DNA of 64,000 nt from Phoronis australis (GCA_002633005.1 NMRA01000269.1:124001-188000), one strand, 5' to 3'. Shown: positions 1 through 64,000, counted from the stretch's first letter. Program-made: numbers and translations. The notes: generated by a model not told the origin, from the sequence alone.

Positions 1-280
1 TGATTCACAAAATGGTGACAACTAATCATGCCTGAATGGTGTTACATTTTTTTCAATTTTTGTTCTAGGTCGATACTTTTTTATGTTTCTTAAAAAGGTT
101 CCAAGTTACTGGCAGACTTTACTTTTAAGCTGAAGTTGCCAGCGTGATTGTGTACCTGACTGGATAACTGTTATTTGATAATAAGCTGTCAACGCCAAAT
201 TAAGTTTATATTTAATTTTTTAAATTGAAAACTCAGCGTAAAGAAATTGATAATAGTGCACATATTTGCTCTGATTACAG

Positions 281-502
281 CCCCCTCTGGCGCCATCGTT
301 CCCGCTACAGTTAGTGGCAGTTCGAGCACCAACTACATGGTCGAGTTCACACCTAAAGAAGTGGGTCACCATAAGGTCAACATCAAGTACGCCGACGTGA
401 CTGTGGCTGGAAGTCCATTCGATTGCAACGTGTATAATCCGAACCAGGTGAATTGCACCAAGGTGGACTCGACCAAGCTGGGTTCCAGAGTGACTATGGA
501 TA
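281..502 (+). CDS. filamin exon E1
   Basis: ttacag|cc ... a|gtaagt; PSGAIVPATVSG...GSPFDCNVYNP; 222 nt, phase 1-1. Confidence 0.93.
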
Positions 503-3500
503 GTAAGTACTGTACGGTTGAAGTAATAGTGAAATTTCTCCTTGTACGAGACAAAAATTATCTGACAAAGTTCTGTTTTTCTGTCACGACGGCTAATTCT
601 ATAACAGCAAAGATTGGTAATAATTATTAGGGTGGATAAATTCGACAGAATGACTTAGTTACATAGTTACGTACCTTACCTTACTAACTTTTCTGTTAAT
701 TCCCTTTTATTCTCTGTCATATGGGAAGTATAGTCTGAAGGTAAAGTCAGCTTCTGCCCAGAGTCGTCATGACGGATGAATTATGAGTCATTTTGTCTGA
801 CTACTTTTGGCTTGTACTGTATTTACAAGACAATGTGATGGACTAGTGGAATTTTGTTTTCTGGTTTATTTCATGAAAGGCAAGTCACATTGAATAAATT
901 GTCAAATTTACAATGAAAAACCTATTTGTCGCATCGAATAAATGCTTCATCAGTTTTTGGATTCATTCCATGGCTACTGTCAGACGATGTTTTTTAGCAA
1001 TACTGGGAATTCAAAACAATGTCAATTGCCTTTGGAAAATGAAGTTGAAAAAAGACTAATTTTGGCAAATATTTTTGTCTGAGTTGGTGAAAATTCACCG
1101 TACTAAGAAGTTGACCTTTCCTTTCATTTCAGGCTTACAATTATTTAGTTTTATAGTGGTCTTTGGAAGTTGACCTGTCAGTAGAAGATAACTGGCTCAG
1201 CCAGACAAATACAAATCTAAATAAAACATTGTCTTAAATCATGGTCCATCAACCCTCAGGGTTTTGATTCCTGCTTCATGATTTTGGAACTGGCCATAAT
1301 GTTTCAAGTTCAACCTTTAGATTCACAAATCTGTCCAAAGTGTTGACGAGTCATCCCACTGACTTTTTTCACGTGGTATTTTAGATGCTTTATGCCATGA
1401 AATTTCTATCTGATTGATCACCACTTGATTGTTTCTTTCAGTTGACTGCAGAAATGCTGGTGAGGGCGACCTGAGTGCAGAGGTCAGGTGTAATGGAGAG
1501 GGCGTACCTTGTGAGATTGTAGGGAAGGCGGTTGGGGTTTATGAGTTGTCGTTTGTACCCAAAGAGGCCAGCACTCACACTGTGGATGTATCGTTCAATG
1601 ATGAACAAGTGCCCAGTAAGTATCACATTCAATGTATTCTAGTGATTCATAAACAAGTTAGTTATGATTATGAAAACGGGTCGATGTTTGTGAAATTTAG
1701 TAGCACAGCTAGTATGTTTAAGTATTAATGAGATGATGGCACCTGCTGTTATTTTCTTTAATTTGTTGATCACCTTCTGTGCCCTATTAAATACCAAGTG
1801 ATTTTTGCTTTTCAGATGCTCCTATGGCCATAGATGTTGTTGACGATCGACTTGTTACTGTACAGGGTGATGCTGTGCGAAGTGCCGCCATTTTTAAGAA
1901 TTCATCGTTCGTTGTTAACACTAACGGTGCAGAAATGAAAGATCTAAATATTAGGATTGTCAGTAAGTAAACTCACTTTGTTACCTTTCTCGTCCATTTT
2001 GGTTAGTTGGATTGCTTCTTTAGTAATCCATTTGTATCAATAGGATTTGTCTCCCTTGCCTTTACAGCTGAACGACGCACTTTTCAATTCTTCCCTATTC
2101 TTAGTGAAGTATTCAGTGAAAAAAACTGCATGTGTTGTCATCGACAATCTATATGGCTCATGAAAAATAGGGTTTTCCAAAATACATTTTTGCTCTGTTA
2201 AGATCTTAGTCACCACATGTAACAGCTGAGAGTCTCATATTGCAAAATGAACATGATGCAACCTAAGACTTACACTATTATCACCGGTTTGAGTAGGCTA
2301 CTCATTAAAAGGAAGAAAAAATTGAAATAAATGACTTGACTCGTTTGGCAACTTATATTTCAATTTCATCCGCTTAATGCGTATGGGGGTGAAATCACAT
2401 ATTCTGTCATCTACTGAACAAAGGCTTGTGGTGTGCTCAAGAATTTCAACAGACTCGACTGGTTGTACTGGCCAGTGGGGTCGGTCTGTCACAAGTTACA
2501 TTATATAGGTACTCAAGACAGTTGCTGGTAACTGTGAAATTACTTTTCGTTTCAATATTTTGAAGCCTGTTTAGCTTATATTTTGCTGTATTGTTTGGTA
2601 TTTAAGCCTCGACATGTAAAAATGAATTTAATGTTTTTCAACTACGAGAAGTTTAAACCTCTCATGTTCCTGACGTTATGTTTTCTGCACAGGTCCTTCC
2701 CAGAAGGAGGTGCCCATCTATCTCACCCACAGCGGGGGTGTTTACCGCGTCGAATTCACCCCAGCTGAGGTGGGAGGCCACCATATTCACGTCAACATTG
2801 GGAGTCATCCCATCCAGGGCAGCCCATTCACTTGCTACGTTTATGATGTGGCCAAAGTCAATGTTGACATGTCGCAGTCCTCAGGAATTCTGGGAAAACA
2901 GATGTCCTTTACTGGTAAGTCAGTCAAAACTGTGTCCCAAGTTCCTGTGTGTACTCTTTATGGTATAGTAGTCAAAATTATGTGAATATGTGCAGGAGGC
3001 CTAAGTGCAAAAAATGTGTCATTAGTCCAAAGTTTGCTGTTTTCATTGCAGCTTTTGCATCACTCAATTTATCTTTGGTAATCCCGAGTGTAGCTTTTTT
3101 GAGATATGAAATTTTTTCAGGGTTACAGGGTGGTATTCAGCTCGTGGTATTTGACGCAATTTTGGATGGCTGCATGTAACTGGAATGCGTAGATGTTTCT
3201 CCATCAAAATCCAACTCCCTACCTCAACTCAATTCAGGATTTTAAATTAGTTGGAAATTTAAGTAAGCATGTCGTCTTTGGATATTTAAATGCTTATTTC
3301 CATTCTGCCTTGTAGAAGTGAAACATATTGTCCTTACTGCTGGTAGTTTTAAAGTTCATCTTTGTGTATTCCAGTGGATGCCTCCGAGGCTGGCCAGGGA
3401 GATATAGATGTCGAAGTCAACTGCAACAATCGACTTGTGCGAGTGTCGCGGGAGAACTTGGGTGACAACCGTCATCGATACTCCTTCATTCCAGAAGAAG

Positions 3501-6500
3501 CCGGTCTGCACACCATTGATGTCACCTACAATTATGAGAAAGTGAAAGGTATCGCTTGTTACTTGCGCATCTAAAGTAGTTTTGAAAGGAAACCTGACAG
3601 TTTTGACATGTTTTACCACTTTTTGTCTATTAGAAATAGCTTGGACACGTGGTAAAATCTATCCAATTTTGTCCAAAGATAACTGTCAGAATTTTTTTTC
3701 ATCGCTGGGAATATCGCTGTTTCTCAAACATTGTCTGCTGCTGGTTATGGTGAAGAACTTGAAAATGATAAAGTATTTTTGCAAAAATGAAAGATTAAAG
3801 ATTATTGTTCCCCGTTATTGTGTCTTAAGTTTGGGAAAGAGCGAGGGTTGTGCAGTAACACCGGTTTACGGAATATTATGCACAGAATAACTTTAGAACT
3901 ATAATCTGACGTTCTTCTTGCCAGAATGACCTTGATGACAAATTTAAGAAATGAGGACCTTTCAGTTTTTATCGTTAAACATTAAATTATTATCATGAGG
4001 AGTAACGTGACCAATAAAGTACTCCTGACATGTTGTAGGATCTCCCTTCTCGATCAACATCATTGATCCTAACCCGCCGATTCCGTTCATCCATGATGTA
4101 CGCCAAGAGAATGCCGTCTATCGCTCCAGCTCCTATGACATCGTCGACAACCCTATCTACCAGTCAGCTGGCAGCACTGTTGTTGAGACCAGGACACATC
4201 GTTCTAACCTTCAGGATTTGTCAGCGTTCTTAATCTCCTTGGGTGGCACACAGTATAACATAAATGATCTTCAGCTGGTGGTCACAGGTTGTGGTCCTAT
4301 TGTATCTGTCTTCCACACTTTTTAACTTGCCTGCTTAGAATTAAAAAGAATACAATGAGAATAGTTATATCAACCTTCATGAAGTCCTTTCACAATTCTT
4401 CAGCCATTAAAACAATCCCGTGAGTCTTTTTGATTGCTGATGTCTCCGTTGTGTTAAGGAAAATCTCAACTCAGAGACAATGTTTGCCCGGCCATATACC
4501 ATAAAGTAAGTTTACAAAAATTTGATGTCAATCAACCCACACATTAAAAGGAAAACCTGTGTTAAATCCTACTAAAAGCATCGAAAATGAAAAGTCCTAA
4601 AATGGCCGATAAAGATTTGTCATGTAGTTGAAATCTACAGAAACTTTGTCGACTAGTTTGCATATTTGGTGCATAAATGATGCAGTGAAAGAAATTTTGT
4701 GGATGGCAATGGAAAGAAATTGCAGTTATATATATTTTTTTAAATTTCCATGAAGGTTAACAATTTCCCATAAATTTTTGAAATTTTTAATAATAGCAAC
4801 AGTACTGAAAGAGACGCTTACCACTGATTTTCAACTTTTTATGACACAATGACTTTCATTTCTTACGCTCATAAATCAAAAGTCTGGGGTCATTGAATTT
4901 TGTGTCCACTTTTAGATACAACACTAAAAATTATATTTCATAGCAATTCATGTCATTTTGAAAGAATATCAAGAATAAATTTTGGTTAGCCTGGCTTAGG
5001 AAGTTTTTAACTATATCTTTGCAAGAAGTAAGAATATTCTTGAATAAGGTATATTATGTTTATTGTCCAATATTCAATCATTCTTTAAACGAGGTTGCTC
5101 TCATTCAAGTTAGATCTTTCAACAAGCTTGACATGACGTCAAACTTGATGGATCATTCGGACTTCGCCTTTAACTAATTCAAAGACTGACACAACATCAG
5201 GCGCAGCATCAGGTGTTGTGGCGCTAGTTGTCTTGAGGGTTGTGACTAAGTAGGACGGAGTAAGTCGTTGGTCGTACGCCATCTCAGTGTAAGTGTAGTG
5301 TTCGTGTATCACCTTCTTTGTCTCTCTTTCTTTCCCCCTTTGTGATGTGAGTCATGTGACTGAGGTGTGCGAGTGGTTGCTTTTAGTGTTGAAATACATG
5401 GCTGAACCCGACGCAAGTAGACGTGATTTGTTAATTCACGAGTAAGGGTCGCTGTTATTCAGTGTTGATATTTCAATGTTTTAGCTCCAAATGGCGAGCA
5501 GGTTCCTGCCAAAATCCTTAAGGCACCAAACGGGGAGTATAAAGTGGAGTACTCAACGACTCATGTTGGTATGTACGGACTGGTCTCAATTGATACCAAT
5601 TATATTTCTCATATTCAGTAGCCTTTTGGCCCATTTCACAAATGAAACGTGTTACAAAACATAGTGTGACCCTTGAATAACGAGCTGTGTACTTTTCCCG
5701 GTATAGGTATTTTCGACAGGATTTTTTCTTCCTTGTGTTTCGTTATCATATTAAAGCAGTGGAAAATGTTGGATTTAGTTAGCAAATGCTGTTATGCAAA
5801 TAGACTTCTGTTGTTGCCTTCTGATGAAAGTTATTTAGGGGTGTAGGGACACTTATCAGCCGTACTCGAGATGTAGTCTTAGCACAGACCAGATAACATT
5901 TTGTGCCTCATCACATACAAGTGATAACGGAAAAAGACACTATGGACAATCTCTCAGTAACGGTGATTTCATATATGTGATTTTTTCCAGGTCGTCACAC
6001 TATCGACATCTACTACAATGGTCAAAGAATTGGCGGTAGTCCATACTTTGTTGACGTGTTTGACCCTCAGCGTGTGCGAGTGGATCAGGAGTACTCCAGG
6101 CAGGCATTTGTCAACCAGGAAACTGGACTTAGAGGTGAGGGCATTGGCAGTGCGTGTTCGAGTTGGTTTTGAACGTAGTGCAGTTGCTTTGTTCATGTAC
6201 TATTCCGCTGGAAGGAGTCTATCCCTTGTCGTGAAAATAGAGGAATTATTGAATAAGGTCAACTTCATTTCCAGGCATCGATTAATATCGAGATATCACA
6301 TGATAGAGGGAACATCTGGGCAATGGAGCTACATCTGTTGTGCCTAAAAAAACAAAATTTCCTATTAATGTATTACAATGTATTTAACAATATCAGTTGT
6401 TTTGATTGTAGGTCACTTAGGGTTGTCTTTTATGCAATTTCTGTAAAGATCCATACAGTGAATTTGCTACTGGCAATTAAATGTTGTCATTGTGCAGTTT

Positions 6501-9500
6501 ACGTCAACGTTTATGTAGTAGAAATACAGTTAGATAGTAGTAGTTAACAGAGCCACTGATCTGTCTAGTCAGTTGTGATAATACACCACCCTCTCTTTTT
6601 CCCCCTCTTGTTCCCTGGGCACATCAGATATCGACGAAGCTATTGCAGAAATTGACAGAGTAGACGACTCTACACCCGGAGGTAGATGCTGTGTAGTGGA
6701 GTTTTGCTTCAATCACAATGTGGTAGTTTGGAAATAGTGTCGTATTTGACTCTCATTTGAATTGCACAGCTTTTAGCTTGGAATGATGTTCTGCTTTGAA
6801 GCTATCCACGAAGGCTCATATCAGTCTAGTCCACTATTCCTTTGTGTATGACTACACATCGCTTTCCCAGCCTTCTTATTGGTCTATTGTTACCACATGA
6901 CCTGAGTTTGGTCAGCTCTTGGCTCTCATAGGCCGATGATTGTCACGTGTCCTTAGGCATTCTCTTTCTTACTATAATCTCGCGTTTCAGTACACCTTCT
7001 TAGTTACAGCCACATTGACGTACGTTCTAAAACTTGTACATTTTCCCACCCTTTTCCATCCCTATTTTCAGCATTTTTCATGCCTCCACTTGCCCCTCTT
7101 ACCAAAGATTATTATGTTTTATTACTTGTAATTGTTAGTCATAATAAATGACCTTATTTCACCTACCTCAGTCTCCATTTCATCTCTGATAACAAGCTTG
7201 TGATGCACGTATCATTTATATATTATTCGGGACATATGTCGATCTTAAGTATGTTATTAGTTGGTTTGATATTGACTACATAACGTACAATAACCACATT
7301 GGATTTCTGCATTCAACTGAAAATAATTGTCATTATTGAGAGACACGACCTGAATATACCTTGAGGCCATTTCTATTTTCAGGTGTTCAAAACTATAATA
7401 TTTAACCATTTTAAAAAGCTGGCCCAAGTCTTAACTCAAACTGAGAAGATATCTTGACGTGATGCAGACGATAAAAACGACTTGTAACTTGTTACGGCTT
7501 CATTGCAGTGTTTTCCCAGGAGGCGGGTCGAGCTGACCTGACGGCCATGGTTTACAGCCCTTCGGGTCAGGTGGTCCCTCACCAGATACTGGAGACAACC
7601 AACGGTACCAGGATTGCATACAACCCTGCCGAGTACGGCATATACAAGATCTACGCATATTATGGCGGTGTGGAAGTACCAGGTACTGGAGTATAAGGGC
7701 ACGACTTGCTTTGGTAGGACAGGACTTAGGATTATAAATAAAAATCAGACAAATTGATGATTAATGACTTCGTAAAGTACAGTATATGCCAAAAGTATTC
7801 AGACAGAACTACCCAGAATTCCCTGTCATGGCGGCTGGGCAGAAGTCCAATTCATCATCAGAGTACCTTTCCACATGTCTGATAATGAAAGCGAGTTAAC
7901 AGGAAAGTTGGTAAGGTGTTTAGCCATTCCGCTATAAGAATTTTGCTGCCCTAATTGCCCGTTAGCAGTCGTTTTTGCTGTTAACAGAATTGCAGCTGTC
8001 ATGAGGGGAAGCGATCTTTTGTCATAACTTCTGCCACGTAATACGTTCATTACTAAACGTCAATTTGGTCTATTTACACAAAGCTATTGCCTATTTACAT
8101 TGGTTTGGCAAAAGAGTGTTCATCATTAACCTCTAACAGTGCTCTGTTGAATGTTATAACTCTTAAAAATGGCTAGATGTTGGTGTAAATGGAACTGTTA
8201 CAATAGAATTTAAGTTGATTGCAATCAGGGATGACCAATGTTGAGGAAAAGGTGTCTTGAGGTATCATTAGTAATTATTTCCCCTGTCACAATTATAGCT
8301 ATTCAACCAGTCCAGTGCTTCGACTTTCCTGGGCATCATGCAGTGTTTTGGTTGACCTTCAGATTACCTGTGTTTGTGTGCAGAAAGTAGGCAGCTTCAT
8401 CTAAGTTGATTTGATTCTTATTTTAATGTACAGCTGTAAAGTTTTTGTTTTGTTATTTTCTTTCGATAAACAATATCGGTTGTTTTCCCCCGTGATGATT
8501 ATTAGTTTTAGAACAGCTTATTGTATAATGCATGAGTGTCACTTTGTCACGGAATTTTATTCAGTTTGATTTTGTTTGGGGAATTTGATTATTATTAATT
8601 CCATACTTTGTCATATTAGTTCATTTTTACTCAAATGATCTTTGCCTTGATGAAGGCAAAGACTTTGAAGAGGTGCCATTTTGTTTGGAAAATGACTATA
8701 CAAAACAGTAATAACAAAAATTGTATATTTGTAAAGTCGAGATATTAAAAAGTTATTAAACATCCTATAAGATTTCTACTAATGTTCAACCTTGAGCTGT
8801 TCATTTGTTCAATGTCTCAATGATACCAATAAGTCGTAATTTTGTAAAATGCCTAACGACAAAAATTGGAACTCAGAATCTAATCAAAATGGGTCTTGGC
8901 CTATCAATAAGGAAATCGGTTGCTACTGCATCGTTATTCAATTACAGTTCGATTAATCATTGCCCTCTTAGTGTTGACCTTTCAATTATAACAGTACTAT
9001 TTTTCTAATACACGCAGGGATGCCGCTGTTGTTAGATCTATAAACCATGCTATTATCTTCCTTTCATTAGGGTGCCCCATCGTGCAGGAGATCCGCGCCA
9101 ACCAGGCCAACATCACAGCCCATGGTGACGGCCTCGTGATAGCTGAGGAAGGAAGTCCCGCCACATTCTATGTCGACTCTCATGGCGCCCCTGGCGATCT
9201 CTTCGTTGAAGTTGGAAGTAGGTTTTCTTGCATTAATCTCATGCACGTATCAGGTTTTTTAATTATTTTTGCAATGGATGTAAAAAGGTGTCATGTGGCT
9301 GGAGCACAGGCACACCAAACTCAATCTCAGAGTTTCCAAGCTCCTCTTAAGGTTATGCATGACCCTAACGTTCCAATTTGCCTTACTTTGGAACATCGTA
9401 TCTGAGAAATGGCAGATCGGTCCTATTATATCCTTAGCATTTTGTTAATTTAAAGGAATTAGGGATGGGGGGAACACTGGTAACTTTTGCCAGAAACATG

Positions 9501-12500
9501 CCTCGAATGTGACACTGTCCATGGGGTGTTTACTAAGATTGTGTAATGCTGAATTGGTTGCTGGTTCCCGTTTGGTTATTATCCAGCTTGCACTGAGAAC
9601 AACCTTGGTCTGACTAGGTCATGGGTGAATTAAACACATCATTAAATCCAAACTCTAGACTCGTGACTTCATAAGAGTGGGTGAAACATTTTATACTTTG
9701 ACTATTTTCACTCAGTTATGAATTTTAGTCAAACTTTATTCATGGCAGAAGCTAAGTTCAAAACGTCTTGAGATATCTCAACTTTTTTTTAATTTCTAGC
9801 TTCCAACTCTCTCGCTAAGTGTAACATCGTACAGGAGAGGGAAGGGTATTATCGAGTCACTTATACACCTGTCGAATGTGGCGTCTACGATGTACAGATA
9901 AAGTGGAATGACAGAGAAATCAATGGTAAACCTTAGCTGCAAAGCAATAATCTTCAAAAAAATTGTGCTTCTTGCGTTCTTGTTGATGCCTGTATAAAAT
10001 ACTGAAACTAAAGCGAAATTGTATGCAGTACAGGTCGTAAGTAATCAGACAAAATACCGTTTTTCAATCATGGCCCAAAGTTTGTTAACAGCAAAAATGA
10101 CTGGTAATTACAGAATGGCTTAGCTACCTTTCTGACTTAATTCATTATGGACGCTTTCTCTAACAATGAAGTAAGCTTCCGCCCAGTTGTCATGACTGCA
10201 AATTGCGAGTCATTTTGTCTGAATACTTTTCGCTTGTAGTGTACATCAGTCTTGATAAATTGAGAGAATCAAAATTCCTGTTTTGAACACTTCCTGCCCT
10301 TGGTGGATATCATCAGTTATAAAAAAATTTGGAAATGAATTTGATATCGTGTAATAAGTAGACTACGTTTTTGCTCTGGGTCAGTGAGTTGAGAACACTG
10401 TAAAAATAGTCTTTTTTGAGACCGCATGTCTGTGGTTTTGATCCATTTGAGAACATTAATATTAATTAAGGGGATTGTCAGGTATGGAAATGTTGTTATA
10501 AGAAAAAAATCTAGTCCTTCAAAACATAGCCTGTTTATGACAAAAATTGAATGTAATGTCCTAAATTGGAGAATTCTATTACCAATCATTTGTGGTATAA
10601 CCTTCACTGTTTCCCAGGAAGTCCTTTCCATCCGCAAGTCATTGACACTCGTCGCGTTGCGGTGGTGGGCGGCTGGCATAGCGTGATGGACACTGAGAAC
10701 AGAGTTCACCTAGTGCATAACGAAACTAAGAGGATCGTGATGGACACGACTACTGCTGGACCGGGCAGTCTGGAGGTCACGGCTACTGGACCTGATGGGC
10801 GTCAGATACCGGTCAACATCCATCAGCAGAATGATGGCAAAACGGTGATCACTTTCACACCTGTACAGACAGGTAAAGTCACGTTTTTACAATTTGGTTT
10901 TTCATCGGTGCAACGTGGAGCATCGTTTTCGTTGTTGTACAACGGTACTGTTCCCAGTGTCTGCACTGAGAGTTGTAGTTGTTCGAGGCCCCAACACTGT
11001 TTTAGCCAATGCGTTGATATTAAGCAGAGCATTTATTCATGCAATTGTGCAGTTCCAGTTATTTGAATGAGGGTTAGCCGTCCTAACTACGCTTCATGAT
11101 AAAATGGCAATAGACCTAAAGGAACACAACTCTGCTGTATAATCCTCACCAGCCCTCAAATCCTTAGGACAAGTTTGAAAGTTACTAGCAAAGTTAGGGT
11201 GAGGGACTTGGGATTGGCCTGGCAGTTAGCGTGACGGACATGGCAGTTATTGTGGCAGACCTGACAGTTGGCGTGACACACCTCCCAGTTAGCGTGACAT
11301 TTCTAGCAATTAGCATGACATATGTGGCAGTTACCGTGACGTACCTGGCAGTTTGTGTGATGGACCTGTCAGTTGACGTGACTGACCTGGCAGTTGGCAT
11401 GACGGACTTAGCAGTTAGCGTGACGGACATGGAGGTCACATTAAGTTAGGGTAAAGTCTGACATGCAGTCTGATCACAGGGCACGCTTTTTGCCAAATTA
11501 AGAACTTCTTGGAGCTGAATACTGAAGGTGCTAATATTCAATACCAGGCTGGTGGCAAAATAAATTCTGTGAAGTAGCCAAAACAGCTTTTTAGTATCCT
11601 TTTTAATTTCAATTTCGACTGGTAGTCTCAGTAGTTATAACTCTACCTTTTTAATTAGATCGTGTACCAATATTTCATTGCTTAATATTTTGTTGCTTCT
11701 GAGGATAAGTTTGGATGTTTTCATGTAGTGCGAGTGGAGCTAATCCTAGTTGTCTCTAGGCATTAAAGTTTATTTTTCTCCTCCCAGGTGAGCACCGGCT
11801 CAGTGTGTTGTGGTGTAAACGTCACATTCCTGGCTCTCCATTCCTATGTTATTGCCATGCTGTCAAACCAGCTGTTGATCACACTAAGGTCATTCTCACT
11901 GGCAAAGGATTGGTGGAGGCTAAGGTCAATGAAGAGGCAGAGTTCACCATCGACGGGTCACAGGCAGGAGAAGGTGAGGAATTTTACGTTGATTTATACA
12001 GTTTGTAGACTACTTGCAAGTTTCCAAACTTTGCAGAAAAGTGGGACAAAATCAACATTTTGTTGCTGTACCTCACATAAAGTCTATAGCCCTGCACAAG
12101 GAGAATGAACAATACTCAATATGCCAGCTTTGAAATACCAAGTTAGCACCACGACTGCAAGAGAAGTAGGACATAAATCCAACGTGCTTCATATCTCACA
12201 CAAACTGTATTTTGTTTGTGATTGAGTGATAGTGTTTGAAAAGCATATCACTTTCCAGTTGAGTGTTATAAACAATCTACAGAAATCACATTTACTGTAC
12301 TCATATGCAGAGGTTAATTCTGTGAACAGCAACCATTACTTCTGAATCAATGTGTTTTATGTATTTCATTGTGTTGTTGTTACTTTTTTATGTTATTCAA
12401 AACAATGTCATATCAATGGGTGTTGTAAATGAGTGGACGATGATCTCTAATGGTGACCTCTAGTCCCTGAATTCTTACTATATCTAACCAAAATTATCAC

Positions 12501-15500
12501 CTGTCAATCATAAAACAGCCCTTGAAATTTTATCATCCTACATCAATTCTGTTGAGAGTTCGTAGTTCTTGCAATTACAGTTGCTTTTTCCGATTGTTTT
12601 CAGGTACTCCATTTGTTGTGATTAATGGTGTGAAGAAAGACATTCCAGTGTTCACCGATGTTCTTGGTGGAGACCGATACAGGGTGCGATACACACCGGA
12701 AATCCCAGGTAAGTTGGCGTCTTTATGTCATCTCCAGGATAAAGTAAGCTGATACCATCATGTTCTCACTAGACAGCTTTCCCTATAGTGATTTCCAGTA
12801 AAAGTTAACATAAGATGTCGCTAACTTTGACAGTTCTAGATTTGGTCCTTCAAGCAGCTTTACGATGACGGCTTACTTTGATGACACCGATTATCAACTA
12901 TGACCTGACGAATGTGAAGTCACGGGTGTTATTACTGCCTGTTTGTTTCGAGACTTAGGCTTAACATTTAATTAAAATGAACAGTATCAATGTTGCTATC
13001 TGAGAAATGGATTTGATTAAATTCACGAATTAAGCTGATCATCATGCCAAACTCTGAAGATGATGAAGGATTATCTCTTCTCTGAGGCGCTTTCGTGAAC
13101 TAGCTGCCAGGCATACATCCGGAGTCCGCGGCTGTTTCTCCTAAAGCCCTTGAAGGATCACTGTAAAATTTAATAGTTGTATTCCTATGAATGCGGCCAT
13201 AGGTAACAATGACTTTCAAATGGATCTGACCACAGCTGAGCCCCCTATAGACAATTTTCTTTAACATTTGCCTGTGTATTTTTGAATTGTTCCTCGACCG
13301 ATTCTTAAGGCAATGATTGGACACTAACCCATTTTCATAAGGATCCAACCCATTCTGCACCACCTAGTGACCATGTTTTATGTTTAGTCAATGACAAATA
13401 CCTGCCATTACATTAACCCAGTGTTCATTTATTCCGTTCCACATCAGGAGCCTACCTTCTACACATCCAGTGGTCGGACAGAGCAGTCAAAGATTCACCA
13501 TTTAAGATCAATGTCATAGCAATGAGTGACGCTTCTAAAGTCTTGTGCTCAGGAGATGGCTTGAAAATGGGCATCTATGGCTCTGAGATAACATCTATGA
13601 TAGACACAAGGCGTGCTGGCCCAGGTAAAGTCAACACTTAAAAGTAATTGTCATAATCAGATAGGCAACTGTCATTCAAATGCTGCAAAGAGTATTTGGA
13701 GTATTACTACAGTTTAGCCATGCATTTTGTGAAATGTAGATTAACCAATAGGGCTGTCCCAGATTACACGGCAATAGAATTCTCCTTTGTCCTGGATATA
13801 AGAAAGAACATTAGCTGGTTTTGGAAATCAGGCACCCGTGTCTCTCCATGAAGTCAGAAAGCTGGAGAATTTCAGATGGTCCAGTTTATCAAACCGTTTC
13901 ATGTCGCAGTAATGCAGCCCACAGCACAGCAGTAATACTTTGTTGGCATTGGAAGGACAAATAGAGTAATGCAACAAAGAAAAACTTGTAAAGAATCAGA
14001 CATAGAATCAGACAACAAATAACATGACTGTGGAACTCAAGCAGCACAAAAACGAGGCAGCAAATGTGTCTGACTGATGATTAGGGCATTATGGGTAAAT
14101 ACAGCAAGATTTGAGTGTCGCTGTGTAATCAGGGACGACTCTTTCATTTTTGTATTTCATTGCCAACAATATTCAAAGTAAAATCTTTTATGTTCTTGTA
14201 ATGATGACTGACAGTGATGGGACAAATTGTGTTTGTGTCAATGTCAAGTCATAGTGTCAATGACTGCATCAAAGCATAGAGTATACACGAAAAATACTCT
14301 GTTCGTCATGATAAATAATGACCTACCGTGACTTTTTTGTCACTGACATTGAAAGGGGTTCTGTTTTCATTGAGTCATCTTGTGGGGGGAATTATGCCCG
14401 GGAGCATTCACTATGATGGGGAATTAGGGCTCATTTTGTCTGAATATTGTTGGTGTGCACTGTCTGCATGCACATCTGTGACTATTCCAGAATGGAAAAG
14501 GTTCGTAACTGTTGTGTAAAATGTAATGCCGAATAAGGACTTTTGCAATGTAGGTCAGTGTCCGGTTGCATGGAACACTCCCAAATAGTGACTGTGACTC
14601 AACTAAATTGTGTATTTGTGTCATTGTTTGAAGACACATACGTACAGTCCATAAATTACATATGATTTTGATATAAGATAGAGAAACAGGAGATGCTTGA
14701 GGCATTTGTTGCATTGTGGGTATAAACCTTAGAATGAGAGTGTTGCCGTCATATTTCGGGATGAGCATGTAATGTTCACGTGTATGCAGGGTGATCCATT
14801 GTACCCATTTTTTTGTGCACAGGCGAACTGACAGCACAGTGTACAGGTCCCTCAAAGGTGGCTTATTGCGAGTTGTATGACCACAGAGATGGCACATTCA
14901 GTCTCAAGGTGAAGGCTCAGGAACCTGGAAAGCATCTCCTTCACATACGATATGGTGGCGAAAACGTGCCAGGTACAGCTCAGTGTAGTTTGTCCGTTTT
15001 ATGATGCAATACCAACCAACCAAAGGAAGATTAGTGTTCATCCCATTAATACAATTAAACTGGCATGCCTGCCCCGTTTTTTTTTTGTTTCAAAAGGAGG
15101 GGGCCTCGGGGCCCACCCAAATTCACCAATTGAGCAGTTCAGCTCAACATGACTTTAAACTTTTAAGCATGATATACGTTTTTCATATTTCACATGTAAT
15201 GCCCTGCTTGAGAAAACACCGTACTTGTTAGAGTACATAAATTGTTGAAGTATATTTTCCCAATTTGGCACAAACTTCTGAAGTCATTATACCCTTATAA
15301 TGGTTTCTAGGTAGCCCATTCGTTCTCAAGGTGGCAGCTCCACCTGATGCTAGGATGGTGAGAGTGAAAGGACCAGGTGTAGAGCATGGCATCTTAGCTA
15401 CATTCCAGAGCAGGTTCCTGGTGGAAACAAAAGGTGCAGGAGCTGGTCAACTGACTGTGAGGATTCGGGGGCCAAGAGGTCAGTGGTGCCTGTTGCAAGT

Positions 15501-16397
15501 CACATGAAGACTCAAGTCTCACAAATCCACAATTTTCCATAAATTAGATAAAAACTGATTTTAGTTGTAGTCAAAGTAGTTTTATGTGGTTGGAACTTCT
15601 GAATTTTTGAAGAGTTATGACAAAATGTGCTTGTATTCCTTTTTTTTAATCATGCAATTGCTGCTGACAGGATAGTCTCAAATCACTAAAACACCATCAT
15701 TCGGCATGACGGGCAGCCTCTGACAAAATGTTTGCACTTGCTCCATGGACTGTGTGGTCATACATGCATTTAATAAGCAGCTAATTTTTTTTAATCGCCT
15801 GACCATATTGTAAGTGTTGCAGCAAAGATAGATCAGCAATTACCTGTTTATGACCACAGGATGTTTATCCTATTTTCCTGTAAGCTTTTCCAAGGAGTAG
15901 TCACGAGTCATGCACAGCTTGGCCTCACTGACTGAAGCACGTGGCTGAATCAGATTGCTTGAGCTTATAAGGAGAAATGAGTGCCCAGTTTCTTAGAGCC
16001 TTCCATTTATGGCATGTCATTGATAAGCTTAATGCAACTTCGGGAAACTGAGCTTTGTTGCTGTCAGCGTTGGACTGCCAACAAAAACTGTGTTTTACTT
16101 AAATTTTGCCGGTTATTCATTTCAGGTGCATTCCGTGTTGAAATGCAAAGAGAAACTTCTAAAGACCGATGTATTCTGTGTCGCTTTGATCCAACAGAGG
16201 TTGGTGATTATGTCATCAGCGTCTGCTGGTCAGGAGAGGACGTACCAGGTAGTCCATTCCACATTCAAATATTCGACACACAAGAGGAACTGGATGACTT
16301 CATTCGGCACGGCGATATCAGGAACAGGAGTTTCACCAAACCAAACACCTCTATTTACAGCGACTACGGCAGACGGTCGTGGAATGCAGAGATCTAA
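281..16397 (+). CDS. jbug: Filamin, jitterbug/FLN-2 type; 3' part of a spliced gene (18 exons; 5' part lies outside the window)
   Basis: 18 GT-AG exons splice in frame into tandem filamin Ig repeats (AG.G.L...GP.G, Y.V.FTP.E.G.H, GSPF motifs). The last repeats (KVAYCELYDHRDGTF; GPGVEHGILATFQSRFLVETKGAGAGQLTVRIRGPRGAFRVEMQRETSKDR; GSPFHIQIFDTQEEL) match the Drosophila Jitterbug C-terminus as I recall it, not Cheerio/FLNA. Stop TAA at 16395-16397. Confidence 0.9.
560..815 (+). repeat. old interspersed repeat family (other copies at ~7790-8005 on -, ~10040-10240 on +)
   Basis: Shared blocks acagaatg(a/g)cttag, agcttc(t/c)gccca, gagtcattttgtctga.tactttt; the reverse complement occurs in intron 9. 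Confidence 0.55.
1442..1615 (+). CDS. filamin exon E2
   Basis: tttcag|tt ... a|gtaagt; DCRNAGEGDLSAEV...SFVPKEASTHTVDVSFN; 174 nt. Confidence 0.93.
1816..1962 (+). CDS. filamin exon E3
   Basis: tttcag|at ... a|gtaagt; APMAIDVVDDRLVTVQGD...DLNIRIV; 147 nt. Confidence 0.9.
2693..2914 (+). CDS. filamin exon E4
   Basis: gcacag|gt ... g|gtaagt; YRVEFTPAEVGGH...GSPFTCYVYD; 222 nt. Confidence 0.93.
3375..3548 (+). CDS. filamin exon E5
   Basis: ttccag|tg ... g|gtatcg; DASEAGQGDIDVEV...YSFIPEEAGLH; 174 nt. Confidence 0.92.
4039..4287 (+). CDS. filamin exon E6 (contains a non-Ig insertion)
   Basis: ttgtag|ga ... g|gttgtg; GSPFSINIIDPNPPIP...DNPIY...NDLQLVVT; 249 nt, open frame. Confidence 0.85.
5485..5568 (+). 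CDS. filamin exon E7
   Basis: ttttag|ct ... g|gtatgt; PNGEQVPAKILKAPNGEYKVEYSTTHV; 84 nt. Confidence 0.9.
5991..6134 (+). CDS. filamin exon E8
   Basis: ttccag|gt ... g|gtgagg; RHTIDIYYNGQRIGGSPYFVDVFDP; 144 nt. Confidence 0.93.
6628..6681 (+). CDS. candidate 54-nt alternative cassette exon (DIDEAIAEIDRVDDSTPG)
   Basis: Pyrimidine tract + catcag| acceptor, g|gtagat donor, phase 1-1, open frame. The duplicate at 46801-46854 differs mostly at codon third positions. Confidence 0.6.
6830..7250 (+). repeat. intronic remnant of the Ngaro-like terminal repeats (A and B boxes)
   Basis: gagtttggtcagctc.tggctc.catagg and tcataataaatgaccttat are shared with 34905-35405 and 57882-58345. Confidence 0.5.
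7509..7682 (+). CDS. filamin exon E9
   Basis: ttgcag|tg ... g|gtactg; FSQEAGRADLTAMVYSPSG...YNPAEYG; 174 nt. Confidence 0.92.
9071..9217 (+). CDS. filamin exon E10
   Basis: cattag|gg ... a|gtaggt; CPIVQEI...AHGDGL...ATFYVD; 147 nt. Confidence 0.9.
9800..9925 (+). CDS. filamin exon E11
   Basis: ttctag|ct ... g|gtaaac; GYYRVTYTPVECGVYDVQIKWN; 126 nt. Confidence 0.92.
10618..10872 (+). CDS. filamin exon E12
   Basis: tcccag|ga ... g|gtaaag; GSPFHPQVID...AGPGSLEV...ITFTPVQT; 255 nt. Confidence 0.93.
11213..11433 (+). repeat. 21-bp minisatellite, about 10 units
   Basis: Unit consensus GACCTGGCAGTTAGCGTGACG. Confidence 0.9.
11788..11973 (+). CDS. filamin exon E13
   Basis: tcccag|gt ... g|gtgagg; EHRLSVLW...IPGSPF...GKGLVEAKVNEEAEFTIDG; 186 nt. 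Confidence 0.93.
12604..12708 (+). CDS. filamin exon E14
   Basis: tttcag|gt ... g|gtaagt; DRYRVRYTPEIP; 105 nt. Confidence 0.93.
13448..13624 (+). CDS. filamin exon E15
   Basis: catcag|ga ... g|gtaaag; AYLLHIQWSDRAVKDSPFKINV...DTRRAGP; 177 nt. Confidence 0.93.
14823..14972 (+). CDS. filamin exon E16
   Basis: gcacag|gc ... g|gtacag; ELTAQCTGPSKVAYCELYDH; 150 nt. Confidence 0.93.
15311..15478 (+). CDS. filamin exon E17
   Basis: ttctag|gt ... g|gtcagt; SPFVLKVAAPPDA...GAGAGQLTVRIRGPR; 168 nt. Confidence 0.93.
16126..16397 (+). CDS. filamin terminal coding exon E18
   Basis: tttcag|gt; AFRVEMQRE...GSPFHIQIFDTQEEL...SWNAEI*. Confidence 0.93.
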
Positions 16398-17565
16398 GGG
16401 AAGGACAGACTCGCCACCTATGTGACAGACTCTCCACCTATAACTGTACATGTAACATGAGCTGGCAATTTATACGACAAATTGACATTGTAGGGTCCTA
16501 GACATTCCATTTACTTAGTTGAATTCTGTTTTTATTGAGTTGTTCTATAGATGGACGCAAGTGCGAGGAGGGTTTGAATAGCAAATTTTGTGCACTACTA
16601 ACTATACCATGCTTTTCACATTCCATAACTTTAACGTCTGTGTGTATGGGTTCACTTAAGATGTTCAGTGACATTTGGTACTGACGTCACCACATTCCTT
16701 ATTGAAACCTTAGTGTAGTTGACAGATTTTTGTCACTTTTATGTCTGTAGGTTGTTACTCTACCCCATGTGAAAATGTTGGCAGTGATCACTTGTGTTCC
16801 AACACATGCCTGTACAACTGTTACAATTAATTAAACATATTAAGGCATTTAAATAGTTATTCGAAAGTTGTTTATCCAGTGAAAATTTACCGGGTATTAC
16901 TAGCATTTATAAGCACTGCATTCAAGAAGCTTGCTTGTTCGTGTTGTGCAGTTCTTTAGTTATGCATATATTTGGCTTCAGAAAATGGATCATGAACTTT
17001 TAAACGGCTTGTAGAAGGGTTGGTTACCAAAATCCACATTGATTTATGCAGCTGACGGAGTTTACGTTTATCTTATGCAGTTTGTGTTCAGTTGATGTTT
17101 GAGGATATATTTAATTTTTGGGTTGTCATTATATGCCTAAGATTAACATGGCTTATTTCTTAATGCTGCAGAAACTGAAGTTCCTTCAGACTACTGCTCT
17201 TGTACAGGTTCACACCCAGGGTGTTTAAATTGGGGAAGTAAAAAATTGTGATTGTTATTAGCCAAGCACGACATTCAAAAATTTTGAAGTTGGGGGTTGG
17301 ATGTTTACCTGCATGATCAATTCGGAGACAGCTGGTTGGGAAGTAGCACGCAAGAGTAGCGTTAATTATGGTAGAATACGGGTATTTTACTGGCTCCCTG
17401 TCGGAATAACTACAGGTTCCGGTAAAACAGAATGTTGTCTTACTTAAAGGTATGCAGATGTGGTACACTCTGGGATCTAAAATTCATAGGACACTGGCCT
17501 TAAGACAGAGTACTTTCAAAGAAATCTGGATAATATAAATTGGGGGTCGAGCATTGGCATTAAGA

Positions 17566-17887
17566 AATAAAATTTTGTAAATTTTATCAAGTTAAGCCTG
17601 ATGGTACTACAAAATGTATCTATTCAAAGAAAATGAAAGAAGGCATACTCAAATTTGGCCAACAATTTAACAATGTGTAGTGTAAAACCATTCCTCGCCT
17701 TCATTGTTTTGGGACGAAACTGTGACCGAGGCGAATATTCAATGATTGCTTGAACAGAAAGATTCACCAGTTAACTTGATTTACAGTTACTCCAGCTTTG
17801 TGCTTATGATTTCAGCTTGACCTAACTAGTATTGCGTTTATGTTTACACATATAGCTTGCTTTGTATTTTAGTTTCAATATAATAAA
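17566..17887 (+). terminator. candidate polyadenylation signals of the filamin 3' UTR
   Basis: AATAAA at 17566-17571 and 17882-17887, downstream of the stop, each followed by T/GT-rich sequence. Confidence 0.45.
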
Positions 17888-18465
17888 ATATTTCAATAGA
17901 ATTTTGTGCAATCTGGATCTTACTTTCACCAAATTGTGAATCTCCTTGAAAAAAAATGTATCACAAGATTAATAGCGTTTCATGGCAGTAAAACTGTGAT
18001 CAATGACCTATGACAACTTGTTTGATAAATCATCAAATAAAAATTTAACCTTATATCAAATAAAAGTGCCAACTTCAAACAGGCCAAGAATGAAGAGGTT
18101 CAGCTATGAGCTCTACTCCGACCACAGTACAACCAAAGAAAACGAGAAGCGTTTACTTGCCTTATTTCACGACTTTTGTGAGGACTGCAACCAAGACATT
18201 CCATTGAGTCCTTCTGTGATGTTCCAAGACGAAGTCATTAATTTAATAATGCTCAATATAACTGTAACTTCATCTTAACGTACAACAGATAGACAGTAAC
18301 CAAAGCAGGCATTCTCAACAAATTTACTTCATAGCACGTCAGATACAGATCTTATTTATTGGATTTTTCATCGGCACTTTTCTTTTTCAGCATCTGTAAA
18401 AACTTTTCCATTTCTGCTAAACTATCCTTTGGAGGAGACTCTTTCCCTTCAGTGATGACGGTTGT

Positions 18466-18935
18466 ACAGCACACATCACGAATTTTGTCCGACCGGTCGT
18501 CTAGCCGACCAGCAGCTGACCAACAACAGTAGGCTAGGAGCCCTTTGCTGTGTCACCTCCGTGGTCGGCACTTGGGTCGGCTAAGTGGTCACCTAGCGTA
18601 GACGACCAATTCGTATTAAGCGTGTCCTTGGTCGGCAATTACCATTTTATGACTTAGCCGGTGAACTTGGGCCAAACAAACATTTAACTGTTCGCTGTTC
18701 GTTCACCAGTCAGTGGCAACTTCGGTCTTGACATCGGTTTATCGATTTTTGTTCAACTTGACAGGAGGTAAAATCGAATCAACCTACAAATACGAAGTGC
18801 GTGACATTACACCAACCTAAAACTTTATTTTGAATTAATGACGGCGTTGTAAAATCAAACGTTAAGTGATGTCGCGGAAGCATAATTTCTAACTTTAGAT
18901 ATGAGACTTTTTATACAGTACATTATGCATAAAAG
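18466..18935 (+). repeat. repeat or TE end with GGTCG/CGACC motif array; second copy at 54786-55288
   Basis: cagcacacatcacgaatttt..ccgaccggtcg ... cattatgcataaaa is shared between the two loci. Confidence 0.75.
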
Positions 18936-19776
18936 CAAGCAAGAAATTTGAAATTTTACATTAAAATTGCATAAAAATCCGAATACAACGCTGGTTGTTT
19001 TATGACCCTAAGTGTTTTCATGTAGCGAAATGCTCGTCAAGCAGCAGACATTAGCGCTCATCCGTTATTGCTCTTGATCATCACTTCATCACGCTGTATT
19101 TTGCACTTTAACACAGATGATTATTGTTTATTTCTGTACAATTTCTCAATATGTTGGTACAGCAATAGAACCCAAGTTTATTTTAGGAACAACATAAACA
19201 ATGGTTTGAACATAGCGCCGATACTAAGAGGTATGAGGCGTGATAAAAGATTAACTATTATAGAATTGCTTTAATATTGTTGTTGATTTCCTGTGTAATC
19301 ACTAAATTGTGTCTTGAAGTGAAGTTAAAGACAACATTTAAACTACGCTTTTGAGAAAATCATAATATAGCACAATATAGTAGGTGTATTATATCTCGCC
19401 TAACTCTTTTTCAATGTCACACTAAATTGGAGATCATGATCTGAAGATACACTCTAGACCAATACTACAAAACAGAAGAGTCAAACAGATTTTATATATC
19501 CAAGCTACACAAGTGCCACAAGTCAATCTGTTCATCTCCGTATCGATAACATCAGTAAAACATCCAACAACCCCTTTTATCAGCAAAAAAGTTAACAATA
19601 TTTCTGGCAATTTTTTTAAATCCCACATGTTCATGAGGGTAATCTTTGAATCACCTCACGAATGGTATTTCTAAACTCTTCTCGCTCCCCACAGGCACGC
19701 TCATCATAATTCGTTGACTTCACTGACGTATTTGTTTTTTCTTTTGCTGTCAGAATCTTGCAAGAAGATTCGAAAT

Positions 19777-20075
19777 CAGGGGCGGATCCAAGATTTTGAG
19801 GGCACAGGAATAGTCAGAATATCACCACATGCGCGTGCCTTGCCTAAAATGTAGAGATGCAGGGGCCTCGAATTTTTGAGTTTGTGGACCTTATTACTAA
19901 TAAAGGGTGAACGGATTTGTTCAAGGCCTATGAATTGCGCATTAACCCCTCGAGCCCCCTTGGGTGCGCGCATATGGTAGTCGGCAATTCGCACCCCGGA
20001 TTGCCAAATGGTATCTGGGAGAAGTTTAGGGGGCCATGGCCCCCTTGGCACCCCCTCCTCCTAAATCCGCCACTG
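19777..20075. mobile_element. MITE with hAT-like CAG(G/T)GGCGGAT termini; contains a CATGCGCG-type nested fragment
   Basis: caggggcggatcca ... taaatccgccactg inverted ends; no clear TSD. Confidence 0.6.
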
Positions 20076-22838
20076 CTTTCATCTGCATCAACAATTTGTT
20101 TACTCCTGGCTCAGTACATCCCCACGGAACAATTGCTGGGTGAGTCTTTGTTTAGATACCCTTAATTGTTCTCCTTGGTTTCGTCTAAAAGTATTTGTCT
20201 GTGTTTCAAAACCCTGGTAGTGTGTACGTTCACTACTTGATTAATCGATCTGTTCGTTGAAGCTCGCCTCACAATAATACATGTAACAGTAAACTTGTTT
20301 CCTGAAATGAAAATGAATTCATTTGTCAAAGTATTTATAATTAAAATAGGGATTGCTGTACATGTAGTCGCTCATTGTGATTTAACTATAATGCTATGAT
20401 ATTTGTTAGTTTGGATACGAAAGTAACAGAGTAATGACACAAAATGTGATTAATTCATTGCACCACACTTATTTTGTAACCCTATTCACGTTTTATAAGT
20501 AAAAGTTCATAACTGTTCAGCACACCACGATGCGGTCTCGATCGCATAAACAAAAAAAAATGCGTTTCCCGTCGCTTATCTTGGCGTTCTCGATCGCATC
20601 TCTCAAAAGAGAAGTATCGAAAAATCAGAGATCCTGACAAAACTACGAAAGATAAGCGTTGTGCTATATTTTCACAAGTAATTTCTTCATAACTTCATGG
20701 TCAATTTATTGATTTAGTGCCAACAATAACCGCAATTTTCCAAAATGACGTACGAATCATCTTTGACGCAAGCGATGCCTCGTTCTACATAACTTATCTC
20801 TAATAATTGTGACACTAGCCTAAACCTCTTTACCTGCCCTTCCTCAATGCCTTGAACTCATGTCTCTGTTTTCACATTGAAAGTAAAAACAACGAAAATT
20901 AATCAAATTTACTCACCTTGCCTGGCTTCGCTTCTCGCAACAGGTTTCGTTCTCGCTTTCCGATCGTTCTCGATCGCGGGTTGGCCGGNACTGCGTACGT
21001 GTCACTCAACTATTCAAAGCTTGATGATCTGTCCGTTCCAAAATCAATACGAAAGTAAATGGGAATTTTGTCTGATATAGTTTATTACTTTTGAGGCCTT
21101 TTCATTCTGACTTAACTCTGGTCTGAGCGGAGCGTCAAAATACATGTAAACTACGAAGTAACTAGTAAACCGTTCATACTGGTTTCGGTAGTTAGCGGAC
21201 TTCGAAATAAACGGTAGGCAGCACTGTTGCAAGAGATGCAGTATGATAATGTACACACAATTATCTGTGAAGTATTTGGAATTACCATGCATTAGCCACA
21301 GGCTCTGGATCTTGTTTCATTTGATTAACTTGAAGAATGAGAAATTGGGGGTTATGATACCGTGATAAGCACATTCGATGTAAAAGTTGCCAAATTATAT
21401 TTTAACGGCTTTAGTATATTGTATATTGCTATATTTCATTTAAGTCCCATGAACCGTGAGATAAGAAAACGGCTACAAATGTGCGCCGGACAGCCGGCCT
21501 TGTCACCCACCGCATTGATTGATACCATGCATGGCTAAACCACTGAAGTCATACCAGGCGATTAGGTTTTAAGCCATTTATGTGTGACAGTTGTCACTGA
21601 TGAGTATCTGATACATGATTACTGAATGGTTGAAGTATTGGCGTTTATGTTAGGAAAATAATGCAATATGTTTGTAAAATGGTGATCCTTATTACTTTGT
21701 TTGGTGTGCTTGGTCAGTCTTCATGTTTTGAACAACGTTTTGGTTGAAAAACGTTGTCATAGGTTACAAACTGGGTAGTGGAGTTGTCTTCGTCTGAAAG
21801 TATTAGGTGTTCCTTATTTGTGTTTTTATTTCCCTGCGATATTTAGTATCTTAATTAAGATTATTGCACTGGATGGTGTTAGATTAAGAATTATGTTAAA
21901 ACTTGCAGCGTTGTCATACGATTGGTTTGTAAAACATACTTCGTTTTTAAAATATGACTGGTGAGCACACGTTGCTGTTGATCAACAATAGTTTGTAGAT
22001 TACACTGTACTGTGTTCATTTAGAGTTATCTGTGCACCTAGTGGATTTACGGTCCGGTAAAAAGCGATTAGTGGCTATGAATACATGGGGTTCTGCTGTT
22101 TTACATCATAAACTAATGTTTTTACTTGTGTCGGAGATGAACTGGTTGGTTTTTGACTACGCTTACAGAAGTTTCCATGTTTCTGATTTCCTTTTGAATA
22201 CTGCATGATGAACATGAGTTTGTTCAACCCCTTTAGAAGTTTATGCCTATGCGATGTGTCACGTAATGAATCCTCAGATTTTTTTAATGACGCTCATTTA
22301 TGATGATGACGGGTAGCTGGTGAATATAGGCCTAAAACATTTCCTAAATTTTGTCACTTGAACATTTGCTGTATGCATGATCAGCAATTTTTTCGCATGT
22401 ACGAGAGACTATATGAGACAGAGGCTTGCTTGAACAACCCTGAAATTCAGCTCGTACGGGGGTTGCTCATAAATACTGCCATGCTTATATTGGAAGCCAG
22501 GGTTACAGTAGAAGCTAGCAGTTCATATACCCTTAACTTAAACTATCTTTGTCTGTAAATTATGGCTGTACTCTGTTGTTCGTATCTCTTGATATTCCTT
22601 TCCTATTTTTCATGTTTGTTTCACTGTATATCTGTTATACTGCAGCAGTATTGTTGGTAGATAATATATATTTAACATATATTTGTAGTAAGTTATGGAC
22701 ACAACCTTTTTGAAATATGGGGAAGACCCAAAGCATTGATTTTTTGATGTTGTATGTATAATCGTGACTGGTTTAATATATAAGGCATTTGTTTGAAGTT
22801 GCAGGTACTTTATTTTTACTATAAATGTACGCGTGTTA

Positions 22839-22907
22839 CATCGGCGGCGCACCATAGGGAGCTGGGGGCTATAGCTCCCCACTTTTTTCAGTGCTGCGCC
22901 GCCAATG
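22839..22907. mobile_element. 69-bp minimal MITE
   Basis: TIR catcggcggcgca / tgcgccgccaatg; flanks tgtta/tgttg. Confidence 0.65.
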
Positions 22908-23655
22908 TGTTGGCTACAATAATCATAGTAGTAACACTATATCAGCGTGTGGTTGCGTGGTTGCAGTATAAATGACGGACCCTGTTGAAAATTTCGGCGT
23001 TTTAATCTTAAAACAATATATTAGCTTGGACGGTAGGCACTTAAGTAGCGCCTGGAAGCCTCTCATTTGCGGTATTCATTTGCTTAATTTTCGAGCGTCG
23101 GTTTCTTTTGCATTGCAACTTTTAAAGGTTAGAGATATTCCCGGATTTTGTGAGGGGTAAGAGATATGTTAATGTATTGCACATTTTGAAGCACTAAACA
23201 TGGTCCAATGACCAGAACTATCACAATGTCTCTTATAAAGCGGCATGCCGAACGAGTATTTTTACATAATATTGCAGTGAAATCCAAACGTTTTTATGAC
23301 GGAGGTGTTGAAAGTACTTTTGAATAAGATACTACTTTATCAGGGCTAAATTGCTAAAATGTTCTATCACTGACTAATCATACCACTAGACTTTGAAGGA
23401 AACAATGGTATTTTCCAAACTGGCAATACGTGGCCTTAATCGCGCTTGTTGTTGCAAGTGTCACAACAGTATGAACGAGCCTTTATTGACGAGCTTCTAC
23501 ATCAATTGAAAATTGTTGTGTTTACATCAGAGCTTCAAAAGACTTTGTCGGATTTCAATGCAAGCGTAAGACATTATAGGCAATTTCATAGACTTTTAAT
23601 CTATACAAAATTATTACCGCTTGCAATCTCAAACGTAAACAAAGTGTTCGTGTTA

Positions 23656-26163
23656 CCCAGGAACTGTAACTTGTAAGCAATGGTTTAAAAATTGGAAAAT
23701 TGCGGTAGTCAAAATTAAGTTTTAACAGAATTGGACAATTCAGAGTCTGCAGCTTAAGTGAAAATGTTAGATTGTCAAAAATACTGATGTAATTTGATAT
23801 GCTGGCTTTAGTTTGAAAGTAGTTCCCTGCTTGGAGCAAAGGCCATCATTAGCTATGCATAGCAGGCCTCACTGGCTGATGCACCGTGGAGTTTCAATTA
23901 GATTGGTTCAGCTGATAAGGACTTAATGAGCCCCTAAGAGACTTCTCAGACCAGGCCCGAAATGATAAGAAATCAGACGAAATACTGTTTTTCCATCATG
24001 ACCCTAATTTTGTTAACAACAAAAATGACATGTAATTACAGAATGACTTAGCTACCTTTCTGACTTAATTCATGACGGAAGTCTACTTTGACAAAATTAA
24101 TGAAGTAAGCTTCCGCCCAGCTGTTATGACTGCACAATGCGAATCATTTTGTCTGTCAGTGAATACTTTTGGCTTGTAGTGTACGTCAGTCTTGGTAAAT
24201 TGAGAGAATCAAAATTCCTGTTTTGAACACTTCCTGCCCATTTTTGGTGGATATCACCAGTTATAAAAAACTTTGGAAATGAATTTTAAATCGTGTAATA
24301 AATGAGTTTTTGCTCAGCGTCAGTGAGTTGAGAAATGATTTTTCACTTGTAAAATATAGATTATTACGTGGCGAAGTCGTTATCCCCAGTTATCTAGAGC
24401 CCGAGTGGATTTTGGAGAATTATCGCCCGAGGGGTGTTAGCCCTGAGGGTGATAATTCTAGACAATGCTATAGATAAGGGGAATAACGACTCAGAACATG
24501 TAATAATCTATTTATACCACATACTGAACGAGAAGCATTGGTTGCATTTTCATAGACTGCAGTCGAGAGATTTTGTGCGGCATATATTCGACATGAAATG
24601 AGTGTGTAACCTGCTGTTGAATTGCGAGATAGATTTTGATTGGTACGGGTGGTTATTTATGAAGTATTAATGTAATCTTTATTTATGTTAAAGGTTTTGC
24701 CAGCGTTCTATTTATTTGTACACAAATGTGAATTTGTTGAAATCGCTGATCCAAATCCTGGCCAAATTTGCGCATTCTGCTGAGACCAACCGTCTGATCA
24801 GGGCCAGCGAAGAGTATAGTCCGGATACCTATCGTCGTCAGGCTCCAAAGGTCGTCCGCCATCTTGTTTCCCGTGCAGCGCAACCACGCGGGACTTAGCG
24901 TTCCAATTTGGAGTGCTCGTCTGCACGTTAGGTTCTAACCTCTCGGGAGAAACACGCATGGAAGAACTGAGACTAAAATTAGTGCATTTACCGACTGTTT
25001 TTTTGAGACCACNACCCAGGAACTGTAACTTGTAAGCAATGGTTTAAAAATTGGAAAATTGCGGTAGTCAAAATTAAGTTTTAACAGAAATGGACAATTC
25101 AGAGTCTGCAGCTTAAGTGAAAATGTTAAATTGTCAAAATACTGATGTAATTTGATATGCTGGCTTTAGTTTGAAAGTAGTTCCTTGCTTGCAGCAAAGG
25201 CCATCATTAGCTATGCATAGCAGGCCTCACTGGCTAATGCACCGTGAAGTTTCAATTAGATTGGTTCAGCTGATAAGGACTTAATGAGTCCCTAAAAGAA
25301 TTCTCAGACAGGCCCGAAATGATAAGAAATCAGACGAAATACTGTTTTTCCATCATGACCCCAATTTCGTTAACAACAAAAATGACTTGTAATTACAGAA
25401 TGGCTTAGCTACCTTTCTGACTTAATTCATGACGGAAGTCTACTCTGACAAAATTAATGAAGTAAGCTTCCGCCCAGCCTGCACAATGCGAATCATTTCG
25501 TCTGTCAGTGAATACTTTTGGCTTGTAGTGTACGTCAGTCTTGGTAAATGGAGATAATCAAAATTCCTGTTTTGAACACTTCCTGCCCATTTTTGGTGGA
25601 TATCACCAGTTATAAAAAACTTTGGAAATGAATTTTAAATCGTGTAATAAATGCGTTTTTGCTCAGCGTCAGTGAGTTGAGAAATGATTTTTCACTTGTA
25701 AAATATAGATTATTACATGGCGAAGTCGTCATCCCCAGTTATCTAGAGCCCGAGTGGATTTTGGAGAATTATCGCCCGAGGGGTGTTAGCCCCGAGGGTG
25801 ATAATTCTACACAATGCTATAGATAAGGGGAATAACGACTGAGAATATGTAATAATCTATTTATACCACATACTGAACAAGAAGCATTGGTTGCATTTTC
25901 ATAGACTGCAGTCGAGAGATTTTGTGCGGCATATATTCGACATGAAATGAGTGTGTAACCTGCTGTTGAATTGCGAGATAGATTTTGATTGGTACGGGTG
26001 GTTATTTGTGAAGTATTAATGTAATCTTTATTTATGTTAAAGGTTTTGCAGGCGTTCTATTTATCTGTACACAAATGTGAATTTGTTGAAATCGCTGATC
26101 CAGATCCTGGCCGAATGTGCGCATTCTGCTGAGACCAATCGTCAGATCAGGGCCAGCGAAGAG
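23656..26163 (+). repeat. direct duplication (23656-24813 vs 25014-26163) that includes a copy of filamin intron 11
   Basis: Near-identical copies; the second starts immediately after the N at 25013. 23966-24334 and 25323-25683 match intron 11 (10037-10395). Confidence 0.9.
25705..25860. mobile_element. palindromic MITE (other copy 24356-24511)
   Basis: TIR atagattattaca...gtcgt.atcccc / gggg.ataacgact...tgtaataatctat. Confidence 0.6.
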
Positions 26164-26359
26164 TAATTTGGTTAATTCGCTCACTAGGCTATGGCTGAAC
26201 GTCCTCGTAAGAACAAGAGTTTACGAGTCACTACCTTTGGAAGAAATTTAGAGGATAATTTTCGTCAGGTGTCGCCAGTGAACAATGACGTAAGGGCTTG
26301 TGCGTAGGCTCACAGATTTCGTCCATTGAAAGTATACGGTCCATGTACTATAGTCTATG
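25900..26359. mobile_element. non-autonomous element with CATAGAC ends, P-element-like; longer inverted relative at 56241-57025
   Basis: catagact ... agtctatg ends; the relative carries a decayed THAP domain. Confidence 0.5.
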
Positions 26360-26639
26360 CTCCCATTAGGAAATACATCCCCTGGTTGCCGCAGGCATAC
26401 TGGGGCTACGTGTTGCTTAGAGTCCTATAGGCTGATGATTGCCACGTGACATAGGGCTCCTTTGTTGTTCTCAGTAAAGTTATATTTCCTGCCGTCAGTA
26501 CTTCGCATTAACATCATTTAGGTTCGAGTTTAATCTCTCCATTTTTCGAGTTCTCCGATCCCACCTTCCTACGTTCACGGTAAGCGTGTTTTTATTCCTC
26601 CCTCAGTCATGCCAGTTCACTTCCTAGGGATCATCCTAC

Positions 26640-27229
26640 GTCCGCTGACTGGTGGGCCATTTTGCCCACAGCTGTACTCGGTCTCTCGACCTATTTAACC
26701 CGGCCGCGGGTTCGATCCCCGTCTTGTCCAGACCCACTTCTGGGGTCTCTCGGCCCGTGTGCCACTCTAGCCCCCGGGTCCTGATCCATTTACAATCTCC
26801 TCCCCCTGCGTCTCCTCCATTTAGCCCCGCTTCGTTTTCCTCCAAATCTGCGGTATCGACCTCGTGTCCTGCCACCTCACCCCTTCCAAATTGCCCTTTC
26901 CCTCTTATCTCTCGCCGAGCATATTCTTGCCACTTTCCCCTCCGTTCTCTCGTGTTATTGTCGGTCAAATTTTTCAACGCTTCCACGACCACAGGAGGTT
27001 CAATTCCCACTGTCGCTCCCTCAACACAGCCCTCCGCTCCCTCCTGCTCCATCACCCTACTATCTCCCTTTGGACCCTCCGTGGCGGCTTTTGGCACAGC
27101 CCCCGACCCATCTCTATCGTCGCAATGATGTCCATTTTAACGCCCGTGGGCTCCTCAAGCAGGCTCTCAGCGTTCGTTTCGCTTTTGGTTTCCACCTCCG
27201 TCGTGCTAGTAACCCCCTCCCCTTGACCC
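26640..27229 (+). pseudogene. decayed SGNH-hydrolase ORF of an Ngaro/DIRS-like retroelement
   Basis: Frameshifted VFLQICGIDL (approx. IGGNDL block), VIVGQIFQR, FNSHCRSLNTAL, and NDVHFNARG (approx. DGVHLN..G block). Confidence 0.55.
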
Positions 27230-27479
27230 NAACTTTACGCTTATTGTTATTCTTATTTAGTTGCAAATGTTCAGTTATTCTTATGCTAATGTCTTTGTTG
27301 CGTCTCAGTGCGCCTTTGTTACGTGGGCATGTGGGCGCGACTGTATGTGTCGGGCACTTCGCTAGCGACAGGCTTAGGAGAAGGGTGTTTCCTTCTTTTG
27401 CTTTCATGGAAAGTTGATCGTTATCATGTGCAAATTGAACTGAAACGAATGCCTGATGAGAGAAAATACATATTCTGAG

Positions 27480-27940
27480 GTTCTGTGGAGACTTGCTCTG
27501 TTACACTGGGAATTTCCGCAGAAAGGCTCACCCGATGAAATGCTCATACCCATGGGCATTTATTAGATATTAGTACTTCGGGTTTCAAGCGTTCAGACAT
27601 TGGGACGTTTATTTCGAAAATTGCAAGAGATGCAAATAGGTCCTGGGATTCTTCGTCAAGGTTTGAAGTAGTCCATGATGAACGGATCAAATTTAGTTGC
27701 GCATGGAAGTCTTTTGAATGGACTTGGCAACCTCAAGGGTCTTAGTGTCAACTGAGCTGCGAAACGATATGCTGACATTGTAGAGGCTTACAAGCTCATT
27801 GACACAGAAGTTGACGAAGTGCAAGCGTTGGGAACAAACATAGAAGATATCTGGGTAGAATGGTTCCAAGACGAGCAAATCATTGGATCCGATATACAAA
27901 TTCCTCGGCAGTCTAGACAACAGAAGGATAGGACTAACGT
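27480..27940 (+). mobile_element. hAT (PRKRIR/THAP12-like) transposase fragment
   Basis: GLGNLKGLSV..ADIVEAYKLIDTEVDEVQAL..NIEDIWVEWF...IPRQSRQQKDRTN; frameshifted. Confidence 0.7.
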
Positions 27941-27994
27941 ATGAGTAACCACTGGGGATTAAAATTTTAGAGAAAAGTTTTCAATTTTTTGCAT

Positions 27995-28320
27995 AGTACA
28001 CTTTAGGTCTCGCGACGGACCAGGCCAGCTTGATTTGTGTAGATGTTGAGTTTCAGTGTACTTCTGGTCTCTCTACGAACTAGTCTTGTGATTTTTTTAC
28101 CAAAGTGTGCTTTGTAAAACTATTTATCTCAGCCAGAACTGTTTGGTCCCGCGACAGATCGACTATTTTTACGGATAATAAGCACAGGTCAGTGTACTCT
28201 TGGTCTCGTGACGAACCAGGTCAGCTTTTTGTGTACTCTCAGTGTACATCTGGTCCCTCTGCAAACTAGTCCAGTGTATGTTTTCACCACTGTACACAGG
28301 ATGTTTTGGTTTCGTGAAAC
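27995..28320 (+). repeat. degenerate tandem repeat, ~50-80 bp units
   Basis: Recurrent tac....tggtc(t/c)cg.gacg.ac.ag motif. Confidence 0.6.
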
Positions 28321-28516
28321 TGTTTTCAGATGATTTGTTTCCTGATAGATTTGACGTTTTTCAATTGTTGTCAACGTGATTCAGCTTAATAAAGTGATAC
28401 CTAATTATTTATTGTCGCTTTTAATAATAGACTGTGAGTTGAGAGCACCATCGTTTGCCAGTTTTTCTCGTAACGAGACAGAACACATGTTTATTTCCGG
28501 ACTAACAGTACTGGCG

Positions 28517-28666
28517 TGCGTTCAGTTTACGCTAGGACCTACGCTAGGACCTAGCTAAAATCTAGTCAAAGTCACGTGTTCTCGTTTGAAATACACGGCA
28601 ATATCTCACGTAATTTCGCGAAGTCTTGCTTTTTAGCGAGGTCCTAGCGTTACTGAACGGGAGGCA
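28517..28666. mobile_element. small TIR MITE
   Basis: cgttcagtttacgctaggacct / aggtcctagcgttactgaacg inverted repeats. Confidence 0.65.
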
Positions 28667-29287
28667 GGTCTTCGTTCTTAAACAACTTGAGGCTGCTGTT
28701 ACGCGATCATCTGATGTTCAAGTTTTTACGCCCCGTCGGTGCTTATTAATTATGCTCTTGAATATTTGGAAATTGTCTAAACCCCTGTATACACACCACA
28801 CTTTTTCGTATACGACTTTTCGTATGCCAAAAAAGGTGTGTGTAAGCAGATGTTCCAACAAAAATTTTTGCTGGTGGCGTGACTCATACCCAGATGTGCA
28901 CAATATGGTTTCACGAAACTTATGTGCCAAGTTCATGTGACGAAATCGAGAACGGTTTTTAATTATCTTAAGAAAAACTCCAAAGACATGTTAAGTGACA
29001 GAAACTTACCAGGATGCATGGAAATTTCACTATTTGGCTACAAAAACAAAAAATATCTTACACGGGAGGGGAAACCCCCTCCCGACCTCCCCCCGCTCGG
29101 CGCCACGCGCCTAGGATTCGACCTTGGCGGGAATCCTAAACCCCCCTTGCTGAAAACGTAGATCCGCCACTGCAACCCATGATGTCACATGTGAAAATGG
29201 GCAAAATTGAAAGAGAAATCAAAATTTCGAGCTAATGACACAAAATAATCAAGGATTTGGCTAAATTTAACGTCATACATTTAGTCT

Positions 29288-32200
29288 GTGGCCACCGGTT
29301 ATTCGAAATGGGCAAAAATCCATGGTGTGTACTGTTTAATGTTCGATGGTGATCCTGAGCGATATGTACTGAGGGAAGTCAAATTCATAGGACATTTGAG
29401 GCTTCAAAAGCTTGATTATATTATAACCAAACCTGAAGCTGAGGCTGCCGCCATTGACGGTTTTGAAACCAAGAATCAGGATGTTTTTGTGGAGTTGGTG
29501 CAATATTTGGAAGCCTGCCCCTAGTAATACACGATGCCAAAGACAATGGCAGGAAGTCAATCAAGATTCTGAGAGGAGAGAACATCTCGGCAGAGCAAGC
29601 CGATGGTAATATCACTATATACAGAATTGACATCATTGAAATTGAATGCTGGCACCTCAGTCACAGATTATGTTATTCACGCTGAGACAGATGAGAATCA
29701 ACTGAAAGCAGCTGGAGAGACAATAAGTGACAGTCTGCTCACTGCTATGATTATTAAAGGGCTGCCGTCCGAATTTAAAACCTTCTCTACAGTCATGACT
29801 CAGAAAGAGGTACCTCCGTCATTCGCCGAGTTTAAAGCGGCCTTGAGAAGCTTGGAAGAAGCTGAGAAATACCAGTTTGCAACTGCTACTGATACAACTG
29901 AAAAAGTAATGAAGACCACAATTCAAGGACGTCCCAAGCATAAAGAAAAGGACAACAAGAATGTCAAGTGCTACACATGTCACCGAACTGGTCACAAATC
30001 GTATGAGTGTAAAAATCGGTGGTGCGACGTATGTAAAAAATGGAACTCAATGGACCCAATTCTGTCGCAAGAAAACCATGGAACATTCGGCAAAATCAGC
30101 TGCGGACAATGCTGAACAGTGAAAATGACACCGACAATCGTGTATTTGTTTTTAAAGTATCATTGGACTCCGACAGGTCAGTCTCAAAGTTAGGCAGCTT
30201 ACTTGTTGATTGTGGTGCGACCGGTCGAAATTCACTGAACTTGAAGGTACATTCAAGCCAAAAAAACATTGCATTGAACTTGCAGATGGCACAAAATCAT
30301 GGGGTATAGTGTTAGTCAGAGATAGTGCCAAAGTGTCACTTACTGAATACAAATGGCCATAAGCATGGTGTATTATTAGACAAAGCATTATATGTCCCAT
30401 CCTACAAACAGGACATATTTTCAGTGCAAGCAGCCACCGAGAAAGGGGCATCAGTTATGTTCACCCGCAATAATGCAGTACTAGAGACCCAAGATGGTTC
30501 CACTCAGTTTAACATTGAGAAGCAGGGTAAATTGTATTAACGTAATAGTAATGCCGTCACACAGAATAGTACACACTCTGTTGGTGTATGACACAAGATT
30601 ATGGGCCACTGTAACGTGAAAGATATTAGGAAACTGGAGGGTGTAGTAGAGGGAATGAAAATCACAAACAAAGATGCTCATGTTGATTGGGAGCCATGTG
30701 TGTTAGGTAAAATGACACAATTTAGAAATCATGCTGCCGATGAGAAAGCCAGTGCACCTCTAGAGCTAGTTCATTGTGATCTTGCCGGTCCTATTCAGCC
30801 TGTAGCTAGAGATGGCTTTCGGTATGCCATATCATTTGTCGATGATTTCTCAGGTACGACCATGATATATTTCCTGAAGGCAAAATCCGATTCTGCCAGG
30901 GCTTTTAAACATTTCCTAGCTGACTTAGCGCCATATGGTAAAGTTCAGAAACTCCGGACTGATAACGGCACATAACTTACATGCAGTGAGTTTCAGTCAA
31001 TCATGTTAGAACATAGTATCAAACATGAAATGTCATCGCCTTACTCTCCCCATCAAAATGGAACTGTTGAGAGAGGGTAGCGTACACTTTTTGAGATGGC
31101 CAGGTGTCTGTTGTTAGATGCTGGCATGTCCAAAACCATGTGGACATATGCTGTCATGTGTGCAGCTTATATTCGTAACCGCTGATACAACCACATATTA
31201 GGTAAGACACCTAACGAAGCCATGCCTGGTCGTAAGCCAAACATTAGCAACATGCATATTTTTGGTTCCACATGTTACTCATATGAACAACATAGGCATA
31301 GTAAACTTGACGCCAAGAGCACAAAGGGGTTGTTTCTAGGCTATGACAAGCATAGTCCAGCGTAACTGGTATATTATCCTGTCAAAATGCAGTACGCAAA
31401 TGTAGGATAGTAAAGTTCACTGATGACTAAGTGGCAGATTTACCTGATGTAGAATCAGATGTGAGAGAAGTGCAATCTGATTTTGATTCAGATGGCGACT
31501 CAGTACCAACAACTGACCATAATGGTACACAAACCACAGAGGGTATGAACCAAAATGAGATGGTTGATGAACCAGAAAACCCTAGATACCCCAAGAGAGT
31601 GAATGTCCAACCACCAAAATACCTAGAGGATTATGATACTACCAGTTGCACTATAGACTATTGTTATAAGGCATTTCAATACCCGGTTAGTTACAAGGAA
31701 GCTATTTCTTCCCCAGAAGCTGAGATATGGTTGGGGGCAATGCATGAAGAAATGGATTCTCTTAAAGAGAATGACACATTTTCTCTGACCGCGTTACCTG
31801 CGAGTAAGAATCTAGTTGGGGGGCGCTGAGTATACGTCGTGAAAGAGAACTCAGATGGCTCTAAGAAATTCAAAGCCAGATATGTAGCCCAGGGCTACAG
31901 CCTGGTAAATGGCATTGATTATCAGGAGACCTTCTCCCCTACTCCAAATCTCACTTCAGTTCTTATGCTGATGCAAACTGCTGCTCAAAAGAATCTAGGA
32001 TTGCATCAAATAGATGTAGTGACTGCGTATCTTAACGCTCCCATAGGTTGTGAGCTGTATTTGAAACAGGCGGAAGGGTTTGAAGTAGAAAGTAAAGTGG
32101 CAAACCATTGGTGTACAAATTGAATAAGTCTTTGTACGGTCTAAAGCAGTCAGGACGAAACTGGAACACGATGTTCCATGACCATTTATCCGAGAACGGA

Positions 32201-33506
32201 TTCAGACAGAGTTCTGCTGATAATTGTGTCTATACTAGGCAGTTGAAGGCGACTTAATCATTCTACTAGTTTGGGTAGATGATTTAATCATTGCAAGTGG
32301 CAGTGATATTCTTGTGAATGAAGCTAAAGACATGCTTAAGGCGAAATTTCATATGAAAGATCTGGGAAAGCTAAGTTAATTCCTGGGAATAGATTTTAGA
32401 CGGGGACTCAGTGGTCCAGATGAACCAGGAAAGGTATCTGTCTAAGTTACTTGAACATTTCGGGATGCAGGATTGCAGTCCCAAGAATACTCCTAGTGAG
32501 CAAAAGCTACTTTTTCCCGAGACATATGAGTCAAATAAGATTGATTCAAGGCAATACGTACAGGGAACTAGTGGGTAGCTTAATTTATGGCATGGTCTGT
32601 ACTCGACCTGACATCTGTTGGATTGTCACAATATCATGCCAATCCTAACCAGGGACACTGGGAGGCAGCTAAACAGGTACTCAGATATCTAAAAGGGTCT
32701 ATTGGGATTGGACTGACTTTTAGAAAACACAGTGAGGGTCTGAATTTAACAGGTTATTCAGATGCTGATTGGGCGTCATCACAGGATAGAAAAAGTACCT
32801 CTGGATACTGTTTTGTTTTGTCAGCCTAAGGTCCAGTAATATCGTCGAAGAGTAGGAAACAGGCAACTGTATCTATTTCGTCTTGTGAGGCTGAGTATGT
32901 CTCAATGAGTGCAGCTGTGCAGGAATGTAGGTTTCTGATTCAATTACTACAAGATGTTGCTCCGTGCTTCAGATGCTTATCAGTTACTATCGATGGTGAT
33001 AACCAGAGTGCATTAGCTTTAGCTACGAATCCTGTCAAGCACCAAAGAACCAAACACATTGATGTTAAGCATCACTTCATTATGGATGCAATTAAGGATG
33101 GTTTGGTGAATGTTACTTATTTGTCAACTTCAGAGATGATACCAGATGTATTCACTAAGCCTGTATCTATTGTCAAACTCGGAACATTTCAGAATGTTTT
33201 ATTAGGTGTTTAAAGATTCGTGGCATGGCACTCAAACTCGTGTAAATAAGCACACTGTTAGCTTATTAGATTCCTATTCATCTCATGTATACTACTAGTC
33301 ATTCAGTGGGGGAATATTTTTTTTGGCGCATACAGGTGTAGTTTTGTAAACCAAAGATAATTTTTGGTGTTCTCGAAATTTTACTTAGGTTTAAGTGGGG
33401 GTGTTGAGTTGTGTCCGTCATGTGGCGCCATCTGTTGTTCACTATTTTAGTTGAATGTATGCTCTTTTGTTTTGGAGAAAAATAAATAGAACACTTCCTG
33501 TCAACC
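29288..33506 (+). mobile_element. degenerate Ty1/copia LTR retrotransposon; 5' LTR not seen
   Basis: Copia domain order: gag with zinc knuckle CYTCHRTGHKSYEC, protease LVDCGAT, pre-integrase MGHCN..PCVLGK, integrase LELVHCDL..RTDNG, RT FKARYVAQG / VWVDDLII, RNase H GYSDADWAS. Many stops and frameshifts. Confidence 0.95.
33402..33506 (+). repeat. probable short 3' LTR of the copia element
   Basis: PPT aagtggggg directly followed by TGTTG; internal AATAAA; ends tcaacc (degenerate CAACA). Confidence 0.6.
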
Positions 33507-33559
33507 CATGAGGGGTGATGTATTCACTTGTCGTTACTAGCAAATAAATCCACAGAAAA

Positions 33560-33780
33560 TCCGAACATAATGGCCTCATCCTCAACACACCCCACCTTTG
33601 TAAATACGCCCAAACCATCTTTACCTTCATTTCCATCTTCAGTTTTCACGACACCATGTATTACGACCAGCAGTTCCGCAAACTCCGCGCCGGATCCGTT
33701 CCCACGCCCCTTGGCACTCCATCAATCAAGAGCTGTGGGTTCAGACCTCGTCAGGTCCTACCAATCCCCGTACCCCTCAG
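33560..33780 (+). pseudogene. gag fragment of a DIRS/Ngaro-type retroelement
   Basis: HLCKYAQTI...YYDQQFRKLRA, frameshift, then PWHSINQELW (YD..FR...W....ELW motif). Confidence 0.6.
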
Positions 33781-34732
33781 ACCACCTCTCCTCATCGCAC
33801 CCCCGGCTACTGCTGGCCCTAAAACTCACACACCTGCCCTAAGCCCTCCCATCCCTCACCAGGTGTCATTATTAGCTGCCTTTTTGGTCATCCCCCTCAG
33901 GTGTCAGTATTGCCTGCACCTTTTCTTCTCACTTCGCTGCCTCATCATTCCCTTCCTCACATCCCTCCCCAATCCCCTCATACTGGCATTAGTATTGCCG
34001 GCATCTCTTTTTTATTTCCTCATGTCATGTCTAGGATAATTTCTTCTTAGCTTTTCTTTTGTTGTATATACCTGTTTCTCTTAACCATTTTTCGTGTATA
34101 TTGTTTTTTTACATGTTTCCGTGGATGTTTTTAGTTCCCCCACGTTGTACCAAGTTTGTACTCATTTTGGCTTACTGCCTCTGTTATCGTTCTCATTTTA
34201 TCCTCTGCTCTCAGTCATCTGTTAGCCAACTTTTATTACTTCTCTCCGTTCCTGTTAGTCATTTTGTATTACTTCGTCAGTATTATTAGGTTTAGTTTCT
34301 TTTCTCGGTTTCTTTATCCTGTTATTTTGTTTATATTGTCACCTTAGGTACTTCAGCTTCTGTTAGTCGCTCGTTTTTCATACCATGTGTACATTCTCTT
34401 ATGTTTTGGGCTTAGCCCTGTGTAACCTCTGTAATATTTTCACTTCTTTATGTGGTTCCTTTACGGTGTCCTTATATACCTCTTTCATTATCTTACTTAT
34501 AGTAATTTCATTTTACTCCGTGGATCTTTTTTCCTATTTACCAATTTGCCACCTTGTCTCATTGTTTTGTTCAGTCTTCCATGTATTACTTTTGTATTTT
34601 TAGCCTTACCATTCATTACCGCAACGACACCAGGGTGAGTTCACACCAGGCAGCTGTTGCAGCACTTGGGTAAACGTACCTCCCCCTCCAGCTTTGGCCC
34701 CTGGAGTTAGGGTTGGGTATCCGGCTGGCAGC

Positions 34733-35405
34733 CTCATAATAAATGACCTTATATCGCCTATACACGGTCGCCTTTTTATCTCTGGAAACAGAGCTTGCGA
34801 CGCACCTATTATTTTCTGGACATATTTCGAACATAAATGATATTTCACTCGTTAAATATATTTATGTGAGAATATGGACTTGTCCCACTTATACCCCATC
34901 TTTCGGTCTGGTCCACTAATCCTCTGTGTAGATTCGCATGCGGTCCTTCTGCACACGAGGCGCCAGGACATTCCATTTCCAGCCGCACTATTGGTTCGTT
35001 TGTGTCATGTGCCACGAGTTTGGTCAGCTCCTGGCTCCCATAGGCTGATGATTGTTACGTGTCATACATAGGGCTCCTTTGTTCTCAGTAAAGTTATATT
35101 ACCTGCCATCAGTACTTCACTTTAGCAACACTTAGGTTCGAGTTTAATCTCTCTTCAAGTTTTTCCCACCCTCTATCACGCTCTCCTTTCGGTTGTTCCT
35201 CTTACCTGATTGCTGGAGCTTTTTATTGCCCATCTTTCCTGACATTATTATTTTATCCTTGTGTTATCTGTACACTCATATTTCTGTACCTTATCAGTCA
35301 TAATAAATGACCTTATATCGCCTATACACGGTCTTCTTTTTATCTCTGGAAACAGAGCTTGCGACACACCTATTATTTTCGAGACATATTTCGACCATAA
35401 AGTCT
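34733..35405 (+). repeat. split direct repeat end (B1-A2-B2) of an Ngaro-like element
   Basis: B box tcataataaatgaccttatatcgcctatacacggtc at 34735 and 35298; A box ataggctgatgattg...cagtaaagttatatt at 35040, also at 26427. Confidence 0.55.
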
Positions 35406-35630
35406 CTTATTTTAAGTACACTGTAAAAATTGGCTTTGTTGAAGTCACATGTTTGTGGTTTTGATCCACTTGAGAACATTAATATTAATTAAGAGGACTG
35501 TCAGCTATGGAAATGTTTTCATAAGAAAAAAAATCTAGGCCTGTTTATGACAAAAAATTGAATGTAATGTCCTGAATTGGAGAATTCTACCAGTTATTTG
35601 TAGTATAACCTTCACTGTTTCCCTTGACAG

Positions 35631-35885
35631 GAAGTCCTTTCCATCCGCAAGTCATTGACACACGTCGCGTTGCTGCGGTGGGCGGCTGGCATAGCGTGAT
35701 GGACACTGAGAACAGAGTTCACCTAGTGAATAACGAAACTAACACGATCATGATTGACACGACTTCTTCTGGACCAGGCAAGCTGGAGATCACGGTTACT
35801 GGACCTGCTGGGAAAACGATACCGGCCAGCGTCCATCAGCAGGATGACGGACAACCGGTGATCACATTCACACCTGTAGAGATAG
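35631..35885 (+). pseudogene. duplicate filamin exon E12' (copy A)
   Basis: 255 nt, open frame, AG/GT intact; flanking intron 11/12 homology spans 35418-36090. Confidence 0.92.
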
Positions 35886-36155
35886 GTAAAGTCACGTTTT
35901 TACAATTCAGTTTTTCATCTGTGCAGCATGACACTATCTTTTCGTTGTTGCACAACGACACTGTTCTCAGTGTCTCCAGTGGGAGCTGCAATTGTTCGAG
36001 AGCTCACATTGTTTTAGCCAATTAGTTGATATTAAGCAGAGCACTTATTCATGCAAATTTTCGGTTCCAGTTATTTGAATGAGGGTTAGGAATCCTGTTG
36101 CCGGTTGCATGAAACAGTCCCAAATAAGGACTCAACGATGTTCCCTAAAGCTATA

Positions 36156-39100
36156 CAGGGTCGTAGGAAGCGGGGGAGGGCACGGGCCCCCCAATACTTT
36201 TCAAGCGTCAGGGTTAAACCGTGGCAACCGACATACATGTACACATGAGGCGGGGACAGTTGAGAAAAGAAAGACTGCTAAATGCGGAAATGAGAAAATT
36301 CAAGAGAACATATAGCAATTCTGTATCAGTGTATGATTTACCTTTGAGGTCCCTGGCCAGGACATAGTTTTTGGGAACTCCACTTTCGCAGCACAGGTAG
36401 TGCACGTAATGATTCATGCATGTATTTGGAAAAATCGAAAAAATCTGTAAAGCAAAGTTTTTGCGGAAGCATTTACTTGATTTTTGAATTCAAAAGTCAA
36501 AACTTTGCAACTGCAAAACCATATTTTTTCAGGGGCCTCTCTCTGGGAAGGGATAACGGAGACAACTGTCGCTTTTTCCTCGAATTGTATATCACTTGAT
36601 GACCAGACGGATATCATTAATTGCTGCACATTTTCAGATTTTTCAAAATACAGATATTTTCATATTAAGAGGCTCCATCCTTGAAGGAGACCATTGATGA
36701 CATTCGAGTGGTCACCCTTTTAAGGTTTTTATTGACAAATTCTTTAGGGTCCGCTTGCTGATAGAGGGTTCATAGTAGGAATGGGTTACGTCTAGTTTCC
36801 TGTTCTTGTGAAATCGTGCAACCTACTTTCATGTTGAACAAGGTCACCTCCAGCACCGTCTTGTGACCACACGACGTTGGAAGGAACTGACACTTTTTTC
36901 CAAGCTTAATGATGTTTAGCCTTTCATAATTAAGGTGTCTCCTTTCAGACGGGGCCCTCTCTCGGTGGACCAGTTCATGGAAATATACTTTTGTCCCTCT
37001 GTACTTGTAAATCCGACACAGCCAAGTATTATCGAGGGAAGTTGAGATTCCAAATTCACCAAAAACAAAAAAAAAACAGCACAGCAGTATAAAGAGATTC
37101 GACCCAAACAACCAAAAAATGTAAAAAATACAATAAGATTGACCGCCATCGAAAGAGTGGAATTTTGTACGTGAAGTCAACTATTTGTAAATTACACGAA
37201 TGGTCTATTTCCGAGGGTTACTTATCAAATAATGTTATTGTTACCCATAGTATCACAAGAATAGCATCTCTTTTGAAAATGGTTACGATGAGTTGTTTGT
37301 AAGGAATTCCCACATGTGGAAAACACAGTTTTCGAGGCTACCATTGGGGTGACCGTGTACATGTCGAACGAGTGTACTCAAATACTCTCAATAATAAACA
37401 AATATTTCAGCGTTTTTTTGAGGTCAAGTTAAAACTCGTGAACCGTTATACGTTCTTCGGAAATGAGCAAAAATACACCTTACTATGAGTCTCCCATTTT
37501 CCCCAGCTAAAAATTTGCGAGTATGGCTGCAGAAATTGCTTATAACATTCCGTTTTGATCAACAAATGTGTTGGTTTCTAATTTACATGTTTATGTGTCT
37601 ACGAAAGCCGTCAGGTTAATTAAATGATTTTGGCAATTAGAAGCTAATCTTTTAAGGAAGGATGACGATTCAGGGAATTTAGTTGAAGCCTGAATATGGA
37701 AAACTCTATAATCAGATCCCCGAATAGGAAAGTGCACTTGGACTCTTTTTGCCTATCTAAAATAACTCTCAAAAACTTTCCGAAATTTGTACACTTCCCA
37801 AAAATTTACTCCCAATTCAAATGACAATAAATACAAATACATTGCTCTTTGACTTTGCTACAAGATTTATTGTTTAAACTCACGAACAGGGGATCAAAAA
37901 GGAATTAAGTCATTAAATCAAGGTAAACGCATTGCTCATGGAATTGATTGTTGGTGTCTGATTTACATCTTTATGTATCTACGAAAATGGACTTATTGAG
38001 ATATGATTTTTTGACAATTAGAAGCTAATCTTGTAAGAAATGACAATGCTTCAGTGAACGTAGTTGCAAGCCGACATTGGGAAAATTTGATCTATTACCA
38101 GATCCCCAAATATAAAAGTACGCTAATTTGTTTTTGTCTATCTGAAATCTGTCTCAAGGAAATTGACGAATTTCGGAGAGCTCTACAGAGTTGTCCAAAA
38201 TGCTATCACAATTCAAATGACAATAAATTGTTTATTGGCTTAGGAACTACATTACTTGGTTTAAGTTTACAAACCGTAGATCGAAAACGATGTTTAAGTA
38301 CTTAAATCAATGAAACCGAACTCATTGGTCATCAACTTGGAAAGGTTCTCTTTGCACTTCCTTGACCTTTTTAGTTTCCAGTAGTATTGCGCAATGGATT
38401 TTTGTTCAAAACTGAATCGTTTGCTTGCATTTCCCGTGCGTACTACACACACGGCATGCGCGCACCCAGTCTAATATTTTTGAGGATGTGAACCTTTTAC
38501 GAAAGAAAAAAATACGGAATACGGGGTTCGTTGGGGGCTATGAATTGTGCATATGCCAAATTCCTGCCTTTTTAGTGGACTTTTAGTGTGTCGCGTTTCA
38601 CGGACATTTTGTTTATTTGAGGCGGACCTTTTTGCCCAAACGGGGGTTCTTTTGAGCCCCCTTGGGTGCGCGCATGCACGGAGCGCGTCATGATTGGCAC
38701 ACCCACTGTAAAAATAAGGTGGAACCATGCAGTAGGCCTGCGTAGAATCTCAGTTACCCACGTGAGCTGAATTTGAACTCCAGACGTTGAGGAGTGTACA
38801 TTTTTGGGACACACTCTATATCATTTCCCCCAGCAACCAGAAACTAGATTACCGGCTGTGTTTCATTTAGGGATTCTGAAACGTCCACAAAGGCACTCAT
38901 ACGTCGGGACCTCACCTTTACAAAAAATTACTAAAAGATATAAAGTTTTCCCGAAACTGGATCATAATAAAACAAACATTGATCTTCGACCCAGAGCAGA
39001 GGAATATGTAAGAATACACTGTTGGAACCCACCTATAGCTACTTTCGGCAGGTTCCAGCTGCTCGTCAGTGCGCTGGACCTAGACCCAATCTTACTCTTC

Positions 39101-39257
39101 GTGAAACTTTGGTGGTGGATATGCAGGAGGGGATTTGGTACAGCTATGGTGACACCCAGAGAACGGGGGGGAGGGGGACTGGCGATACCAAGGGAGTAGG
39201 TTAACGATGTCAAATTGGTTTGTGCCCCTCAATAATTTTCTCCTTCCTACGGGCCTG
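36156..39257. mobile_element. 3.1-kb non-autonomous DNA transposon with CAGG..CGTAGGAAG TIRs and 5-bp TSD (paralog 59115-63058)
   Basis: cagggtcgtaggaag / cttcctacgggcctg; TSD ctata/ctaca here and ctaca/ctaca in the paralog. Confidence 0.75.
38455..38676. mobile_element. CATGCGCGCACCCA MITE (also 57448-57602 and 62290-62509)
   Basis: Perfect 14-bp TIR; TSD cacgg/cacgg. Confidence 0.8.
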
Positions 39258-39571
39258 CTACAGCATATTTGTGGGTTTGTGAGAACACTCAATGTCCTCT
39301 TAAGCTCTTTGAGTCTCATTACTAAGTCAATTTTTGTCTTTGATACAATATCGAAAGTAAATTCTACGTTTAATTCCCAATATTATTTAAAATAAGTAGG
39401 GATCTTTTCATGCAACGCCCCTAATTTATGGACTAAGTCCCTAATTATTTTAACTGAATTAAGGGCTCAGTTTTCTGTTATATTATTAGGAAATGTCATT
39501 AACGAAATAACAGCTCACAATCAAGATAAATGACAGAAAAAATACTATGCCTGTGAGTGTAGCGCAAAACN

Positions 39572-39929
39572 AGGTCTCTGAACCATCTAGAAAGATTACC
39601 GTGTCGTCTTCATATTGCATTAATTTATACTCTAAAGAGCCTACTTTTATGCCTTTAACATTCTCGCATTGCCTCAACTTAGATGCCATAATTTCGGCAC
39701 ACAAAAAGATGAGGTGAAAGGGGATCCCCTGGTCTGCAACCTCGGCAAATGTTAAATTGCTTAGACCTAAAGCCATACTGAATGACCAAAAGTTGGACAC
39801 TTTCATTGAGTATTGTGAACCAACGGATATCATCAAAATTGAAAGGGTGTAGAACCTTCTTAAGAAATCCCCAGGACATAGAATCAATGGCTTTTTCAAA
39901 ATCAATTAATACCAGAAGTCCGGGAATAC
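39572..39929 (-). mobile_element. L1/Tx1-type LINE reverse-transcriptase fragment (5'-truncated end)
   Basis: DFEKAIDSMSWGFL, RGCRPGDPLSPHLF, LMQYEDDT (YADD box); frameshifted. Confidence 0.88.
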
Positions 39930-39994
39930 AGATGTAGGGAACTTAGTTGAGTCCCTATTTGGGACAGTTTCATGCAGCCGAGCACTGATTACAC

Positions 39995-40246
39995 TCCATG
40001 ATAAAACGACTGACCTAAAGGAATAAAACTCAGCTGTAATCCTCAACAGTCCTCAAATCCTTGGGACAAGATTGAAATGTTACTTGCAAAGTTAGCGTGT
40101 GGGACGTAGCACTTAGGGGCATTTGCCTGGCACGTAGTGTGATGGACCTGGCAGTTATCGTGACCGACTTGGCAGTTGGCGTGACAGACTAATGTCCGTT
40201 AGCGTGATCGACCTGGCAGTTGCTGTATTTAAAGTTAGAGTAAAGT
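39995..40246 (+). repeat. copy of filamin intron 12 with a shorter 21-bp minisatellite
   Basis: Matches 11093-11457. Confidence 0.8.
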
Positions 40247-43101
40247 TAGCCAGCCAGCTAGCTGTGTGAGGAATATCGTCAAAACACAGCTAAGTACCAC
40301 TGTCTGTTCAGTGCCGATAGACCTCAAAATTGCACACAGCCAGTGTAGTTCTGCTCGTCACCTCGCCATGAAACTTGCATTAGCATGTAGAGCTAAAGAC
40401 CGGACGGGGTGCATGCAAAATCTGGGAGTCAACCGACACTCACCTTTCCTGTTACAACTGTTTAAGTGCTATAAACGTCATTTTCTTGCGTAATTCTCCA
40501 CCTTTTGTAACAATGAAAAATATGTCGTCGTATTGAAAATGGTACACTGGTGACATGCTCACGCGCCAATTCCTAAAATTTTGTTACATCTCTCGGCAGA
40601 TGATGACAGCTTTGCAGCAGCAAAACTTGTTCTGAAATTCGATTTGATGGTATCAAAACTCTAAAAACTTAAAGTCCTTCTCTCAAACTGCCCATGTGGT
40701 TCCAGTTTCCGAAAATACTTACTATATAAAATCTTATTTTCGACACCCTTTCTTTATATTCTTTTCGCCTTTCTTGCCAAAAGCGATTTTTAACAGTATT
40801 TGACCCTTCTCTCTGAGCGTATGATTACCGGTTGTCATCGGTTATTTCCGTACCCACATTTCCGGCTCATCAGTTCAGGAACTTGTCCTGAACGCCGCCA
40901 TTTTTTCCTTGTAACTGAATGTGCTATGGCTTGCTCGAAAAGTCTTCATTATTTTGTTTTATTAGTAATATATAGTGATTCTTTTGCATATGTAATGTAT
41001 TTATAGTTTGTAGTTAGTGGTCGTTGATTTTTTTTGGAATGTTACGCGTACTTAGTATGTTAAAATAGTATTGGTGTTTAGTTCCTTACGTAGGCCGGTC
41101 GAATCTAGGAACCAATATGGGTCGAAGCAATTTTTTCGGTTTTATTTTTTTCCTCGTTTTGAAAAAGTACTTTGCTATCATCGGAAAGGTAATACATTCT
41201 ACTCCGTAAAAATCGAAAAAGTATCAAAATCGGAGCAAGCACTGTAAAGTTATTGCAAGTTTTCTGGCGAAATTTGGGTCACTTTGTTTGGATCGCGTCG
41301 GCCATATTGGAGGACAGCGGGATAAGTTACGAGTTTAAAACTTTGTGTAAATTGTTTTCGCCAACAAATTACGGTGAAATTTAGTTACTTACTACTCTGC
41401 ACGATTTAACGGTGTTCACCAAGTTTCAGTCTCGCAGTTGTTACTCATTATGTGATAAATGTGCTCGCAATTCCCGTTGGACTTCGTCTCATTTCTGGCG
41501 GCCCCAACATGGCGACTTTTGCTGAACTGAAAGGCATGTTCAATCGGCTACTTTGTTATTTGTGAAAATTTAACGTTGATACATTTTGACAAACGTTGCT
41601 ACAAAAAAGAAACTTTGTTCAATTTTCGTGTTTTTTGTGCAAAAATATAAGATATATTCGAATTATTTCAGGTTATCAAGTCAACAATATGAATAATCTT
41701 AATTTGAGAAATAAGCTATGTTGGATTGTGAAGCTTCAAGCCTCTAATTACTTGCAACTTCATTTTTTTAAATGATGCTTGTCAAATTCTGGTGTAAGGA
41801 AACACTATTCCGTCACCATGGTAATAGTTACATATATGTCCACTTTCATATCATGGAAACTGTTGCTGTTTGAATAGGGTTTGTAATGCTAAATGTTGTA
41901 AAGTATTGTGCATTTTAAGTTACTTATTATGTTGGGTTAATGAATAAAAATTGATAACATGTTGTATTGGACTTGTCATACTTAAAGATAGTAAAAGATA
42001 GACATTCCCAAAAATTCCAGCCCCCCATTCTTTTAGGCTTGTTGCGCTCATACAGAGTCTGGGAAAATCTCTATTGAAAGCCAACAACTTTGCACAGTTC
42101 GCCAGAAGTACCCAAGTTCTAAATAAACCTCGTGTGAACGAGCGCTGTGGCCAGCGACCAGTTAGGCCTAAGGGTAGGCTTGGCGCAAAGCTGTATAGGC
42201 CTACTAACAAGCTGTATTTTGACGGTAGTCTTCACTGGTAGCTGGTGACTGAGGCTAACTAAGGTCTGCCGCGGCAGTGTGACAAAGGACTAGCCAGCTC
42301 GTAATTTCATGCAAGTGTCTGAAACTACCCTTGAATATATGCAGCATTTATGATTTGACCATTCTATTTCGACAAAACAGCTTGCAACCGCATGCATTTA
42401 CCGTTCGCCAGTGTCTGGTCTCGATCCGCACCGGGTCCGATAAGCTGCGGTCCCGAGTCTGGCAAAATAATTTCTGTCAAAGTTTATTCGCCACATTTCT
42501 TCAGCAAATTCCATGAAATTGTCCGTAGTTTGATTTTATCAAAACTATGGCGCGCTGTCAATTATTTTATCCCCGTTTGCTGGCTGGTAACAGTACAGGC
42601 ACTGCTCCAGTCGCACTGACGGCGTTTTCTCGGCCTTGGTTCCTGAATGAATTGTACTTCCGGGTTCGCGGTAAGTTCAAAATGGCGCGTTCATTTAAAC
42701 TTTTTTCGAGTACGGATCGTGTATTAGTTATGGGGTAGGTACTTCTTGGATCTTTATAACATCTTCAAACCATGTAATAAGGGTTAACAACGCGTGAGAG
42801 AAGGACTTTAAAATAAAGTAAAACCAGTTCCAATAATTTGTTGTGGCGTGTATGCAACCATTTGAAAGAACAACTGATTGAAGAATCGGCGAAAAAAGAA
42901 ACTGACCAATAGGTGACGCAATATTTCATGGCGCTGAAAGCCAATGCAGCTCGCTCCACAATTTTAGCAGCAGAATAAGGGTAGAACACCAATTTTTCCA
43001 ACATCGTTAAATAATTTAGATTACTCATGGAAGAGTATAGTTTTTGATGATACTTATTTTGTGTCAGATTTTATCCGGTCATTTTTTTACCTGCAAGGCT
43101 A
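40247..43101. mobile_element. 2.85-kb insertion with TAGCC...GGCTA ends and ~9-bp TSD (Mutator-like?)
   Basis: Empty site gggtaaagt at 11449-11457; here gagtaaagt on the left and tggtaaagt on the right. Confidence 0.6.
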
Positions 43102-43457
43102 TGGTAAAGTCTGACACGCAGTCTAATCACAGGGCACACTTTGCGGCAAATTAAGAACTTCTTGGAGCTGAATACTGAAATGATTTTAGCTCACAATTGA
43201 AGGTGCTAATATTGAATAACAGGCAAAATAAATTCTGTGTGAAATAGCCAAAACAGCTTTTTAGTATCCTTGTAATTTTAATTTGGACTGGTAATCTCAA
43301 TAGTTTCAACTCTAGCTTTTCAATTAGATTGTGTACCAATATTTCATTGCTTAATATTTTGTTGCTTCTCAACATAAATTTGAATGTAGACTTTGTTTTG
43401 TTTGTGAGCAGAGCTAATCCTGTATCTAGGTATCATCGTTTATTTTTCTCCTCACAG

Positions 43458-43643
43458 GTGAGTATCGTATCAGTGTGTTGAAGCGTGGACGTCCCATCAA
43501 TGGCTCTCCATTTCTGTTTTATTGCCATGCTGTGAAACCAGCCGTGGATCACACTAAGGTCATTCTGACTGGCAAGGGATTGGTGGAGGCTAAGGTCAAT
43601 GAAGAGGCAGAGTTCACCATCGACGGGTCACAGGGAGGAGAAG
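43458..43643 (+). pseudogene. duplicate filamin exon E13' (copy A)
   Basis: 186 nt, open frame, splice sites intact. Confidence 0.92.
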
Positions 43644-44259
43644 GTGAAGAATTTTACATTGGTTTATACAGTTTGTAGACCACTTGCAGGTCTCCAAACT
43701 TTGCAGAAAAGTTGGACAAATTTGACATTTGCTGCTGTACCTCACATAAAGTCTACAACCCTGCACCTGGAAAACGAGCAATACTCAATATGCCTGCTTT
43801 CAACTACCAAGTTAGCACCACGACTGCAAGAGAAATAGGACATAAATCCAACTTGTTTCATATCTCGCACAAACTATAATTTGTTTGTGATTGACTTAGT
43901 GTTTGGAGAACATAACACTTTCCAGTGGGGTGTCAGTTATTAACAACCTGAAGAAATCACATTTACTATAAACATATACATAGATTAATTCTGTGAACAG
44001 CCACCATCAATGTGTTTGATGTATTTCATTTTTTGTTACTTTTTATGTTATTCAAAACAATGACATGTCAATGGGTGTTGTAAAGAAGTGGATGATGATC
44101 CCTAATCCTGATCTCTAGTCCTTGAATTCTTACTATATCTAACCAAAATTATCACCTGTCAATCATAAAATAGTCCCTTGAAATTTTATCATCCTAAATA
44201 TATTCTGTCAAGAGTTCGTAGTTCTTGCAATTACAGTTGCTTTTTCCGATTGTTTTCAG

Positions 44260-44364
44260 GTACTCCATTTGTTGTGATTAATGGTGTGAAGAAAGACATT
44301 CCAGTGTTCACCGATGTTCTTGGTGGAGACCGATACAGGGTGCGATACACACCGGAAATCCCAG
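44260..44364 (+). pseudogene. duplicate filamin exon E14' (identical to E14)
   Basis: 105/105 identity by eye. Confidence 0.92.
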
Positions 44365-45525
44365 GTAAGTTAGCGTCTTTATGTCATATGCATGATAAAG
44401 TAAGCTGGTCCCACCATGTTCTCACTAGACAGCTTTCTCTATAGAGATTTCCAGTAAAAGGTAACATAAAATGTTACTAACTTCAACAGTCCTTGAATTC
44501 TACTACGAGATCCGTACGTGCAGCTTTACGAGGACGGCTTACTTTAATGACACCTATTATCAACTATGACCTGACGAATGTGAAGTCAGCGGTGTTATTA
44601 CTGCCTCTTTATTTCGAGACTTAGGCTTAACATTTAAGTTAAATGAACAGTAGCATTGTTGCTACCCAAGAAATAGATTTGATTGAATTCACGAATTAAG
44701 CTGATCACCATGCCAAACTCTGAAGATGATGAAGGATCATCATTACTCTCAGGCGCTTTCGTGAACTAGCTGCCAGGCATACATCCGGAGTCTGCAGCTG
44801 TTTCTGCTAAAGCCCTTGAAGGATCATTGTAAAATTTGACAAGTGTACTCCTATGAATGCAACATTAGGTAACGATGACTTTCAAATGGATCTGACTAGA
44901 GCTATGCCTCCTAGTGGCAATTTTCTTCTACATTTGCATGTGTATTTTTGAATTGTTCCTTGACGGATTCTTAAAGCCATGATTCGACACTAACACATTT
45001 TGGTAAGGATCCAACCCATTCTGCACCACCTAGTGACCATGTTTTCTGTTTTTGGCATCTGCCTCTATCTGTCAAATTGCTCAAAGAATTAATATGAAAA
45101 ATGACTGATTGATTTTTTTCTACAAAGGGAATTTTTTTCTACAAAGAAGGGAATTTTTGACGTTAACTTTTTCGTCAGCTCCAACTGCTTTGACCCCCCT
45201 TAGTGGGTATCCACCGCAGTATTTCCTAAACCACCGGTAGGATCTTTGCGTTAAATTTAGGTAGTGTATTCAGATGAACATGGCAAAAGATGACACCAAG
45301 TTGGATGGGTTCAACTACAGTTATGCTCCCTGAAGGCAATTTTTTCGTTTTTCAGAATGCTGTGATGGATGTTCATGAAATTTCTCAAATAAATTAAGAC
45401 ACAATTCCCTTGACAGGACTCTGATTTAATCACAGTGATATCAATTGTTATCTAATCTCCTTTATTCAGTGACAAACATCTGCCACTATGTTTACTCAGC
45501 GTTCATTTATTCCATTCCACATCAG

Positions 45526-45756
45526 GAGCCTACCTTGTACACATCCAGTGGTCGGACAGAGTAGTCAAGGAGTCACCGTTTAAGGTCAATGTCATAGCCA
45601 TGAGTGACGCTTTTAAAGTCTTGTAACTGTACATGTAACATGTGCTGGCAATTTATTTGACAAATTGACATTGTGGGGTCCTAGACATTCCCTTTACTCA
45701 GTTGAATACTGCTTTTGTAGAGTTGTTCTAAAGATAGACGCACGTGCAAGGAGGGT
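45526..45756 (+). pseudogene. truncated E15' fused to a filamin 3' UTR copy; new in-frame TAA at 45624-45626
   Basis: Matches 13448-13546, then 16441-16573. Confidence 0.88.
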
Positions 45757-46181
45757 GGTCTCAATTGACACCAATTTTACATTTTATATTCAGTAGCCTT
45801 TTGGCCCATTTCACAAATGAAACGTATTACAAAACCTAGTGTGACCCTTGAATAACGAGCTGTGTATACTGTGTATACCCTGTATCGGTATTTTTGACAC
45901 AAGATTTTTTCTTGCTCGTGTATCATTATATCATAATAAAGCAATTGAAATTGTTGGATTTAGTTAGCGAATGCTGTTATGCTAATAGACTTCAGTTGTT
46001 GCTTAAAAGCCTTCCTGACGAAAGTTATTTAGAAGTGTAGGGACACTTATCAGCCATACTCGAGATGTAGTCCTTGCACAGACCAGGTAACATTTTGTGC
46101 CACCACATTCAAGTGATAACTGGAAAAGCACTAGGGGCAATCTCTTAGTAACGGTGATTTCATATATGTGTTTTTTTCCAG

Positions 46182-46325
46182 GGCGTCACACTATTGACAT
46201 CTATTACAACGGTCAAAGAATTGGCGGTAGCCCATACTTTGTTGACGTGTTTGATCCTCAGGGTGTCCTAGTGGATCAGGAGTACTCCACGCAGGCATTT
46301 GTCAACAAGGAAACTGGACTGAGAG
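46182..46325 (+). pseudogene. duplicate filamin exon E8' (copy B) within the intron7-intron8 copy 45756-47059
   Basis: 144 nt, open frame; 8 silent and 4 replacement codon differences versus E8. Confidence 0.92.
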
Positions 46326-46800
46326 GTAGGGAATTGGCAGTGCTTGGTCGAGCTGGTTTTTGAACTTGGCGCAGTTGCTTTGTTCGTGTACTTTTCTAAT
46401 AAGGAGTCTTAATTCCTTGTCGTGAAAATATCGAATGAGGTCAACATCATTTCCAGGCATGGCTTGATATCGAGATAGTAGGATAGAGGGAGCCTCTGGG
46501 CAATGGAGCTTCACATGTTGTGCAAAACAAATCAAAATTAATGTATTACAATGTATTTATCAATATCAGTTTTTATGATTGTCCGTCACTAGGGGTTATC
46601 TTTTAAGGAATTTCTGCACATATCCATACTGCGAGTTTGCTTCTGTCAAAGTTGATCATAGTGCAGTTTCCCTCAAAGTTTATATAGTACAAATACATAT
46701 AGGTATATACATGTATGTAGTTGACAGAGCTACTGATATAGTCAGTCGTGATAATACACCACCTTCTCTTTTTCCCCCTCTTATTCCCTGGGCACAACAG

Positions 46801-46854
46801 GTATCGAGGAAGCAATTGCAGAAATTGACAGGGTCGACGACTCAACATCAGGAG
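46801..46854 (+). pseudogene. duplicate of the 54-nt cassette exon
   Basis: caacag| ... g|gtagat; GIEEAIAEIDRVDDSTSG. Confidence 0.6.
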
Positions 46855-47054
46855 GTAGATGTTGTGTAGTGGAGTTTTTCTTCAAGCGATTCACAAAATG
46901 GCAGTTTGAGAATTGTATAGTATTTGACTCTGATTTGAATTGCACAGCTTGTACCTTAGAATGATTTTCTGCTTTTAAGCTATCCTCGAAGGCTCATTTC
47001 GGTCTAGTCCTCTAATTCCTTTGTGTAGAACTACACCTCGCTTTCCCAGCCTTC

Positions 47055-48309
47055 TTATTACTCTGCGCGTGTAAGCGCAGAGTGCTGTTGTTCCTGGGTT
47101 TTCTTCAATTTTATTCTTATTCTTATTCTTCTTATTCTTCTTCCGACCAACTTTGAGGCTTAATAACTCCACATTGGGTGCAGGTACGGTCTTTAAATTC
47201 AGCATATGACTTTTGACAGTATATAAAATTTGATTGGTTATATAATCATATTCCATATTGCACCGGAAGAGGTCGTTTGGTGCAAAGGTCATATAATTTT
47301 CAAAATGCTACTCCTCCTTCAGTTTTAAAGCTATCTTTTTCAAATTCGGTGCACAGGTATAAGTCAACATGACAATTTAAAAAATTACTTTTCTAAGTAA
47401 TCGGGTCATCCAATCAGGTGAAATAGGTCATAGGTCATTAGGTGCAAACTAAAATTTTGAGCTAGACACTTCAAATTGACAGGTCTGATTGCCACAGGTA
47501 AATCAAATCGGAATCCAAAGTTTCAGGTCATTTAGTGCAAACATGGGGTCATTAGGTGCATTTTTCTTCTGAAAATTTGACCTTTTCAATCAACAAGTAT
47601 TCTGATGTGTCAACCGTTAGACAACTGCGATTCTCAGCGTTAAACACATTTTCCATGGGCTTTGCAATGATTCTCCAAAAGATGCTTAAAATACACCTGA
47701 TAAGGTCAATTAGTGCAAAGGTCATGTAACGTTCAAAATGTTATATCTCTTACGTTTTTCAAGGAATTCTTTTCAATTTCAGCACCTTGGTGTAAGTCAA
47801 CATGTCAATTGAATACCCTACTTTACTTCGCAATAGGCCTAACCAATCAGAAAAAATAGGTCAAAGGTCATTGAGTGCAAACTAAAATTTTGAGCTAGAG
47901 ACTTCAGAATTACGTATCTGTTTACTAAGTGCGATTGAAATTGAATTCTAAATTTTCAGGTCATTTAGTGCACCCATGGGGTCATTAGGTGCATTTTTCT
48001 TCTTAAAGTTTGACCACTTCATTCACCTTGTATTCTGAAGTGCTTAAAGGAAAACATCTTTGATTATTAGCATTAACCACACTTTTAATCGAGTTAACAA
48101 TTAATCCCTCATCAGGGCTTATAATGCACCGGAAGAGGTCAATTAGTGGAAAGGTCGTCAAAAAATTAATATGTAATTTCTCCTACAATTTTATAGAATT
48201 CCTTTTCATATTGGTAAACGGGTTGCTGTCTGTAACTTCCCATAATAATTCCAGTAATACGCACGCGCAGAGTCCGTTATTGTCACGGCGTGACAATAAT
48301 CTTTCTAGT
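47055..48309 (+). mobile_element. non-autonomous Helitron/Helentron-like element with a tandem-repeat core
   Basis: 5' hairpin actctgcgc..gcgcagagt, (TTC/TTA) microsatellite, ~433-bp units starting near 47257/47690/48123, 3' gcgcagagt, hairpin ttattgtcacg/cgtgacaataa, CTAGT end. Confidence 0.7.
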
Positions 48310-48611
48310 TTATATTATTATTTGTATGGGAGGGGGGGACGGCAGTAGAAATAAAAATTCATAGGTGGTGGTTTTCAGAATAAAGCTCAAATTATGGGTG
48401 GTCGTTGATGTAAGAAGTGAAGTATTAAAACTGGATACTGTTTTTTATCTGTCAATGTTGAGAGGTTGGTATTTTCGGCCAAATACATCACAAACGAAAT
48501 CATAACTCATCGATCGAAAATTCACTTGACAAATACCCTAACATGACCCAAAACAACAAACAAGCCCATGTTGCCAGTGTACAGAGTACAATGTGTACAC
48601 TAAGCCATTAA

Positions 48612-50020
48612 AGGAGAATGCCACCCGATTTAATTTGTCTTTTTTGCCGTCTTAATCGGTCTATATCCACATCGCGTCGCATACGGTCGACCTTACCTTG
48701 CCAAGAGGTGTCGCGTTGACCTGTGAGGAAGGTTAGAAACGACGCTAGCGACGTCAGTGGTTCATATGCAGAGTGAATGCCGCTATGTTGCGGTGCATTG
48801 TTCCCGCTTCTTCGAACTAAGCAGCTGCGAGGAAAGCGGGTATATCGTTTTTTTACTTCCTCGAGAGTCCAAAATGCTTAGGAAGTGGCTCATGGTAGTG
48901 AAGAATGAAATGTACGCTGTAAATAGCACGTGTGAGGCCGTGAAACATCTCCGTGTCTGTGACCTGCAGACGTCGACAGTGCCTGACGAATGCCGGCTTA
49001 CCAAATAACTGCATTCCTTCCGTTGTCTGAGCTTGTTCACGGCGCCTCTCTAGTATTCTTCATCACTGTATTCCTTTTCGAATTGATAGCCTGTAAAACT
49101 TAACGACCAGCTGCGAAGTCGGGACTGATGAGCTCTAGCTCGTCCTAAGTCGGGATTGCGAGTTGCCATGTTGGCGTTTATTACTGAGCGTTCTGTTTCA
49201 AAATGAATTATTCTCACCCTAACCAATACTTATATAAAACTGAAACAAAGTCTGTCTCATTAGATACAATTTGTAATGCCTTTGGAGTGTTCGTCGGAGT
49301 CCAAATGATTTGAGAACGTTACCGGCTTTTGAAGTGCAATAAAACTACTGACGGGTAGGCCGTGTGAGCTCATGCTAATTTAGTGTTTGCTGGTAGAAAC
49401 TGTTGTGAAACAACTCGATTTCCATCCCACGGCCATGTGTTAGGGGAATCTTTATTTACATTTACATTACTCAAATAATGATTGTCAATGTGCGACTTCT
49501 TCCCTGACGGTGCTGTGGCCAAAGCGGAACCTGAATTCGCGTCCCCCGACGAGTAAGTAGATTTGCAGTTTCGTGGCTAATTCACCAACATAATCATGTG
49601 CACATTACTTTGGCTCACTAGTATAGTATTTTCTTGACTGGAAGTTTAGTTTCCACTGAACTTTGGCTGGTTTATGTTCGTGATGTCTGATCAATTTCCG
49701 AGCCACTGGCCGGGATAACGAGTCAATCCGGCCGGCCGCGACGGGCCTCATCGCGCTTCGAGCCACTGGCCAGGATAACAAGCGTTTTGTGTTTAGAACT
49801 CAAAAAATCACAAGTCTAAACAACACAGATCTAGGTTCTCCTGTCTGTATCTCACGGAAAATACTTCGAAATTATCTCCAAACAGACCCCAAACTCCTGC
49901 TACGGACCTAATTGGCCTGCCGAACTTTGTAGGCTACGGTGTGTCCAAATACCAATAAATCCGTATGAGCGAAATAAAACAACACGTTTTTATTAGAACT
50001 CGGTGTATTTTTAAGGGTTT
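48612..50020 (+). mobile_element. Kolobok-like element, 3'-truncated copy with decayed THAP domain
   Basis: TTAA|AGGAGAATGCCACCC left end; colinear with 60061-61495. Confidence 0.75.
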
Positions 50021-50022
50021 AA

Positions 50023-50164
50023 GTACTAGTCCACGAGAGCACCAACCATGAGCGGCAAGGTGGGGGTCAGCCGATTTTCACCAAATTCGGCACATATGTA
50101 GTCCTATGGGATCTATAAACAGCGGTAAAATATTTCCTCAAAATATTGTGTTTTTCTAAAGTTA
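50023..50164 (+). repeat. TTAA-flanked element end (gtactagtccacgag...), repeated at 50768
   Basis: Direct copies at 50023 and 50768; the first is cut by the N at 50165. Confidence 0.6.
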
Positions 50165-50254
50165 NTAAAACTTAAGTTATTTTCCAAAAACTTAAGTTTT
50201 TTCGCCAAAAACTTAAGTTTTCAGCGAAAAACTTAAGTTCATATTTGTAAGGGC

Positions 50255-50579
50255 TCATACTTGCTATTTACAGCATACATTTCATTCTTCACTACCATGA
50301 GCCACTTCCTAAGCATTTCGGACTTTCGAGGAAGTAAAAAAAACGATATACCCGCTTTCCTCGCAGCTGCTTAGTTCGGACAAGCGGGAACGATGCACCA
50401 CAAGATAGCGGCATTCACTGTGCATATGAACCCCTGATGTCGCTAGCGTCGTTTCTCACCTTCCTCACAGGTTAACGCGACACCTCTTGACAAGGTAAGG
50501 TCGACCGTATGCGGGGCGATGTGGATATAGGCCGATTAAGACGGCAAAAAAGTCTAATTAAATCGGGTGGCATTCTCCT
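50255..50579 (-). mobile_element. inverted left-end fragment of the same Kolobok-like family
   Basis: Ends gggtggcattctcct|TTAA; reverse complement of 48612-48935. Confidence 0.8.
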
Positions 50580-53500
50580 TTAAGGTTCTTTTTCCGTTTC
50601 ATTCTTTCTCCTTGAAACAGGTTTCAATCGAAATTGATCATTTTCATTCAAAAGCATCATTCCACATGACGGCGACATCCCGTTGCTGCCAACTTGTTCG
50701 ATTCTATAGCCCAACAACAAGTTGTGAAGTTTACCTCCGAAGCCAATATCTTACACAACTGATTAAGTACTAGTCCACGAGAGCACCAACCATGAGCGGC
50801 AAGGCAGGGGTCAGCCGATTTTCACCAAATTTGGCACATATGTAGTCCTATGGGATCTATAAACAGCAGTAAAATATTTCCTCAAAATATTGTGTTTTTC
50901 CAAAGTTATAGATTCAAATACATTTTACGGTTTCGCAGCCATGTTTTCACGGTATAAAAACTGTCCAGGTTTAACTGTTCATATTTTTCCTTGAATGAAA
51001 GCTATTGATTTATTATTCACTTGGCATTGTTTAGTGGTGCCTATAGATTGTTACACAGATGTCTTGAAACACGATTCCGATTTACCGCCCTCATTTAGTA
51101 GTTTTACTACACTGCCCCCCGTTATGCCATTTTGAGGTTGTGTTCAGTACACTGCTGTACCAAATCTGCCCCCACTGCTATGAGAATGAAACTTAGCCAA
51201 AATGTTGACAAAACATATTACTTTCATTGCATAAAATAAAAACTTTGTCAGCCAGTGTATTAGTTATACATTTTGGCACCTCAAATGTACTAAAATGAGA
51301 AATTGTCATATATCTGAGATCGATGCGTGAGCACCGTAAAATCCGATTGTCCTTCATATTTTTCGATATTTTGTAACAAGGTAGTTCCTCCTGAATGTTT
51401 TGAACGTTTTACTACTCATCACTTTGGGCTATAGTACCCCTAAATATCACACATGGCTCCATTTTGTAAAAAGCCGATTATGTCCTCCGCAGTGAACAGG
51501 GTTAGACATGAACTCGACAAATGTAGGTTATTTTGATTTACAGTTGTTTTACTTAGCAATTTCCTCATGGGTATTTCTTCACACATATTCAAGTCAGATT
51601 TTCTGTTGATCAAATGTTCATGCAATGCATTGAAATATCAAATGAATGATAAGTTTGGTGGCATGACCGCAGTTTTTCACACGACTTAAAACAAAAGACC
51701 GCAGAAATTTTCCTGACGAAATACCGGATTTGCAGTTCTCTAAAAACATTCGAATGACAAGACAAACTCCACCACTGTCCATGGCAACTCGTCGCATGTT
51801 TTTTGCCCATTGGTCCTATCATTGTTTTCCATTGTTGTGTCACTGTTGGATATAACAACACAGGTCGCATGGATATAGGACCTTGCGTACATCAGACCGT
51901 TGCCGATACGTGCTCGCCATTATATCTTTATTATAACAATGAAGATGCTAATCTATTGTTCCCTATGCGACCAGGTTTCCCGTGGATGACCTCAGAAGAG
52001 GAATCCCAAAGTATCCACAAACAATGACCACGCACCTTAGTAACTATTACCGCGCACACGAATCCTTTCCGTGGAACCTAAACACCAAATTTTTATATCC
52101 GTGTATTGTGTTGTATTGCTCATGGTACGGGTTCAGACTCTGTTGTATTAAGATTCCAATCCCCAACCCAATCTGTAGTTTGAGTAAAATTTCAAGACAA
52201 TGCAGGTTTATGGATTTAGTCTCCTTAAAACGAAGAGTAAAAATCAAATTCTGCACAGGTTTTTTAAAAGTAATCAATTATTGGAAGATCACACATCTAA
52301 AAAATAAAACAATGTTTGACAATTTTTTTCATTATCTTATTTGAAAATTGCCTACCTCACAGACAACTCATCTAAGCTGAAAATATTCCTTGTGAAAAAA
52401 TATAAAATACCAACCAGAGACTTGTGTACTACAGAATATGTTTTCATAATACAATGCAAAGATAATTGTACAGTCAAAAGTGCAAATATTATGACTCTAA
52501 TCAAAAAATATGCCTTCTAGATCTTTTCAACACTCTAATTGCTACAGGACAGAGTCAACCACACAAAGCCCATAAAGTCAGGGAATTACATTTAAGGTGA
52601 CGTAGTCTCACTGCGAAAAACTTATTTCGCAATATCGCTGACAACACTGGAAATCTCTTCTTCACAAACTTGAGGTAGCTGTATTTACCAGATCAATGTT
52701 CTTATCAAAACTAACCATCACAAAGTGACAAATTGGCATGACGGTTCCAATTAGGCAGCATTTTACATTGAAATGGTCATGAAAAAATACTTTTGCAACA
52801 TGGTTTGCATTACAATTGCCCTACGATTACAGTTGTACATACATTCTAGACCACTACCAAAATTACCCATGGGAACCATGAAATGGTCAATTTGCCAAGA
52901 AAAACAAGGAGCCACCAGAGCTAATGTGGAAATACTTTTCAGTACTGCAACAAAAATCATTTGAAGTGGACATAAACTCGCCTAGAATCACATAAAACAA
53001 CTTTTGATTTAGACATTTTACCATCACGAAATAGGTATTACTGCCAGGTCACTTTTGAGCAATTTCAGAACTTTGAAAGATCTGGCAGAATGCAATTGCT
53101 AGAGACCAGACTAATAGTGTGTGATTTTATACACACGGCATGGTCTCAAGGAATAGCAAACTGTCAATTCGCTATAACTCCAGAAATCACTTCCCATCTG
53201 GATAAGGAACAAACTGAGCAAATTTTATAGAGGTAGATGGTCTAAATCAAAACTTATTACCTCCTGGACAGAATATGGGTTTACAGCCCAGGTAGAAAGA
53301 TAAGTTAACGAAACCAGCCTAACTGCAACAGGGTCTCAAATTTCAGTAATATATACCCATTTACAAACAAAAATCTCTGATGGTAAATAAAATGCGGAAA
53401 CATAAATTCAGATCAATTATGCATCTTCAAGGAAAAGGAACAGTACAGTGGTCAGAAATCATCTAAATGTGATGGCCACACTGAGAAATCCTGTCAGACC

Positions 53501-53859
53501 AAAAAATCCAGTGGCTAAACAAAATGAACAATGTACCATTACCATGTGGCCCAGGAACATGATCCGTGCCCGAAGAAAAATTCAGTCTTAGACTAGGTAA
53601 ATTTTAGATTTGTGCTGTTCACACAAGCAGTTCTGGTGCAAACAAAGCTTTCGACAACACACAAGCCTACTTCTCTACAAAGCTGTGCTGATACAATAAT
53701 ACCCCCACTGGATTTAGCAGATCAGCCAGAGTATTTACAGGTCCAGCCACTGTACTGTTTCCTCCCTTTGAATTTTTACAATGCTACATCCTTGACAATC
53801 GCAGATTGCCTCTTTCAATGCATACTTCACTTCCTCTGTCCCAGTTTCCCCACATTTGC

Positions 53860-54143
53860 TGAGAGTGGCCTATCTCAAGAAATTACTTTGGACCTGTTGT
53901 GGTATAAGCCAGTAATCTTTGGCAAATACTTTTCCCCCCGACTCGTTCCTCAAGCTACAAATTCTCTTTGACATATCTTCTGGGAGTACACTTTACGGCC
54001 TCTCTCTAGCCCCCTCACTTAGTTGTCCAGAAGGGTACCTGCTTGCTGGTTGTGAACTTTTCCATACCCAACCTTTACTAATAATCGGCAAGTCTCCAAC
54101 TTCAGCAGAAGCCACTTCTTCAGCATAAGCCTTTCCTGATTCC
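53860..54143 (-). mobile_element. Sola3-like transposase C-terminal fragment
   Basis: LPIISKGW ... PEDMSKRICSLRNESGGKVFAKDYWLIPQQVQSNFLR resembles the GWA...P..V...MR...G...F.....LT.QQI.S.FSR motif (from memory). Confidence 0.5.
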
Positions 54144-54326
54144 TAAAATTGTATTAATGAAAAAATTAAACATATTAAATTTAATGTGGCCACTTCGGCT
54201 CAGAAAATATGAATACCAAGCTAAAGTGAAGGCACCAATAATTTTTACGGCTTTAGCATGTTTAATTAACTTCATAATCGCAGAAATTCATTGGCAGACA
54301 TAACATACTCCCTAGTCTCTAAAAGT

Positions 54327-54497
54327 ACCCTTACAAAAATGAACTTAAGTTTTCATCGAAAAACTTAAGTTTTTGGTCTGAAAAACTTAAGTTTTCATTC
54401 CCGAAAACTTAAGTTTTTGGCGAAAACTTAAGTATTTTGGAACAAGTTTTTTGGAACGAACTTAAGTTTTCATAACTTAAGTTTTCAAAAAACTTGA
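54327..54497. repeat. array of palindromic AAAACTTAAGTTTT motifs at a TE end (inverted mate at 50166-50253)
   Basis: About 7 units following cccttacaaaaatgaac. Confidence 0.75.
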
Positions 54498-55288
54498 ACC
54501 CTTGCTTGTCTTGCAAAACGTGCTTTGTCTATATGAGTGATCCTGGTTGATTATACCGCAGGCTCAATTCAGCTTTTACAACTCGGGATATTTGTTTTGC
54601 AGTCGTCTTCGCTTACTTCCTGGCAGTGTCCCTTCAATTCATATTAAATCAAGGAAACCAACCCTGCTGCCTTCCCAGAAAGTGTCTGCCTTGTCTGGGA
54701 GTCCAAAGCAAAAGACACAGAGATCTTTGGTTTCAAGGAAGCTTGAGTCTGCAAGGGTAGGTTAATTATAAATTGTAACGTATATACAGCACACATCACG
54801 AATTTTTGGCCGACCGGTCGGAAATTGGTCGACGACCGGCCGTCGACCGGTCGTCTAGCCGACCACCAGCCGACCAACAACGGTCGGCTGGGAGCCGTCT
54901 GCTTAGTCGCCTCTGTGGTCGGCACTTGGGTCGGCTAATTGGTCGCCTAGCTTAGACGACCAATTCGGATTAAGCGTGTCCTTGGTCGGCAATTAGCATT
55001 TTATGACTTAGCGGGTGAACTTTGGACAAACAAACATTTAACTGTTCGCTGTTCGTTCAGCAGTGGCAACTCCGGTCTTGACATCGGTTTATCAAATTTT
55101 GTTCAACTATTAAATGGAGGTAAAATCGAATCAACCTACAAATACGAAGTGCGTGGCATTACACAAGCCGAATACCTTATGTTGAATTAATGACGGCGTG
55201 GTAAAATCAAACGTTAAGTGATATAGCGGAAAAATAATTTCTAACTTTAGATATCAGACTTTTTATGCAGTGCATTATGCATAAAAAC

Positions 55289-55763
55289 NNNNNNNNNNNN
55301 NNNNNNNNNNNNNNNNNNNNNNNNNNNNNNNNNNNNNNNNNNNNNNNNNNNNNNNNNNNNNNNNNNNNNNNNNNNNNNNNNNNNNNNNNNNNNNNNNNNN
55401 NNNNNNNNNNNNNNNNNNNNNNNNNNNNNNNNNNNNNNNNNNNNNNNNNNNNNNNNNNNNNNNNNNNNNNNNNNNNNNNNNNNNNNNNNNNNNNNNNNNN
55501 NNNNNNNNNNNNNNNNNNNNNNNNNNNNNNNNNNNNNNNNNNNNNNNNNNNNNNNNNNNNNNNNNNNNNNNNNNNNNNNNNNNNNNNNNNNNNNNNNNNN
55601 NNNNNNNNNNNNNNNNNNNNNNNNNNNNNNNNNNNNNNNNNNNNNNNNNNNNNNNNNNNNNNNNNNNNNNNNNNNNNNNNNNNNNNNNNNNNNNNNNNNN
55701 NNNNNNNNNNNNNNNNNNNNNNNNNNNNNNNNNNNNNNNNNNNNNNNNNNNNNNNNNNNNNNN
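55289..55763. other. assembly gap
   Basis: 475 consecutive N. Confidence 1.
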
Positions 55764-56240
55764 TTCCACACCAAGAAATTGCCTCATTTTGCCCCCAAGA
55801 ACACTTCCCTTGTATCTCCTAAACCACCAAACTTTGTGGTGTCATACTTCCCCCAATTTCTCTCATCCCTAATGTGATTTATCAGACTAAACATGGATCT
55901 GAATGGCTGACCCCCCACCTTGCCGCTTGTTGGCTGTACAGTGGTCGGTGGATCCGTGGACTGATACTTAACATCGAAGTTTGATGATTTATTGGTGTTA
56001 AACGATGACTTCAAGCGATAAGCTAACACCAGTAACCCGAAAAATTCCTGAACCAAAAGTTTCAACATAAATGTTGAGCTCAGTACTGTGTTCTGCAATA
56101 AAAAGCAAGTGGACAATGTTTTGATGACCAATGCGTGGGCCGAAACTGCTGAGCACCCAGCGTGTTACATTTGTCTGCTGCGTTTTTCCTTTGGCCTAAC
56201 TGGTGTCGGTTAGTGCCTGGGACAAATAGATACATTGCAT

Positions 56241-57025
56241 CATAGACTATAGTACATGGACCGCCAACTCCGTATACTTTCAGTGGACGAAATCTGTGAG
56301 CTTACGCACAAGCCCTTACGTCATTATTCACTGGCGACACCTGGCTAAATTTTCTGGTGCCATTTCCGGCAAGTCCGTCGTCTGCTAATCATGGTCGGCT
56401 GCTGTGTGGCCGCTTGTTCGGCCACACACGCGAAATGCAAAGGGATTAGCTTCAATACCATCCGAAGACCCCATAATCGGCTGTGGAAGAAAAGCTAACT
56501 TCTTGTGTCTACGTGAATGGCATTTTTTTCACCAATAAGGCTTTGTATATTTGTTCAAGCCACTTCGAAAATGAATGTTTTTAAGACCCTCTGATGGGCC
56601 TACTACTTAATCCTGTCTTCACAAATCCATTTTTCTTTTCTCCGTTTTGATGAAAACTATCTGGTGAACTTTTCGACGAAAATTGTCCGCTAAATTTCTT
56701 CCAAAGGTAGTGACTCGTGAACTCTTGTCCTTACTAGGAACTTCAGCCATAGTCTAATGAGCGAATTAACCAAATTACTCTTCGCTGGCCCTGATTAGAC
56801 GGTTGGTCTCAGCAGAATGGGCATATTTGGCCAGGATTTGGAACAGCGATTTCAACAAATTCACACTGATTCGTGTACAAATAAATAGAACACTTCAGAA
56901 ATAACCACCTGGACCAGTCAAAATCTATCTCACAATTCAACAGCAGGTTACATACTCATTTATTAATGTCGACTGTATGCCGCACAAAACTTGAACCATC
57001 TTAGCCAAGTACGCTGCAGCCTATG
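56241..57025 (+). mobile_element. P-element-like derivative with decayed THAP zinc finger
   Basis: catagact...cctatg ends; MVGCCVAACSATH..GISF...YICSSHFENECF from 56391. Confidence 0.55.
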
Positions 57026-58589
57026 AAAATACCGAAAACTAACCGGAGTTTCAACTTCTTTACAAACATGGAACAGGGATATCAAAGGGGTATAAAGGTT
57101 GTTTTTATGCTTCAATGTTATATTTTTGTAAGCAGGCAAATGTTTTTTATTTAAATCTGCCTTAATTCCTACTATTTCAAAGGTATTTCCAACCTTACGC
57201 CTTTCAAATGAACATTTATGACAAAAACGTAATTCTTCAACCGGTTTTGTAAAGTCCTTCATCACCTGTATATAATATGAACCAATCCTACTCCTAATGT
57301 AACAAAAAGGCCCCTTGCATACTAAGTATGGTCCTGAAATATTGGATCGGTTCTGTTAACGCAACCTCGCACGTAACCTTTTATGAATTTACCGTAGTTG
57401 GCTACAGACAGGCCCACCTTTATAAAAACTGGCAACACAGACAAACTCATGCGCGCACCCAGGGGAAAAGTCCCAGAGAAAGAGACGAAAGTCCACCACA
57501 GTACCCCGTTTTTTATTTTAGTTCTCACGATTTTTTGTTAGCAAAGTGTCCACTTTGCCAGAGATTCGAGCCTCCCAAAATTAGAGGCTGGGTGCGCGCA
57601 TGAAACGTCTACACAAGTTGCACCCAATGCAGCTCCTGGTTTAATCGCGGGCTTCTTTTTTAAAGTTTGGTCAGGTATATATAAAGCCACAAACATGGAA
57701 GTTCACTGAAACACGTCTACCTTACAAATGTGACAATCCCTAGCCTCGGAAAACTTGAGAACCCGACAAAAATACTAATGATGAAATACCGGTGATGATA
57801 ATCATCCACTTTGTTAATTTAGTTCACCTACACAATTGGAAATAGCGGCTAAAATGAAACTCATTCGAGTAAGCACCACGTCATGCGGTCCTTCTGCACA
57901 CAAGGCACTAGGACATTCCATTTCCAGCCGCAATGTTGGTTCGTTTGTGTCATGTACCACGAGTTTGGTCAGCTCCAGGCTCCCATAGGCTGATGATTGT
58001 CATGTGTCATACATAGGGCTCCTTTGTTCTCAGTAAAGTTATATTTCCTGCCATCAGTACTTCACTTTAGCAGCACTTAGGTTCGAGTTTAATCTCTCTT
58101 CAAGTTTTTCCCACCCTCTACCACGCTCTCCTTTCGGTGGTTCCTCTTACCTGATTTCTGGAGCTTTTTATTGCCCATCTTTCCCGACATTATTATTTTA
58201 TCCTTGTGTTATCTGTACACTCATATTTCTGTACCTTATCAGTCATAATAAATGACCTTATATCGCCTATACACGGTCTTCTTTTTATCTCTGGAAACTG
58301 AGCTTGCGACACACCTATTATTTTCGGGACATATTTCGACCATAAAGTCTCTTATTTTAAGTACACTGTAACAATTGGCTTTGTTGAAGTCGCATGTGTG
58401 TGGTTTTGATCCACTTGAGGACATTAATATTAATTAAGAGGACTGTCAGTCATGGGAATGTTTTCATGAGAAAAAAATCTAGTCCTTTAAAACATATAAC
58501 CTGTTTATGACACAAATTGAATGTAATGTCCTGAATTGGAGAATTCTACCAGTTATTTGTAGTATAACCTTCACTGTTTCCCATGACAG

Positions 58590-58844
58590 GAGGTCCTTTC
58601 CATCCGCAAGTCATTGACACACGTCGCGTTGCTGCGGTGGGCGGCTGGCATAGCGTGATGGACACTGAGAACAGAGATCACCTAGTGCCTAACGAAACTA
58701 ACACGATCATGATTGAGACGACTTCTTCTGGATCAGGCAAGCTGGAGGTCACGGTTACTGGACCTGCTCGGAAAACGATACCGGCCAGCGTCCATCAGCA
58801 GAATGACGACCAAACGGTGATCACATTCACACCTGTAGAGACAG
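58590..58844 (+). pseudogene. duplicate filamin exon E12'' (copy B)
   Basis: 255 nt, open frame, AG/GT intact. Confidence 0.92.
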
Positions 58845-60060
58845 GTAAAGTCACGTTTTTACAATTCAGTTTTTCATCTGTGCAGCATGACACTATCTTT
58901 TCGTTGTTGCACATCGGCACTGTTCTCAGTGTCTCCAGTGGGAGCTGCAATTGTTCGAGGGCTTACATTGTTTTAGCCAGTTAGTTGATATTAAGCAGAG
59001 CACTTATTCATGCAAATTTTCGGTTCCAGTTATTTGAATGAGGGTTAGGAATCCTGTGGCCAGTTGCACGAAACAGTTCCAAATAAGGACTCAACGAAGT
59101 TCCCTAAATCTACACAGGGCCGTGGGAAGCGGGGGGAGGCACTTTTGTCCCTCTGTACATGTAAATCCGACACTGCCAAGTATTCTCGAGGGACGTTGAG
59201 ATTCCAAATTCATCAAAAAAAAACAAAAAACAGCACAGCAGTATCAAGACATTCTACACAAACAACCAAAAAATGTATAAAATACAATAGGATTGACCAC
59301 CATCTAAAGAGTGGAATTTTGTACGTGAATTCAACTATTTGTAAATTACACGAATGAACTATTTCCGAGGGTTAGTTATAAAATAATGTTATTGTTACCC
59401 ATAGTATTACAAGAATAGCATCTGTTTTGAAAATGGTTACGATGAGTTGTTTGTAAGGAATTCCCACATGTGGGAAACACTGCTGTCGAGGCTACCATTG
59501 GGGTGACCGTGTACATGTTGAACGAGTGTACTCAAATACTCTCAATAATAAACAAATATTTCAGCGTTTTTTGAGGTCAAGTTAAAACTCGTGAACCGTT
59601 ATAAGTTCTTCGGAAATGAGAAAAAATACACCTAACTATGAATCTCCCATTTTCCCCGGCTAAAAATCTGCGAGTATGGCTGCAGAAATTGCTTATAACA
59701 TTCCGTTTTGATCAACAAATGTGTTGGTTTCTAATTTACATGTTTATTTGTCTACGAAAGCCGTCAGGTTAATAAATGATTTTGGCAATTAGAAGCTAAT
59801 CTTTTAAGAAAGGATGACGATTCATGGAATTTAGTTGAAGCCTGAATATGGAAAAACTCTATAATCAGATCCCCGAATAGAATAGTGCACTTGGACTCTT
59901 TTTGCCTATCTAAAATAACTCTCAAAGACTTTCCGAGATTTGTACACTTCTCAAAAATTTACTCCCAATTCAAATGACAATAAATACAATACATTGCTCT
60001 TTGACTTTGCTACAAGATTTATTGTTTAAACTCACGAACAGGGGATCAAAAAGGAATTAA

Positions 60061-61737
60061 AGGAAAATGCCACCCGATTTAATTAGTCTTTTTTGCCGTC
60101 TTAATCGGTCTATTTCCACATCGCCTCGCATACGGTCGACCTTACCTTGCCAAGAGGTGTCGCGTTAACCTGTGAGGAAGGTGAGAAACGACGATAGCGA
60201 CGTCAGTGGTTCATATGTGCAGAGTGAATGCCGCTATGTTGCGTTGTGGTGCATCGTTCCCGCTTGTCCGAACTAAGCAGCTGCGAGGAAAGCGGGTATA
60301 TCGTTTTTTTTTTACTTCCTCGAGAGTCCCAAATGCTTAGGAAGTGGCTCATGGTAGTGAAGAATGAAATGTACGCAGTAAATAGCACGTATGAGGCCGT
60401 GAAACATCTCCGTGTCTGTGGCCTGCAGACGTCGACAGTGCCTGTCGAATGTCGGCTTACCAAATAACTCCATACGTTCCGTTGTCTGAGCTTGTTCACG
60501 GCGCCTCTCTAGTATTTCTTCATCACTCAGTGTATTCCTGTTCGTATTAATAGCCTGTAAAATTTAACGATCCACCTGCGAAGTCGGGACTGGTGATCTC
60601 TAGCTCGTCCTCAGTCGGGATGCGTTTATTACTCAGCGTTCTGTTTCAAAATGAATTATTCTCACCCTAACCAATGCTTATATAAAACTAAAACAAAGTT
60701 TGACTCATTAGATGCAATTTGTCATGCCTTTGGAGTGTTCGTGAGTGCAAATAATTTGAGAAGCCAACAATGAATAAATCACTGCGTTGCCGGCTTTAGG
60801 TGCAATAAAACTAATTGACGGGACACCGAGGCCGTGTGAGCTCATGCTAATTTAGTGTTTGCTGGCAGAAACTGTTGTGAAACAACTCGATTTCCATCCC
60901 ACGGCCAGATGTTAGGGGAATCTTTATTTACATTTACATTACTCAAATAATGATTGTCAATGTACAATTTCTGCCCTGACGGTGCTGTGGCCAAAGCGGA
61001 ACCTGAAATCGCGGCCCCCGACGAGTAAGTAGATTTGTAGTTTCGTGCCTAATTCACCAACATAAGCACGTGCACATTATCTTGGCTCACTAGTATAGTA
61101 TTTTCTTGACTGGAAGTTTAGTTTCCACTGAATTTTGGCTGGTTTATGTTTGTGATGTCTGATCAGTTTCCGAGCCACTAGCTGGCTGGGATAACGAGTC
61201 AATCTGGCCGGCCGCGGCGGGCCTGATCGGGCTCCCGAGCCACTGGCCAGGATAACAAGCGTTTCGTGTTTAGAACTAAAAAAATCACAAGTCAAAACAA
61301 CACAGATCTATGTTCTCCTGTGTGTATCTCACGGAATATACTTCGAAATTATCTCCGAACAGACACCAAACTCCTGCTACGGACCTTATTGGCCTGCCGA
61401 ATTTTGTAGGGTACGGTGTGTCCAAATACCAATAAATCCGTAAGAGCGAAATAGAACAACACGTTTTTATAAGAACTCGGTGTATTTTTAAGGGTTTTAT
61501 ATGGAAGTTACATGATTTATTGGTGTTAAACGATGACTTCAAGCCATAAGCTGACACCAGTAACCCGTGTTGTGAACTGCTGAAAGACTGTGTGTGAAAC
61601 CGATGACGTCATTGGGTAATTTCAACACCTCCGTCTGCCGTCAGGTGTCAGGTAACGCAACCGTACGTGTCGTCATGGAGTAGAACTACTCGATCTAAAT
61701 TGATACAAATTAGGTTGTTTTTGGGTGGCATGCTCCT
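60061..61737 (+). mobile_element. complete non-autonomous Kolobok-like transposon (1677 bp)
   Basis: TTAA TSD at 60057-60060 and 61738-61741; TIR aggaaaatgccaccc / gggtggcatgctcct; empty single-TTAA site at 37905-37908; THAP-like MPLCCVVV...FFLLPRE...RKWL...LRVC. Confidence 0.85.
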
Positions 61738-63401
61738 TTAAGTCATTAAATCAAGGTAAACGCATTGCTCATGGATTTGATTGTTGGTTTCTGATTTACA
61801 TCTTTATGTATCTACGAAAATGGACTTATTGAGATCTGATTTTTTGACAATTAGAAGCTAATTTTGTAAGAAATGACAATGCTTCAATGAACGAAGTTGC
61901 AAGCCGACACTGGGAAAATTTGATCTATTACCAGATCCCCAAATATAAAAGAACGCTAAACTGTTTTTGTTTATCTGAACTATGTCTCAAGGAAATTGAC
62001 GAATTTCGGACAGCTCTACAAAGTGTTCCAAAATGCTCTCACAATTCAAATGACAATAATTTTTTATTGGGTTAGGAGCTAGATTACTGGGTTTAAGTTT
62101 ACAAACCGTAGATCGAAAAAAGATGTTTAAGTACTTAAATAAATAAAATCTAACTCATGGGTCATCAACTTGGAAAGGTTCTCTTTGAACTTCCTTGATC
62201 TTTTTAGTGTCCAGTAGTATTGCGCAATGGATTTTTGTTCTTCAAAACTGAATCGTTTGCTTGCATTTCCGTGCATACTACACACACGGCATGCGCGCAC
62301 CCAGTTTAATATTTTTGAGGATGTGAACCTTTTACGAAAGAAACAAATACGGAATACGGGGTTCGTTCGGGGCTATGAATTCTGCATATGCCGAATTCCT
62401 GCCTTTTTAGTGGATATTTGTCTCGCGTTTCATGGACAGTTTGTTTATTTGAGGCGGACCTTTTTGCCCAAACGGGGGTCTCGTTCGAGCCCCCTTGGGT
62501 GCGCGCATGCACGGAGCGCGTCATGATTGGCACACCCACTGTAAAAATAAGGTGAAACCATGCAGTAGGCCTGAGTAGAATCTCAGTTACCCACGGGAGA
62601 TGAATTTGAACTCCAGACGTTGAGGAGTGTACATTTTTGGGACACACTCTATATGATTTCGCCCAACAACCAGAGACTAGACTACCGAATGTGTTTCATT
62701 TAGGGATTCTTTAGAAAAAATTACTAAAGAAATATAAAGTTTTCCCGAAACTGGATCATAATAAAACAAACATTGATCTTCGACACAGAGCAGAGGAATA
62801 TGTAAGAATACACTGTTGGAACCCACCTATAGCTACTTTCGGCAGGTTCCAGCTACTCGTCAGTGCGATGAACCTAAACCCAATCCTACTCTTCGTGAAA
62901 CTTTGTTGGTGGATGTGCAGGAGGGGATTTGGTACAGCTATGGTGACACCCAGAGAACGGGGGGNGGGGGGGGGGGGGGTGGCGATAGCAAGGGAGTAGG
63001 TTAACGAGGTCAAATTGGTTTGTGCCCCTTCAATAATTTTTTCCTTCCTACGGGCCTGCTACAGCATATTTGTGGGTGTGTGAGAACACTCCATGTCCTC
63101 TTAAGCTCTTTGAGTCTCATTACTAAGTCAATTTTTGTCTTTGATACAATATCGAAAGTAAATTCTACGTTTAATTCCCAATATTATTGAAAATAACTAC
63201 ATGTAGGGATCTTTTCATGCAACGCCCCTAATTTATGGACTAAGTCACTAATTATTTTAACTGAATTAAGGGCTCAGTTTTCAGTTATATTATTAGAAAA
63301 TGTCATTAACGAAATAACAGCTCACAATCAAGATAAATGATAGAAAAAATACAATGCCTGTGAGTGTAGCGCAAAACAAATGCGTAAAAGATGTAGGGAA
63401 C

Positions 63402-64000
63402 TTTTTTATGGTGGAACATTTATTAAATCATCCAACCAGTACATAGTTGTGCAGCAATATGAAATCTAGTTAAGTGTACATCAAACAAATTACGAGCATT
63501 ATCGGACCCTATAAAAGCTAGTTAGGCTAAAAAGAAGACCACCTTGCCTGGAATCTCTCAAGATCCATTTTATCATTGTAAATAATTTTTTCCAGGTTGT
63601 AGTAATCACATACCTCACATAAAAATGACTGAAAATTGGGCTTAGCCTTTTGTAGTCTTTGTTTATATAAATGAAATTTCGCTAAGCAAAGAATTAAATT
63701 TACAACTTCTAATCTACAGGCTGGGTTTCCAAAAAGGCGGAAGACAAATTTAACTGCAGAGGGAAATTGCACTGATTTATCATCCATGTTTTTAAACATC
63801 CCCAAAACTTCTGAACAAGTGAACATTCCCAATACAAATGTAGAATTGTTACTTCATGTTGCTCACAGAAAGAACATAAGGACGATTCACAAACACCCAT
63901 TTTCTTTAAATAAGTGTTTGTACCAATAAGTCTGTGGTTGATACGGAATTGAAACCATCTGAGTCTGACATCAGAAGTACAATGATAAATTACAGAATGA
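63402..64000 (-). mobile_element. L1/Tx1-type LINE 3' end (zf-RVT region of ORF2, short UTR, poly-A)
   Basis: LRWFQFRINHR...LCSFCEQHEVTILHLYWEC..VQKFW; NLILCLAKFHLYK; AATAAA and a short A tract on the minus strand. Confidence 0.88.

Follow-up and report, generated by a model that had tools for sequence, protein, structure and literature searches.

Filamins are usually slow-evolving scaffolds. For Jitterbug, the second-type filamin of Drosophila, the available text of the source (10.1101/2020.10.13.337626) describes repeat-only isoforms, one of which rescues denticle defects. The locus reported here resembles two of these isoforms, Jbug-PC and the functional Jbug-PI, in combining a second-type invertebrate filamin with products, here predicted ones, that consist of repeats without an actin-binding domain. 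The Jbug products are isoforms of one gene, whereas here we find a separate rearranged duplicate with one diverged repeat and one predicted chimeric repeat.

Sdic is said to be a fusion of two genes, each of its repeats being a separate gene. In the available sections of PMC7475035, the Sdic genes of D. melanogaster are described as young tandem copies beside their parent, with structural variants among strains, conversion and local positive selection. The filamin locus likewise has a young copy, perhaps one of several in tandem, next to the parent gene, derived by duplication and with new exon junctions in its transcripts. Unlike Sdic, a single parent was self-shuffled here, the units are apparently spliced into a single transcript and the parent has changed as well.

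Two further systems concern divergence that is confined to part of a duplicated protein. Between the human red and green opsins, the accessible text of PMC3924837 reports a local divergence peak that resists conversion. Our neighbouring duplicates also show a local peak of amino-acid difference with a likely conversion tract nearby, but the opsin introns are homogenised, whereas the introns here differ evenly by about 11%, so that conversion looks rare. In primate CEACAM N-domains, selection and gene conversion act on one Ig-type domain among paralogs, according to PMC8860441. CEACAMs sit at the cell surface, and their bacterial ligands and selected binding faces are known, whereas the protein considered here is a cytoplasmic filamin in which the changes do not keep to a single face. 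In the literature that we searched, from which subscription journals were mostly absent, we found neither a filamin-derived shuffled array nor selection on a single filamin repeat.

Parent Filamin Gene and Rearranged Copy

The window is a stretch of 64,000 nucleotides from Phoronis australis (GCA_002633005.1, NMRA01000269.1:124001-188000); all features below lie on its plus strand. It contains the 3′ part of an intact parent filamin gene (281..16397), with 18 exons and spliced joints in RNA. Its introns are phase-1 and GT-AG, and the stop codon is in the last exon. The first-pass annotation, which was made from the sequence alone, had not counted a 54-nt in-frame exon-like piece, E8b (6628..6681 in the parent, 46801..46854 in the copy). 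Neither version of E8b had a splice joint among the RNA joints listed, and the piece is missing from the orthologs shown in our comparison. Self-comparison found no additional exons of the parent at 17-35 kb, and this possibility was rejected.

E12 and E13 of parent and copy each scored above the curated cut-off for Pfam Filamin (PF00630), and the structure model of an ortholog matched filamin A/B/C repeats, which have the filamin beta-sandwich fold. The C-terminal repeats of the parent share 52-66% of their residues with second-type filamins of invertebrates (12 proteins), against 30-34% with seven vertebrate filamins and one jellyfish filamin. By identity alone, rather than by a tree, the parent would thus be a jitterbug-type (second invertebrate) filamin. 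None of the protein matches carries the name jitterbug, a label that comes from the first-pass annotation. The 5′ end of the parent, where a filamin of this type would have three CH domains, falls beyond the window.

Self-comparison of the window revealed a rearranged partial copy of this gene, which we call copy A. Three segments make it up: parent 10389-11110 corresponds to 35412-36123, parent 11447-13546 to 43100-45624 and parent 5581-6885 to 45756-47064. The first contains E12′ (35631..35885; parent E12 at 10618..10872), which is open, is spliced to E13′ and accepts a joint from E8. The second contains E13′ (43458..43643; parent E13 at 11788..11973), downstream of a 7572-nt intron, E14′ (44260..44364), which is identical to parent E14 and spliced to E15′ or E8′, and a truncated terminal exon, E15′ (45526..45626). 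A TAA stop follows immediately after the last E15′ codon at the rearrangement junction (45624), where 133 bp from the 3′ UTR of the parent (parent 16441-16573, copy 45624..45756) link E15′ to parent intron 7. The third contains E8′ (46182..46325; parent E8 at 5991..6134, which covers strands F-G of one repeat and the start of the next) and E8b′.

A second copy of E12, E12″ of copy B (58590..58844), lies past a scaffold gap of 475 bases (55289-55763), and may be a second tandem unit or an uncollapsed haplotype. Because the assembly has this gap and six single Ns, it may lack units or contain uncollapsed haplotypes. The order of the segments suggests an origin by tandem duplication of parent 5581-16573 followed by two internal deletions, one of E9-E11 and one of most of E15 to E18. 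Every copy exon found traces to this single parent, and the exons found give no sign of a fusion of two parents.

Transcription and Splicing of the Copy

Expression was assessed in three RNA samples from one study (X6, X7 and X8; counts are given in this order), with about 18-19% of each run read. Reads were aligned to the parent at 80% likeness and to the copy at 91%, and the results cover the best 15 of 61 (parent) and 15 of 62 (copy) joints and the best 40 of 782 and 40 of 800 variants. The E12′-E13′ joint across the 7572-nt intron was found in 58/34/15 reads, and parent reads should fail the 91% filter at this joint because the exons here include a block in which parent and copy differ at 45 of 216 nt (identity about 79%). 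These reads comprised 24/13/0 of type A and 34/21/15 of another type. At no less than 91% likeness, the E14′-E8′ joint had 44/17/13 reads and the E8′-E12 joint 28/29/0. Reads over the E14-E8 and E8-E12 joints could partly derive from the parent. Six parent-only joints averaged 24.5/31.3/21.2 reads, and copy-type joints reached 2.4/1.1/0.7 times that mean, in a comparison of two alignments that differed in threshold.

Read depth is consistent with these joints. Depth on E8 was 84/74/45 and on E12-E14 95-154, 84-148 and 41-78, whereas E7 (28/59/31), E9 (26/38/26) and likewise E17 were lower. Depth was 49/78/26 at 13521 and had dropped to 28/45/11 by 13548, on the other side of the E15′ breakpoint, which fits a terminal E14′-E15′ form.

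The copy units that are expressed vary among the samples. A parent-like letter at 35851 was present in 47 of 74, 28 of 47 and 17 of 17 reads, and some reads with parent-like letters at both 35851 and 35855 had only 1-3 further differences, so the majority belongs to a copy type other than A. No A-type reads were seen at these two sites in X8, which leaves copy A letters in two of the three samples, and letters specific to copy B were absent at neighbouring sites among the variants listed. A C at 35729 was considered as a third copy type and dropped, since parent reads can align there.

Transcription of the copy, which the first-pass annotation had missed, is thus evident, as is a new order of splicing, and we are highly confident that the copy is a real, expressed chimeric duplicate. 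Among the best 15 of 62 joints none led from 33300-35630 into E12′ (35631), and no 5′ exon or start codon of the copy was found. An RNA contig set (X5) had one parent-type contig, in a data type that cannot show absence, and Rfam gave 0 matches in 33300-47200.

Reading Frame, Predicted Product and Constraint

Together, E12′, E13′, E14′ and E8′ form a cycle of 690 nt whose four joints are in frame and which is free of stops over three rounds. According to the exon translations, the point at which E14 ends is also that at which E8 starts, namely the junction of strands E and F of an Ig repeat, so that E14′-E8′ splicing would yield a clean chimeric repeat, completed by strands F-G of E8′. A linker of about 35 residues would then be made up of what remains of E8′ together with the first part of E12′.

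We defined the parts that would fold in this shuffled order as a core of 132 codons (E12′ 2-33, E13′ 22-62, E14′ and E8′ 2-26). This core has two replacements and 12 silent changes, where 16.5 replacements would be expected if the copy were neutral (P = 1 × 10−5; P = 4 × 10−4 without E14). In the orphan or unused parts (E8′ 27-48, E15′ and E8b′) there were 11 replacements against 9.0 expected. These counts argue that purifying selection acts on exactly those pieces of the copy that would fold once shuffled. With its open frame, this constraint and spliced RNA, the copy does not look like a pseudogene. The first-pass annotation had proposed that both versions were translated for a time; in-frame splicing in all three RNA samples and constraint on the folding parts agree with this, the protein itself being predicted.

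The length of 690 nt and the open frame would also suit a circular RNA. The E8′-E12 joint is as compatible with a back-spliced circle as with a linear tandem array, and exon skipping in the parent could produce it too; it was missing in X8, the one sample without A-type letters. Stop-free circles are reportedly translated in a rolling manner.

Replacements Cluster in One Ig Repeat

The differences between parent and copy A are concentrated in a block of 72 codons (E12 codons 34-85 and E13 codons 1-21). A codon-by-codon comparison reproduced the earlier hand count of 29 replaced and eight silent codons with no stop or indel, split into 21 and four in E12 and eight and four in E13. The counts reported for the flanks also held, with replaced and silent codons numbering 1/2 in E12 2-33, 1/5 in E13 22-62, 0/0 in E14 and 5/3 in E15′; E8 has 4/7 plus one silent change in a split codon. 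Over the rest of the copied exons, with E8b excluded, 11 of 186 codons were replaced. Nonsynonymous divergence (pN) was 0.22 in the block and 0.027 in the flanks (Fisher P = 5 × 10−13), whereas pS was 0.17-0.18 and 0.12-0.13 (P = 0.36). Permuting the 40 replaced codons among all 258 put 29 of them into any 72-codon window in none of 20,000 trials; the clustering exceeds chance.

Strands were assigned on the model of an ortholog (mean pLDDT 89) that is about 40-45% identical and stands in for the spliced repeat itself. On this mapping, the block covers strands B-G of one repeat. The earlier statement that it follows the domain needs correcting, as only about three quarters of the domain are included: strand A and the A′ segment (E12 codons 10-33) lie outside with a single change, and the block as a whole domain was rejected. 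All strands from B to G are hit, with 18 changes in strands and 10 in loops. The CD face is the usual ligand-binding face of filamins, as stated in the available text of PMC1948075. Enrichment of changes on this face was rejected, with nine of the 19 codons in strands C-D changed and 20 of the other 53 (P = 0.59). The suggestion of a ligand- or pathogen-binding surface thus found no backing in changes that spread across B-G and the loops, and nothing in the analysis points to a pathogen ligand. The fold residues GPG, F80, P82 and SPF are kept in the parent and in copy A.

Both Lineages Appear to Have Changed

To place the changes on lineages, 74 homologous regions were collected, 72 were aligned and 38 were kept after dropping those over 90% alike. 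The outgroups are 44-55% identical, and the polarity of changes is therefore probabilistic. The nearest named protein, from Owenia, is 55% identical. Further searches for a close outgroup gave two distant matches among 229 candidates (E12 against longer proteins), 0 of 29 (three E12 versions against proteins of 46-147 aa) and, among metagenome contigs, two loci at 47% over 34 residues.

A fixed rule assigned 12 of the block sites to the copy and eight to the parent and left nine unresolved. With codons 60 and 63 set aside on account of a gap at codon 62 in 28 of the 38 orthologs, the numbers became 11, 7 and 11. The seven parent-derived sites (copy residue, then parent) are K51S, V56A, S67N, V68I and E84Q in E12 and G11K and P13H in E13. 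One or two such sites occur in the flanks, or at most five if unresolved ones are counted, so the comparison of 7/72 with 2/186 or 5/186 gives P = 0.002 or 0.04. These assignments indicate change on both lineages: the parent accounts for about seven replacements, the copy for 11.

A generally fast-evolving repeat was rejected as an explanation, as the mean pairwise identity of the block among the 38 orthologs (43%) resembles that of neighbouring segments (46% for E12 9-33, 49% for E14 and 42% for E9-E10). The parent block itself is 33% identical to the orthologs against 43% among them, the widest gap of nine segments.

Tests of Selection

Introns provided the neutral yardstick. Parent and copy differ at 346 of 3032 intron sites (p = 0.114), evenly along their length (mean 11.5 and variance 13.4 per 100-column window, 30 windows). 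Neutral evolution of both lineages at this rate would lead us to expect 17.5 replaced codons in the block, compared with the 29 seen (P = 0.002). Correction for scanning raises P to 0.009 when the scan is limited to the repeat and to 0.03 when it takes in all 258 codons. The whole repeat has 30 replaced codons against 24.3 expected (P = 0.11). At a neutral rate of 1.13 times that of the introns, the block P rises to 0.011 and the scan P to 0.04-0.13, and at 1.27 times to 0.044 and 0.13-0.37. Within the block, dN/dS is 1.2-1.4, which is not significantly above 1 (P = 0.46). Changed columns are about as conserved as unchanged ones (median 0.53 and 0.58, P = 0.62), and four of the 15 highly conserved columns differ. 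The earlier proposal that the repeat diversified under selection is therefore suggestive: the block favours it nominally and after scanning, and the whole repeat does not. Positive selection on the block is suggested by these comparisons, and the burst of change that both genes show in this domain was more probably selected than not.

Copy B tells something about present constraint. Its E12″ differs from E12′ at 11 codons, all replacements (13 nt), exactly as had been counted earlier. Polarised on the parent gene, the changes are 12 replacements and one silent; 13 of 255 nt matches the intron rate (4.0-5.4%), and at most one silent change in 13 has P = 0.11. Copy B has changed at the near-invariant S2 and P49, each shared by 37 of 38 orthologs, and looks unconstrained or like a poor allele. 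The earlier caveat of a possible present lack of constraint on the copies thus fits B, while the letters of A are expressed in two of the three RNA samples.

Discussion

The explanation that we favour, with middling confidence, is that the shuffled, expressed copy encodes a repeat-only protein and that strands B-G were driven apart by divergent selection. The neighbouring filamin gene was partly duplicated, and the copy is transcribed and spliced in the order E12′-E13′-E14′-E8′-E12. From a tandem array, the product would be a filamin-like protein made of repeats only. Each unit would contribute a divergent repeat, a chimeric repeat (strands A-E from E13′-E14′, strands F-G from E8′) and the linker; internal units would skip E15′, and the last one would terminate at the new E15′ stop. 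The product as predicted in the window has no actin-binding domain, would display the divergent repeat several times over, and could be a scaffold for, or a competitor for, that repeat's partner. Parent and copy, we propose, thereby came to bind differently.

The most serious rival accepts the expressed chimeric gene and holds that strands B-G simply lost constraint and drifted with dN/dS near 1 in both lineages. We consider this unlikely, though well worth keeping in view, since dN/dS in the block does not exceed 1, the whole-repeat test gives P = 0.11, conserved columns are not spared, the parent block has moved unusually far from its orthologs, and copies A and B have diverged at the rate seen in introns. 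Against it, the 29 replacements exceed what even full neutrality predicts, parent and copy A retain the fold residues, and neighbours of like conservation among orthologs show zero or one change. Full neutrality is a generous null for an intact, expressed parent, and we therefore rank divergent selection above lost constraint, if not decisively. A less probable alternative is that the block predates its flanks, as a captured, balanced ancient allele or as an island shielded by selection amid flanks homogenised by conversion, the model described for opsins in the accessible text of PMC3924837. A run of 161 bp identical in parent and copy (12555..12715 in the parent, spanning E14 at 12604-12708; chance P = 5 × 10−5) indicates a conversion event, pS is somewhat higher in the block than beside it (P = 0.36), and introns are slightly more diverged close to the block (43 of 291 sites up to 150 bp away, against 312 of 2807 elsewhere; P = 0.066), which lends weak support to such an island. 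Intron divergence is even, however, also in the intron inside the block (0.11-0.14), and the parent transcript of a sample from another study differs at just six sites in E12 and four in E13, at least four of them silent, with no deep parent allele seen in it. Selection would still be needed to maintain the difference.

That the copy is a transcribed but untranslated relic, with the E8-E12 joint arising from back-splicing or parent skipping and B being an uncollapsed haplotype, strikes us as the least probable of the readings. It would account for the missing start codon and 5′ exon, and for a B that lies past the gap, 4-5% from A, with changes at near-invariant sites; reads from parent E8, at 92% identity with E8′, would get past the 91% filter, and the E8′-E12 joint is absent in X8. 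Yet purifying selection falls on just the pieces that would fold when shuffled, copy-type E12′-E13′ joints reach 0.7-2.4 times the parent-only mean, and the E8-E12 joint is missing where A-type letters are missing although the parent is expressed there. Distinctly improbable, too, is a molecular conflict at one Ig repeat of a core cytoskeletal filamin, in which the parent repeat flees a parasite or selfish partner and an expressed array of shuffled copies, variable in length and perhaps also made as a stop-free 690-nt circle, presents the other version many times over as an intracellular decoy.

In both an intact parent and its young duplicate, one filamin repeat seems to have evolved no more slowly than neutral sequence, or faster. 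The self-shuffled exon cycle in which the duplicate is expressed would build a new chimeric Ig domain, and the length of the protein would vary. The locus is also a clear example of a new gene arising through phase-compatible exon shuffling inside one parent. The two repeat versions, 29 residues apart in a near-identical frame, are a ready pair for finding partners, and this pair could test conflict, paralog interference or lost constraint as the driver. FLN-2 of C. elegans is presumably the ortholog of this filamin gene, and its link to infection is a lead only. A nonsense allele of fln-2 lowers death from pharyngeal infection, as described in the available part of PMC6841690.

Mobile elements and duplications around the filamin copy

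The rearranged partial duplicate of the filamin gene (copy A, whose exons are primed) lies among several mobile elements. About 2 kb upstream of exon E12' is a broken LTR retrotransposon (29285-33510) with pieces of gag, integrase, reverse transcriptase and RNase H, which we take to be Copia-like from its motifs. The intron between E12' and E13' carries a reverse transcriptase fragment on the minus strand (39489-39942), presumably of LINE type. Two copies of a 1.4-kb element, 90% identical, are found at 48607-50593 and 60056-61497; the former is followed by an inverted copy of the element's first 330 bp, and the reading frame in the element is assumed to be THAP-like.

A direct duplication of 1.16 kb (96% identity) occupies 23655-26165, with a single N at 25013 between its halves, which may be uncollapsed alleles. 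Each half contains a segment matching intron 11 of the parent gene (10038-10395) at 83-86%, and the duplication may mark the original 5' edge of the copy.

Additional exon-like sequence and RNA signals

A 54-nt exon-like piece follows exon 8 in the parent (E8b, 6628-6681) and in the copy (E8b', 46801-46854). E8b is in frame, acidic and positioned in the interior of a filamin repeat, and has no counterpart among the orthologs listed. Sequence comparison of parent and copy gave two replaced and four to five silent positions; none of the RNA joints listed leads to either piece. Parent exon E6 (4039-4287) contains a long non-filamin insertion and lacks a Pfam Filamin match.

Upstream of E12', a C-rich stretch (33777-33828) is covered by sense reads only, up to 30, 17 and 5 in RNA samples X6, X7 and X8. 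These proportions approximate those of the spliced reads joining copy exons, and the stretch may belong either to a transposon transcript or to the copy's 5' region; the RNA joints listed include none from it to E12'. The 90 bp at 34643-34732, which have no Rfam match, are matched by about 900-1950 sense-strand reads per sample. Because these reads carry indels and uniform loose ends, their source must be an abundant RNA encoded elsewhere. Within parent intron 14, at 13234-13351, sense reads carry several copy-A bases together with other letters, suggesting copy-type RNA that is unspliced or has an alternative end.
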